From Euprymna scolopes (lineage: Eukaryota), in the NCBI GenBank assembly GCA_053919585.1, contig CM132796.1: a stretch of 64,000 nt of DNA. One strand, given 5' to 3'. Positions within the stretch are counted from its first letter, which is position 1. Every line of letters starts with the position of its first letter. The position numbers and the translations under genes were made by a program. The notes under the pieces were generated by a model. That model made no database searches. It saw only the letters and a program-made list of their open reading frames with translations, and had not been told where the DNA came from. Shown piece after piece: positions 1 to 64,000 of this stretch.

Positions 1-1650
1 ATTGAATCAACATGTTGATGCTTTCACCGGAAACGCTGATGTGTGCGCTGCTAAACTAAGACAGTGGCGTCAGAAAAGGAGTAATGTAGCACTGCTGGAT
101 TTGAAGAGAGCCTACCTGCGGATACGTGTTCATGAGTCAGTATGACCATTTCAGACGGTGATAATCAAGGAAAAACGATATTGCTTGACACGTTTAGGTT
201 TTGGCCTTAATAATGACAGCTATTATTAAACTGTTTTGATGCAGGATGAAATCACAGCAAAAGCTGCTTCAGCTTACATTGACGACATCTACGTTAATGA
301 GGACATAAAGTCTGCAGATGCGGTTCGAATGAACTGGAATCTTTTGGTTTTATAAGCAAATACCCAAAGAGCCTAAAGGATGGTGTGTCCATGTTAGATC
401 TTGAGGTCTGGGAGGAGAGCAATACTTTGCGATGGAAGCGAGAGAGCCCGATTTCAAAGTTACCCAGTGTATTGAAAAGGCACATTGTTTTCTATTTGCA
501 GTAAATTAATAGGACATCTACTTGTCTGTGGATGGCTCTGATCGGCAACAGGAGTATTAAAAAGACGAGTAACTACAGTAACCAAAAGATGGAACAACAT
601 GGTGGATGATGATTCTCTTCAGCAAATGATGCCCGAAACGTTAACTAGAGTATATAGGAACGACTCTGCCTGGAGTGAATGGCATGTATCTGGAAACGAA
701 GTGAATGCATGGATTGGCGCAAGTTCACTGGTTACAGGTGTTGTGTTGGGACAATTGGGTACTGTTGCGGAAGATGCATGTTGGCTCCATCTGCAAAATG
801 ATGCCACGCTAAAAGGTCTTAATCTTGCATTGCAATGGCAGGCCAAGGTTATACATCTCCACACTGACTCATTGTGTGTTTACTACTGGTTGACCGACAC
901 CTGACTGGAACGGCTTGAGTTTAGACTAAAGCCGCAAGTGAGATGTTAGTACGAAGGAGACTGGCGATAATAAAGCGTCTAGTTGACGAATACAACTTGC
1001 AGGTGGACATTTACTTAGTTTTGTCAGTGTAAAATTTGGCTGATAGCTTGATTCGAGTACCAAATAGCTGGATTTATGTAATGAGGCAGGGATCTGATCC
1101 TCCACAACTGATATGTGTGACTGTAACAGATCAATTAAGACCTGATCAGATCCGTATAATACATCAGCAGAGTGGACATCTCGGAATTCGGAAGACCACA
1201 TATTTTGTCTGAAGAGTGTGTCCTACAACTACAAGAGCATCAATCAAGGCAGCTGTACAAAGAGTGTCAGCGAATTGATCCGGCACTGTCCCAATGGCAA
1301 AAAGGGAAGCTTGAGGTGGAGGACAACTGGTGTCAAGTAGGGATGGATGTAATGTATTATATGATGGCAGGCATTTTTTTACCTTAACAGATTGTGACCC
1401 GACACATTTCACGATATGGCTCCTGTTGACATGACAGGATGCATCTAGCATTATACGACATTTGAGAGCTGTCTTTATTGAACGTGGTGCCCCACTTGAA
1501 ATCGTGACAATGCCCTTACATTTCGATGTCAAGAATTTCAGAAATTCACACAGGAATGCGGATCAGAATGCGTTACTGATGTGCATATTTTCCTGAAAGT
1601 AATGGTATAGCGGAGCAGTGTCACCGCGCTGCCGAAAGAATTGCAGCCAA
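1..1650 (+). mobile_element. Degraded Ty3/Gypsy-like pol fragment (RT-RNaseH-integrase)
   Basis: Stop/frameshift-riddled motifs: ALLDLKRAYL..YCLTRLGFGL, ASAYIDDIYV (RT); ASSL..GVVL..EDACWL, HLHTDS (RNase H); HQQSGHLG..C.ECQ.IDP, GMDV, AYFPESNGIAEQCHR (integrase). No LTR seen. Confidence 0.85.
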
Positions 1651-2311
1651 TGTCCGAAATTTATCCTCTTTCAGATAAATTCGACGCGAAAATAACAGCC
1701 TGCAAAAAAACTCAAAGGATGAAATAAAAAGGGGGTAAAGAATAAAATATAAAGGTCTTGTTTTAAAACGAAGAAGAGATTTTATTTAAAATGAAGTTGG
1801 TTGCAAATTTTTCCCTTTGCAGGCATTAAATACAAAACCAAAGAACGCCAAAGTAACAACATATAATGCAAAAAAATGCTACTTCTTATATTGAAAATGT
1901 CGTATTAATGAACGAATACAATATTATGATTCAAATAGTAGTTCCTAATCACTGTCTCATATGCAATACATTTTAGTAACGTACTCATAAATTGATGGCC
2001 GTCAGGCATGTGCCTTTTTCCTTTTTTTCTCAATTCAAAGTCCTTTAAAATTTCTCTCCTTCCAAATACATGCAAATCGTAGCCACGTAAATAAAGTTTT
2101 CAGAAGTTCACCTTGTCGCGTCCCGGTGCTCTGTTACCGGGTTATACTTCTTTGAAGGAGGGCTCTGGAAATTCCTTATCTGTGCCAGGCAATGAATTCA
2201 CGTCCACTTTCCAGGCCGCCGGAATCCAAAAGAGGCCGATTTTCGTGCTGGGACTCGTGACGTCATCATCAGGGCGCTAGCACCGCCTTCCCATTCAAAT
2301 TAAAGGGAGTT

Positions 2312-4391
2312 TCATACGAACTCAAAATATATAAAACTAAGCATCATAAAAGATACGAAATACAGAAAATCAAATATAAGAACTAGAATAAAAATATAAT
2401 AAATGCATACAGGGGGATGCATAATTATTGGTACAAAAATATTCCAGCATTCCACACAATGTATGGTCAGAAGAACTCCAAGAAACACATATGTGAACAA
2501 AAAAGCAGAAAATTCAAATAAGATTATTCTATAAATATTCACCTGAAAACCTTCATGTTTTAGGTTTGAACGGAGAAGTATCTAACCAGATTCAAATTTA
2601 AAACTAATGATCAGATGCAAGGTCACAACAGAAGTTTGACGGAGAATATTCCGGCAGCTAATTAACTACTTACATATAAAAGAGTATAAAGGCTTGAGAA
2701 GTTCACCTACCATCCAACCTCCTCATCCTTATAGAATCTCTGGCAAACATCCAAATATCTTAGCTCCCTCATAACCACAAGAACCCAATAAGATTAACAC
2801 CGGTGCTACAAGATGGACGAATCCAATCAACCCTAGGCTTTGATAAGTTCTTCAGCTTGGTGGAATTAAATAAAACTAAAACTCAAATCTTACACAAATT
2901 ATGCAAGGCAATCACAGTTTTATACGTTTGCATAGCTATATACATAAAGCCAAACAAGCAAAGTTGAGTATAGGTGTCAGAAACACCCAGATATCTGGAG
3001 ATGTGATACTTATGGAAAACCCCTATCAAGGAGAGATCCAATCTCCTGATGATCAGCATTGACTCAAACATCTCAACATCAGAAAACCTACCTCTAACCA
3101 AATATAAGATGGTCTTGAGCGTCTCAGAAACATCCCTGGACAAATCGATCTCGACTTCGATGGCTCTTGCAATACTGCAGGAAGCTATATCCAGGCAGAT
3201 CTTCAGAAAACATTTAAGCATGGTAACACCTGCATGTGACTTCAAAACAGGAAGCGTTCTACTTGAAGGAGCAACGTCATACAATGAAAGTCCTGCAAGT
3301 GATTTCTGCACAATATAACCTACACTCTCGTAGGAACTCGGAGAAGCTGAACTACACACCATGTAGTCAGCAAATTCGACAGGATCCATCATGGGATTCT
3401 TTATCGAGTTACACTCAACATGAATCTGGATGACCCAGTCTAACTTGAGTTCACGTAACTCTTCCAAAACCATTCTCTTGGTTTTTACAAGTTGACAGAT
3501 GGATATAGGACTTTCTGCCCTATACCCCTGATGGAAAATCTCTCTCCCAGTACTAACATTAGCATTTAAAGAAGTGCACACAGGATTGACTCCTGGCCTT
3601 AAACTACTGGCTATTGTCAGAACTATATAACCTGAGTAATATTTCACCATCATGATTAAGTTTCTCAGTATTCTGATAAAATTGCTGTAAATAACCACAT
3701 ATGCGAGTTTTCGAACTCACATTGTTAGAGGGCAAAACAATCTCAACATTCCATGGAAATCGCTCCATGAATTTCACAATATTCATACCCATGCTTAACA
3801 AGTTGTGGACACGAGTGGTATCATTCATGATACCTGGGAATCTCACTCCCAATACATTGTTCTTTAAAATATCACTGGCAAACTGCCCGCCAGAAAAATC
3901 AAACTTCAGCGCTTGACGCAGATCCTCTGAAGTGACATTTGCAACACTGTTTTCAGACTGTGATGCAGTATTTCCCAAGCTAAACTTGCAAGCAGTCTTC
4001 AGAGTCTGAACATTTGGGCTTAGGAGTTGGTAACTCGCCAAGCATCTCCTTAGGGGGTTCGAATATCACAGGGTTGCACAAGGAATCACACTCGATACCA
4101 TCTGCCAATCTCGAGAAAATCAATCGAACCTGGGACGAGAACACTACAACATTAACAGCATCCGCTTCTACAACTGAACAGTCCACGTCCTCACGCAAGG
4201 ATAGATCACCCAACAACTCAGTTATGTTATCTACAGATGATAACCATTCATTAACATCGCCCTTCAATGTCATAAAGTAAGGTTTTAGTAATTCCCTCTG
4301 CGACCGCAATAAATCTAAAACGACAATAATCTTCTCTAAATAAAACTTTCGTTTCCTTACAAGGAATCCGGAAGAACGACCGACCAACATC
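2312..4391 (-). pseudogene. Orphan frameshifted coding region of unknown family (possible SGNH-like modules)
   Basis: Three overlapping same-strand ORFs (3980-4507, 3604-4041, 2883-3698) plus further decayed coding-like sequence down to ~2312; no introns evident. Confidence 0.5.
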
Positions 4392-4861
4392 GTGTAGCGT
4401 TTGTTTATCAAAAATGTGGACTTACTCCAAACAAATACAAAAAAAAACAGGCGCTCAAATATTATACACAACAAATGCACACACAAAGGCCATAAAGATA
4501 TATGCATAACATTTCTTGTTCATAGCACAAACAAAACAAGACCAATGCAGTACATTGAGCAGTGAAAATATCAAAGGATACAATCCTCAGTTACAAATTA
4601 AAAGGGTCACTATGACTCAAACTCAAAATTAAGTGGATTTAAAATTAATTCAAACTTTCATATGGAAGTTAATTGACTGGAAAAAGAAGAATAACGTTTA
4701 AAACTATAGTAATATTCTTTCTGAAATGCAACCTAGAAAAAGAGTGGAAACAGAGTTTGAATATACAACTACGTCGGATGTGGGTACACGTCACTAATAT
4801 TACGTGTATCTTCGAAGGAATCAAATAACCAAATGCAAATACGGGCTAAGGCTAAGAAAAG

Positions 4862-5055
4862 TGTTGTATTGTGTTTCGTATGGATACGAAACTTCCCTAT
4901 AGAACTCTCCCTGACGAAAGCGCTAGCTCTGTATACTACTCCAGTAGTGTCTGCCATGTTACTTTATAGTGCTGACGTCGGACCTGACGTATCGTTCTTT
5001 TGTGCTAATAAAAACCTTATTTAAAGGGTATACAGTATTTGTTTTACTTACGACA
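4862..5055 (+). repeat. 5' LTR of element A
   Basis: Direct repeat of 15987-16178; TG...CA ends; contains AATAAA. Confidence 0.95.
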
Positions 5056-5103
5056 ATTTTATTAGCACAAAAGGTTAAAAAAAAAAAGTAAAAGATTTTA
5101 AAA

Positions 5104-7394
5104 ATGGATCGTGCCCTGAGACCTTCTCGATTGGACGTAAACCCTAATTCATCTAATGCCGAGCGAGAGTTTAAGCACTGGTTTGCTACGTTAAAATATT
5201 TTTTAGCGGCACTACCCCAGGAAAATCTCAATAAGTTGTTGGTCCTGATAAATTTTATTTCACCGGATATTTTCGAATATTTCAGCGATTGTGGAAATTA
5301 TAAAGAAGCCTGTCTCAAACTGGAGGAACTCTTTATCAAACCAAAAAAACGAGATATACGCACAGCACCGACCACGCGAGCCTTTTCTAGTCTCACACAA
5401 AAACACGCATTCACATCTCAAGCTATATTACTTGTCATATACATACGCGCACACAAACATATGCGCCATGTCCACACACGTACATATATTCACGCTTGCG
5501 TACATACATTCACATGTATATACACACACGTGAACGTACACACATGTACGCACACATACGCGCACACATACGCACACATGGACAACGTCACTTCCCCTTT
5601 CAAAGGAAATCCACACATGTGCAAAAGACCACTGGAAACAACTATAAAAGCAAGAGTAATAAGCTGCTTCCTCCTTTTTGGACCAGCTCTCGAGCTGAGA
5701 GGTTCGACGAACCAGCCGCCTCTCTTTCGGGAGGCGTGTGCCCGCGCACGTCACGTCCCCTTCTACTGTATGTGGGACAAAAAGCTAACAGACAGTACAT
5801 ACACCTTATACGCTTTCTCTCTCCATGAACTAGATTGACAGTCTCACCCTTTCTCTCTATATATACAACTCGTGCCTGAGAATACTTTCGCATAGCTGAC
5901 TGCTAACATGGCGCACAGCTTTACTGATGTCAACCCTCTATCTTTGTCTTTGTCTACACGCTGGACTATCATTCTCATTTCCACTACATTACTCACTTCT
6001 CTTCCCATGCGCGAACAAACGATAGTGACCCGAACGTGAAATGAACACACATTTCCTTTTCTTTCTACACCACCAGTCCCACAACAAACGATGGTTACAC
6101 CCGAACGCGGACATAAACACGTGTTATACCTAAAACATTCATTTTTCAACAGTAAATAAACGACACGTTTATTTTATCCAGCAATTGAGTTTTTGTTTCC
6201 TTCATTCCATTCGTTTCATTATTTTCTTTTGTAATGGGATTGGGATATATATATATCCTAGTCCTCTACACTACTCGCCACGAGGCGTCAGCAACCGGGA
6301 GAAAGTCTGGACGAGTATCTTCGGGCATTACGAGTCCTTAGCAAGGACTGCAATTTTAGTGACGTCAGCGCGGCAATATACGCTAATGAATCGATTCGGG
6401 ATGCCTTTATTGCCGGAATTCAGCCCCATACCATTTTCCAGCGTTTGTTGGAAAATAAAACGCTCGACCTGGACACTATGTTTGATCAGGCACGAGCGCT
6501 GGACAATGCAACGAGGAATATGGAATCGTATTCACCAGCATACCGGGAACCAAGCGCTGTAGCCCTTGGAAAGGAAGAGACATCAGACTTGGATTTTAAT
6601 CAAATAAACCTAAATGCTGCTAAATCAGAAATTAAATGTTGGAACTGTGGAAATTATAAGCACACAAAATCACGATGTCCAGCGAAATCGAGTGTTTGTC
6701 ATCGATGTAAACGGATCGGGCATTTTGCAAAATGCTGCAAATCAAATAATACTACTCAATCAACTTCTGACTCGGTCCATTATCCAACCTTAGCCTCTAT
6801 AATTTCGAGTTCGGCAGTTCCATCATCTCTACAGAGATCCACCGTAGAAATCAACATTTTGGGTCGGCCATTAAGAGCACTAATGGACAGTGGTAGCTCT
6901 GACAGCTTTATTCATACCAAAGTAGCCGAGGATCTGGATTTAAAAATAACAGATTCGGATTTGAGAGTTTCGATGGCATCGTCTGACCTCTCATTCAAAG
7001 TGGCAGGTGCTTGTTTTCCTAACGTACTTTTTAACAAACGTATGTATCCCAACCAGAAACTGTCAGTTTTAAATAACTTTTGTTGTGATGTGATTCTCGG
7101 ACTGGATTTTCAAAGTAAACATGAAAGCGTTACCTCCAAGTATGGTGGGAGTTCAACTCCTATTGAGATTTGTGGACTCGCTGTGGCTTTGGTGGAACCG
7201 CCTGAACTTTTTATTAATATAAATAAGAACTGCAAACCGGTTGCCACCAAGTCTAGACGTTTTAGCTCGTGATAGCAAGTTCATTAACTGAGAAGTTAAG
7301 TGCTTTTTAAAGGAGGGGATCATCTAAATCTCAACCCCCGCCTGGAGGGCACAAGTAGTCGTGGTTAAATCCGATAATCAGAAAAAGAGAATAG
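5104..7394 (+). pseudogene. Element A gag-protease-RT N-terminus, interrupted by a solo LTR
   Basis: MDRALRPSRLD...KNEIYAQHR | LATRRQQPGESLDEY...; CWNCGNYKH..C, CHRCKRIGHFAKCC; DSGS; PVATKSRRFS; frameshifts and stops. Confidence 0.9.
5373..6270 (+). mobile_element. Solo LTR of family C inserted in gag of A
   Basis: Homologous to the LTRs at 7395 and 8955; ends in TACA; imperfect 4-bp TSD CGAC/CTAC; removing it restores gag (H-R-L-A-T). Confidence 0.85.
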
Positions 7395-9495
7395 TGTGGG
7401 AGCCTTTTCTAGTCTCACACAAAAACACGCATTCATGTCTCAAGCTATATCACTTGTCATATACATACGCGCACACATCCACACACGTACATATATTCAC
7501 GTTTGTGTATATACACTCACATTCACGTGTATACACACATACGCTAACATACACACATGTACGCACACACGTGCACACGTATGCACACATGGACAATGTC
7601 ACTTCCCCTTTCAAAGGAAATCCACACATGCGCAAAAGACCACCGGAAACAACTATAAAAGCAAGAGCAATAAGCAGCATCTTTCTTTTTCGGATCAGCT
7701 CTCGAGCTGAGAGATTCAGCGAATCAGCCACCTTCCGAAAGGGAGGCGCGCGCCCGTGCTTCACACCACTCGCTTCCATGTGGGGCAAAAAGCTAACAAA
7801 CAGTACGTATACTTTATACACTTTCTCTCTCCATGAACTGGATTGACATTCTCACTCTTCCTCTCTCTATATATATACAACTTGTCCCTGAGAATACCTT
7901 TGCATAGCTGACTGCTAACATGTCTTTGTCTACACACTGGACTATCATTTCTCGTTCCACTACATCACTCATTTCTTTTCCCACACACGAACAAACGATA
8001 GTGACCTGAACGTGAGATGAACACACATTTCCTTTTCCTTCTATAACCACAAATCCGGAACAAACCGGCAACCGACCGATGTGAAACGAACAAGCATGGT
8101 GACCTTACCTTTTTGAAATTAATTGTTTTGAGCGAGACACACGTTTTATTTGATAAAGAAAAAAACGAACTTTTCAACAAAAAAAAAACAAAAAAACAAG
8201 TGACCTACTACCGACAAGAACCTCAGCGAACTTGAATGACGAAAACCCTCGTCAGACTCGGCAGAAAAATAAACACGGAGCTGTCGACTTCATACCGAAT
8301 TTTAAAAAAAAAATTTGCTCTCAACAAACATTTTTCACGGTTTCCTGACATTACCCTGCAACAAACGCGAGGAGCTAAATCACATAGGCCTATGCAATTC
8401 TCTCTCGCCCAGCAGACACAACAACAAAAAAACAATTACAGGAATCCCTATCAACACATAGGAAGAAGCTGAATTAACAATGAGTTGAGATGCACCACGC
8501 ACACGGATAAACTCACAACTAGAAGTTTTGTTGACACCGGCAACTGGAAACTCGTTCAACATGAACGAATGCACAACAAACGCCCGTACAGACAATGTAC
8601 ACACACTACCGCGGACTCATTTGCAAAGACACTGTCAACTTGACACATGAAGTCAACACAAAACAAAAATTTTCCTTCCAAACGAATAATTCACTTCATT
8701 GTCCAAGCAACTCGTTGCACATGTCAGCACACAACAAAAAAAACAAACAAAACAAAAGTCAGCCTAAAAAAAAGAGTAAGCGCCTTTTCCATGCATAATA
8801 AATACTTTTTTATGAACACACTCCGTTTTTAACGTTTTTTTAAACAACCACACAAACAGCAAAAAAACAGGACAAGAAGTCAATTGCAGAAAACATTACT
8901 TAAAAAAAAATATGTATACACTGCATATTTTTTCTCTCTTAGGAAGGGAAGTATTGTGGGAGCCTTTTCTAGTCTCATACAAAAACATGCGTTTACATCT
9001 CAAGCTATATTACTTGTCATATACATACGCGCACACAAACATACGCGCCATGTCCACACACGTACATATATTCACGTTCGCATATATACACTCAAATTCA
9101 CGTGTATACACACACACTAACGTACACACATGTACTCACACACGCGCGTACGTCCGCACACATGGACAACGTCACTTCCCCTTTAAAGGAAATCCACACA
9201 TGCGCAAAAGACCACCGGAAACAACTATAAAAGCAAGAAACAAGCTGTTTCCTACCCTTTTCGGACCAGCTCTTGAGCTGAGAAGTTCAAGGAACCAGCC
9301 GCTTCCCTTTCGTCACATCCCCTGCTACTATATCTGTGGGGGCAAGAGTTAACAGACAGTACGTACACCTTACATGTTTTCTATTTCCATGGCCTGGATT
9401 GACTTTTTCTCATTTTATCTCTCTGTCTATACTGCAATAGACGTTCCTTCTCATCAGTAAACAGCGAGAGACGAATGCAGACATGAACACGTATT

Positions 9496-9763
9496 AGTAA
9501 TTGTTTGTATTTTTGAGATGAGGTGTTTTCATTGATTGAGATTGTCGGACTGACTTCCTCATCTTGTTTGTTATCGTCACAACGTTTCGGCCGTTTTACC
9601 CTCCGGCCTTCATCAGGTGTTTTGTATCGAACTGGGGAACCGTTTGTTAGCAGTCTCGAACCCAACCCTTTATTATTATTACGGGGGTACCGTGTTCGGA
9701 CTCCGGCCGAAACATTGTGACATTAACAACCAAGATGAGGAAGTCAGTCCGACAATCTTAATC
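9496..9763 (-). mobile_element. Penelope-like pseudo-LTR fragment with inverted duplication
   Basis: 14-bp direct repeat CATGAACACGTATT (9482-9495/9764-9777); ~55-bp inverted repeat 9540-9593 vs 9704-9757; hammerhead-like core. Confidence 0.75.
9578..9619 (-). ncRNA. Minimal type I hammerhead ribozyme-like motif
   Basis: Minus strand cac-CTGATGA-a-GGCCG(gagggtaaaa)CGGCC-GAAA-CG-TT-gtg; palindromic AACGTT stem III; stem I only 3 bp. Confidence 0.6.
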
Positions 9764-9952
9764 CATGAACACGTATTGTACTCTTTTCTTTCATGTGTTT
9801 CTTCACGAAATAAATTCTAGTCCGTTTAATTCAAATAAACGCGCTGTTCGTTCCTTCCTCAAAGCAATTCATTTTTCCTTTCTCAATGCAATTCATTTTT
9901 CCTATTTTGTACGACTGGGGGATATGTATAATATATCCACCAGTCTGCTACA

Positions 9953-10829
9953 ATAGTCATTCATTATTCTGAGATTGTGAATAAGTACACAAGCCTTGAC
10001 GCCTACCCCCTACCCCGGCTGGATGACGTAGTGAATAAGGTGGCTCAGTATAATGTATTCAGCACAATCGACCTGAAAAATGCGTATCACCAGATCCCCA
10101 TCAATGAGAATGACAAACCCTTCACTGCTTTTGAAGCTAACTCCGGTTTGTATCAGTTCACCCAATACAGCCGCTTCCCATTTGTATACCCTTGTAAAGA
10201 CACAAGTACCCAGAGTGTACTGCAATCTTGGTCCCACCTGTTTTCTATATTAGGCATGCTCAGCCAAGTTCATTCAGATAACGGGAAATTTTTCAAGAGT
10301 GCTGAGTACAAGAATTATATGCACAACAAAGGGATCTCCACCAGCTACAGCACTTCATATCACCCGCAGGGGAATAGTCAAGTGGAACGAATGAATGGAG
10401 CAGTGTGGAAAACTATTTCATTGGCATTGGAAGACTGAACACTGGGAAGAGGTTTTAGCAGACTCCCTCTATTCCGTTCGGTCTTTAATATCCACAGCCA
10501 CAAATGAAACACCTCATGAGCGCCTTTTTATACACCCAAGAAGATCAGTGTCCGGGACAGTGGTACCATCTTGGATGACAGAATCTGGTTTTGTTTTAAT
10601 GCGGAGACACAACCGGTTAACTAAATATGAATTTCTAGTTGATAAGGTTGAACTTCTAGATGCTAACCCCTATTATGCCTTTATTCGATCTAACGAGGGT
10701 AGGCAGATGACTGTATCTACACGTGACTTGGCCCTGTTGAAAGACTTCCAATTCACCAATCACCCACATGACTTGGAAAACTGGAATGATACACCAGCAG
10801 ATCAGCAAGATCAGCACCCCCACCAGTAG
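9953..10829 (+). pseudogene. Element A RT fragment fused to integrase core by internal deletion
   Basis: DAYPLP..DLKNAYHQI..GLYQFT joins in frame to QYSRFPF..HSDNG..YHPQGNSQVERMN; YxDD, RNase H and HHCC are missing. Confidence 0.88.
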
Positions 10830-11036
10830 AACCACCTGTTTTGCGACGGTCAGAATGTAGTAGAAGACCACCAGATGAGTTGAATTTGTGATTCTAGAGG
10901 TTAGTGAATCTTGATTACATTTATTTTGCACATCAGAACTATTAAATCGCACTCCTTGTGCTGGCTGAATTAGTGAGTTTTAACATTGCGACCCTGAACT
11001 ATTAAACTAGAGTCCTTGCATTGGTTGTGATCAACC

Positions 11037-14000
11037 TGTAGGGGATTAAAAATTAGAGGACACCGGGGGAGGAGTAATCTGCCCCTGCTCTAATGCTGGT
11101 TGGTTTTTCCCTTTGGTCACGGGCAGACGTGTTGCGTTTTCCCTCTCAAGGAGAGGAGAACCTTCGTTCCACCACGAGGTGAGCTCTGAGAACTTTTTCC
11201 ACCAAGCGGTGAGTCTTATCGAACTGTCGCTATTGTATTGTGTTTTATTGTTGTTTAAATGTTTGTCAGTGTATAATAAATGTGTAAACGTAATTGGGCA
11301 ATTGTGTTTATTCATATATTTTTTGTTTAGTTAAAACTAACAAATTGGTGACTCAGAGAAAATATATATGTACACGCGCATGCATAATAATAAGTTCTGT
11401 TTAAAAAAAGGTAAAATAATATTTTTATGAACAATAAGAAAAAGTTAGGATGTAAATTTTATTTCTAGAATTCTAATTATTATTCCCTAAATAAAAATTC
11501 GTAGGGTAGCGTAATTAAGATAGCAACACGATTTTTCTTTTATTCTTTACATATTTTTGTCGATAGAATAAGGATAGAACTAGGGTTTTGTTTTAATCGT
11601 GCACAACAAATGCAACAAGTTTTTTTTTTCGAAACTAAATTATCTCTCATAGGAAAATTTCGTTCCTGAAACGGCTGTCGGTATTCCTGTCAAATTCGGC
11701 GCCTGATACAGGATTGGCTGATATGGGCGAGTACGTTGCGTTCTGTCTCTGTGCCCCTTACCCTCCGTGTTGTATTATTACTATTCCTTTCTTTTCATGC
11801 CCTGCTGCTAGAGACTGTTGTAGTTTCCAGTGCGGTAAAATAAATAAATAAATAAATAAATAAATATATTTTTTTAAATGGCGATAACTTGTAATGTTAA
11901 TGCCTCGTTAGTTCGCGATGACCCTGTTTTGTTTTTTGCTCAACTCGATTTATTTTTCAAACAAAAATCGATTGACAACCAGGCAGAGAAATTCTGTTAC
12001 GTCGCATCCATTTTACCTCAGGATAAAATTACTGAGGTAAGAGAGTTAATAATCTCTCCACTTACAGAAAAGCCGTACGATGTACTTAAGGAGAGGGTCA
12101 CGACTGCTGTGACTGCTTCCACACATAAGCGTATTTCGCAGTTGTTGGAACAAGAGATCCTGGGAGATAGCAAGCCGTCCCAATTTCTAAAACGGTTACA
12201 AAAATTAGCTGAAGGTGGAGGGCCAAAAACGGTTGGAAGCCCGTATGGACAGAATGGCGGAAGACATCGCCAGACTATCATTAAAACAGAAGCAGCGACA
12301 TGGCAGTAGAGGAGGTCGCAGCCAGTCCCGGAAACGCAAGCAAGAAGCTATTTCTTGGAAGCACAAGAGATTTGGCGAAAATACCAACTCTTGTATTCCC
12401 CCTTGCAACTATAAGGGACAGGAAAAAGCCTAAACTGACAGATGAGAGCGGCATCAACTGTCGGTGCATCCTGCTCTGGCCGTCTACTTTATGTTGTAGA
12501 TAAAAATACAGGCATCTCGTTTTTGGTGGACAGTGGGGCACAAGTTTCCCTTATCCCGGCAACATCAATGGACAAAAGGTCTCCTCTCTGTAAATTTATC
12601 ATGCGAGCTGTAAACGGTTCGATAATACGGACTTATGGGGAGAGGTGCATGGACCTTAACTTGGGTTTACGCAGATCGTTTATCCACGTTTTCATATTGG
12701 CTGACGTAAGCAGTGCTATACTGGGTACTAACTTTCTGCAAGCATTTGGCCTGGTAGTAGATATGTCAGGCCAGTGTCTCCGAGATCCAAGCACACAACT
12801 TACAGCATGTGGGGTGGTGGGGACTGGCACACCATTAGGTTCACAGGTAGCACATGCAGACCAGGACGAAGCCTTCCTGAGTCTGTTGAAGGAATATCCT
12901 TCAATATCGGTCCCCTCCTTTCACAAGGAAGTGTTACCACACACTGTAACTCATTACATTGAGACAAAAGGCCCACCCGTCCATTGCAAAGCCAGACGTT
13001 TAACACTTGAAAAAATAAAGGCTGCGAAAGCAGAATTTCAGCAGATGATGCAGCTTGGCATAGTTCGTCCTTCAAATAGCGAATGAGCCTCGCCTCTTCA
13101 TCTTGTTAGTAAGAGTCTAAATGCATGGCGGGCATGTGGGGACTAGCGAGCTTTAAATGCCGCTACGAAACCAGATAGGTACCCAGTACCACATATCCAA
13201 GATATAACAACAGTGGCCCAGAATAATAGAGTATTTACTAAATTAGACCTTATTCGGGCATACCACCAGATCCCTGTGGAGCCCGAACATATTCCCAAAA
13301 CGGCAATTACCACACCGTTTGGAATGTTTGAATTTTTGCGTATTCCATTTGGTTTACGCAACGCAGCTCAAATGTTCCAATGTTTTATAGACCAGGTTCT
13401 GCGAGACTTGCCATGTGTGTGTGCATACATAGATGACGTCCTCATTGCTAGCAGGAATAGGCAGGAACACATAGATCATGTGCACCAAGTATTCGATCGC
13501 CTGAACCAATATGGTGTTATTTTAAATTCATCGAAATATACTTTTGGTCAATCTGAGGTTATATTTTTGGGGCACCATATTTCAGAGAAGGGAATTTCTC
13601 CATCCCCAGAGACAGTCAAGTCCATCCGAAATTTCCCTATCCCTGCTACAATGAGACAGTTGCGGCAATTTTTAGGATTAGTTAACTTCTATCGTAGGTT
13701 TCTCCCTCATGTTTCCTAAGTACTTTTTCCATTGACAGGTATGCTGACAAATGTGAAGAACTGCAACATTACACTATCGAAGGAAGCAATAGCAGCATTC
13801 AACAAAGTAAAGGCCATGTTAGAAGACACTGCAAAGCTGTCCCACATTCAACCCGATAGTGAACTTTGCCTGGCAGTAGATGCATCTGCAACTGGAATTG
13901 GAGCGGTTCTGCAGCAAAAATGTAATGGGAACTGGCGACCTATTTCTTTCTTCTCCAGGGAATTGACTGACGCAGAAACACGCTATAGCACATTTTCCAG

Positions 14001-15910
14001 AGAGTTGTTGGCCTCGTTTTCCGCAATAAGACATTATTGGCAGCTCCTAGAGGGACAGCCATTCTACTTGGTGACTGACCACAAGCCTCTATTAGGCGAT
14101 CTGCAGTCCTCCTCAGACAAATACTCTCCCTGAGAGGTTCGTCAGTTTACGTCGGATGTCAGACACGTGAAGGGAGCTGACAATATACCAGCAGATACAC
14201 TGTCACGAGGAATAAACTCCTTCATATTGGGACCTTCGGTCGAAGCTAACATCTTAGCTATGGAGCAAGAAAAAGACGAGCACCTGCAGAAGCTTCTGCA
14301 GAATAATGGAACATCACTGCAGCTGGTGAAAATAGCACACCCCAACAGCCCTAGAAAAATAGTGTGTGATATCAGCACAAACAAACTGCGCTCATATGTT
14401 CCAGCATCCTTAAGGAAAGACATATTCAACGCAGTACACGGGTTATCACACCCAGGGGCCAATGCGTCGATACGTTTGATGACAGACAGGTATGTCTGGC
14501 CGAGGATGAAAGCAGATGTGGGAGAATGGACAAAGAAATGCGTGCAGTGTCAAAAGGCCAAGGTCGGTCGACATACACGTGCACCACTAGGCACATTTCC
14601 AGTACCTGATGAGAGGTTCAAGCACATACACCTCGACATCACCGGTCCATTTCCGACATGTGAAGGCCAATGCTATCTTTTGACATGTGTCGACAGATTT
14701 TCAAGGTGGTTTGAAGCCTTACCAATGCCGAATATGACAGCATACACAACAGCCAGAACTTTCCTCACAGGATGGGTAGTAAGATTTGGTGTCCCGGAAA
14801 ATGTGACAACTGACAGAGGTAGACAGTTCGAGTCCGAACTGTTTCATAAACTCTCAGGACTTTCGGGCACCAGAAGTATACACACGACAGCATACCATCC
14901 ACAAGCAAACGGAGCAGTCGAACATCTACATCGCAGCCTAAAGGCCTCTTTACGCGCAGTGCTTACCAGCAATACAAAGTAGGTAGAATACCTTCCTCTA
15001 ATTTTGCTGGGTTTGCGCACAGCAGTGAAGAAGGATATGAATTGCTCAGCAGCAGAAGCGCTGTATGGTACCACACTACGCCTGCCAGCACAATACTTTT
15101 GTGATACACCAAATAAAGTTTGGGACCCTGCATTATTTGTTGATAAACTGACAAGAACCATGGCCAAAATGGCATATTCTCCATCAGGAATAAACAAGTG
15201 CGCTAACACATATGTGCCAAAGGCACTAGAGACATGCACACATGTGTTTGTTCACGATACAGCTAGGTCGCATACCCTGCAACCACCGTATCGCGGACCT
15301 TTTAAAATCAACAAGAAAAACAAGAAGTATTTCAGCATCCTCATTAAGGACGAAGAACAAAAAATCTCAATTGACAGGTTGAAACTCGCAACACTCGAGG
15401 ATACATATTTAGAAGTAGATCCCTCACAAAGGATGCCAGTCGAAGTGACATTGGAAAAACGCCCTTATAAAAAAAACATGTTCGGGGAGACAGGTGAAAT
15501 GGCCTGCCCATTTAAGAGACTTTGTCTCTACATAAAAAAAACAAAAAAAGCAATCCTCTCACAACATTTAATTAAAAGTACTCCGTTTTTTTTTTGGGGG
15601 GGGGGTTGTAGGGGACTAAAAATTAGAGGACACCGGGGAGGAGTAATCTGCCCCTGCGCTAAGGGTGGTTGGTTTTTCCCTTTGGTCACGGGCAGATGTG
15701 TTGCCTTTCCCTCTCAAGGAGAGGAGAACCTTCGTTCCACCACGAGGTGAGCTCTGAGAACTTTTTCCACCAGTCGGTGAGTCTTACCGAACTGTCGCTA
15801 TTGTATTGTGTTTTATTGTTGTTTAAATGTTTGTCAGTGTATAATAAATGTGTAAACGTAATTGGGCAATTGTGTTTATTCATATATTTTTTGTTTAGTT
15901 AAAACTAACA
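11037..15910 (+). mobile_element. Gypsy element B, CsRn1-type, full length but pseudogenised
   Basis: LTRs 11037-11342 and 15607-15910; TSD AACC; PBS TGGTGAC at 11346 (tRNA-Trp-like); poly-G PPT. Gag with DP.LFFAQ and CHCC-like WKHKRFG..SCIPPC; PR VDSGA; RT YIDD; RH DAS; IN HHCC/DDE; GPF/Y motif PPYRGPF. Confidence 0.95.
11878..15480 (+). pseudogene. Element B gag-pol
   Basis: Consecutive ORFs 11878-12433, 12442-13086, 13213-13719, 13732-14133, 14167-14982 and 15004 onward; the pol pieces are separated by single stop codons. Confidence 0.92.
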
Positions 15911-15986
15911 AACCCACCTTCATACACTTATAGTTGAATGGACTTTCCACCCACGGCAGGAACTTTCTAATTTAATGGAGGGGGAA

Positions 15987-16178
15987 TGTTGTATTGTGTT
16001 TCGTATGGTTACGAAACTTCCCAATAGCACTCTCTCTGATGAAGCGCTAGCTCTGTATAATACTCCAGTAGTGTCCGCCATGTTACTTTAGTGTTGACGT
16101 CGGACCCGACGTATCTTTCTTTTGTGCTAATAAAAAACCTTATTTAAAGGGTATACAGTATTTGTTTTACTTACAACA
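15987..16178 (+). repeat. 3' LTR of element A
   Basis: Follows the PPT and is followed by TSD AAAAG. Confidence 0.95.
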
Positions 16179-16427
16179 AAAAGGTAACTTGTTTTTTCAC
16201 AAACTCTTATTATAACACTGTCCGGTAAGCAAATGGGTATGAACTCGCTATTGAAAATTATCATAAATATCTTCAATGTATAAGAAATCCCATTTTACAA
16301 TAAAATACGAAAGTAATCGTACACATGCGAATTCAACAAGTTTTAGGTAAAGTAGACTTTAACGCATAACACAATATTTAATTTTTTAAGAATTTGTCAC
16401 ATTGTTCGACTTATTTTCATGTAAAAT

Positions 16428-16430
<3 letters not shown>

Positions 16431-16482
<52 letters not shown>
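16431..16482. repeat. (AAT)n microsatellite
   Basis: About 17 perfect AAT units. Confidence 0.95.
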
Positions 16483-16484
<2 letters not shown>

Positions 16485-17223
16485 CCTCTTAATATTACAG
16501 GGGAGATGTTTCGTCGGGGATGCCTAATCATCTATCACCGTCTAGAAAACAAGGGAGATAATGCAATAATAAAATGTCTCCAGGAATATACCGAGTTACC
16601 ATGAACGAGCTATACGCATGTATTTTAATTAGAAAGAAAGGAGATTTAGTGTTCAGTGAGATTTGTCTACATTTACATATCAATGGTTTTGAGACTACCG
16701 AGCGTGCGTAATAATTGCAGGAAATAATAATAAAAAAAGAGTTTAACTAATTCGAATAGAAACCACGCTCTATCTCTTTGTCTTTATTTCTTCTCCCTCT
16801 TTTTTACGACGTTATTCCTTAAACACACACACAAAAACACACACACACAAAAAAAAAAAGAAAGAAAAAAAACAAAAAAAAAACGACATTTGTTTTAATT
16901 ACTAGCACGTCTCCGATCTAACGGAGAAATTGATAGTTTTGTGACAGTTCCCGGCTCAGAGCGCGAGTATGTTTCGAAGATTAAATGATAGCTGGGAATC
17001 TCACTATATTCGTAATTCCGGTAAACAAGAGGGACAATTCTCTCTCCACGCCTATTGCAGTTTTTCTGGATCAAATAGATTAAAGGAAGGTACTGGATCT
17101 GTTTTTATTTTCCTCATTATTGCATCTAATAAATAATAATAATTTTACCTATAATACGAACCAAATAGTTCGGCCCTGTTTTGAAATGATTTATTTTCTC
17201 AGCTCTGAGTTTCTGCGAACCTG

Positions 17224-17251
17224 CACTTCCGGTCACCATCTTGAAGTATGA
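17224..17251 (+). promoter_or_regulatory. Candidate promoter/first-exon end (ETS + YY1-like motif + splice donor)
   Basis: CACTTCCGGT-CACCATCTTGAA|GTATGA in a locally CpG-retaining region ~6 kb upstream of the ZNF ORF. Confidence 0.4.
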
Positions 17252-20200
17252 CTTCTGTCGGCCCACCGAGTCTTAATTTGAATAACATATCTTATAATCT
17301 TTTCTTTCTGAAATGCAGATAAAAATCGGATTATCGGGGGAAAAAAGTGAGTGTTACCTAAATTTACTTTGTTTAAAGTTTTTTTTTTTTTTTTACTATA
17401 AAGGCGCATTCGAACCGTTATGGTTCTATTTGTTTTAAACATGAGTGTCCAAAATAAGCCAACGTTCCAATTTTACATGTAAACAACGAACCCCTCGCTT
17501 TTTAATAAAACATCACACAAAAAATAAATATCAGATTTAATGAACTTTTCAGTGTCTATAAAAATAAATTATTTTTATAACGTATGTATTGTAAACCTAA
17601 AACTTTTTTTTGTTTTTTCTTTTTAATTTTACAACACATTTTTATGGACATTTTACGGCGCTGTTTTACAATTTGTCATTGTACAGAGGGAGACAATTGT
17701 GGTTTACTAAGAGATTCGTTAATTTTTTTCATCGCATAATTTAGGACGCTCGGTTTAGCGATATTTTTTATTTAATCAAAATATTTAAAAAAAAAAAAAA
17801 AGAAGGTGCGACGAATTTTTGTAAAATGTCACATCCTTTGTTCAGTGTTTTTGCGGCATATGAGTGTTTTCATCACTAAATTAATTTGGAACATCAGTTT
17901 GTCTAGTAATCATTGCTTTTTCTAGTTTTATGAATGTATTATTTTTATTATTTTCCCTTAAATTTGTGAGAAATTACATTTTAAAATATAAAAGACATCT
18001 TTATTTTTAGGTTCTAGTAGTTTGTTATTTAAATGTTAACTTAAAAAAAAGATAAATGAATAAAAATACGTATTTAAAATTAGTAATGATAAGAAATTTC
18101 AATATAATATCTTGTTTTAAATTAATTGGTATTAGATAGATTTTCAAAAGGTTACAACTTTTGTATTCTAAAAATCTAATACAACTAATAAATAATTATG
18201 ACTATAATTTTTATAATTATGTTTGGTTTAAATTAATGTAATCAATTCTTTTGATCTTACATTGATTTGCAAAGACTTACTACAAATAAATTAAAATTTG
18301 TATGATTATCAATACAGCTTTTTTTATTTCAATAGGTTTTCAAAGTAGGATTTCTCATCAAGAAAAGGTAATTTAAAATAGTACATTTCTTTTTGCGTTT
18401 TCTTTTTTTTTTGCTCAATATTCATGCCTTGTACTTAGGCGAGTATTTTCATTGATAAATTAATCTCTTACATCTGTTTATTATAGATTTGATGCATAAC
18501 CATGAGTTCACATGATATAACTAATTAATGGCTTTGATTTTTCTCTACATATCTTCTCTCCACTCGTCAGTGGTTTAGGAGGACGAGATTGAATAAAAAA
18601 GGGTATAAGAAACTTTAATTACAGGACAGTCACAATTACTCATAGAATCACAGTAAAAGTATGTGGAAAATCCAGACCAACAAACAAGGTGTGAATAATT
18701 GTGGACTTTAATGTTTTTGCAATGATAATAGAAATTTTGTTGTTTCATCTATTACATATGGTTAAGTATTGCAGTTAAATGGGCTGATAAACAGCAAAAC
18801 AAAATAAAATAAATACAATACGCAAAAGTTTAGCTAGAATTCGTCACTGTCAACTTTCTCTCTCAACTTCCAGCATGTCTTCTACCAACCATCTCTGCCA
18901 ACAGGCATTTTATTAGAAAACTGACTCCATTCTGTTTGCATACATGTGCAGTGGAAGATGAGATCTTGTGAGATTCCACGAGACTACACCTTATAAATCC
19001 ATGGCTGCCATCTTTAATCTCTCTCTCTCTCTTTCAGATCCCATCCGAAAGTAAGTTTTATAACAACACAATGCAAACACACGCGGGTGCTTTCTTCTTT
19101 GATCATTACATTCACCTCTACAAGTATGTAATATTAGGAAGCAGTATTACACTGCATATTATCCAAAAGATACTCCATTTCAGCTAATTTATCAAACTTA
19201 CTCCTTATTTTCATGCTTGTTTGTAAGAGGCATTAAAAACCAGACACCCAGAGTTCTAAGAAGTTTACATTAGATAGCTGCTTAATATGTTTACCGATGG
19301 TGTTTTCATTTTTGAAAGCTTATGCCTATTCTTTGGAAAACTATTTTAAGTAAAAGAGATCAGGAGACACTCAATTTGCCAAAAAATAAATTAGTACCAT
19401 CACTACACTGTAGCTTTACACTCCAAATTTGATATTGCTATTTGACAGAACTAAATTGGGACATTCTGTTCTTGAATGCAGCATGAGGAATATTGAAATG
19501 TCACTCCCTGTAGTCATATTAGATCGCCAAAATGAAAGGACTTACATAATTACTTATCCACTTCAAGTTTGATTTTACACTAATGACATTAACAATGTGT
19601 GGCTTGCATAATAGCACATTTTGGTAAGTAAATACAAAATTATTTATCATTAATTGCATTTAGCATTAAAATGAAACTGTGTGAAGTATGGTACACATTG
19701 CTTTTACCTTTTTCGCTGTTTTAAAAATTTGAACCTTATTAATCATATCAACTATATACAAGTTTGTCATGTTGTTTGACCCTAGATTAATAAACTACAT
19801 CAGTGAAAACACAAGCTATGCCACAAAATAAACTTCACAAGATCAATTAAATGTTTTGCAGAAAAAGAGGCTCCAGACAAAAAAAATAACAAAAAGCGAA
19901 AATGAGCCACATGACATTCTGCAGATTCAATCTGCACATGAAATCATTCTTCATGCCCCTAAATGTAAATTGACTTCAAGATTTCCTAACTGGTCAAGTA
20001 TAAAAACCAATATACAGAAGAGTTAGACAAGACAGAAAGGCATCACGTCTTAGATTTTAAGCAGAACAAATTCTCAAAGGAACATTAATGAGAAATACTA
20101 TTTAGTCCTCATTTTAATCTAAAATTACTTTATGACTCGTATTTCAACATGTGGTGTCTTTACAAGGTCCACATACAAAATTGAATTCAAATCAATACAT

Positions 20201-21884
20201 TTTATAACTGCCTCTAAGTTTTATAGATCCAGCTGAAGTAAATCATGTCAATTAAGATTGCATGATAAGAGCTGAGTTAATAATTTAGAAGTTAAAATGT
20301 TAAACACAGCAAATTCTCACTGAAGTGTTACTTTATAAGAAGTCTTACATCTGTTCTCAAATTTATGCAGAATTGGTTTATAGCTCATATTTCACCATTT
20401 TAAAACAGAAATAGCAATTTATTACAAAATAACTTGCTAGTATTTAATAAGATCTCATATAAGCATGCAAACTTCTATAATTTGTTAAATATTAAAATAC
20501 TTTTTAGTAAAATAAACTAATATTTTTACAGTTACACAGGGTATGTTCACATAATGTGGGACTGTTTTGGATTCTAAAATGTATTTATCATTTGGTGAAT
20601 AAAATTGCCTTTATTATTATTTTATTTTTTAAGTTCAGATTTTTATTACATATTTGTTAGTACATTGTTGCAATGCCACTTCTGTTTAAATAAATTTAAA
20701 TAGATGAATTTAAATTAATTTTTGTGTTATTGTAGATTACTATTCTCATCTTGAATGTGATGGATATTATTATTATTATTATTATTATTATATTTATGCC
20801 AAACTCAAGAATCTTTATTGAATTTTAAACTGAACTTTTTATGTAATTCATTTGGGGGATTGTTTTTGTTCTCTCTGCCATGTCTGAATAAAAGTTTTAA
20901 GCAAATTTTATTATTCTTATAGGTTGAATCCAAATTGTAGAAGATAAGTTGATAAATTAATCAGTTCTACATGAAAGTCATCTGTGGGTTGAAGGTTTAA
21001 TCTTCAATACAAATTTGCTTTTATTTGATGACTAATGCTGCTACTGGTGGTGGTATATAATTGCAACACAGGCTCTGTATCCATCTCCATTATCTTCAGC
21101 AATCGCTGTAGGACTAGTAATCTTCTCTGGTTTATTTTGACTTGACCTGACTGCCATAATGTCTAATAGCTATTCACAAACTTACTGGGTTGTGCTCACA
21201 TGGCCAATTTATTGTTTACATTGACATAAATCTCAGTGGGAGTCAGTTGCACACACAGACGGCTAACAAGTTTTCCAAAGAAAGAGAACACCTTTCCTAT
21301 GGTAATAGTGTTGGAGACTTCCATGATTTTGTTTCTAAAGTTAGAAATATTCCATGCAAAGCTGAACACACATGCTTAAAGTTTAAAAAAAGTTTGGCAA
21401 GGTTCTTCGAATATCAGTAAAAAAAATAGTTTTTTTTTAAATATTATCTGAAATAATATTTTAAATTTCTAAATGGCTATTATGAAAAATGGCATTTTAA
21501 TTTTATTAGTTAAAGATTCATGATTTTTATCTGTAAAAATGAAATCGATTCAATTTATTAATAGATCAGTATTGCAACATATTTTCACATTATATTTTGA
21601 ATCTAATCAATAACGAATTTGTGTACTTTTAAAAAAGAACATATATACATAATAGCTTTTATTTTGTATGTTACTCAACAAAGCTGAAACATATCTTTAC
21701 TTTTCCCCTTTCAAAAATAACAGTGTATCCAACATCTTAAAAATAATTGTATTTACATGATTAATATCATTTCTTGAAATGTATCTTTTATAATTTATTT
21801 TATATTTGCAGAATTTCCAGCAATCAAAGTAAAATCTTGGAGTGGAATTTACCTTCATAGCATTGAGAAATCATATTTTGTTAT

Positions 21885-22413
21885 GCATCTTGTCCTGCCT
21901 TGATAGAGTTCAAAATAGACTTCGTAGCCTCGTAGGAGATGTCCTTTTCTCCTCCTTGCAACCTCTATCTCACAGAAGAGATGTTGCGAGTTTGTCTCTG
22001 ACGTATCGTTATTTTCATGGAAAGTGTTCAACTGATTTCAATCTATGGTCCCCCCTCGCCAAACTTTCACAAGAAACACTCGTCTAGCTGTAAACACTAT
22101 CAATAATTTCCCCCACTCTTTATCTGTGCCTAAACCTAAACGTAGATTCCATGAACAAAGCTTCTTTCTTAGAACTGCACGCCTGTGGAATTGTCTTCCG
22201 TTTTCCTGCTTTCCGGCTGACTACAATATGGTTGTGTTCAAGTCTAAAGTAAATAAGTTCTTGATGAGCCGTTCCATATAAGTTATCAAATTTACCAAAT
22301 TTTCATTACTAATGATTACTATATTGACCAATTTCTACTGTACACTCTTTAACCCTTATCCTTGAGTGGCCTCTGGGCCTTGATAATGTGGTGACGCCTA
22401 TGTAAAAAAAAAA
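21885..22413 (+). mobile_element. CR1-group (Zenon/Crack-like) LINE 3' fragment with poly(A)
   Basis: LDRVQNR..SLQPLSHRRDVASLSLTYRYFHGKCS; SFFLRTARLWNCLP..FP..YN...FKSKVN; 3' UTR and A-tail. Confidence 0.85.
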
Positions 22414-22609
22414 GTGTATGTGCATTTCATTTCTTCTCAATTTTAAGAAGATTACCAACTGGAATACTTGTTATGTGGGGAGTGCATAAAAACCCTTTAA
22501 TAAATACAAAAGTTTGGATATCAAAATACTTGGATAAGAAAGCATCTTGCTTATGATGAAAACTGAAGTTGCTCTTATAAGAGTCTGAAAAAAAATGGTC
22601 AGTTATATA

Positions 22610-23082
22610 CAGGGTGGCCCACTTAAAAGTAGACCAATATATATATAATCAATTCTTTTTAGATTAGCTTCCTAATTTCTTAAAATCAGCATTTCCATTT
22701 TTTTAAATATGGTGTTTTCGCTGCAGCAAAGAATAGTGATTGTTGAAGCCTATCAGAACAATAAGCAAAGGGTTATGACTACTACGTCCCCCAGACTTGA
22801 TTTTTGTCCTTGGGGGACTTTAAAACAAAAAGTTTATGCAAATAATCCTTACAATCATGACCAACTAAAGGAGAACATTACCAACGCTATCAGGAGAATC
22901 ACCAGAGAAGTATCTGCAAACGTTAAACGTGTCCAAAAATGCATAGATGTCAATGGGGTACACTTTCAGTATATTTTATAACACTACGGGTAATTTAAAC
23001 GATGATGCAGGTAATTTAAACAATACTAGAATGTTCCTTGTCTCTACTACATTTCTGGGCTACTTTTAAGTGGGCCATCCTG
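22610..23082 (+). mobile_element. Internally deleted Tc1/mariner-superfamily DNA transposon
   Basis: 23-bp TIRs CAGGGTGGCCCACTTAAAAGTAG (1 mismatch); TA TSDs. ORF 22709-22981 joins a transposase N-terminus to the C-terminal SP..LDF.(L)WG.LK.KVY motif. Confidence 0.92.
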
Positions 23083-23229
23083 TAGAACAAATAATTTATA
23101 ATAGTCTAAATTTAAACATCATGATAATATTTTTATGTAGTGTTGAAATATCATTAAGATAATTTTTATCTAAATTACAAAAATATCAGCTATGTTTATC
23201 TTTAAAGAATCATTCCTACTAAAATTCAA

Positions 23230-23279
23230 ATATAGTAATCTGTGAAATTGACAATCTTATATTTCTCGTATATATATAT

Positions 23280-23314
<35 letters not shown>

Positions 23315-23385
23315 ATTTCTCGTATATATATGTGATTCATAATTCTATATAGTAATCTGTGAAATTGACAATCTTATATTTCTTG

Positions 23386-23420
<35 letters not shown>

Positions 23421-23440
23421 ATGTGATTCATAATTCTATT
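23230..23440. repeat. Local duplication with (TA)/(TG) microsatellites
   Basis: TATAGTAATCTGTGAAATTGACAATCTTATATTTCT...GTGATTCATAATTCTAT occurs twice just before the ZNF splice acceptor. Confidence 0.85.
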
Positions 23441-23463
23441 CAGTACTAGCAAAAAAAAAAGTT

Positions 23464-24945
23464 ATGGAAAAATACACTGAAACAAATTTAACTAACAAAA
23501 TCTTTAGTATTGCTACTTCACAAACAAATTTGGAATCTGATGCTGGAGAGAAACCATATCGTTCTGAAGAATCTGATTCGTCATTTTCAAAGAACAGTAT
23601 AAAACTACATAAGGAGACAAAGAGATTTGAGAAACCACATTCTTGTGAAGTTTGTGGCTCTTCTTTTACACATAAATCAAATATGTTAAAACATATGCGA
23701 ATACATACTGGAGAAAAACCATATTCTTGTGAAGTATGTGGTACTTCTTTTAAAATGAAACAACATATGGTGCAACACATGCGAACACATACTGGGGAAA
23801 AACCATATTCTTGTGAAATGTGTGATTCCTCATTTGCACAACAATCACACTTGATGCGGCATATACGAACACATACCAGAGAATACCAAACATCAAAATC
23901 CATTATGTTACCACGCAAGCGAATTCATACTCAAAAAATGCAATATACATGTGAAATATGTGACTCATCTTTTACAGATAAATCTAATATGGCGATTCAC
24001 ATGCAAAAACATACAGGAGAGAAACCATATTCTTGTGAATTGTGTGATTCATCTTTTACGTATAAATCCAATATGGTGAAGCACCTAAAGACACATACTG
24101 GAGATAAACCGTTTTCTTGTGAAATATGTGGCTCTTCTTTTATAGATAAATCCAGTATGGTGATGCATACCCGAACACATACTGGAGAGAAACCCTATTC
24201 TTGTGAAGTATGCGGCTCTTCTTTTACACAAAAATCCAATATGTTGCAGCATAAGCGGGCACACACTGAAGGAAAACCATATCCTTGTGAAGTATGTGGC
24301 TTTTCATTTTCACACAAATCTAATCTGTTGAAGCACATACGAACCCATACTGGAGAGAAGCCACATACCTGTGAAGTATGTGGTTCTTCTTTTTCAAACA
24401 AATCTAACATGTTGAAGCATATGATAACACACACTGGCGAGAAACCTTATTCTTGTGAAGTGTGTGGTACTTCTTTTACATTGAAACACCACTTGCTGCA
24501 GCACATGCGAACACATACAGGAGAGAAACCACATTCTTGTGAAATATGTAGCTCTTCTTTTACACAGAAAGCACACTTGCTGCGACACAGGAGAACACAT
24601 ACTGGAGAGAAACCATATTCTTGTGAATTGTGTAGCTCCTGTTTTACAGATAAATACAATATGGCTATTCATATGCGAACACATACTGGAGAGAAACCAT
24701 ATTCTTGTGAAATATGTGGCTCTTCATTTACTCAGAAATCAAGTATGTTGAAACATGTTCGGGCACATACAGGAGAGAAGCCATATTCTTGTGAAGTCTG
24801 TGGCTCTTCTTTTACAGCAAAGCAAAATATGCTGCAACATCTACGTACACATACGGGAGAAAAACCATATTCTTGTGAGGTCTGTGGCTCTTGTTTTTCA
24901 AACAAATCCAATATGACGAAACATAAAAGGATACATAGTTTATAG
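23464..24945 (+). CDS. Tandem C2H2 zinc-finger protein, 15 intact fingers, no effector domain seen
   Basis: 493-aa ORF of CxxC-x12-HxxxH units with HTGEKPY linkers; candidate acceptor TTCAG ending at 23443. Confidence 0.93.
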   Translation: MEKYTETNLTNKIFSIATSQTNLESDAGEKPYRSEESDSSFSKNSIKLHKETKRFEKPHSCEVCGSSFTHKSNMLKHMRIHTGEKPYSCEVCGTSFKMKQHMVQHMRTHTGEKPYSCEMCDSSFAQQSHLMRHIRTHTREYQTSKSIMLPRKRIHTQKMQYTCEICDSSFTDKSNMAIHMQKHTGEKPYSCELCDSSFTYKSNMVKHLKTHTGDKPFSCEICGSSFIDKSSMVMHTRTHTGEKPYSCEVCGSSFTQKSNMLQHKRAHTEGKPYPCEVCGFSFSHKSNLLKHIRTHTGEKPHTCEVCGSSFSNKSNMLKHMITHTGEKPYSCEVCGTSFTLKHHLLQHMRTHTGEKPHSCEICSSSFTQKAHLLRHRRTHTGEKPYSCELCSSCFTDKYNMAIHMRTHTGEKPYSCEICGSSFTQKSSMLKHVRAHTGEKPYSCEVCGSSFTAKQNMLQHLRTHTGEKPYSCEVCGSCFSNKSNMTKHKRIHSL

Positions 24946-25519
24946 AAACGATATTCTTGTGAAATATGTGGATTTTGTTTTGCACAAAAATGAATTGTGG
25001 TACAGCACAAGTGAATGCATACTCGTAAGTGTCCCTAATATTGTTGGGATTAACAGAGATGAGAGCAAAAAGATAACGAAATACCAAAATCTTATGTACA
25101 ACATAAAAAGAAACTGGAATCTTAGGAAAATCTCTATCATTCTAGTACTTTTATAGGAGCAACCAGGCTCATGAAATTGCATTTTAAAAACTACCTGGCA
25201 AATATACCCGATAAATCAAGTGCAAGTGAGACACAAACATTTGCACTTAACTTACTGAACAATTAATAAAAAATAAAGAAACTACATATTTGTAAAATAT
25301 ATTGCTTTTCTTTCAAACTAATGAATTATGTTGACATATATGTAGTAGAAAGAAACTATTCTTGTTGAATTTTCTCTCGCAGAAATCAATGTTTATGTAT
25401 ATAATAAATTATAATGAAATCTAAGCTGATATACAATGTCAATTCAAGATTAGAAAATATTGAATTAATAAAAACTTGAAAAGCTTTTAAATAGAAATAA
25501 AAGTGCCGAGAACTGTTGT

Positions 25520-25642
25520 TTTACTAAAAAGACAATTTTTATTTAATAAGAAGACAATTTTTATTTACTACGAAGACATTTATTTACTATGAAGACATTT
25601 ATTTACTATGAAGACAATTTTTATTTACTACGAAGACATTTT
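25520..25642. repeat. 19-22 bp minisatellite (AAGACAATTTTTATTTACTACG)
   Basis: About 5-6 imperfect copies. Confidence 0.85.
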
Positions 25643-26191
25643 TTTTTAAATCGAATAAAATCCAATGATTACCGTATACTTTATGACTAAAGACTTACGC
25701 TAAAATATATAAATGGATCGTGCAGTTGCTTTTATCGTATTGTTTTTACATTCTCATGTTATATAATAGAACGCTCTCGTGTTATTTTTATATTTGAGTA
25801 ATAGTATGTGTACAATGTATATTATATTCCCAAAAATGGATGTTTATTTGAAAATTAATTTGCATATTATTGAGATCATTCCTTTCATTTGTTGATATTA
25901 CATATTAAACGTATTTTTATAAGAAATAAATATAATTTACAAATGAAAAAAATGTTAATCTTAAATGAAGTTGATTTCTACAGAACATGATTATGTGACC
26001 AATATATGTTGTAATGGGTTATATGTACTTGTAAGCACAATTCGAGTGCTAAACAATCCTCAATTCTTTTATCTTTATAATAAAGTAAAGTACACTTTTC
26101 TTTTCTTTGTTTGTTTTATTCCTATTCTAAATTTCTTACATTTCTCAGTCATACAACTTCTTTCAACGAAGTCATTTGTACATAAATCGAG

Positions 26192-26662
26192 GGTATTTTC
26201 ACTCTCATACTAAGATGTACTACACCAATATTACACCGAAATTATTTGCATGGAAATTTCTTTGGTATTTTCACTCTCACACCAATATTACACCGAAATT
26301 ATTTGCATGGAAATTTCTTTGGTATTTTCACTCTCACACCAATATTACACCGAAATTATTTGCATGGAAATTTCTTTGGTATTTTCACTCTCACACCAAT
26401 ATTACACCGAAATTATTTACATGGAAATTTCTTTGGTATTTTCACTCTCACGCCAATATTACACCGAAATTATTTGCATGGAAATTTCTTTGGTATTTTC
26501 ACTCTCACACCAATATTACACCGAAATTATTTGCATGGAAATTTCTTTGGTATTTTCACTCTCACACCAATATTACAGCGAAATTATTTGCATGGAAATT
26601 TCTTTGGTATTTTCACTCTCACACCAATATTACACCGAAATTATTTGCATGGAAATTTCTTT
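26192..26662. repeat. 57-bp tandem repeat, about 8 near-identical units
   Basis: Unit GGTATTTTCACTCTCACACCAATATTACACCGAAATTATTTGCATGGAAATTTCTTT; only 3 substitutions seen among the repeated units. Confidence 0.97.
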
Positions 26663-27527
26663 GAGCATAACACAGTTTTACTTTCATTTGTGCCTGTCAT
26701 GTACTCTATATTTTTATCCTAAATAATCATATCTGTTTCAAGCTCAGGTGTTCCGTTTTTATTAAAATTGCTTTCCTTCAAATAGCAATTTATAATAATT
26801 TTTCAGTTTTTCCACATTATCCGATTCATATGACAACGCAAAAATATAATTACAGAGTCATGCAAAATAAATTAAGTTTCTTGTTGAGATCTTTTTTTCT
26901 TCTTCATAATTAGAAAGACTATTTGAAAATAGCAGATTATGCTTCATTTATATTCGAACAACAAACATGGTCTCTGATTTACAAATGCAGCCTGTAAGGC
27001 CTTTTCTAAACAATTTTTATTTTAGTTCATTCTTTTAGTTATTGTTTTAATTCGACTTCTATGACAAATATTCAACTAAACATTATTTTGGTAATATTTT
27101 CATTCATTTGCAAATTAAGCAATATATATGTATCTAATTATTATTACAAGTGTATTTTTTTATAAAATAACTTCCATATACAAACATGGTTTCTTTATTA
27201 ATGTATCTTTTAAAATTGAGACGTCTTTAAAACAAAAATATTTTAATTACTATTGATGATTCGTATTTCTCATCTACATTTTTATTCTACATGTTAGCAT
27301 TGACTTTCACTTTGGATAAGAAGGTTTCTGTGTTTGTAGGTTAGGGGTTGGAAAAAATGGAAACGACGCCAACCCGATGCGGAATTAACTGACTTCTTCC
27401 AAGGAGGAAGTTCCATGGAAGTATGAAATTCACAAGTGGTCCCCAGTCGCATGTATATCCCCGTCAGGGGAGATGACGACATTAGGTTTTTGCAACTCTT
27501 GCAGGGAGGTGTCTAGAATTTACAAAT

Positions 27528-27609
27528 TGGTCACCCATCTGGTACTGACCAGGTTCAATCTTGCTTAATTCTGGTGATCTAATGAGAACCGATGTGTCAA
27601 CATGATTAT
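27528..27609 (-). pseudogene. Decayed 5S rRNA-derived sequence (pseudogene or SINE3 head)
   Basis: Plus strand GGTCACCCATCTGGTACTGACCAGGTTCAATCTTGCTTAA..GTGATCTAATGAGAACCG aligns by eye to the reverse complement of 5S rRNA. Confidence 0.8.
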
Positions 27610-30600
27610 ATTGTACATAATAAAATATATTCTATAACTGAATGATTTATAGACAGCCCAATATTTTCTGGGGGGGGGTTTCAAGAGAATCTGATTTCTA
27701 TGAAATTTGTGTTTTTCGTATAACTTTAAATTGATTCACTTATTAAACGCTTTATATTATCAAAAGGTTGATTTTGGCAATTTTTTATTGGAATTATATT
27801 TATTCCAAACCAAGACGCGTAGGCATTCGACCTCACTTGGTGACGTCCCCGTTCACACAAACCTAAATGACGACTTTTAAACTTTTGACTTTACAGGTAA
27901 ATTTGCACATAACTATTCTTTTGTTTTTGTTTTAAATTAGATTATTTATTGATCTTTTATCTTCAGTTTCTAATACATAAGCCTTAGGGAGAAAATTAAT
28001 TATTTTCTTTTTAATAGACATTTCAAAATGGGGGGGGGGTAAAAAAGTTTGTCTAGAATATTATATTCAGTGTATTGGAAAGAGCATAAAATTTCACATT
28101 AAACCTGAAAATATCTTTAAAATTGGACCAATAGAAAAATTTTGATAGATTTTTAATTGAAAAAAAAATTAACTCGTAAAATTCAATTCATTTCATTACG
28201 TAGAAAAAATGGCTGCATGAGCGCGCGCATGCACTTTGTAAACATTTTTTTTTTTAATAAATAATATTTCTATTATTTTTTTTAAAAACTTTAATAGTTT
28301 ATTTTGGAAGTATATTCCATAAAGAAATTAAACAACCCACTTAAAAAAATAATAATAATTACGAGTTTTGTATATTTTATTCGCAGTTTTGTGTTAAGGG
28401 TGTCAAAATTTCCCCCAAAATTCTGACACACCTAGTGCAAATCCAGTCGTTAATGTTTGGAGTTATTTCGTTATCTCAGTTCTTAGTAAAATAAATTGTG
28501 ATGAATGAGTCTGAAGTTGGAGTATGCTCAAAAATCTTTATTTTACTAAGAACTATGCAGAGACAAATTTCTATGAATGCTGTATCTGTTTAAAAGAAAT
28601 AACGCAAAGAAGTAATTTACTTCCAGTGAGTATAAATGGAGAATGAGAACATTATTGTGTTCGCTATTGTTTTCTCAAATAAAAGTTTATACATTTTTTA
28701 TTTTAGAATAATTTTCATATTTATTGATTCTTTTATCATAATTCTTACTCAGAGTATTTTCACATACTAGGTACGGGCATAATGAATGTCGATGTGTTCG
28801 TTACAACTCTACTTTCAACCGAGTCGTTGTTTGTTTCGTTCACCACACTCTTTTCTTCTACCTCCTCTTTTACACACGTCCGTTCGTTTTCGTGACTCAA
28901 ACTCGTCTCTCTTCCCGCTTTCCTCTTCTTATTATTTATGGAATCAGGGTACGAGATTCTCCGAGATTCCACGAGACTTTTTTCCACATAAACGCATGCG
29001 GGCGCCATCTTGATTCTTAGTAGCCACTTTCTCCACAGTCGATGATCAAAATGTATAAACATTTTGACGGGTAATTCTTTTTTGGCACGCCAAGACGCCA
29101 GCACGCCAAAAAGTACACCACATACCAAATTTCATTCCTTTATAAAGACAACTTTCTACAGAAAAAAAACAACTTATTTTTACATTTTTATCTCGCGAAT
29201 AAACATAAAATTATATATTAAAAACCGCGTTTATTATTTTTTAAATCAAACAACGGAGTTGAAGTCAATGTTTTCGATTGTAAAACAAATTTTTTTTTTT
29301 GATAAATTTCTGTGTGGCGTACTCATGAATTATTTTTTCTAAAGAATACAATTGAATAAAGTTTATTTTTACAAGAATGTTTAGATATTTACCTAGTGAA
29401 TAAGCATAAAAAAAATATATAAAAAACCGCGTTTATTATTTTAAAAAAATCAAAATTATGCACCTGGTATGAAGTTGTTTTTTTGTTTTGTTTTTTTTTC
29501 TTAAACAAAACTGACTTAACCGGTATATAATTTAAATATAGATTAAATAAGTCATAAGAAAAAAAACATATACGAACGGCACAACGAAAATGCAACTTAA
29601 AATAACAGGCGAACAGAAGAAAAGTAAAATTTGGTGGTATCCAAGTTTAGCGTTACAAATTCCAGAGAATTATTTGAGGATGGGCACTATTGCTAAACAA
29701 ATTATTTTCCGCTAAATAGTATTTTTTTTGTTTAAAAAATTAACCATTGTATGCGTAGAATAAAATATTGAAGCCAGTCATTTTGATTACCTTATCGCAA
29801 TCATGTAAATTGAAAAATAAAAATATCGGCCTTTCTTTCTTCATAAAGTGATTCATTTTTTTTTCTTCGAGAGTTACCTGCCCTTGGGGTTGGGGTGTGT
29901 CATATTATGAGTTATGTCCCCTTCGGTCAACTCTTTAATATAAAACAATACAAGAGTTGCGTCCCTTGTGGTTAGTAACAATAAATACATGGACTTGCTC
30001 CATGGCTTATCATGCTTAAATGTGTCTTGTCTTCTGGTGTCTTTTTTAATAAGGTTCATCCCGTATCATATAATGAAACAAACATAATCGGACATGGTGG
30101 CAACTACGGGGATTTTCTTAAAAAAAAAGAAAAGCAACCCATCCACAAATAGAATGAACGCAAAAGAAAACATCAGTCTTCGTGTTGCGCGTAAACGCAT
30201 GTGGTGACGACGACAAGCGCCATCTTAAAAAATAAAAATAAAAAATCGATGCACAAAGTAAGTTCGCCAATTTTATTCAGTCATGTCATTGTTTTGTTTT
30301 CTTTGTTTTTTATTTAAAAGAAAAAAAGGGGTATTAGTATAATAATAATATAAAAAAAAACAATAATTAAATTAAAGTAAAATGAGTTCTAATGCAAGCG
30401 AACCCGTTATGCACTGGGGGGTCTGAGAATCTATTTGAATCGTTCAGATTCTTCAAGCAACGGTGCGCATTATATTTCTCTGTAAAAAACATTCCCGGCG
30501 AGAAGCAGGTCGACCACATTCTACTGCTGTCTGGTGAGGAAGGTTTACGGCTATATAATGCCTGGACATTTGACGATGATGCTGACCGGACGAACCCGGA

Positions 30601-31110
30601 GGCAATTTGGCGTAAATTTGAGGAGCGTCTAGAGCCCCAAACCAATGTTCATATTGCACGTTTCTATCTGCGTGAATATAAACAGAAGAATACGGAAAGC
30701 ATCGACGACTTCATGGCGAGATGTAAACTATAGGCAAAAAAATGCAGGTTTAGGGATAACCAAGAGACTGAAGAACGTCTCATTGAACAAATGATTACCG
30801 GCACCAGACACCTGGAGTTACAAAAACTTCTACTTTCGAAAGGCATGGAGCTTACATTCCAAGAGGCCTTAAATAGTGGTAGAACGCACGAAGCATCCCT
30901 TAACCACATGCGACAAATGGCTGAAATTCGAGGCGATTGTCAGGAAATTAGTGCAATAAAAACAAGCCAGTGTCGACGTTGTGGAAATAAACATGAAAAA
31001 GAAAATAGTCCAGCCTGGGGCACCACATGCTCAGCGTGTGGCAAAAAGAACCACTGGGCGAAAGTGTGTGTGGCATCCGTCAGTCGAAACGACTATGGAT
31101 CAGCGCCATA

Positions 31111-33078
31111 TTAAGATGTTGCCTGTTTGCATCCTTTTGTGTGACTGTAGAGACCAATTCTTGATTTGCATAGTCTGCCACAGCCTTGACATACGAAGGT
31201 TGTTATGCAATTTGCCGCTTCGTCCGGCTGTTCCGCCTGTACACTCGCTCTTCTCCTAGCTCTCTTTGCAGCATTTTCAACATGGAGGGTCCTCTCGCTG
31301 ATGATAATCCCCTGGCGTATCATTTTCCTCCAGGCAATTCTGTCAGCTGCAGAGGCTTCCCATGTATTCCTGTCCACCGAGAGAGCCTTCATGTCACGCT
31401 TGCAGACATCCCTGTAGCGAAGGTGGGGTCGCCCCCTCTTTCTTGAGCCTGAGGCAAACTCGCCATAGAGAAGGTCTTTAGGGATGCGCCCATCATCCAT
31501 CCTGTGCACATGGCCCAGCCAGCGAAGACGTCGCTCATGCAGTAGGGAGTAAATGGATGGGATGCCCGCTCTCTGCAGAACATCAGTATTACTCACTCTG
31601 TCCTGCCATGTGATACCAAGTATCCTACGTATACACCTCATATGGAAGACCTGGAGTTTCCTCTCTTGTGCTGAGTATGTAGTCCAGGATTCACTCCCAT
31701 ACAGTAGAACACTGAGGATGCACGCTCTGTAGACGGTCATCTTGGTGGAGGTGGTAAGGTGCCTGTTTTCCCAGACTCTTTTAGTTAGTTTAGAGAGGGT
31801 TGTAGATGCCTTTCCAATCCTTTTGTTTAGCTCCACGTCCAATGAGAGGGTGTCTGAAGTAGTGGAGCCTAGATATTGAAACTGGCGTACGACCTTTAGT
31901 GGTGTTCCTTGGATTGTGATGCTGGGTGGGGAGGCGGTTGCTTGTCCCATGACTTGAGTTTTCTTCTGGCTGATGGTGAGACCGAACAGGCTGCAAGCAT
32001 TAGCAAACCTGTCCATCAGTCTTTGAAGACCATCTTCCTGATGCGATGCTATAGCTGCATCATCGGCAAATAGCATGTCTCTTATCCGAACTGTCCTGGT
32101 CTTTGTCCTGGAGCTGAGTCTGGCGATGTTGAAGAGACCACCATCTGACCTGGAGTGCAAGCAGATACCATCCGTTGTGTTCTTGAAAGCATGCTTCAGG
32201 TGTAGCGAGAAGAAGATGCCGAAGAGTGTTGGGGCCAACACACAACCCTGTTTGACACCACTCCTCACCCCGAACTCAGCAGACATGCCACTGTTTAATT
32301 GCACAGTGCTCCTCATGCCATCATGAAAGGATCTTATGATGCTGAAGAGTTTTGGTGGGCATCCGATCAGTGGGAGAATTTTGAATAGTCCATCTCTGCT
32401 CACGAGATCGAATGCTTTGGTCAGGTCTATGAAGGCAACATACAGAGGCTGGTTTTGCTCTCTGCACTTCTCTTGCAGTTGGCGTAGGGAGAAGATCATA
32501 TCGATTGTTGATCTCTCTGAACAAAAACCGCATTGAGATTCTGGGTAGATTCGGTCAGCAAGAACGTTTAGTCGTAGTAATACTATACGTGCGAATAGCT
32601 TGCCAATGAAACTCAACAGTGAGATACCGCGGTAGTTGTTGCAGTCACCGCGGTCCCCTTTGTGTTTGTAGAGATTGATGATATTTGCGTCTCTCATGCC
32701 CTGAGGCACTGAGCCTTCTCTCCAACACTGTATCAGAAGACTATGGAGGGGCTCAAGCAGGCTAGCCTTTCCACTTTTTAAGACCTCAGCTGGAATATAG
32801 TCCTTTCCTGAGGCTTTTCCTGATGGCAGTCTGTCTATTGCCCAGGATAGTTCTTCTATGGAAGGCTCCTCATCGAGCTCATGCATCAGTGGTAGACGAT
32901 CAATGGCATCCAGGGCGGACTGATGTACCATGTTTTCCCTGGAGTAAAGCTCGGAGTAGTGTTCAACCCATCTGTCTAGCTGTTTAACTTTGTCTAGTAT
33001 GGGTTCACCCGATTTAGACTTCAGTGAAGCAGTTTTGTTAATTATGGGTCCTGTAGCTCTCCTGATCCCGTTATACAT
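31111..33078 (-). CDS. RTE LINE reverse transcriptase (uninterrupted 655-aa frame)
   Basis: NYRGISLL, FIDLTKAFD, GVKQGCVLAP, FADD, YLGS, C-terminal CxxCGRxCxSRIGLxSH typical of RTE. Confidence 0.93.
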   Translation of the reverse strand: MYNGIRRATGPIINKTASLKSKSGEPILDKVKQLDRWVEHYSELYSRENMVHQSALDAIDRLPLMHELDEEPSIEELSWAIDRLPSGKASGKDYIPAEVLKSGKASLLEPLHSLLIQCWREGSVPQGMRDANIINLYKHKGDRGDCNNYRGISLLSFIGKLFARIVLLRLNVLADRIYPESQCGFCSERSTIDMIFSLRQLQEKCREQNQPLYVAFIDLTKAFDLVSRDGLFKILPLIGCPPKLFSIIRSFHDGMRSTVQLNSGMSAEFGVRSGVKQGCVLAPTLFGIFFSLHLKHAFKNTTDGICLHSRSDGGLFNIARLSSRTKTRTVRIRDMLFADDAAIASHQEDGLQRLMDRFANACSLFGLTISQKKTQVMGQATASPPSITIQGTPLKVVRQFQYLGSTTSDTLSLDVELNKRIGKASTTLSKLTKRVWENRHLTTSTKMTVYRACILSVLLYGSESWTTYSAQERKLQVFHMRCIRRILGITWQDRVSNTDVLQRAGIPSIYSLLHERRLRWLGHVHRMDDGRIPKDLLYGEFASGSRKRGRPHLRYRDVCKRDMKALSVDRNTWEASAADRIAWRKMIRQGIIISERTLHVENAAKRARRRASVQAEQPDEAANCITTFVCQGCGRLCKSRIGLYSHTKGCKQATS

Positions 33079-33207
33079 ATTTTTTATATTTCCTGTATCA
33101 GCTGCATGCTAGATAGACTTGGAGAGCTCCATCCAGTAGTTGTTTGCAGCTTCTCTTACAGCCTTTTGAACTGCCCTTTTGGAAAGCCTAGGCAAAAAGG
33201 AAGCAGA

Positions 33208-33320
33208 GTGCGTAAGTCTTCCCTGCCAGTACATAGCCTCTCCATAGGAAAGCTCCATGTAGTGCCTCCCCGCGGTGACACATGTAAATTGAGTACCTTG
33301 CGGACTCAAGCAGAACTACA
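33208..33320 (+). ncRNA. HDV-like ribozyme fold at the RTE 5' end
   Basis: P2 TGTAGT/ACTACA, P3 GCC/GGT, L3 TCCCCGC, P4 TTGAGT/ACTCAA, J4/2 G-CAGA, imperfect P1 GTGCGT/ACACAT. Confidence 0.7.
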
Positions 33321-33939
33321 GGAGACTCGGAGGTGGTCTGCCCCCAGACATGCGGCATGCCAGGCCCATCGTTGTATGGACAAGCCCTGATGCCCATGAA
33401 CAGGCCCCCAGCTATGGGTAAATAGTACCACTGCCTTGTGGTTATTCGTTGGTTCGATAAAGGCTAAGGGAGTACATCCTAACAGAAAATCTGGAGTGTA
33501 GCCCCACAGGCAGACAAGTGCTGTACTCAGCCTTGCTCTGGTAGCTACTGCAGTCAACCTGGTGCCAGACGTACTGGTACTTCCATTCCTCTGGGCAACA
33601 CCAGCAAGACCGAGAGGGGGATTCTGACGATTGGGCAACCCAGTCTCTCCACAGATCCGCCCTGGCCAGCGCCCTGGAGAGAAAACTTCAGCTATGCATC
33701 TGTATAGGACTAAACAGGGGAGCGACAGTTACCGGTTATAAGCCTACAGCTCAATTGGCGTACAGCTGGGCGCCAGGGGTCGGTCCTAACGGTGGGAAAA
33801 GTTATTTAATTTCATTGGACAGCTACCGCCCGCCACAAAGCTGAGCAGCCCTCGGTCAGTAAGGTGCTATCCCGCCACTGGCTACCTACCCTACTGGGTG
33901 CGTAGGGTATAGGATGATTCCAACAAGTGGCCAGTAACC

Positions 33940-35075
33940 ATTGCACCAAACAAAACCAAAAGAAACACAAAGAACCCAACACTCAGGATAGGGTGCTGGA
34001 ATGTTCGTACTATGACGACTGGCCTATCTACCGACATACGCAACATCTCTGATATTCGAAAAACTGCCATCATCAACAACGAGCTATCGAGACTCAAAGT
34101 AGACATCGCTGCACTCCAAGAAACACGCTTAGCTAACACCGGATGCCTAAAGGAATCGGACTATACCTTCTTCTGGCAAGGAAAACAGGAAGAGGAGGTC
34201 CGGGAACACGGTGTTGGTTTCGCAGTCAGAAACTCACTGCTTCAGAACGTACAACTCTCTGATTCAGCTACTGAGCGCCTAATCTCACTACGACTGAACA
34301 CCACAGATGGAACAATTAATCTATTATGTGTGTACGCCCCAACACTCACAGCGCCTGACGACATCAAGGAGCACTTCTACACACAGCTGGATAGCACCAT
34401 CAAGGCATTTCCACAAAATGAAGACCTGATTATACTTGGGGACTTTAATGCACGTGTGGGTGGCGACAACGATGCATGGCCGAGCTGCCTTGGTAACTTT
34501 GGAGTGGGCAAATGCAATGGTAACGGTCAGCGCCTTCTAGAACTCTGTGCCTACCATGACCTCTGCATTACCAACACATTCTTTGCTGCCAGACTGCATC
34601 ACAGAGTGTCCTGGAGACATCCCAGATCAGGGCGTTGGCACCAGCTCGATCTAATCATTACTAGACGAAGGTACCTCAAACATTTTCTGATGTCTAGAGC
34701 CTACCACAGTGCTGATTGTGATACAGATCATTCCCTAATATGCAGCAGAGTCAAACTTCAACCCAAAATTTCTACCACACTAAACAGGAGGGTGTTGCCG
34801 GTATTGATGTTAGCAAGACCACATACTCAGATCGCAATGCGAAATTCAATGAGATGTTAACCTCCACCTTCAAAGGAGATAACACCCGGACTGCATCTGA
34901 ACAGTGGGAAACACTGAAAAATGCCATCCACTCTACAGCTCTCAAAGTCTTTGGGAGGAGGATAGGTAGCAAACGCAATGACTGGTATGATGCCAACTCT
35001 GCTACCCTCAACCCTCTGATTGAGGCAAAGCATTTGTCCTTGCTCTCATACAAGGCCAACCCATCTCCTACATCG
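33940..35075 (+). pseudogene. RTE apurinic-like endonuclease and linker (inverted part)
   Basis: IGCWNVRT, ALQETR, GVGF, VYAPT, LGDFNAR, LDLI, TDH; frameshift near 34765. Confidence 0.93.
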
Positions 35076-37519
35076 CTGGGCGAAAGTATGCACTAACAAA
35101 AAGGAGGGCACAAGAAAATACAGCCAAACAAAAACGACGAACAGCCAAAAGCAGCCGCAAGAAAACAGATACAGAAAGCGGAACAGTAAAATCTGCTCAG
35201 TAAAATCTGAGCCCAAGGAGATGTATAGAGAATTGTAGCAGTTAAACTTTAATGCGATTCATCAGCCAAAAGACAAGCGTATTGAAGTAATAACGGAACT
35301 TAAAATAAAGCTTCTCAATAGACCAGGCACTCATATACTCAAAGCAAAGGTGGACACAGGTGCAGAAGAGAATACGCTTCCTCTACGAACTTTTCGAAAC
35401 ATGTTTCCCAACAGAGTTGATGACTTAGGACAACCCATTCCAGGCTCCACAAAGAAAGAGCACACGATTCTGGCGGCATACAACGGCTCAAACATAATAC
35501 AGCATGGATCGATCTACATACAATGCGGACACAAAGACAAGTGGAAAACTTTAAAATTCTTTGTTGTCACAACAGAAGGGCCTACAATCATAGGATTACC
35601 TTCTCTCAGAGACTTGGAGCTGATAAGCCTCCACTGCACCATTCAACAAAAGAAAGATCCGATTAACTCCGTCAGCGAATTAAAAAATGCATATGCAAGT
35701 CAGTTCGATCGCATAGAACATTTTAAAAGTGACTACCACATCGTCCTACAATCTGATCATCCTCCAGTAATACATGCACCGAGGAAATGCCCTATCCATC
35801 TTAGAGAAGAAATAGAAGAGGAGTTGAAATCCATGGAAGCCCAAGGCATCATCAGAAAGGTCACCGAACCGACTGAATGGGTCAGCAGCATAGTATATGT
35901 TCGAAAGAAGAATGGACAACTTCGCTTATGCCTTGACCCAAAGGATCTGAACCGGGCAATAATGAGATGTCATTACAAGACTCCCACCATGGAAGAACTA
36001 GCACACAAGCTCAACATTTCTCCAAGCTAGATGCCAAAAACGGATATTGGTCCATACCTCTTGACGCAGAATCCCAATTACTAACGACCTTCAACTCACA
36101 ATTTGGGAGATACTGTTTCCAAAGAATGACATTTGGTCTGGCAATGTCACAGGATTTATTTATGCAGAGAATGGACATGATACTGGAAAAATGCCCTAGT
36201 ACAATTGGACTAATAGATGATGTTATCGTCTTCGGAAAGACTAAGGAGGAGCACGACAGCAACCCCCACCGGCTTATGGAAGTAACACAAACGGAAGGAT
36301 TGTGTTTTAATTGTGATAAATGTGAGATAGATGAAAAGCAGATAAGCTTTTTGGGGGCTATCTATGACAAGAACGGCATTAAACCAGATCCTAGTAAGGT
36401 AGAAGCTATAAAGCAGCTTCCCAGCCCTACCAACGTCAAAGAATTGCAAAAAGTGTTGGGAATCATCACTTACTTGTCACCATTCATTCCGCGCCTATCA
36501 GACTTAACTGCCCCCATGAGAGATCTGTTAAAAACAGAAGCAGAGTACCAGTGGACTGCAAGTCACCAGAAGGCTATGCAGAAAATAGAGGATGAGATCT
36601 GCAAAGAAATGTCTCTCGCTTACTTCGATCCAATGAAAGAGACAAGCCTACAGGTAGACGCCTCAAACAAGGGTCTAGGTGCAGTACTCTTGCAAGAAGG
36701 AAGGCCCATTGCATTTGCATCAAAAGCTCTAACAGCAACAGAACAAAGGTATGCAAACAGAGAGAGAGAGCTTTTAGCTGTAGTTTTTGGCTGTGAGCGC
36801 TTCAAAACATACCTATATGGAAGCAAATTCCAAGTAGAAAGCGATCACAATCAGTTGGAAATGATCAGCTTAAACATCTAATTGCTGCTCCACCTCGTTT
36901 GCAACGCATGCTGCTGCGCCTACAATGATATGACATGACCATCATGTATCGCCCAGGTAAGGAAATTACCCTGGCGGATGGATTCTCCTGACTACCCAAC
37001 AGAAGGAGTAACGAGGAGATCGACCTTAATATTCGAGTTGACTTTGTCCAATTTTCTGCTAAAAAAGTAACACAGATAAAGCTAGCAACGAAAGCCGACC
37101 CTATACTCTGTGAACTTAAGGAAACCATCCTGCATGGCTGGCCCAATACATCCAGGGAAATAAGCAAAAATTTGCAGCCATATTAGTCGTATCGGGATGA
37201 GCTGGCCATCGAAAATGGAATTTTGATGAAGAGTAATCGGATAATTATACCCAAAGTGATGCAGCAAGAAATCCTACAAAAATCCATTATGGTCATCAGG
37301 GTATGGAAAAATGCAAACTGCGGGCAAAAAGTTGTGTCTTTTGGCACAACATTAATAAAGATATAGACAGCATCACACAACAATGTACCATATGTCAACA
37401 GCACCAAAAAGCCCAGAGTGCAGAACCTCTGATGCCACATGAGATTCCTGTAAGGCCCTGGCAAGTAGTGGCCACTGACCTGTTCCACAGTGAAGGTCAC
37501 AATTACCTGCTGATGGACC

Positions 37520-40500
37520 AGATTGATGAAATAAATAAATTTGCCAGTCCCACAATCCCTGGTGCCAAACTCCAAGAAGAACCGAACGCAGCAGATATTG
37601 GGAAAATGTCGACCATATCAATATATATGCTGTATTCCTACAGCACTTTTCTACTCTATTACTGTTAGTGTCAAATGCATGGACAGTATAACTAAAAAAA
37701 AGAAATTAAAAAAAACAGGGATGAAACCTATACGACCCTGAACATCGGGCCAACCCCCCTAAAATACCGAAAACAACACACTCTCCACATAAAAATCAAT
37801 TCCGGGGCATCAGACAACTAACTTCCACTAAGAACCTTCCATCAGATGTATGGAACATCTCAGGAAGCCCTCCATCCTACAACCCTGTCCACACATGAAA
37901 CTCACCTCATACAGAGGTGATCGAATTAGATGTCTGGGCACCATGAACTTCCCATGCCAGTACAAAGACTCGGAACGTGTTGGGAGTAAGACTGCAGGTC
38001 TTGGTACTTCTACCACATAGATGTGGCTCCCAAGACGTGAAAGACTAAAGCTAATCGCAACCCATGTGGATAGCCTTAGAAGATGTTCAACTGCGCCTAT
38101 CTCCTCCATCACCTAACTGATGTCAGAATACCCCAATCAGTTCGACAGAATTGGCAATGTCAGTGGGACTGTCAAACTCCTACTAAAGGAAGGAGCAGAT
38201 CCCTTCATTGACCCCCCCACACACACACACGCAAATGCAGCATCCACCTTAAGGAAAAATAAAGGAGGAAATTAATAGGCTCATTGAAGAAGATTTGCTC
38301 CGGAAGGTTGAGGAACACACAGACTAGTGCTCCAGCCTGGCATACAGCACAAAGAAAGATGGGTCCCTCCGAATATCCATAGACCTACAAAAAATCAACG
38401 CCAGCCTCAAGAGATGTCCACATAAAATACCAACAGTGGAGGAACTAACCCCAGCTTTTGCAAAAGCCAAGGTCTTCAGCAAACTTGACGCCAAGGTGGG
38501 ATACTGGTTGATCCACCTGGATGAGGAATCACAGCTGTTGACAACATGCAGGAGGACGCCATTTGAATGAGTATGCGATTCAGTCTTAATGTCCCACAAT
38601 ATATCTTCCAAGCAAAAATGAATCAAATCCTAGAAGGCTTAGAATACCGATGATGTAGCAGTATTTAGTCAGAATGGTGAGGATCATGACAAAAACTTGC
38701 ATAATCTCATGGCCAGAGTGGCCGAAACGGGGGTCGTTTTTAACAGCAAAAATGCTTCATAAAGAAACCCAGCATATCTTTGTTGGAAACGTTTACAACC
38801 CCAACAGAATCAAGCTAGATCCAGACAAGGTGCGTGACATAAAGGAAATGCCAAATCCACAAAATAATGGGGAATTACAACATTTTCTGGGTTTGTTTAA
38901 TTACCCGTCCCCATATATTCCTAACTTTGCTCAAAAGGCTCACCCACTGCGCGGTCTTCTCAAATCCCAAGCACCATAGGTTTGGGACCCCGACCACCAA
39001 AAATGCTACGACCAGCTCAAGGAAATGATCTCCCATGACACATGCCTGTCATACTATCACCAGGCCAAGCCTATAACCCTTGAAGTGGACACTTTGCAGA
39101 AAGGCCTCAGAGTCACACTTATCCAAGATGGCAAACCAATTGCATTTGGTTCCAAAACACTAACCGATGCCAAACCAGATACAGCAACATCGAACCGGAG
39201 ATGTTGGCCATAATGCATGGTATTCATCAATACCACACATACCCCTATGAAAAGCCTTCTCCGTCATCACGGACCATGCCATTGGTCACAATATACGTCA
39301 AACAACTGCATTCAGCACCACACCGGCTTCAGCGCATGTTGCTAAAAATTAAGAGCTACTTATACCAAATCAGCTACAGACCAGGTAGTGAAATGATCCT
39401 CGCTGACACCCTAAGTCGACTACCTAACCCCAAGAATAACATACCAATCAAGCTGGACGAGAGAGTGGACAGCATAATATTGAAGTCAATGAGGAACAAA
39501 CCATCTCAATCATCAACTTCTCATGTGAAAAGCAGAAGATGCTACGTACTGAGACAGTAAAAGGCCCAACCGTGAATCTTGTCAAGGAGGTCATACACCA
39601 GGGATGGCCTGAAATTATCCATGAGATACTCACAGAGATCCACACATATTATTTCTTCCGCAATGAACTTGCCGTCGAATATGGAATCTTATTTAAGGTC
39701 TGACAAGTACTCATCCCAGATACCATGAGAGAGGACATCCTCTGCCAGATTCACCAAGCCCATCAAAGCATAGAGAAAACACGCAGGCTCAGCAGAAAAA
39801 GCATGTACTGGGTCAATATCAACAAGGATATTGAAAGGATGTGCAAGTCGTGCACGCTTTGCCAGGAATACCAGGATGCACACAGGTATGAACCACTGCT
39901 CTCACATGACATTACCTCCCAGCCTTGGAAGTTCATCGCATCCGACCTATTCGAGATTGACAGACAGCAGTTCCTGCTTACTGTCGACAGATACTCTAAG
40001 TATCTCATCATCGATGAAATGCCAGTGCTAGTAACCAGCGAGGTAATGGCAGACAAAATTAAATATTATACTTTTTGGTCGTCCGGACGAAATTATGACC
40101 GACAATATCCCCCAATACTCTGGACATGCCTTCTAAAGTTTCATAAAGTCCTGGGGTATCAGACATGTGACAAGCTGCCTCACTATGCCAGGAGCAATGA
40201 CTTCCTGGAGAGGCATGTGAGACACATTAAGTCAATTATAAAAACATGCAAAAGAGAGAGACCTGACATCCATCTCTCTCTGCTACAGGCCAGGGCAACC
40301 CCACTAGACAGCAAACCAGTTCTAGTATCAGAAATAGTATTTCGGCTGGTGATGGGTTACCAGCCTAAATACTATTTGGTAGACCTGTACCAACCACCCT
40401 ACCCAGCTGGTCAAAACCAGGCAAGGAAGACTACCATGACTAGTTACATGCAAGGTTATCGAGCATGAAGGCCCAACATGACCACCACAGCAGAACCAGA

Positions 40501-41108
40501 CAGCTACCGGCACTATGCCCAGGTCAGTGCGTACGGGTACTAAACAAGCCAAACGACACCTGCCATCCTGAAATCGGAAATGACGATGGACCTAGGAGCT
40601 ACATAGTGGAAACACCAAATGACACAAAACTCCGCCGCAACCGCACCCACCTGTGTGCTATGCCTCTAACAGTGACTAAGAAAGTTCATTTTGATATTCC
40701 CGAACCTGATACCACACTTCCTACAACCCAGGCAGAAGGAGCAACGGTTGGGGATGAAACCAAGAAACCTAACATAAACACATCTCTACCAGATAAGAAC
40801 AGGTATAACCTACTCCAAACTAAATCTGTTAGAACAATAAAAACACCCTCATGATACAAGTACTAATACCAACCCATGAAGCAGGGGCATAAGATACCAC
40901 ACCAAAACAACAAAACAAAAGTAGAAAAAAACACGCGCACACATAGGTATACACACAGAATTAAACAGGGGGATGTTAAAGTACCGCAAAAAATATTCAC
41001 CTCTTCCCGCTGATACCTAGATGTAAACATTGCCGGCGATCGCCATTAATAAAGCTACTAAAAATGCGCTCTGCAGTTCGGCTCTATTCTTCACACTAAC
41101 TACTAACG
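37520..41108 (+). mobile_element. Gypsy element E, 5'-truncated and heavily decayed, with 3' LTR
   Basis: Second PR-RT-RH-IN set (FSKLDAKVGYW, LQRMLL, HQAHQ..C..C, ASDLF, GPRSYIV); PPT AAACAGGGGGA; then TGTTAAAG.. LTR from 40974 with AATAAA (3' end approximate). Confidence 0.85.
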
Positions 41109-41114
41109 TGTATT

Positions 41115-41780
41115 GCATCAGGAACTGGTAGCCGGACATCAGCAGGCACTGATATGGACAGCTGCAACTGGTAGCAGGGCATCAGTAGGCACGAGAACTT
41201 GTAGCAGGACGTCAGTGAGCCGTGGAATTGAGTAGATGGTGGCTAGAAGCGCCAGAGCTGCAGGAATGAGCCAGGTGCTGCAGAGAGTGCGCTGGAGACT
41301 ACAAGAGTAAGCTGGGGAACTGTTAGAATGAGCTTGAAGCGCCAGTCACGGCAGGAGTAAACTGAAATCGCTGGAATCTGCAAACATGAGCTGGAAGTTG
41401 CAAGGGTAAGCTGGAGAGCCGCTGAAGTGAGCCAGAGTCATTGAGGTAAGCTAAGGAGCTGCTGAAGTCGCTGTAAGGGTTAGCTGGAATTGCTGGAAAC
41501 TGTAAGCTGGGTCCACTGGAGTTGCTGAAGGCTGCAGGAGTTACTGGAAGCTGCAGAAGTAAGTTGGGGTCGCTGAAAGCTACAGGGGTGAGCTGGAGTC
41601 GCTGAAAGCTGCAGGAGTAAGATGAGTCGCTGGAAGCTGCAGGAATAAGCTAGGGCCGATGAAGCATAGAGTCACCATAGGAGTAGGTTGCAGTTGCTGG
41701 AAGTTACAGGAGTAAGCTGGGGTCGCTGGAAGTGAGCCAGAGTTGAAGTAAGTTCAGGAACTGAAGTGACAGCTGTAAGG
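41115..41780. repeat. Degenerate ~30-bp GC-rich tandem repeat
   Basis: Recurrent GCTGGAGTCGCTGAAAGCTGCAGGAGTAA-like units. Confidence 0.8.
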
Positions 41781-43299
41781 GAGAATCCCAGGCGGTAGGC
41801 AGTAAAAAGTGGAGCGTGCATCACATTCTGTGGCAATTGGTCTTTATGGCGACAGTGAACGCCGACTTAACGAGAGTCAAGTCAAGATGGGAGTGCTCCT
41901 AACTCCCGATTTAGGAAAATAAAAAATTACAATCATGACATATCACAATACAATATATCACAATAATACATAACTACAATTTTCTATTTTTTAGGAATAG
42001 ACCCTGTTGATTTTGGGGGATGGGGGTCGAGAGTCTTTCTAATGATCTAAACACTCTGTGGTTACTATTAGCTGGCTCCTTTTACCAAAATACCGCATTC
42101 AAACTTTGAAGTTAAACCTACTTTAATCTCCAATCTTTTTTAATATGAAAATATGTGTATGCATCTTTTTTGTATATGTTTATTAAGCGATGAAAGTAAT
42201 TTATTTTGAAAAAAGTCTTTGATGTGAAGAATGTTAATGTCCGATGAATATATGTACAATATGCGAAGAATGATGGAGAGTGGAAATATCTAGAAAATAC
42301 CCAAAAAAAGAATGATGAAACAAAAAAAAAATGCATATCGGGGTATGGTAGTAGTGCCCCTCTTAACCCTTATCTAAATGTTAGGTCGCCCACTGTTTCC
42401 CAGGAGAACCGAAAACAAGCAGTCTCGAGGGGGCGGGGCTAAGCAGGGACATGGAAAAGCAGACAGATTGGGATGGAATATGGGGATGAGTGCTGACCTC
42501 CGAGTAATATGACATTTAAGGTTAGAACAAAATAAATATGGGGACTGACTGGATACCTTTGGAGACTTTCTAGTACTAAAAAAAGACTAGGATCTCGTTT
42601 ATTTCGCCAACTAAGAGTCTTTTAAATTTGCTAACTTAAACTCTAAGGGATAGGTTCTGAAGAAACTATGACTGTGTGTGTCATGCTTAGGGAGGAAACG
42701 CATACTCGTAACTGGCTGGAGGTGTTTAGTTCTCTCCTGTTAGACACCAGGGTGTCGGAAAGTGGGGTTGAGAAGTAAGCGCCCCATGAGAAGGGCAGAC
42801 TTGAAAAAAGTATCTGTGCAGCCCCGGTAAGGGTGCCTCAGGCGATTAACAATAAACAAACCCCGTCTCAAAGAGAGAAGGTAAAGTCTGCGAGAGTGGA
42901 CTTCGTAGAACTGCACGGAAATTAACTCCCACCGCAAAATCAACAGGGACCGGATCACTGCAGTAATGGTCCACTCTGTTGAGTTATATATATTTTTTTA
43001 TTTTCAGATATGTACAAAAAGACATAAAGAAAAATAATTAGGCACAAGGCCACTCAAAGTTAGGGAGAGGATGTCATTGGTTATCCCCGTCACTATACCT
43101 TTACTAGTCTATGCTGATCTTAGCTAAAGTTCTCATTCATCACAATATCTCAAGCACACTTGGGGTCGACCTACTTAAAATTCGCTTTCTAAATGGGGAC
43201 GAATTCTAGATAGGATCAAAGAAAAAAGAGGGATGGTGTGAGAGTATATGCAGATCCTCCAAAATGAGATCACATATTGGGGTGGCCGGGGATGAAAAA

Positions 43300-45830
43300 T
43301 TAACTGGTGTGTGGGTATATTTTAGGTTTCCTATCGAGGATGGAAGGGGGCATTCACTCGGCTAGCTAAGAACCTAGTATAAACAATTGTTTTTAGAGGT
43401 CTGGAGCCTAGCAGGATGTGGAACCGTGCTCACCATGCTTAGGCAGGGAACACGAACTCCAACTTGGCACCTCAATGCATGCACAGATTCGCTATCTTTA
43501 TCTGTTTTTGGTCACAGGCATTGGAGTGTAATTTTTTCCTTCAGCTGGCACTTGAAGAAGGGGACAAGATCATGATCAGCAAAAGATTTAACATCGCGCT
43601 TTCTTGCACGCTAGAACAACATATCACCATTCTGGTCACGGCCAGGATCGCGAGAAACACTATTTGTCTATCTTTATCCCATGGTGGCTCTGCATTGTGG
43701 ATGACAAAGGACACGCCCAGTAGGTAAGGCTGTCGGGATCATTGGCATATGCCCAGTTCCATCTGAATCCGCTGCATTTGAAGAATGTATGTTCCAGAAT
43801 TTCCTCTGCTGGTGTCCTGCAACGAGGACCCCTTGACGACTTCATTAGTCCGGCACTGTTCAGTTTAGCATTGAGGGGCCAATTGCCAGGTCAAGGAAAA
43901 CTTGTTGAGATGACTCGAACTTGATGCCCAGCTCCACTGGGAGCAGATCTCTTCCTTCAACAACCCCAGATGCTCGACGAGCGGGTCGTCACTGCCCACC
44001 CCTCACTAATTCCTTATATAGCTCCTTTCCAGTTAGTCATGAAAGGTCGTTAGACATTGGGAGGTTCCTTAGCGTGGCCCTACACTCTCTCAAGAACTGT
44101 GTATCGCTACACGGCTTTCGACGCACCTCGACCTTGGCCGTGGGGTTCCATGCACCCTTTTCTATGAAGGTTCGACTTAGAAAGGCCAGCCTCCCGGCGT
44201 CTTGATGACACTTCACATCGGGCATGCGAACCCAATGTTTCCCTTTGTCCCAAAGAAACGAGGACAGTTTGCTCTGTAGAGATTTTAGATAGTTCTCATG
44301 CAGGGGAAGTACAGTCAGGCAGTAAAGGATGAGCTAAAAGTCAAAGATGGCACACACCTCCGCTCTGCCCTTCAAGGATAGTTTTCTTCAAACTCGCATG
44401 GTTTTGACCTTTGACTTTCAACCAATTCTTTACTAGCTGGAGAACCACATGATAAGGATCTGAACCAGGCCGTCAGTCCAGCTGAGGGGGGAAGGTAGAA
44501 GTCGGCGCCCCTTCAGGCTCTGAACCACAGACCGGGCAGCTTGCTGTGGTTGATTTTGGCCATCATGGTATTTTCCTACTGTATGAACTCGACACAAAGA
44601 TGGTAATGTCATTGACGTATGTGGAGACTGGCTCTCAATCCGCCAGGCAGAGTGATCCCATACAGGACTAGACTTGCCTCATCCCGCCTCAGCTTGTGAA
44701 GTAGTGGCTCCATCGCAAGGACATACAGCAAGAGAGACAGTGGACAGCCCCAACACATGGACCGTGAGACATCTAAGGATTTGGAACGCTTTCTGTTTAC
44801 TTGTACTACTGCAGTCGGTACACAGTACAGTAAGGAAATCCATTTGCAGAAGTTCAGATGGAATCTGCCGACCTTCAGAACAGATGCCAGGAAGCGATGG
44901 TCGACCCTATCAAAAGTTTTGGTCTGATCCAAATTGATCAGTGCAGCTTCTACATTGTCTTCTATCCCTTCCTCCAAGATTGTATGGATCAGGTGCAAGT
45001 TGTTTTAAATCAATCTCCCCTCACGACATAGTTCTGCTCTAGTTCGATCTATTCGCCAATAATAATCTGCAGCTGATTCGATAGGACTGTGGCCAAAATG
45101 TTCAATTCTGTGTTTGGCAGAGTTATGGGCCTGTGGTCATCTAATTCTTCCCCGCCATGCCCATCACCTTTCCTCATCAATGTGATCACTCTCTTAGCGA
45201 CTTAACCCGGGATGGAACCCTTGTCAAACCAGTGGTTGAACATATCCATAAGAATCGTTATCAACATGGGCGAAGCCTCAAATACAATTTGTAAGGTAGA
45301 CCATCATGTCCAGGCAATCTGTTGCAGCTGACCTGCTTCAGCACAGTCAGAACCTCCCACTCAGTTACCCTGCCTTCGTGATTAGCTGCTCTAGCCGCCT
45401 CGAGGCGGGAGAGTTGGCCAAATACTTGCCAAATTTGTGGGCAGGAGATCGAGCTGTTGCATGAAATGCTCTTCAAAATGTTCTCGAAATCCCTCACAGA
45501 TCCTCTGAGTCAACTTCAAGGTGTGTACATCCAGATGTTTAATGTAGCTATATACTTGTCTGAGCCACGCATAGAGACCTCCCTACGTATGACTGCATCG
45601 GAATTCACAACTTTGTTGGCTACTTTCCTAAGCCTAGCCCTAACTACCTGGCGTTCATAATGCTTGCTAGCCTCGCGTTGAAGGTCCTGCCATAGCTATT
45701 TCCTGAGCTACAGTATCTCTTAAACCCGTGGCCCTAGCTACTTTTTCCTCTAGCTTCTTCTTCATCCTGGCCTTATTTGTTGTGAGGCATGAGAGTATGT
45801 GACGGAGAAGTCCTTAATCTTTGTTTTTAG
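43300..45830 (-). mobile_element. Decayed L1/Tx1-clade LINE ORF2
   Basis: PGHDGLPY, LINLDQTKTFDRVDHRFL, GCPLSLLLYVLAMEP, C-terminal PRC...EILEHTFFKC. Confidence 0.85.
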
Positions 45831-47109
45831 ACTAACCCACCAGCGTCCTCATAGCTTTCGTGGCCCAGGAGCCAAAGATCAAATGTAGTATCTGTTCTAC
45901 AGATGCTGCAATCAAAGACCATTGCTCTTGAAGCAATCAGTGTTTGGTCAATGTGGGGGAAACCCTTTCTACCAGACAATTTTGATCCAGCCAGAGTGCC
46001 CCCTCGGGGAGCTAGCTCCTCCACCATTAAAAAACGACCTTGTGTCTAATTTGCTCTCATGGGGAAGCAAATAAATACCCACCATCTACTCCCTGTAACC
46101 GTCCCCACTTCGCTTGTGGTTTTGTGGACCCAGGATCCGGCTGGAGCTCTACTGTAAAAGCCGCTTGTTTAATGGAAAGCTGTTTATACTACAGTCGACT
46201 GGCGATGGAAAACGGAATGCTGTAATTAATTTTAGACGGGATTTCTTACATGCAAAAATATCTATGGCGTTTATTACATGTATATATTTTATTCTCTGTC
46301 CAAAAGCAAAAAAAGTTTATTTGTTTCGTTATGAAAACTTGAGTTTAATATTTTTCTTTGTTGTAGAAGAATAGACTGGTGTAATTTTTAGCACGTGCGG
46401 TCGTGGCGTATTTCTGGAAGTGTGGGTCTCATGCTTTTCTCCGCTGGTAAGCGTGTTTTCTTTACAAAAATGGGAGTAGTGAATTGACACACCATGACAT
46501 TCGCACATAATCTCCTAAAAAGTGGCATCTCATTATTGGGTTTAGAAAGCTAATGTAGGAATTTATTCACATTATTTTAATAAGAAACGATATGCAATAG
46601 AGAAATACATAAAAATCGTGTTTAAATTTTAAAAAAATAGTTCTTGATGGAGTTACAGTTCCTTGCACTAAAAATTAACTCTGCATATATTTTATGTCCC
46701 TCGTTGGGAGACAAGGTAATAAAAATGAATTCCAGTAATATACTTGTAAGGAGAAGGGGGGTTAACTGGTCTTCGAATTCATAAAAATGACCAGAGCATA
46801 GGTCGAAACTCTTTTTTAACAAGAAAAACATCAGTAAATAGCAACGACTCGGGAACAAATACAAACATTTAAAATAATCATTTTTATTTAATCAGAAAGA
46901 ATTCATTTTTGTGTGCGAGATATGTGCAAGTCACAGTCCTTGAATGTGGGATATCTTCCCATGTGCATGAAATTAACTGGATTGGGGTCCGTTAATAATG
47001 CGGTGAGATGTGCATTTTAATGAGACGAAAGTTCAGGAACATCATTCAAGTGGAAAACGAATATTGCATCATTGTAAAGGTATTGTTGGAAGTTTTTAGT
47101 GATGAAGTG

Positions 47110-48124
47110 AAGTGCTGGGAGTACGGTTTCCCATTGAGCTTCTGGGAGGTTTCTAGAGGCTAGCGCTAGTTGTACGTGTTTCCAGACAATGCCGTTGTAG
47201 CGTTCACATTGTCCATTCCCTTGAGGGTTATATGGAGTCGTTCGACTGGTTGCTATGCCTAAACCGGTAAGGTATTCCCGGAGTTCCTTTGACGCAAATG
47301 AAGACCCGCGATCGGTGTGGATATATGAGGGCATTCCAAAAATGGCGAATAACTGGTTTATACACTTAATCACCACATCTGTTGTCATATTTGGACAAGC
47401 GAAGGCGAATGGGAAGCGCGAATATTCGTCGATCACTACCAACATATATCGATTTTTGGAGTTAGAAGGTAAGGGTCCTTTGAAGTCCATGCTGAGTCGT
47501 TCCATTGGTTGTGTGGCCTTAATTAGTTTCGCTGCGTCTGGTGTGTGGAAACGAGGTTTCCAACGGGCACATACAGGACACTCAGCACATACCTTTTTAA
47601 CCTCTTCTATCGAGTATGGCAGGTTTCTAATTTTTATGAAGTGAGTTAGTCTGGTGGTGCCTGGATGACAGAGTCGAGTATAGAGGTCGAATAGTTTTTC
47701 TCTGCTAACGACAGCTCCACAATGTGCTCTTGATAGTGTGTCAGCAGGGATGTTATTCTTGCCTGGGCGGTACATTATGTCGTAGTCATAACACCCCAGC
47801 TCCATCCTCCATCTTTGGATCTTATTGTTTTTAATTTTACCTAGTCTCTCTGAGTGGAACATGTAATGCACTGCTTGTTGGTCGGTGACAATTGTAAAAT
47901 GTCGAGTAGATAAATAGTGGGACCATTTTTGACAGCTTCGACTACTTTCTCGACTGAGGCGTGTTTACGCTCAGTGGGTGTTAGTGTACGTGAGAAGAAA
48001 GCCACAGGACGACCGGCTTGTGTCAATGTAGCCGCAACACCTGTATCAGAGGCGTCTGTTTCCACTACCAGTGGGATATTCTCATCGATGGAGTGTAGTA
48101 AGGCACCCTTGATCTCCTCTTTGA

Positions 48125-48174
<50 letters not shown>

Positions 48175-50581
48175 GGCATCACCACATTATCAAGGCCCAG
48201 AGGCCACTCAAGGATAAGGGTTAAAGAGTGTACTTCACGGCATTTTGCTTCAGGGGGAAGGAGTCGGCTATTATCAAGGATCTGATCTTGTCTGAAAATT
48301 TGGGAATCCACTGAGAGTAGTATGAAAACAAATCGACAACTCGCCGTAGTGCCGCTTTATCTCTTGGGGTTGGCAGTTCCTTCAGTGGCCGTAATCTTTC
48401 TGCGTCGGGTTTTATTTTACCCTGAGATATAGTGTAGCCCAAAAAATCAATAGATTCTGTTAATATAACAGATTTATTTTCATTGAAGGTCAGGTTGTGT
48501 AGCCGAGCTACCTCCCTGAATTTTGTGAGGTTCTTATCATGTTCCTGCTGGGTCATTCCTACCACTACTATGTTGTCTACGTACACATAGGTACCAAGGA
48601 GGCCGTTTTGTTTTACTCGATTATCTATGGTTCTTTGGAAGCAGGCCACTCCATTCGTGACTCCAAATGGTACTCTACAAAATTGGTATAATTTCCCGTT
48701 AGCTTCAAAAGCCATATACGGTTTTTCTTCCTCCCGAATAGGTATCTGGTGATAGGCGCTTTTTAAGTCTAGTGATGTGTATAGTTTATATCGGGAGATT
48801 TCCCACGCCAAGTCATCCATTCTAGGTAAGGGGTAAGCATCAAGTTTTGTAAATCTATTGTAATCAACCACCAGTATTTTTCTTTGTCGTTCATTCGAGA
48901 CAATAAGAACTTGAGCTCTCCACGGAGATGTACTCTCTTCAATTACCCCCTCCTGAAGCATCGTATTTATTTCGGATCCGATAAAGTTTCTTTCATTGCC
49001 TCAGAATCTCCTAGATCTAGTAGCAATGGGTTTGCAGTTAGGTGTAAGGTTTGAAAAAAGTGGGGGACTGTCTACTGAAGCTGACGGTACGCTGCATGCA
49101 GTAGGGTTAGACACGACAAGATCTTTCCTAGGACCACTGAAAGCAAACAAGACTCCAGAATGTTGTCTCATGAAATCCTGACCAAGGATGACATCACTGC
49201 AAAGATTTGGTAGTACAGAGAGAGGAGTATTTGGGTAAGACTCACCTAGCAAGTTGAGGTTGACTGAGCAAAGTCCTTTTACTGGAGCGTTCAGTGGCGA
49301 AGAGGCCATAGAGACGGATCCTGAAGCGGGTTTTATTGTTAATTTATTTCTTTTCGCGTAGTCGAGCAAAATGAAATATCCAGAGCTCCTGGTGTCCATT
49401 AATGCCGCAACTTCATTTTTTCCAATCATTATGTATACAGTGGCTTGCCTTAGTATCGATGAAGAGGAACAAAGAGAAAAAGCTGCCGTTGAATCTGAAG
49501 CTACTTTTACGGGTGCGGGCTTATTGTTGTTTGTAATAGTAGCAAGTCTGTGTGTTTCAGTTGACGAATGTATTGAAGTTGAAGTAGTTGTATTTGACCT
49601 GGACCGACAGACTTTCGCGTAATGGCCGATTTTGTTACATCGGCGACACGTGCTTTCCTTAGCTGGGAAGAATTGGCGATTGTGACGTGGTCCGTTGCAG
49701 AAATAACACTGTGATTTTGTGCTGGGGAGCGCGGCACAATTTTCCATCGTTGAAACGTTCCCATTCTCGGTTGTAGAAGCACTGACTGGTGGAAAATAGC
49801 GCGAATAAGATTCGCAGTTTTTCTGAGCTGAGTCGAGTGCCCTAGCTTGGTCAATGGCGGTATCTAGGTCGAGAGTCCTGTTTTCCAATAACCGTTGCCT
49901 GATGGTGTTCGATCGTAGACCGGTAATAAAAGTGTCTCTTACACTATCATCCCGGTTTGGAGCCACGTCAACTGCTTTAAAATTACATTCTTTTGATAGA
50001 AGTCGTAATTCTTGTACGTACTCGTCAATGGTTTCTCCCTCTTTTTGTGCGCGAGTTGACAGCACGTGTCTGGCGAAAATTTCGTTGATGGGTTTAACGT
50101 ATAATTCCCTGCGTCGATTGATTGCTGCCTCGTAGGTTTGTTGCTCCGCTACGTATTCATAGCCATCCGAGGAAATGTACGTAATCAACAGGTCTAGTTT
50201 ATCGATATCATCCCGTATTTCAGTTCTCCTCATCAAAGCCGAAAAAGTCCGATACCAGTGGTTGAATATTTTCGTAGAGGAAGCGCTGTTAGGAAGTGTA
50301 TCCAGTTTATCAGGTTTTAAGAATTTGTCTATCTTCGTGCTTTCGTAGTTATATATATTTAATATTTTATCGTGTATTAAATTGAAGTGAGTAGAAAAAA
50401 AGACAGAAATAACCTTAAACGGAAGGCTTTAATACAAGATAAAATATATACAGGGCTGTTTTCTTTAGAATATAGTTCTCTACCGAAGAGCGTATAGACA
50501 AGGGGGAGATTATACACGCTAAGTAAACACGATTAACGTTATTGGTGAAGAGGGAATAACTCCGTATCGTCATATATTACA
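47110..50581 (-). mobile_element. Gypsy element F (same lineage as A), 3'-truncated
   Basis: Putative 5' LTR 50581-50383 (TG...CA). Gag (M>I)DKFLKPDKLD at 50332 is homologous to A; RT YVDN (DD mutated); RH ETDAS; IN SMDFKGP..HTDRG..YNPQGNGQCER. Confidence 0.92.
48130..48233 (-). mobile_element. Extremely 5'-truncated LINE 3' end with ~40-nt poly(A), inserted in F
   Basis: Reverse complement nearly identical to 22340-22413. Confidence 0.92.
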
Positions 50582-51329
50582 AGTGCCTAAAGAAATCCTT
50601 CGAAACTGAGGAAATTATTAATGTCAGCGTAATTTTATGAAGAAAACCCTGCAAATGCAAAATAAGAGGAGGGAAAACGTTTGTGAGCATAAAATATTCA
50701 TCCATTGTTGTTTGCGTGAGCTTCATTAGTAAGAGATTGGGTAATTTGTCCGTTTACAGACAGTATGTCATGACGACTTTTACTAGTGCAGATTTTTATG
50801 TCGAGAGACAGAGTAAGCAAATCAAATTGTTCCTGAAATGAATAAAATCCGGCTGTATAGATTTTTCTGATTACGTAGTGAACAAGTTGATTTAGCTGGT
50901 CACTTCATACCCCCCTCACTAAATGGAACGTGGATACACAGGAAAAGAACAAAAATACTGCAACTGGGTGTAGGTAGCAAATTAACAATATATACTTATC
51001 TTACATCATATTCTAGTTCAAACAAAAACTAACATAAACACATACTTTGTTTTAGTGAATAAAATGCAAAAGACAATTAAATTTAGAGATTCAATTTATC
51101 ATATAAATTAAACGGAAAATGGTCACTTAATTCTCGAATACATAAATCCCGTCAAATTTCACAAGTATTGCATTTCAAGGCCATATAAGCTCAGATGGTA
51201 TTTAACCTTTTCTGTAAAAAGTTAAAACTCTGCATGGTCTACGTCCACCAACTCCTCCTCGTCAATTATGTCATTTTCTCAGACAATACAGTATTGTGTG
51301 AATGTACTTCCTCCTTTCATCAATATATT

Positions 51330-51641
51330 GAAGAACAAAAAGAAAAATGGACCCATTTTACTTGATGATTGATAGCTCGAAGCTTCAATGAGGAAAAAAA
51401 GGCTTGCACATATAGCTTTACTGTCACATCTCATACAGGATGTTGATTTTCTATTGTTGTGAATGCATTTACTCCTGCAGTTGGCGCAGTTTTACAGCAA
51501 CAAGAGCAACAGCAGGTTCAACGGTTCTCCTATTTTTCTCGTCGATTGACATCCACGGAAACTCATTATAGTACTTTGGAACATGACATTTTAGTTATTT
51601 ACTTAGTTATTGTACATTTTTGTCACACACTGAGGGTGTGA
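51330..51641 (+). mobile_element. Gypsy RNase H relic
   Basis: NAFTPAVGAVLQQ..YFSRRLTSTETHYSTLEHDILVIY. Confidence 0.75.
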
Positions 51642-51659
51642 ATTTACCATTTGAGCTTT

Positions 51660-52280
51660 TCATACAAACTCTTCAGCTTAACATTCACTGGCACCATGTA
51701 TTAGACTAAATACATTGAAGACATTGTCAAGGCTGCTGCAAAGAAGGTAGACTCTTCTCTACCATGCTAGAAAACTAGCCACCCTTAGCAGTATTGTTGC
51801 GACATCTGCACTGGTGTATCTATTACTAGTCCATCCATTAGACCGGGTCCAAGAAAGAATCGCAAACCTAATAGGCTCCCCACTATAACCCAAACTTTCA
51901 CCTCTGTCCCATCGTTGCATTACTACAGCTTTTCATGTTTTACGAGTATTTTAATGAACTGTGGTCTGACGAAGTTGCAGCACTTGTGCCTTCTTGTGGT
52001 AAATAGCCCAACTAACCTGACAAGCATCAAAATTATACCCCTTCACTTTATAATTCCATAGATATTGGAAAGTCTTCTACTCTATAATAGTTTCTTCCCA
52101 TGAACTGATAGATTTTCGATCTGATACTTTCCTGACTATATTAACATGCAGAAATTTATATGTATTATGATGAGTTATCTCATTTCTCAAATCCTTTCAA
52201 AGTGCCTCTGTAGATATGATTCCTAATAGTTGCCCCTTACGTCCAAGTGACACTGTACCTTTTTGGGGAGTGAATAAAAG
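51660..52280 (+). mobile_element. Decayed CR1-group LINE 3' fragment
   Basis: LDRVQERIA.LIG..LSHR..FYEYF; similar to 21885-22413. Confidence 0.65.
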
Positions 52281-53055
52281 TTTTAAAAAAATACACAGAT
52301 CATCGTCCACTTGCCTTTTCTCTATATTTTAAGCCAGACAAATATTCCCCTTAAAAATCTAGGTATTTAGACTTCAATTCCCAGTTCTTCAGTGACGTAC
52401 ACATATATCCAATTCACAAACCATTGCTACAAATGCCGTATCTTATCTTCCCATCCACGTTATTTCTTCACCAGAGGATATTAACCTCCATCAAATGGTT
52501 TTAGACCAGCCATCTCTGAAGGATTTGAATATGCCAACTCCACAATTTGCTAATTGCAAATTCCAGCACCTCCCTATCCCTACAGCTGATAAACAAATCT
52601 TCCATAAGATATCTTTTTTATGTAGATCACCCTCTATTTCCCGAGAATCATCCAAGGACGCTTTTTTCTTCCTTGCATACAACTGAGTCTCTGCTTCAGT
52701 GAAACTCCTTATTATATTGTACTATATTTAGTAGTGATTTCCAAAGATATTCGTGCTATCTCTTCGGTGCTATCAGCTAAAATCAAATTGGAAACATTTT
52801 GCACTCCGACTTTATTCAATACTGTTTGAGTTAATAGAGATGTTAAAACTTAAAAATTAACCGACCTTAACGTATATATGTATATTTGCCAAGTTTATTT
52901 TTAAATTTTACCTCTTAGCAGCTATTTTTACCGACTAAAACAAAATCGAATTTGATCCACAGGCCCAAATCACCCATATATCAGATCTCAAGTCTGTAGA
53001 CTAAACATTGATGATTTTTTGGAAGAGACAACTCCGCACATGGAGAGACAAGGTA

Positions 53056-53058
<3 letters not shown>

Positions 53059-53104
<46 letters not shown>
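53059..53104. repeat. (TA)n microsatellite
   Basis: About 22 TA units. Confidence 0.95.
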
Positions 53105-53108
<4 letters not shown>

Positions 53109-53433
53109 ATAGTTTCAAAGGGAAATATAGATACGTATAAAATTAATAATAATTAGCACCTCATGGGCAGTATATATAACTTGAGTTGACAGAACAAATA
53201 CGATTAAAACTGACAATGAGGTTTGAAATGAAACTAGGAAAAATCCAGAAAAAAAGAATTATTCCATTTACGTATTTGGCCCATCTTTTTATTTTTATTT
53301 TGGTTTTTGTTCTTATCTCTATATTCTTCTTGTTCCTCCTCTTCTCCCCCCCCCCCGAACTAAGTCCCTATATCTTGTACACGACCTGACCTCAATTAAG
53401 CGACCGGTCAAACTTTATAATTCTTTGATTCTA

Positions 53434-53574
53434 NNNNNNNNNNNNNNNNNNNNNNNNNNNNNNNNNNNNNNNNNNNNNNNNNNNNNNNNNNNNNNNNNNN
53501 NNNNNNNNNNNNNNNNNNNNNNNNNNNNNNNNNNNNNNNNNNNNNNNNNNNNNNNNNNNNNNNNNNNNNNNNNN
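53434..53574. other. Assembly gap
   Basis: Run of N. Confidence 1.
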
Positions 53575-54062
53575 TTTGTATGTATATGTATATTGTATGT
53601 ATGTGTGTGTTTATATATGTGTGTTCATGTGTATATAAGGATGAATATGCACATATGTCTCACCCTACTTCCTACCACTTACCACTACCTACTCTCCCTG
53701 ACACTTCGCCCCACTAAAAATAATATGAACTTCTAATGAAAAGGTTTCTACCAGACTTTGAATTATTATCGCTTGACCCAAAACAAATTTAAACAAGCAC
53801 TTGCCCGATTCGGATATATACACAGCTATGCGGATTACCCAGTATATGGCTTGGAAATTATTACCAAACGGATGTAAAGAACGTATAATATGGATTTTAC
53901 CAAGCAAGTTGGATCAACAAAAACATTCATATCATTTTTCTACAAATCCTCCTGCTACAGGACTTCTGATAAATGTATTTATTATTTTCACTTTGACATT
54001 CCATGTCTCACTGACTTTAGCAAATAGGGTGCATACGTTTATAACTATTTGCTAATATTTTC

Positions 54063-54110
54063 TCTCCTCTGATGAGATGGTAGACATCGAAACCCTATAG
54101 GTTAAGGAGA
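54063..54110 (+). ncRNA. Type I hammerhead ribozyme-like motif
   Basis: TCTCCT-CTGATGA-GATG(gtaga)CATC-GAAA-CCC(tata)GGT-TA-AGGAGA: 6-bp stem I, 4-bp stem II, stem III with one mismatch. Confidence 0.8.
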
Positions 54111-54224
54111 TTAATTTTCTAAAACATTCTTTGTCTTGCTTAGAATAATAAAAATTCTTTGATATGAAACTCAACCACTTCATTTCATTTAAATGAGAGT
54201 TTTTTGAAATTCATTGAATTAGAA

Positions 54225-54255
<31 letters not shown>

Positions 54256-55589
54256 ATCTTGAAATATATTTTAAATACTTTTCCATGTGAATTACATTAA
54301 TACTATTTTATTAGTCTCTAAGTGGTAATTTGTCATCTTGTTTTCCACTTTTATGACACTTGAAAAGTTAGCCTATAAAAATTATTGTAAGTCTTTGTGT
54401 AAATGACATATTTACTTACCTGATATAGTTCGTATAAGCAATTATCTAAGATTATTTTCTCTTTTTAACCTATAATCTACATTTATTTATATTTAGATAT
54501 TTTCACTTAAATATTTAAATATTCATGATTGCCTGATATAGCCTTATAAGCATTTCTCTAAGTATGCTATAGTCACCTCTTTATACATGTTGGAACGATA
54601 AATTAATTAAGATCCTAAAATGCAATCTATTTTCAGAAATTCTCAGTAAAGTACAAAAGTAAATTTTGGCATGGACATATATTAACAGCTATTTGAGGCG
54701 ACTTAGGTAATTGTAAAAATTATAATTATATGCAATTGGTTGAATATTTGAAACAATGTAGATATAACTAAAAGCAATACACATTTAATACTCCTCTTGA
54801 TCATATTCTCTTTTGAACCCCATTAAAAAGTTGTATAATGAAAACACTTTATCAAATCTTCAATACTAAAGATTACTACGATACTATCCCATTGATTACT
54901 GTACATGCAATGACCCTTATCCCCGAGTGGCTTCTGGACCTTGATAATGGTGACCTCCATGTAAAAAAAACAATCTACTACTATGCAAATGGAGTCAGAA
55001 ATAAAAATAACAAATTTCCAGACATTTTAAAATTAGTACATGGGTATTTTATTCAAACCGTGGGAAATATAAAATTAATTACATCATAAACAATTATAAA
55101 GTAGAACGTTATACAGAAGTTGACAGCTTATACACAAAATTTAATTAAGTGAAATAAGCCTGAGAAATATAATCCTATTCTGTGAGCATAGTTTTGGAAA
55201 TTTAAAGATTTTGTTAAATACCGAAATCATTTAACTTGGACAATTATTGCAGTTTTATTTTGTTAGAATAGCTTGAATATGATACAAATTTATAAATGAA
55301 AATTTTATCTACATAAAAATAATGATTTACATATTCAAAACTCTTAATCCATTGAGTGGATGGAAGTATTTTAAATTGACATGTAAGATACGTTAACAAC
55401 AAAAGTACAACCCAGTGAACGTATGTATTTGCATCATTAAATTATATTTATTTTTTAAGAGTCACACGTTAGTTTTTATCACTTTCATTTCGCTTAAATT
55501 TTAGAGACCAAGAGGCCCCTACTAAGGTAGGCTAACACTTGATTTCTTTATGAAATACTGTATACTTAAAGTTCCTCTTTACTTTTAAT

Positions 55590-56330
55590 ACATTGGGTAA
55601 ATAAAGCATTGAATCATAATAGTTTTTCTTCCAGGAATAGAATTCATCTGGTCTGGTGGAGTATCGCATATTGGGTTGTTATGTGGTAGTATAACTAGGA
55701 GAAAGTCCAACCGTTCTACTATGAACCAATGTATAGCATTTTCAAGAGGGATCTTATTTGGGCTTCGGATAGTTAGTTTGAATATTTGATCAAATTTTAC
55801 TTGTAGGAGCATGTGAAAACGTTCTGTGCTAGCTGTAAAGAGAGATGGATAACATTTTGGGATGATGTTTAAACTTTCTCTGTTAATTTTCAGTTAGTTT
55901 TAAGAGATGTATATTATCTTACTAGAGCTTGGTCTTCCAGGGTTGTTTCTAAGTATTTCTTAAGATTTTTTATTGGAGGGGGGGGGTGCTCCTATTATAA
56001 CCGATAAAATGTTTATACCTTTCAGAGACCATGTTGTCTTTAAATCATACTTCAGGTCCTGATTAAAAAACATTATTTTGTTCCAAGTTGGAAATAGGGA
56101 CTCCTTTTAGATGCCAGATATTCAACACCCACTATCTTATACATTCCAGCCAAAAGATTATTACAGATTATGACCATAGATTAAAGTACAATTGTTTGAA
56201 ACTCTCTTGCAATTGGTTTACCAGGTATATTTGTCATGTAGTTTTTTTAAATGCTTTTTCCTTAGTGAAGTTGCTCCTATAATTACTAGAATGATTGAAA
56301 TCTTCCTAAGAGTACAGTTATTTTTATGTT
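55590..56330 (-). mobile_element. Decayed LINE C-terminal fragment
   Basis: RLDFLLVILPHNNP....PDQMNSI resembles LINE ORF2 C-termini; boundaries approximate. Confidence 0.45.
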
Positions 56331-56473
56331 GTGCATAAGATGTTAGTATTTTGTTATCTTTTTCCTCTCATCTCGGTTTAACCCAGCATCATTGGAGATA
56401 CTAACTTTTACCAAGTTTGCTTTTTTCTCCTTCTTGTTTCATATCATTATATCACATTTAATGGCTCAGTTTT

Positions 56474-56995
56474 CTAATAAGCTGTAGCAATTGTATAGTC
56501 GTAGTGGATGGCGCTTGACTTATTTCCAACTGTTCTTTCTGGTATATGTCCCCAGGATTTGTTGGTGCATTCGATATTAAATGTCCAGTGGAGATATTTA
56601 CACACTTCATTGTGTCGGGTTGTATAATAGCCATCCCCTAATAAATCCTTACAGTTGAATGTCAGGTAGCTCAAACTGGGAAATGGGATATGTCATGCTT
56701 TTGTAGATGATAAATTGAGCTACAATTGCAAAATACATGACGAGGTAATATGATAAGTTAGTAGTCGTATAATCAAAGTAACTATCAGCATAATGTTTAT
56801 TATGAAAGTTACACCTTTCAAAAAGGCATGTAAACTTATTGATTCTTTTTAATGTTTCTTATGGTTGGGGAGGCGTTGCTTTGTGATTCTCTAGATACAT
56901 AGCTGTAGCAATTGCATAGTCGTAGTGAATGGTGTATAACTTATTCCAACTGTTCCTTCTGATATATGTTCCCAGGACTTGCTGCTGCATTCAGT
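56474..56995 (-). mobile_element. Two fragments of an RLE-type (R4/NeSL-like) LINE
   Basis: C..L....Y..RHNEVCKYLHW..W.H.PE....N...I.YD..I; ~56480-56572 is repeated with divergence at ~56900-56992. Confidence 0.75.
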
Positions 56996-57237
56996 GTTTA
57001 ACTTTTTTATTTCACTTCAGTTAGTTTTAAAAGAGCAAAGGACTAATGGTTGATTCCATTAAGATTTGAATTTATTTCCTATGACTCCTTTCAGCATGGG
57101 TTTGCAATGCGCCTCTATAAAACAGACATAAATGAAAATGCAGACAGAACATAAGTCACAAGAGAAAGTTTTCTTTCCGGTGTGTTTCCATGTATCTGCT
57201 AAGAGCAAAATTGTCCGAAAATTCTGAATAACAAACT

Positions 57238-58113
57238 TTACGCAAATAATGATTCTTTCTTTTTGTGAGTTTGCATGTGCCTTTTTAAAGTTGATTTCAC
57301 TGTAAATGCTGAGCCACACACTTCACAAGAAAAAGGTTTTTCTCCAGTGTGTGTTCGCATGTGTGTCTGCAAGTTTGATGTGTTTGAAAACGAAGAACCA
57401 CATACTTCACAGCTGTGAGGTTTTTCTCCAGTGTGTGTCCGCATATGAATCTTTAAGTTTGATGTCATTGTAAACGACGAGCCACACAATTCGCAAGAAT
57501 ATGGTTTCTCTCCAGTATGAGTTCGCATGTGCAGTTTTGCCTGTGCCGATGTTGCAAAAACTGCACTGCACATTTCGCAAGGATAAGGTTTGTATCCAGT
57601 GTGTGTTTGCATATGGCGTTTTAAATTTGATTTTTCTGAGAAGGAAAAATCACATACTTCACAAGCATGAGGTTTTTCTCCAATGTGAATTCGCATATGT
57701 TTCGTCAATGCTGACGTCATTGAAAATGCAGAACCACATACTTCACACGAGTATGGTTTTTCTCCTGTGTGAGTTCGCAAGTGATTCTTTAATGTTGACG
57801 TCATTGAAAATGAAGCTTTGCACACGTGACAAGAATAAGGTTTCTCGCCAGTGTGTGTTCTCATGTGGACTTGCAGACTATATTTCCTTGCAAATGCTGA
57901 GTCACACACCTGACATGGATAAGCGTTCTCTACAACATGTGTGCGCATGTGTTTCTGAAAGAGTGCTATCACTGTAAATGTTAATCCACACTCTTTGCAG
58001 GAAATATTTTCTCCATTGTGTGATCGCATATGAATTTGTAAGTTCGATTTTTTCGGAAACGATGCTCCACAAATTATACATGAAACAGGTTTGTCTCCAG
58101 TTTGCATGTGCAT
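57238..58113 (-). CDS. Tandem C2H2 zinc-finger protein, 10 intact fingers
   Basis: 291-aa ORF with HTGEKP linkers; candidate acceptor TTCGCAG near 58213. Confidence 0.92.
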   Translation of the reverse strand: MHMQTGDKPVSCIICGASFPKKSNLQIHMRSHNGENISCKECGLTFTVIALFQKHMRTHVVENAYPCQVCDSAFARKYSLQVHMRTHTGEKPYSCHVCKASFSMTSTLKNHLRTHTGEKPYSCEVCGSAFSMTSALTKHMRIHIGEKPHACEVCDFSFSEKSNLKRHMQTHTGYKPYPCEMCSAVFATSAQAKLHMRTHTGEKPYSCELCGSSFTMTSNLKIHMRTHTGEKPHSCEVCGSSFSNTSNLQTHMRTHTGEKPFSCEVCGSAFTVKSTLKRHMQTHKKKESLFA

Positions 58114-58196
58114 CTTTTAATTTTTTATAAATTGTTCTATATCTTTCAAAAGAATCAAAATTCTATTTCATATATTCTCATAAAATACTTTGACTT

Positions 58197-58570
58197 TGCT
58201 TCTTTTACCCCTGCGAACGAAGAAGAGATGTTATTTTATAAGGCATAAATAATAATTAAAAGTCCAAAAAATAATTTCAAAAATCCTTTTACAATCAGTA
58301 TTTAAAATTGTAATCACTGTTGCTTCTTTTACCCCTGTAAATGAAGAAGAGATGTTATTTTATATGACAAGAATAATAATTAAATGTACAAAAAATAATT
58401 ATAAAAATCGTTTTACAATCGGTATTTAAAATTATTTATCATTGTTGCTTGTTGTGAATGAAAAAGAAATGTTATTTTATAAGACATAAAATAATTAAAT
58501 GTACAAAAAATAATTATAAAAATCATTTTACAAATCTTTTTACAATCAGTATTTAAAATTATTATCACTA
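58197..58570. repeat. Three ~124-bp tandem copies
   Basis: TGCTTCTTTTACCCCTG..GAAGAAGAGATGTTATTTTATA..TTTTACAATCAGTATTTAAAATT starts at 58197, 58321 and ~58446. Confidence 0.9.
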
Positions 58571-61500
58571 TTAAGATTTACCTAAAGTAATTTATAAAAA
58601 ACTGATAGAAAATAAGAGATAACAATTGTAAACTTTGACATCAATTATTGTGCATGTGCAGACATACATAGATGATCACGGTGCACACAAGCATAGTCAA
58701 TAAATAAGAGACTCACATATTAATATTTATTAATGTAGAAAACTACATTAATAAATATTTTTTAAGTAAACGTTAAAGTTTTGGCTTTTTATGCTTGGAC
58801 TCAACTAAGAATGCTGACATTTTTGAATAGAGATATTACTTATTTAAAAGGAATATAAAACAAGAAGTATAAATGCATAATCTAAACGTACTGAGTGAAA
58901 TTCACATTTTGAAGAACTTTATCATACAATATATGAAATATAAAATTCCTAACCTAAAATAAATGTTTCAGAATTGTTTTTATTTTAAAATCATATTTTT
59001 CAACTGCTTTCTAATTCATACAATGGATTGGTGATCGCTTGTGAAACAATTTTCTTGACAATCATCAAATATAAATTCTTTTAAATTACATATTCATACT
59101 TCTCTTAAATCGCAGGATATCCAGTGTCATCTCTTGATGTGGTTTGAGTCGGTAAAGTATTTACATTTTAAAAAATATCCAAAAACAGAAAATACAATAA
59201 AAAATATTATAACCTAATCTACTGATATTTCATATTTTATCCCAAATTAAAAAAGTTCAATCTGAAATATGCGAGATTTAGGAATTTCTATTGGAATTGT
59301 TTTTATTATTTTTGCATGTACTTTAATTATAAAATAACTAGAACAAGAATGTAATATTTTGCATATAATTTCTCAAAAACACTATTATAATTTCATATTT
59401 ACGTTCTAATTTGTAAATTTAATACTCCAGCCTTGACATTGAGATGTAGATTTGATCGATAAGATCAAATGTGGATTTTAAATTTTATTTTGTATGCAGT
59501 AAATTAAAAAGGAAAATGAATTTCTTTTTCATATCCAACGAAATCTTATAAAACATTAAATGCTTAGAGGTGATTTTTGCAGCAATTGATATAACGCATC
59601 ATAAAGATAAGACAGCTTGTTATTCAAAGTTATCACTGATCAGCTGAAAGAAATATGCTTTGAGTTTTGTCAACAAAAATAACATGACAATTTAGCAAAA
59701 GTAAACTCATAATGACCTTAGACTCAAACAGATATGTAAACCGATAAGAATAAATGAGACAATAAAGTTGAAGGTGTGCAGAAAAATAAATCAAGAATGT
59801 CAGACTATCAAATAAAAAAGGTATATAACTACAGGAGCAAAATTCTGATTGCTAATATAAGGTGATAGCAAGAAATATAACACTTATACCACCAGGTTCT
59901 GCATTGAAAACTTAACGAATTAAGAAAGAAGTGTGCCTCTATTTTAAAAATACTTTTTCAATCTCCATCAGCATTAAATTTTTCATCCATGAACATAACA
60001 TTATTAGTAGCATTTTCAAAATTTCACTCCATTCTTATTAAAAGTAACATCTACAAGGTACTTGATTATATTGTTATGAGTAACTGGAGGCCTTATCATT
60101 GGCAAAGAAAAAGAAAAGGCTATGTGAATGTTTCAGAATTTGTCAGATTAAAAAAAAAGTATATTTAAAATGTACCCAACTAAAATTGTATCCTTATGAC
60201 TAGTGATTCAATCAGCCTTCTGTAAATTTTGCACTTTATACAAGTTTCTAATACTAGTAGTTTAAAAGAAATAAGATAAATCGAGATAGCAGTTTAATAC
60301 TGCCATTAAGCATTACATTCATGAGATAACGAAAAGCAAACATAATTTTTATTGACTACAACACTAACAAAAGCTGTGCATGATCGTTAGAATAAAAACT
60401 CATTTTTCGATTAACCCAACCTTTGGTAAATTTGCTGGTGGTAATACTGTTATATATTCTGGGTTACGTCAGCATGTTGGAAATAAGAGTTGCTGCCAGG
60501 TTGGTTAGTGCAAAAAACAATTCAAGGGGTTTAGGTTGATGTCTATTAAAGGGGTAGCCAGGGTCAGCAATAACAACCAAGAGTGATTGAGATTGTGTGA
60601 AAGAAAAACGATGCATGAAAAAGAAAGAGAGAGAGAGAGATTTTTTGGTTCGCATGAAAACACAGTTAGTTTTCTAAGTTTGGACAAAGCAGATGTCTCA
60701 GTTAGACGTGAAGATGTATTGAAGAAAGAAACATAAAAAAGTTAAAGTGGTCGACAATGCGATGCTTCCCACTTCATTCACTTGTTAGATGAAATAAAGA
60801 AGCCATGCTAGAAATCAGTGTTGCATTTCTTTGCAAGATATTCCTCCAGCATCAGCCAGTGATGGCAAGAAAGCATTCTCAGAGAGGACCAGAAACAGAA
60901 GAAAAAGGTATGGCGACTTTATCGAAATACATATATACACACACACTAGAAGGGATACGACCACATGTGCAGACATACATACATAATCATGGTGCACACA
61001 AGCGTAGGCAATAAATAAGAGACTCACATATTAATACAGATATGAATAAATAAATAAATAATCATCATCACCAGACAGAAAATCTCCTACAATGTTTATT
61101 TTTGTTAATAATGTCTAAGGAATAATTCAAAATAGTTTCTATATTTCACTTTTGCTGCCCATTATCAGAATTATTGCATATGAATATTTTAAAAGATCTT
61201 CTAGACTATGGTGATGGAATATTTTTTTACTAAAAAATATAGTTTTTGTTATAGAAATTAAAAGAATGTGTAATAATTATTGTTGCTTTTATATGAAAGA
61301 ACTCATATCGTTTCTAATTGCAATGTGCAAAACAAACTGGAAATGGCCAAAATAGTTTATGATTTCAAAATTGAAAGTTGAAATATGTAGAAAGGTAGAT
61401 GACACTTAAGCATACATATACAAAATGGTTTATCGCCTCCCACTCCCCAAAAATTGAAACACCTTCCTGACAAAATAAAAAAAAGTAAAACTGATTTACT

Positions 61501-63519
61501 TTTTGATTTTAAGAAAATTATTGAACTCATTCTCAACACGAGGAGGAGTAATTGATTAGTAAACACTGTGACATAGCAAAATGGCTATATGCAAATACTA
61601 AGCCTAAGTAAAATGATATCATGGTAAGTAAAGAGGATTATAAAAAAGACAGAGCACATTTCAGATGTGAAAGTTGGAATGAGGAAAAAATGTTGTTATA
61701 CAAAAAAACGAGTTGCAGTTCTTTTCTATTCTTTGTCTATTGAGGCTATTGAGTAATGTTTTAGAAGATAATTTGGCACCATAAATACCAGACTTTTTTA
61801 CAATAAAAGGTAAAAAAGAAGAAAAAAGGTTACCACAAGACCATGCAGTTCCAAAAACAGGAGACAAGATAACATTGAGCAGAGATGGAAACTTTGAGAA
61901 AACAAGAAAGAATTAACCAAACTGAGAGTGAAAACTTGAAAAAGAAAAGAATTGTAAGCTATAAGCCGGATTGTAAGTAATATTGTTTTAGTTTTTTCTA
62001 TTTTTCTGTCACTTTTTCCTGTTTGTTAGTCATATTTTTAGTTGCTACAGCATGTTTTGAGAGGACCTTAGGTCAACGTAAATGTTATTTTTAATGTTGG
62101 ACAAAAATTTTATCATTATGATTAGGTTACTTAATATTATAGAGGACAATCTCCTCTGCTCAGTTAATGAAGCAAATAGCTTTTTAGGTTTTACATGAGA
62201 ACTTAAAGTTAAACATGTAGAAATTAACACATTTTATTCTTTTAAATTGATATTCAAGCTGTTCAAGAGTCGATTCTTGACTGAGAATAATAAACATCTC
62301 CAGTTTTTTTATTTTATGATTACTAAGGTTGGAAAAAAACACACTAAATTCATACAATGGGCTCGGCAGAGTGGCCTATATTTTTTTGTGTAATTTTTTA
62401 AAACCATGTATAATGCTTTAATTTTTCAATAGTTTGTTACTTGCATTTTTATACATCTAATACCAAACACAGAAATAAGTGTATTTAAAGGTATATTTAA
62501 TTTTAAATTTAATGACAAGTGAAATTGCTTGGGGGTCAAGTAAGGTACTTTAACATTAATGAAATAGTATCCATTCATCTTAAAACTAGTGCTCTTTATG
62601 AGAAAAAGACATAGTGGTTGTGTTGCTGCTCTGATAGAAAGATAAGTGTGCATTAAGCATTTAAGATACTTAAAATCCTTTGATTCAGAAATGGAGGGTG
62701 TAAATTACAAAGACTATGTCTATAGGCAGTCTGAAAATTGCAGACAGAATTCAGATAATGAATAAAATTTCCCAGGTATGAAATGTAACTTAGCCATCAG
62801 AAGTTGGTGACTGGACTTTTGATGGTTTGATTTATGAACAAACATAGCTTAGAAAATAACAGAAATTAGAAGTAATAAGTGAAAAAAGAGGGGCTGCTGA
62901 GGATAAAAAATAATAAGGTCAAACCATATTGTTACAAAAAGAGGAAATTGCAGTAATTGTTGCGTAAAATGTTGATATCTAAGTTGTGGCATGGATAATG
63001 TCTCTGGCCCTTTGGGTCAGGTGCTATCCATAATTGTTTTGTATAATTTCAGCAAAAAGGTGTTGAGCAATTATAAGATAAAATGGACCATAATTGTCTT
63101 GAGTAATCTTGTCAAAAGTGGCTGAACGGTTGAGAAACAAAAAGGAGCTGTAAACTAAAGCAAAAGGTTACATTAATTAGTGTTGTCTCGAATAATGTTA
63201 CTATATTGAGCTGAACAATTAAGAGATATAGGTCGTAGGACTAGACAAAAGGTTATACTAGCTAGTTTAATCAAAGAATTTTGGAGAGGAAGTTTAAAAA
63301 ACTATATTTTGCAGGCGGTGTGGGAATTTGTTTCACACAAGGAGAAATATTAATATGACTGATGTGACAGAGTAAATTTGAGGGTTGTTTAAGAAAATGA
63401 GAAAAAAAACTTGCACAATGAAAAAAGTAACAAAGAAATCTGGGTATACAATGAACAGTATATCATATCTGTAATGAAGATGGTCTATAGCAATATACTG
63501 ACTTTATTGCTAAAATAAA

Positions 63520-63797
63520 AATATCCTGTTTCAGTTTAAAGAATTTAAAAGTTTAATACCAGCAAACATCAAAGACTAGTTTTTTTCCCCTCAAACTGCT
63601 AGACTTTGGAATTCTCTTTCGGGTCCCTGCTTCTCTGACTGTACTGATATGGAGAAGTTCAAGTGTGGTATGGATAGACTTCTAGCTGCTCAATTTCCTA
63701 CATAATATCTATGTAAATTTGGTCCCAAATAGTAGTACCTTACATCAAAGTAACACTGTGTCTTGTTTAGGGTGAAATAACAGTGCAAAAAAAAAAT
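63520..63797 (+). mobile_element. Decayed CR1-group LINE 3' end
   Basis: TARLWNSL..CFSD..DMEKFKCG, then an A-tail. Confidence 0.65.
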
Positions 63798-64000
63798 TAT
63801 TTATCTTTATTACTTTTTCAACATGAAAACATCTTCCTTACACATACACAAAAATAATAGTAGTTCGCACAATATGTCTTCCTACAAAAATCTGGTGAAA
63901 TGTCCTAAAACTGCTATATGGTTAGATAATAGACAGGAAATGGATGATCATTTTCCATTGAATTTATATGCAAAAGTATTCCCCACTCTAAATTCTAAAT

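What the first reader, a model, noticed from the sequence alone, without database searches (positions are those of the whole stretch)
4960..5075. Element A has no tRNA PBS; the PBS position is complementary to its own LTR (candidate self-priming)
Seen: the 5' LTR ends at CA (5055). After one A comes TTTTATTAGCACAAAAG (5057-5073), the exact 17-nt reverse complement of LTR bases 4997-5013 (CTTTTGTGCTAATAAAA, covering the poly(A) signal). There is no TGG. A TTTATA box lies ~30 nt upstream of 4997, and a CCTT..AAGG hairpin follows the complementary segment. Known: Tf1/sushi chromoviruses prime minus-strand DNA from the 5' end of their own RNA after RNase H cleavage. Inference: this animal Gypsy lineage, with CCHC gag and no visible chromodomain, primes the same way with a longer primer. 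I cannot verify whether this lineage has already been reported as self-priming.
Basis: partly seen in the sequence, partly recalled or inferred. Interest (0 to 1): 0.85.

Follow-up and report, generated by a model that had tools for sequence, protein, structure and literature searches.

The report
Retrotransposon that likely primes itself
A decayed jumping gene has, where the usual tRNA landing site should be, a 17-letter match to its own end repeat; 14 related families in this genome, insects and a worm keep the match with different letters, so the group probably starts copying itself with its own RNA.

Summary
Window 5057-5073, one base after the 5' LTR end, is the perfect reverse complement of LTR bases 4997-5013, which end in the AATAAA signal. 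There is no TGG-type tRNA site.

Element A (4862-16178) is a dead, insertion-riddled copy of a compact ~4.1 kb Ty3/gypsy family. I examined 15 families at 46-72% protein identity: five in this genome, plus moths, an aphid, a damselfly, Trichuris and unnamed assemblies. All share one layout: LTR ending CA, one A, then 12-19 nt complementary to an LTR segment. That segment ends at the poly(A) hexamer in 14 of 15.

The letters differ between families and change in step. In the inner 12 pairs, 143 of 144 cells pair; 9 pairs show changes on both sides; no shuffle reached the observed score. A hairpin abuts the arm in most predicted folds.

This supports Tf1-like self-priming in a lineage that lacks a chromodomain and is no closer to Tf2 than to other gypsy lineages. 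The transcription start and the cleavage were not shown. I found no published report.

First readers of this scan flagged the same idea elsewhere in this genome (s1-295548, s1-280699, s1-263324; BEL/Pao s1-244822).

The parts
4857..4861 (.). Target-site duplication AAAAG, 5' copy (the 3' copy is at 16179-16183)
   Evidence: the same 5 nt flank the two LTRs.
4862..5055 (+). 5' LTR of element A, 194 bp, TGTTG...GACA
   Evidence: Alignment with the 3' LTR. At least 40 genomic copies at 91-94% identity.
4963..4969 (+). TATA-like TTTATAG, 28-34 nt upstream of the arm
   Evidence: Kept in 27 of 29 family copies. The 3' LTR of the window copy has lost TA here.
4997..5013 (+). LTR arm and putative self-primer; contains AATAAA at 5007-5012
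   Evidence: Exact complement of 5057-5073. The homologous arm covaries with the leader across families.
5014..5029 (+). Hairpin ACCUU/AGGGU abutting the 3' end of the arm, analogous to the Tf1 U5-IR stem-loop
   Evidence: Present in the minimum-energy fold. A hairpin abuts the arm in most of the 12 family folds.
5056..5056 (+). Single unpaired A between the LTR end (CA) and the PBS-position arm
   Evidence: Present in all 15 families.
5057..5073 (+). PBS-position arm, complementary to 4997-5013, with no TGG
5104..5369 (+). Start of gag, cut off by an inserted repeat at about 5368
   Evidence: ORF list and collinearity with the 4.1 kb copy L031.
6271..7392 (+). gag end (CCHC knuckle) and aspartic protease segment
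   Evidence: Pfam Asp_protease_2 E=2e-9 and a weak zf-CCHC hit. Matches L031 605-1727.
9952..11034 (+). RT fragment joined to an integrase fragment; about 1.1 kb of RT-RH-IN is deleted relative to L031
   Evidence: Pfam RVT_1 and rve hits in one ORF. BLAST blocks 1725-1942 and 3075-3959 of L031.
15911..15986 (+). 3' internal end with polypurine tract GGAGGGGGAA at 15977-15986
15987..16178 (+). 3' LTR, about 94% identical to the 5' LTR; arm copy at 16119-16135

Best explanation
Element A belongs to a clade of compact Ty3/gypsy retrotransposons (3.8-4.3 kb, LTRs 137-234 bp, one gag-PR-RT-RH-IN frame of about 1190-1254 aa). I propose that these elements start minus-strand DNA synthesis with a piece of their own RNA rather than a host tRNA.

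Shown here: the RNA segment that ends at the poly(A) hexamer in R (4997-5013 in the window) can pair with the leader that begins one unpaired A after U5 (5057-5073). This pairing is conserved through compensatory changes, and a hairpin sits next to it in most predicted folds.

Inferred: the element's RNase H cuts the RNA just after the hexamer, as Tf1 cuts after base 11. The freed 3'-OH is extended through the A and U5 to the new 5' end. The short strong-stop DNA (about 43 nt in family A) then transfers to the 3' R through the 15-30 nt between the hexamer and the poly(A) site. Plus-strand strong-stop synthesis copies the RNA primer, so the PBS is rewritten from R at every cycle. That would explain why arm and PBS diverge together between families.

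Pairing may also hide the 5' copy of the poly(A) signal.
For: 1. Position. In all 15 families the complementary leader starts exactly one A after the LTR's terminal CA, which is where a primer's 3' end must sit. LTR ends are confirmed by 5-bp target duplications in several copies.
2. Strength. Ungapped Watson-Crick runs are 12-19 nt, against at most 9-11 nt for 2000 random internal 30-mers per element.
3. Covariation on alignment A3 (12 families). For 19 named pairs, 86.4% of cells pair against 66.6% in shuffles (0 of 500 reach it). The covariation score is 0.524 against 0.159, and slid registers give 38-49%. In the inner 12 pairs, 143 of 144 cells pair and 9 pairs change on both sides. RNAalifold independently predicts the same 13-bp stem. 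AATAAA/TTTATT switches to ATTAAA/TTTAAT together in moth, Pieris, aphid, L060, L061-63 and L064.
4. All 12 leaders fold into the long stem, with z-scores of -2.2 to -8.0. A hairpin abuts the arm in most.
5. No TGG-type site exists, and the PBS letters differ between families, so one shared host RNA cannot fit them all. The nested BEL/Pao-like element in the same window does have TGGTGACTCAGAG and shows at most a 6-nt run to its own LTR.
6. Copy L051 has both LTRs deleted from a GCCC in U3 up to the GCCC right after AATAAA. That junction occurs nowhere else in the 5.9 Gb genome. This is what a strong-stop DNA ending right after the hexamer would give on a mis-transfer.
7. In L059 the arm ends in GTTAAA and a separate AATAAA lies unpaired downstream. 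The pairing is therefore kept even where it does not cover the canonical signal.
8. The Tf1 precedent is documented in PMC7175516 and PMC4600332.
Against: No transcription start was measured, and RNA runs were available only as contigs. TATA-like boxes fit a start near the arm in family A and L059 but sit too far upstream or too close in L060 and the aphid element, so the arm may not be the extreme 5' end. RNA-duplex cleavage by this RNase H is untested. The L051 deletion is a single event. The stem would also serve as a poly(A)-occlusion or translation switch.
Confidence: 0.75

Rival explanations
1. The stem is only a regulatory RNA structure. It hides the 5' copy of the poly(A) signal, or gates translation or packaging near the gag AUG. 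Priming would be done by some other molecule.
For: In 14 of 15 families the arm ends exactly at the poly(A) hexamer. The leader arm lies 0-30 nt before the gag AUG and overlaps it in L058. From my own knowledge, retroviruses use comparable 5' structures, such as the HIV-1 poly(A) hairpin and U5-AUG pairing.
Against: The LTR boundary fixes the primer's 3' end at the base before 5056-5057, so any primer must anneal exactly where the stem's 3' strand lies. No other PBS candidate exists in the 16-48 nt before the AUG. L059 keeps the pairing while its canonical AATAAA is left unpaired. Occlusion and priming are not mutually exclusive.
Confidence: 0.12
2. The primer is element-derived but works differently from Tf1. 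It could be supplied in trans by a second genomic RNA in the particle, or by a short promoter-proximal transcript, with its 3' end made by a host nuclease.
For: The same covariation is expected under this model. Predicted promoters in some families would put extra bases 5' of the arm.
Against: No known process ends an RNA right at AAUAAA, since polyadenylation cleaves 10-30 nt downstream. The abutting hairpin resembles the Tf1 structure needed for cis cleavage (PMC7175516).
Confidence: 0.1
3. A host small RNA, such as an internal tRNA fragment or a mitochondrial tRNA, primes at 5057-5073, and the match to the LTR is incidental.
For: Half-tRNA priming exists in copia-type elements (PMC6317226). 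I could not compare the site with the host tRNA set.
Against: The 15 families have 15 different PBS sequences sharing only TTTAWT, and each matches its own LTR. None starts with TGG. The chance of the observed runs is negligible.
Confidence: 0.03

Closest known systems
Tf1/Tf2 of Schizosaccharomyces pombe and the Tf1/sushi group (self-priming)
   Same: There is no tRNA PBS, the PBS is complementary to a segment of the element's own LTR-derived 5' RNA, a stem-loop lies between primer and PBS, and gag-pol is a single frame. In Tf1 the first 11 bases pair with the PBS and RNase H cuts between bases 11 and 12 (PMC7175516).
   Different: The duplex here is 12-19 nt and ends at the poly(A) hexamer. 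The integrase has no chromodomain. RT-RH identity to Tf2 is 27%, no higher than to 17.6, opus, gypsy or 412 at 31%. The hosts are a probable mollusc, insects and a nematode. The start site and the cleavage are not shown.
Tj1 of S. japonicus; plant Tcn1 clade and TAR (Ty1/copia) elements with predicted self-priming
   Same: Self-priming is inferred from LTR-PBS complementarity alone (PMC4600332, PMC6317226).
   Different: These are different lineages and kingdoms. The papers I read do not describe a link to the poly(A) hexamer.
Mag lineage of Ty3/gypsy (Mag, SURL, Steamer, mosquito Mag families)
   Same: These are compact 4-5 kb elements with short LTRs of about 140-220 bp, often a single ORF, and CCHC knuckles. 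Element A's LTR termini fit the published Mag A motifs TGTTRKR...AYAACA (PMC3601003). Relatives carry the automatic name 'K02A2.6-like', which PMC8905726 links to Mag-lineage (C-clade) elements.
   Different: Described Mag elements have tRNA-Leu or tRNA-Ser sites, for example Steamer's TGGTGTCAGAAG (PMC8905726, PMC3286476) and tRNA-Asn in MchSLE1 (PMC11046912). The clade studied here has none.

Membership tests
Self-priming LTR retrotransposons (mechanistic class defined by Tf1) | No tRNA-type PBS next to the 5' LTR | tested here: met
   There is no TGG between 5056 and the ATG at 5104. The same holds in all 15 families.
Self-priming LTR retrotransposons (mechanistic class defined by Tf1) | PBS complementary to the element's own LTR/R sequence | tested here: met
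   17 nt in the window and 12-19 nt in the 15 families, with covariation.
Self-priming LTR retrotransposons (mechanistic class defined by Tf1) | The complementary segment is the 5' end of the transcript | tested here: inconclusive
   RNA runs were held only as contigs and gave no read starts. TATA spacing fits in family A and L059 but not in L060 or the aphid element.
Self-priming LTR retrotransposons (mechanistic class defined by Tf1) | Stem-loop between primer and PBS (U5-IR-like) | tested here: met
   A hairpin abuts the arm in most of the 12 minimum-energy folds.
Self-priming LTR retrotransposons (mechanistic class defined by Tf1) | RNase H cleavage of the RNA duplex creates the primer | not testable with these tools
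   This needs biochemistry or sequencing of strong-stop DNA.
Tf1/sushi phylogenetic clade (chromoviruses) | Chromodomain at the integrase C-terminus | tested here: not met
   Pfam finds PR, RT, RNase H, H2C2 and rve domains only in three intact ORFs. The C-terminal tails are low-complexity with a basic motif.
Tf1/sushi phylogenetic clade (chromoviruses) | RT-RH closest to Tf1/Tf2 or sushi | tested here: not met
   Foldseek against Swiss-Prot gives 17.6, opus, gypsy and 412 at 31%, Ty3 at 29-30%, Tf2 at 27% and RTL1 at 17-19%. This is an identity ranking, not a tree.
Ty3/gypsy (Metaviridae) | Domain order PR-RT-RH-IN, with RT closest to Ty3/gypsy | tested here: met
   The best solved structure is the Ty3 Gag-Pol polyprotein at E=2e-71.
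Mag lineage | Groups with Mag, SURL or Steamer in an RT-RH-IN tree | not testable with these tools
   No reference sequences could be fetched. The only indirect support is the 'K02A2.6-like' names of relatives (PMC8905726) and the LTR-end motifs (PMC3601003).
Mag lineage | tRNA-Leu or tRNA-Ser PBS, as reported for described members | tested here: not met
   None of the 15 families has a TGG-type site, in contrast to PMC3286476 and PMC8905726.

The most novel reading that the evidence does not exclude
A clade of non-chromoviral gypsy elements spread across protostomes uses one RNA element for two jobs. The poly(A) hexamer is the 3' end of a capped self-primer, and the PBS masks that hexamer at the 5' end only. 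Because the PBS is re-copied from R at each cycle, arm and PBS evolve in concert. Self-priming would then be an old and widespread strategy in animals, not a Tf1/sushi peculiarity.
Probability: 0.35. Interest if true: 0.72.

Novelty: new variant of a known kind. Interest (0 to 1): 0.62.

Why it matters
Self-priming has been demonstrated only for Tf1. It has been inferred for the Tf1/sushi group, Tj1 and some plant lineages. A second, unrelated animal gypsy clade with the same logic would show that independence from tRNA primers arose repeatedly or is ancient. It would also explain why PBS-based annotation tools miss or misjudge these abundant elements. Several families (S1-S3 here, and elements in Pieris, Ischnura and an aphid) have intact reading frames and nearly or fully identical LTRs, so the idea can be tested directly. 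The tie to the poly(A) hexamer is a concrete new prediction about how very short LTRs combine promoter, primer and terminator.

Tried and rejected
- RNA evidence for the start site. The look-up of sequencing runs found the young sister family S1 in two poly(A)/oligo-dT RNA libraries and about 17 other runs, but all are held as contigs. Read laying showed contig breaks caused by differences between copies, with no read starts and no poly(A) ends.
- Linear Logan contigs as proxies for transcripts. Most are circular graph walks containing one whole LTR (L054, L061, L062, L064). The linear one (L063) starts inside the hexamer, but that cannot be interpreted.
- Host tRNA comparison. ARAGORN found no tRNA in the window or in 29 loci.
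- Reference-based RT phylogeny. No tool could supply Tf1, sushi, Mag or Steamer sequences, so I used Foldseek identities to Swiss-Prot entries instead. The K02A2.6 row there (14%, rmsd 26) is a poor structural alignment and I ignored it.
- Covariation within family A. I rejected this as evidence because the copies differ only by decay after insertion.
- Promoter motifs as a stand-in for the start site. These were inconsistent between families.
- Literature. Eight full-text searches found no report of self-priming in Mag-like or other non-chromoviral animal gypsy elements. Tubio et al. 2005 (doi 10.1093/molbev/msh251) is not in the library and could not be read, and older subscription papers were not searchable.

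Full report
**What is at the site**

Reading 4400-5400 and a pattern search confirm the finding. Bases 4997-5013 (CTTTTGTGCTAATAAAA) and 5057-5073 are exact reverse complements. About 0.06 such matches are expected by chance in the window. The only other copy is at 16119-16135.

Aligning the two ends with the 3' sequence defines element A:
- 5' LTR at 4862-5055 (194 bp, TGTTG...GACA) and 3' LTR at 15987-16178, about 94% identical.
- Polypurine tract GGAGGGGGAA at 15977-15986.
- 5-bp target duplication AAAAG on both sides.

The complementary leader therefore starts after a single A that follows the LTR's terminal CA, which is the place a minus-strand primer must occupy. No TGG occurs before the gag ATG at 5104.

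**The window copy is a wreck**

Pfam and ORF scans and comparison with other copies show that the family is a compact ~4.1 kb Ty3/gypsy element with one gag-PR-RT-RH-IN frame. The window copy carries:
- inserted repeats at about 5368-6270 and 7393-9951;
- a ~1.1 kb internal deletion;
- a nested BEL/Pao-like element at 11037-15910.

At least 40 copies of the LTR plus leader exist in the 5.9 Gb genome at 91-94% identity. The ten full copies I fetched all have stop codons. Fifteen of 28 copies still have a perfect 17/17 duplex, and the rest have 1-3 changes. This is decay after insertion and is not evidence of selection.

**The comparative test**

Searching the genome with a natural PR-RT open frame found sister families at 46-49% identity with intact frames of about 1225-1260 aa. 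I fetched four of these families (S1-S3 from the genome; S4 from a Logan contig).

A protein search found full-length relatives at about 50% identity in Loxostege, Pieris, Hyposmocoma, Macrosiphum, Ischnura and Trichuris, and in many unnamed assemblies. I fetched ten of their loci.

All 15 families have the same layout: LTR ending in CA, one A, then a leader complementary to an LTR segment for 12-19 nt. That segment ends exactly at the poly(A) hexamer in 14 of 15. Further points:
- The three apparent bulges (S3, S4, L060) are one-base differences in the length of T runs.
- The arm letters differ in every family. Examples are GAGGATTTAGTTCAATAAA in S1, AATTTTATGTTGAATAAA in S2 and ATTCTTGCTGAATAAA in the damselfly.
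- Families that use ATTAAA have TTTAAT in the leader.

Statistics:
- On alignment A3, 19 named pairs give 86.4% paired cells against 66.6% in shuffles (0 of 500 reach it). The covariation score is 0.524 against 0.159, and slid registers give 38-49%.
- In the inner 12 pairs, 143 of 144 cells pair, and 9 pairs show changes on both sides.
- RNAalifold independently predicts the same 13-bp stem.
- Every leader folds into this stem, with z-scores of -2.2 to -8.0. A short hairpin abuts the arm's 3' end in most.
- Random internal 30-mers never reach the observed runs, except against the mutated 5' LTR of the Trichuris copy, whose leader matches its 3' LTR for 16 nt.
- As an internal control, the nested BEL/Pao-like element has an ordinary TGGTGACTCAGAG site and no LTR complementarity.

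**Mechanism**

Two things are shown: a conserved, covarying RNA duplex between the hexamer-terminated R segment and the PBS position, and the absence of any tRNA-type site.

The rest is inferred by analogy with Tf1, in which the first 11 bases pair with the PBS and RNase H cuts between bases 11 and 12 (PMC7175516):
1. RNase H cuts right after the hexamer.
2. The 3'-OH is extended through the spacer A and U5.
3. The strong-stop DNA transfers through the short remainder of R.
4. The plus strand copies the RNA primer, which would rewrite the PBS from R each cycle and so produce the observed concerted change.

Two observations fit this model. In copy L051, both LTRs lack everything from a GCCC in U3 to the GCCC immediately after AATAAA, and this junction is unique in the genome. 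That is the expected product of a strong-stop DNA that ends right after the hexamer and transfers to the wrong place. In L059 the pairing is kept on a GTTAAA-ending arm while a canonical AATAAA lies unpaired downstream, which argues against poly(A) masking as the only function.

The transcription start is unknown. RNA libraries contain the S1 family, but only as contigs, and promoter motifs are inconsistent between families.

**Classification**

The domain order, and Ty3 as the best solved relative (E=2e-71), place the clade in Ty3/gypsy. It is not in Tf1/sushi:
- There is no chromodomain.
- There are two CCHC knuckles.
- RT-RH identity is 27% to Tf2, against 29-31% to 17.6, opus, gypsy, 412 and Ty3.

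Indirect signs point towards the Mag lineage: compact size, short LTRs, LTR-end motifs (PMC3601003) and the 'K02A2.6-like' names of relatives (PMC8905726). However, described Mag elements use tRNA-Leu, tRNA-Ser or tRNA-Asn (PMC3286476, PMC8905726, PMC11046912). I could not build a reference tree.

**Novelty**

Self-priming is known or predicted for Tf1/sushi, Tj1, the plant Tcn1 clade and TAR copia elements (PMC6317226, PMC4600332, PMC6934838). Eight full-text searches found no report for this animal clade and no report of a primer that ends at the poly(A) hexamer. Older subscription papers could not be checked.

First readers of this scan noted similar candidates elsewhere in this genome.

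Noticed in passing
window 11037-15910: A BEL/Pao-like element (DUF7041 gag, PR, RT, IN) is nested in element A. Its ~305 bp LTRs are about 99% identical over most of their length, its target duplication is AACC, and an ordinary TGG-type PBS (TGGTGACTCAGAG) lies 3 nt after its LTR. It shows no LTR-PBS complementarity, unlike the BEL/Pao families noted elsewhere by the scan.
   Followed up: partly
window 5368-6270, 7393-8065, 8952-9430: Three copies (74-97% alike) of a ~700 bp repeat are inserted in element A. Each has a CA/CG-rich low-complexity head and a conserved tail. The type of repeat was not determined.
   Followed up: no
L051 (G000:C46:171107100-171112700): This S1-family copy has an open frame, but both LTRs lack about 98 bp, including the arm and AATAAA. 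The deletion junction is unique in the genome, which suggests an aberrant strand transfer.
   Followed up: partly
L041 2353 to 5280: One contig from an oligo-dT RNA run joins these positions across a GT..AG gap, skipping 2926 nt of pol. This may be a spliced subgenomic RNA of the S1 family.
   Followed up: no
G000:C11:1.68-2.16 Mb: A very large cluster of tRNA genes, with at least 60 Rfam tRNA hits of 64-80 bits, nearly all on one strand.
   Followed up: no
window 23526-25055, 26108-26777, 57264-58040: Tandem arrays with 84-bp units (two places) and 57-bp units (99% identical core copies).
   Followed up: no
L056 (Trichuris suis KL367573.1): The relative in this nematode carries an internal 1.5 kb tandem duplication covering RT-IN. 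Its PBS matches the 3' LTR arm for 16 nt, while the 5' LTR arm has one change.
   Followed up: partly

What the first reader, a model, noticed from the sequence alone, without database searches (positions are those of the whole stretch)
50362..50480. Independent replicate in element F: different sequence, same self-complementary PBS geometry
Seen (minus strand): the LTR ends at CA (50383). After one A comes TTTAATACACGATAAAATAT (50381-50362), pairing 19/20 with LTR bases 50447-50428, which end in the ATTAAA signal. The paired segment ends 45 nt from the LTR end (42 nt in A). It is again followed by a CCTT..AAGG hairpin and preceded ~28 nt upstream by a TATA-like CTATATT. The A and F LTRs are not alignable by eye although their gag/pol are homologous, so the pairing is conserved while the sequence is not. 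B and D in the same window have ordinary TGG PBSs and serve as internal controls. Inference: a lineage-wide tRNA-independent priming system whose primer overlaps the poly(A) signal, which could also mask that signal in the 5' LTR.
Basis: partly seen in the sequence, partly recalled or inferred. Interest (0 to 1): 0.85.

Follow-up and report, generated by a model that had tools for sequence, protein, structure and literature searches.

The report
Self-priming site in squid jumping gene
A broken retrovirus-like jumping gene in this squid, and its relatives in mussels, snails, sea anemones and woodlice, carry a DNA-copying start site that pairs with their own terminal repeat instead of a host transfer RNA, so they most likely prime their own copying as the yeast element Tf1 does.

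Summary
The 199-bp LTR (50581-50383, minus strand) ends in CA. One A follows, then a 20-nt site (50381-50362) that pairs 19/20 with LTR bases 50447-50428, which end in ATTAAA.

Twenty-nine other genomic copies, five full-length copies with both LTRs, 5-bp target duplications and a polypurine tract fix the LTR limits. Ten of 30 copies pair 20/20.

The element is a compact (~4.1 kb), single-ORF Ty3/gypsy retrotransposon without a chromodomain. It belongs to a large lineage found in molluscs, cnidarians and crustaceans.

In 25 distinct families of this lineage the post-LTR site pairs with the element's own LTR over 11-20 nt, and the sequences differ between families. Cells paired: 95.7%. Pairs with compensatory changes: 13 of 15. 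None of 500 shuffles reached this.

The best reading is Tf1-type self-priming: a known mechanism in an apparently undescribed animal lineage. The transcription start, the poly(A) site and the RNase H cut could not be tested. The poly(A)-signal overlap is frequent (17 of 25) but not universal, and masking of that signal is untested.

The scan has noted similar self-complementary primer sites on other DNA of this genome.

The parts
50383..50581 (-). 5' LTR of element F (199 bp, TG..CA)
   Evidence: Homology with 29 other genomic copies begins at 50581. Solo and 3' LTR matches end at 50383. Five full copies have both LTRs, 5-bp target duplications and a polypurine tract.
50469..50475 (-). TATA-like CTATATT, 22-28 nt upstream of the paired segment
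   Evidence: Sequence read. Conserved in the F copies. No TATA lies at a constant distance in related families.
50428..50447 (-). Putative self-primer segment in the LTR, ending in ATTAAA (50433-50428)
   Evidence: Pairs 19/20 with 50381-50362 here and 20/20 in 10 of 30 copies. The pairing covaries with the primer site across 25 families.
50412..50427 (-). Small hairpin GCCTT(loop)AAGGT directly 3' of the paired segment
   Evidence: Predicted in the minimum-energy fold. An RCCT..AGGY motif occurs at this place in about 15 of 25 families. The motif was not significant against shuffles in a permissive test.
50383..50411 (-). U-rich tail of the LTR (putative downstream poly(A) element plus U5)
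   Evidence: Sequence read. The role is inferred from its position 17-45 nt after ATTAAA.
50362..50381 (-). Primer-binding site complementary to the element's own LTR, one A (50382) after the LTR end
50330..50332 (-). gag start codon position (ATA in this copy, ATG in the other copies)
   Evidence: Alignment of 30 copies. tblastn with gag N-termini.
47115..50332 (-). gag-PR-RT-RNase H-IN remnant of F. It is 3'-truncated (element nt 1-3396 of about 4113) and carries a ~100-bp insertion at 48131-48233.
   Evidence: Pfam matches to zf-CCHC, gag-asp_proteas, RVT_1 and rve. blastn against a full copy.
4997..5073 (+). Element A replicate: primer 4997-5013 (ends AATAAAA), hairpin, LTR end 5055, site 5057-5073 (17 bp)
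   Evidence: The A LTR starts at 4862, as shown by 39 other copies.

Best explanation
Element F is a decayed, 3'-truncated copy of a compact Ty3/gypsy LTR retrotransposon that starts reverse transcription without a host tRNA. In the genomic RNA, a 13-20-nt stretch transcribed from the 5' LTR folds back onto the site that lies 1-2 nt past the LTR end. In F this stretch is 20 nt and ends in AUUAAA. The fold-back closes a loop made of a short hairpin plus U5. The element's RNase H then cuts the LTR-derived strand at the end of the duplex, after ..UAAA. The new 3' OH is extended through U5 and the hairpin, giving about 46 nt of strong-stop DNA in F. That DNA transfers to the 3' repeat. Plus-strand synthesis copies the RNA primer back into the primer site, which keeps the two arms complementary from cycle to cycle. 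Shown: the complementarity, its exact placement at the LTR edge, its covariation across families and phyla, and the lack of a tRNA-type site. Inferred by analogy with Tf1: that the paired stretch lies at or near the RNA 5' end, the RNase H cut, and the copy-back.
For: LTR limits are fixed by 29 copies, five full elements, target duplications and a polypurine tract. In the F family pairing is 20/20 in 10 copies and 19/20 in 16 of the 30 copies, with changes split 12 in the primer and 14 in the site, as expected for neutral decay after insertion. An unanchored search upstream of gag in 47 related loci finds the same duplex as the longest inverted repeat in about 30 loci, at 11-18 nt exact against a shuffle mean near 7 and a maximum of 13. 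Allowing one or two mismatches brings the count to about 37. With LTR ends defined only by LTR-pair alignment, cognate pairing is 13-20 nt in 9 of 11 loci. Non-cognate pairing has mean 6.4 and maximum 10 (n = 110), and own internal windows have mean 5.6 and maximum 9. On 25 families, 95.7% of cells pair and 13 of 15 pairs carry double changes. Cells with a double change number 83 against 19.1 +/- 3.1 in shuffles (0 of 500 reach it). The covariation score is 0.657 against 0.152 shuffled and 0.05-0.10 for slid registers. L044 and L051 are 240/246 identical, yet they differ by one compensatory pair that is present in both LTRs of each element. F and its 86%-identical relative L122 also differ by compensatory changes. 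Elements with 99-100% identical LTRs carry the duplex in Mytilus edulis, Biomphalaria glabrata, Actinostola and Armadillidium; the ORF was confirmed intact for Biomphalaria and Armadillidium. A and F coexist in one genome with different sites, each matching its own LTR. The Tf1 mechanism is documented: the first 11 nt pair with the primer site and RNase H cuts between nt 11 and 12 (PMC7175516; Tj1 in PMC4600332).
Against: The transcription start and the poly(A) site are unknown. Only assembled contigs of RNA runs could be laid, and their ends lie 30 nt from the LTR edge, which is a k-mer branching artefact. No TATA box lies at a constant distance. Cleavage and priming are not shown. There is no chromodomain, so this is not the Tf1/sushi clade. 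The covariation set was chosen from loci where the duplex is intact. About 10 of 47 loci lack it, and those are mostly decayed or truncated copies. F copies themselves are old, with LTR pairs 95-98.5% identical.
Confidence: 0.72

Rival explanations
1. The same complementarity is used, but the primer comes from the 3' copy of the segment or from a second packaged RNA. Transcription would start downstream of the segment, so the segment lies in U3 and is present only near the RNA 3' end, as in retroviruses whose poly(A) signal sits in U3. The 3' region would pair with the primer site and be cut or used in trans.
For: The transcription start is unmapped. In F the segment itself begins inside TATATATTTTAT, which could act as a TATA box. 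The conserved WTWAAA at the segment's end could be a weak TATA-like box. R need not include the segment.
Against: The complementarity ends sharply after 11-20 nt. That fits a primer bounded by an RNA 5' end better than an unbounded upstream RNA that plus-strand synthesis would go on copying. Most families' segments do not resemble TATA boxes. This route would sacrifice one RNA or sever R, and no such scheme is documented.
Confidence: 0.12
2. The stem is a regulatory or structural RNA element only. It would occlude the 5' copy of the poly(A) signal, or switch between translation and packaging (in some families it ends 1-5 nt before the gag AUG). Priming would use some other, unidentified primer.
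For: AATAAA or ATTAAA lies in the paired arm in most families. The site abuts the start codon in L044, L048 and L091. Stems that hide a 5' poly(A) signal are known in HIV-1 (my knowledge).
Against: The 3' arm begins 1-2 nt after the LTR end, exactly where minus-strand synthesis must start to define that end. No other candidate site lies there. The sites differ between families in one host, so no shared host primer fits. Eight of 25 families lack a canonical signal in the arm.
Confidence: 0.08
3. Chance match in AT-rich sequence, or a misplaced LTR boundary that hides an ordinary TGG site.
For: The region is AT-rich, and the window copy has no 3' LTR to check against.
Against: None of 20,000 shuffles reaches 18/20. 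The boundary is confirmed by 29 copies, five full elements and target duplications. There is no TGG within the leader. The same geometry recurs with different sequences in 25 families.
Confidence: 0.01

Closest known systems
Tf1/Tf2 of Schizosaccharomyces pombe and Tj1 of S. japonicus (self-primed Ty3/gypsy elements)
   Same: There is no tRNA site. The site next to the 5' LTR is complementary to a stretch of the element's own LTR-derived RNA, with the primer's 3' end opposite the first base of the site (PMC7175516, PMC4600332). Gag and pol lie in a single ORF.
   Different: Tf1's primer is the first 11 nt of the mRNA. Here the duplex is 11-20 nt, its 5' limit is not mapped to the RNA start, and it ends in a conserved UAAA followed by RCC. 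This lineage has no chromodomain, is animal-wide and is only about 4.1 kb long.
Tf1/sushi group in vertebrates and Tcn1-like chromoviruses of fungi and mosses
   Same: Self-priming is predicted from complementarity between the LTR and the primer site (PMC6317226, PMC2864245 as listed).
   Different: Those are chromoviruses. Pfam finds no chromodomain in the F pol C-terminus. The hosts here are molluscs, cnidarians and crustaceans.
[quoted passage not shown]
   Same: They lack a tRNA site and are predicted to use a self-primer (PMC6317226).
   Different: They belong to a different superfamily with a different domain order, and they are plant elements.
tRNA-primed Mag-lineage elements (mosquito Mag-like families; Steamer-like elements of bivalves)
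   Same: They are compact, mostly single-ORF animal Ty3/gypsy elements with LTRs of about 150-200 bp. The F LTR starts TGTAATAT, which fits the Mag C motif TGTNATRT (PMC3601003 Table 3).
   Different: Those carry tRNA-Leu, Ser, Arg or Asn sites (PMC3286476; PMC11046912). Placement of F in the Mag lineage was not tested by phylogeny.
HIV-1 5' poly(A) hairpin (my knowledge, not checked here)
   Same: It is an RNA structure that could hide the promoter-proximal copy of the poly(A) signal.
   Different: Here the hiding partner would be the primer site, which exists only downstream of the 5' LTR. This is untested.

Membership tests
Tf1-type self-priming LTR retrotransposons (mechanistic class) | No site complementary to a tRNA 3' end next to the 5' LTR | tested here: met
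   The site starts TTTAAT one nt after the LTR. A CCA end would need TGG. Controls B and D in the same window have TGG.
Tf1-type self-priming LTR retrotransposons (mechanistic class) | Primer site complementary to a stretch of the element's own 5' LTR | tested here: met
   19/20 in the window and 20/20 in 10 copies. Cognate pairing exceeds non-cognate pairing. Covariation across 25 families.
Tf1-type self-priming LTR retrotransposons (mechanistic class) | The complementary stretch is the very 5' end of the mRNA | not testable with these tools
   Only assembled contigs of RNA runs were available, and their ends are k-mer artefacts.
Tf1-type self-priming LTR retrotransposons (mechanistic class) | RNase H cut at the end of the duplex makes the primer | not testable with these tools
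   This needs biochemistry. An RNase H domain is present.
Tf1-type self-priming LTR retrotransposons (mechanistic class) | Extra stem-loop between primer and site (U5-IR-like) | tested here: inconclusive
   Of the 16 of 25 families with any hairpin there, about 15 have an RCCT..AGGY hairpin at that place, against 55% of shuffles in a permissive test.
Tf1/sushi clade (chromoviruses) | Chromodomain at the integrase C-terminus | tested here: not met
   Pfam finds rve and Integrase_H2C2 but no Chromo on the 522-aa C-terminal piece.
Tf1/sushi clade (chromoviruses) | RT/IN phylogeny groups it with Tf1 and sushi | not tested
   No named reference sequences were available in the tools.
Ty3/gypsy (Metaviridae) LTR retrotransposon | Order PR-RT-RNase H-IN; TG..CA LTRs; 4-6-bp target duplication; polypurine tract | tested here: met
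   Pfam order. The 5-bp duplications are perfect in one copy and have one mismatch in three of the five full copies. The tract AAGGATGGGAGAA abuts the 3' LTR.
Mag lineage, C-clade (SURL-like) | LTR end motifs TGTNATRT..AYANAACA; single gag-pol ORF; RT phylogeny | tested here: inconclusive
   The 5' motif fits (TGTAATAT). The 3' end of F (..CACTTCA) fits poorly, while relatives end ..ACAACA or ..ATAACA. A single frame is seen. Phylogeny was not done.
BEL/Pao | Peptidase_A17 and DUF1759-type gag/protease domains | tested here: not met
   There are no such Pfam hits. The protease matches gag-asp_proteas and RVP_2.

The most novel reading that the evidence does not exclude
A Ty3/gypsy lineage spread from cnidarians to molluscs and crustaceans replicates without any host tRNA. 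Its self-primer is built around the polyadenylation hexamer, so one duplex both makes the primer and hides the promoter-proximal poly(A) signal, and in some families it also covers the region just before the gag AUG. Because the lineage lacks a chromodomain, self-priming either arose independently of Tf1/sushi or is older than tRNA priming in this superfamily. Such elements would also escape repression by 3' tRNA fragments that target tRNA-type primer sites.
Probability: 0.3. Interest if true: 0.7.

Novelty: new member of a known kind. Interest (0 to 1): 0.55.

Why it matters
Self-priming has been shown for fission-yeast Tf1. It has been predicted mainly for chromoviruses of fungi, vertebrates and mosses, and for some plant copia elements.

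Here the same signature holds, with strong covariation, for a very large and recently active animal lineage. The protein search returned more than 1,800 related polyproteins, and elements with identical LTRs occur in a mussel, a snail and a sea anemone, with 99% identity in an isopod.

This matters in four ways:
- Annotation tools that need a tRNA match will mislabel or miss these elements.
- The result bears on whether self-priming is ancestral in LTR retroelements.
- These elements may be out of reach of tRNA-fragment defences.
- Each family now has a precise, testable prediction of the RNA start, the cut site and the length of the strong-stop DNA.

Tried and rejected
- **RNA evidence.** Twenty-four runs were listed, all kept as contigs. 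Laying four poly(A)/oligo-dT RNA-seq runs on a full F copy showed that F-family sequence is present in them. Contig ends at 30 nt from the LTR edge are k-mer branch points, so neither the start, the poly(A) site nor transcription is shown.
- **Logan contigs of relatives.** L121, L139, L140 and L141 also end 30 nt into the LTR or are circularly permuted, so they give no transcript ends. One look-up returned no DNA. No contig among L041-L126 ended in a poly(A) tail.
- **3' LTR in the window.** None is present, so full copies were fetched from the genome instead.
- **Rfam.** No family matches 50250-50650.
- **Clade name.** No named reference sequences were reachable. The Mag C assignment rests only on an LTR motif from a paper.
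- **Troyka.** Rejected, because Troyka has CG..CG ends and 3-bp duplications.
- **BEL/Pao.** Rejected by Pfam.
- **TATA box at fixed distance.** Not found across families.
- **Hairpin enrichment.** Not significant with a permissive test.
- **Papers.** Several classic Tf1 and SURL papers are not held.

Full report
**Observation**

- The LTR ends ..TTCA at 50384-50383, and a single A follows at 50382.
- The 20-mer TTTAATACACGATAAAATAT lies at 50381-50362.
- The LTR 20-mer ATATTTTATCTTGTATTAAA lies at 50447-50428 and ends in ATTAAA (50433-50428).
- The two 20-mers pair at 19 of 20 positions, and 45 nt separate the LTR arm from the LTR end.
- GCCTT..AAGGT (50427-50412) follows the LTR arm, and CTATATT lies at 50475-50469.

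The match is well above the AT-rich background. In 20,000 shuffles of the LTR the best match was 17/20. The 86-nt stretch folds at -16.3 kcal/mol with z = -4.55.

**LTR limits and anatomy**

The window has no 3' LTR for F, so I searched the genome.
- Forty further matches were scored out of 399 candidates.
- In 29 fetched copies, homology to the window starts at 50581 (TGTAATAT..). Solo and 3' LTR matches stop at 50383.
- Five fetched copies have both LTRs, are 4071-4132 bp long, and have LTR pairs 95-98.5% identical.
- Their 5-bp target duplications are perfect in one copy and have one mismatch in three copies. The polypurine tract AAGGATGGGAGAA abuts the 3' LTR.
- The coding part is one gag-pol frame of about 1190 codons.
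- Pfam finds a zinc knuckle, aspartic protease, RVT_1, RT_RNaseH, Integrase_H2C2 and rve. It finds no chromodomain and no BEL/Pao domains.
- The window copy spans 50581-47115, which is element nt 1-3396, so it is 3'-truncated. Its start codon position reads ATA.

**The pairing within family F**

Of 30 copies, 10 pair at all 20 positions, 16 at 19, three at 18 and one at 16. The window's mismatch is private to it. Changes are split evenly between the two arms (12 in the primer, 14 in the site), as expected for neutral decay after insertion. A perfect copy folds at -22 kcal/mol, z = -7.6, with the long stem enclosing the small hairpin.

**Relatives**

- A pol piece finds more than 1,800 related proteins of about 1,200 aa, mostly on contigs of about 4 kb. 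Named hits come from Argonauta, Mytilus, Biomphalaria, Armadillidium, Actinostola, Oculina and Trichuris.
- A profile scan of metagenome contigs gave 80 loci at 36-61% identity.
- I searched, without any anchor, for the longest inverted repeat in the 230 nt before gag. About 30 of 47 loci returned the same feature. An LTR stretch ending in TAAA (in one family AGA) pairs over 11-18 nt with the bases that follow ..ACA or ..TCA plus one A. Shuffles gave a mean near 7 and at most 13. Allowing one or two mismatches raises the count to about 37.
- The loci without the feature are mostly decayed or truncated members of families that have it.
- With LTR ends taken only from LTR-pair alignments, cognate pairing was 13-20 nt in 9 of 11 loci. 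Non-cognate LTR and site pairs gave mean 6.4 and maximum 10 (n = 110). Internal windows of the same elements gave mean 5.6 and maximum 9.
- Element B of the window, which has a TGG site, gives 8.

**Covariation**

I aligned 25 distinct families with 16-nt arms and counted 15 pairs with the pair-counting tool.

| Measure | Observed | Shuffled | Shuffles reaching it |
|---|---|---|---|
| Cells forming a standard pair | 95.7% | 68.9% | 0 of 500 |
| Cells with a change on both sides | 83 | 19.1 +/- 3.1 | 0 of 500 |
| Covariation score | 0.657 | 0.152 | 0 of 500 |

Thirteen of the 15 pairs carry changes on both sides. Sliding the register by 1-3 columns gives covariation scores of 0.05-0.10.

Two natural experiments stand out.
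- L044 and L051 come from one assembly and are 240/246 identical over LTR and leader. They differ at one primer base and at its partner in the site, and both LTRs of each element carry that element's own variant.
- F and an 86%-identical relative (L122) share U5 but differ by compensatory changes in the duplex.

One caveat applies. The 25 families were picked from loci where the duplex is intact, so the percentage paired is inflated by that choice. The double changes are not.

**Breadth and activity**

All four named genomes that I fetched carry the duplex.

| Genome | Duplex | LTR pair identity |
|---|---|---|
| Mytilus edulis | 16 bp | 100% |
| Biomphalaria glabrata | 15 bp | 100% |
| Actinostola | 13 bp | 100% |
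| Armadillidium | 14 bp | 99.3% |

The full ORF was confirmed intact for Biomphalaria (1,219 codons) and Armadillidium (1,203 codons). The Mytilus and Actinostola loci did not translate to the query, so their ORFs are not shown intact.

In the squid, family A (pol about 39% identical to F) keeps its own 17-bp duplex in the nine other copies examined. Elements B and D of the window are 28-31% identical to F in pol and have TGG sites.

**Fine features**

- The primer's last six bases are ATTAAA or AATAAA in 13 of the first 21 families. They are also canonical in three of the four named genomes, and in Mytilus the hexamer straddles the primer end. That gives 17 of 25.
- The other eight families have GTTAAA, TTTAAA, TTAAAA, ATAAAA or TGAAGA there. 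In L042 a canonical hexamer lies further on, in U5.
- The poly(A)-signal overlap is therefore common but not a rule.
- What is nearly invariant is AAA / TTT at the end of the duplex, a G-C pair at position 10, and RCC right after the duplex.
- About 15 of 25 families have an RCCT..AGGY hairpin at that spot. A permissive hairpin test found any hairpin in 16 of 25 families against 55% of shuffles, so I do not claim it.
- In several families the site ends 1-5 nt before the gag AUG.

**RNA evidence**

Every run offered was held as contigs. F-family sequence is present in four poly(A) or oligo-dT RNA-seq runs. The contigs break 30 nt inside the LTR edge, which is what a 31-mer graph does at a repeat boundary. 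Neither the start, the poly(A) site, nor even transcription is established. Logan contigs of relatives behave the same way.

**Mechanism**

Minus-strand synthesis must begin right next to U5, so whatever pairs there is the primer.
- The sites begin TTT, so no tRNA CCA end fits.
- The sites differ between families living in one genome, so no shared host RNA fits.
- Each site matches its own LTR, and the match is kept through compensatory change.

The simplest account is Tf1-type self-priming. In Tf1 the first 11 nt of the RNA pair with the primer site, and RNase H cuts between nt 11 and 12 (PMC7175516; Tj1 in PMC4600332).

For F this account predicts:
- an RNA start near 50447;
- a cut after 50428;
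- about 46 nt of strong-stop DNA;
- a short effective R made of the hairpin region;
- a poly(A) site some 15-25 nt after ATTAAA, ahead of the U-rich tract.

Copy-back of the RNA primer during plus-strand synthesis would explain both the perfect pairing in young copies and the sharp end of complementarity. These steps are inferred, not shown.

The main rival is that the segment lies in U3 and acts from the RNA 3' end or in trans. A pure regulatory stem is less likely, because nothing else at the LTR edge could prime.

**Comparison and novelty**

- Self-priming is documented for Tf1/Tf2 and Tj1.
- It is predicted for the Tf1/sushi group, Tcn1-like chromoviruses and plant TAR copia elements.
- Animal Mag-lineage and Steamer-like elements are described with tRNA sites.
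Subscription papers are not covered.
- The F LTR start fits the published Mag C motif, but I could not run a phylogeny with named references.

I file it as a new member of a known kind. It works like Tf1 but is not a member of the Tf1/sushi clade by the chromodomain test. Other notes of this scan report the same kind of site elsewhere in this genome.

Noticed in passing
L044:4233-4311 and L051:4233-4311: Two elements that are 97.6% identical over LTR and leader differ by one compensatory pair in the primer/site duplex. Each element carries its own variant in both LTRs.
   Followed up: yes
L044, L048, L091 (leaders before gag): The primer site ends 1-5 nt before the gag AUG. The self-primer duplex would therefore cover the region just upstream of the start codon, which suggests a possible switch between translation and reverse transcription.
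   Followed up: no
Alignment A2, columns 8, 15-19: The primer is not free sequence. AAA at its 3' end, a G ten bases in, and RCC immediately after the putative cut site are nearly invariant across phyla.
   Followed up: partly
L053:3995-4120: This relative carries the motif CACAATTTAACCAACTT twice, about 60 nt apart, before gag. This looks like a duplicated primer site.
   Followed up: no
window 5370-9430: Element A is interrupted just after its gag start by three diverged copies of a unit of about 2 kb (direct repeats at 5370, 7392 and 8952). Pol fragments of A lie at 6679-7402 and 9938-10366.
   Followed up: no
window 11138-15912: Element B is a 4.8-kb LTR element with 99%-identical 207-bp LTRs and a TGG-type primer site (TTGGTGACTCAGAG) after the 5' LTR.
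   Followed up: partly
window 23526-25055, 26108-26777, 57264-58040: Tandem arrays with periods of 84, 57 and 84 bp lie in the AT-rich parts of the window.
   Followed up: no
window 31111-35096: A non-LTR (RTE-like) reverse transcriptase ORF lies on the minus strand and an endonuclease-like ORF on the plus strand. They are inserted into the gag region of element D, whose TGG site lies near 30095.
   Followed up: no
window 48131-48233: The F copy carries an insertion of about 100 bp with a long T/A run between RT and RNase H.
   Followed up: no
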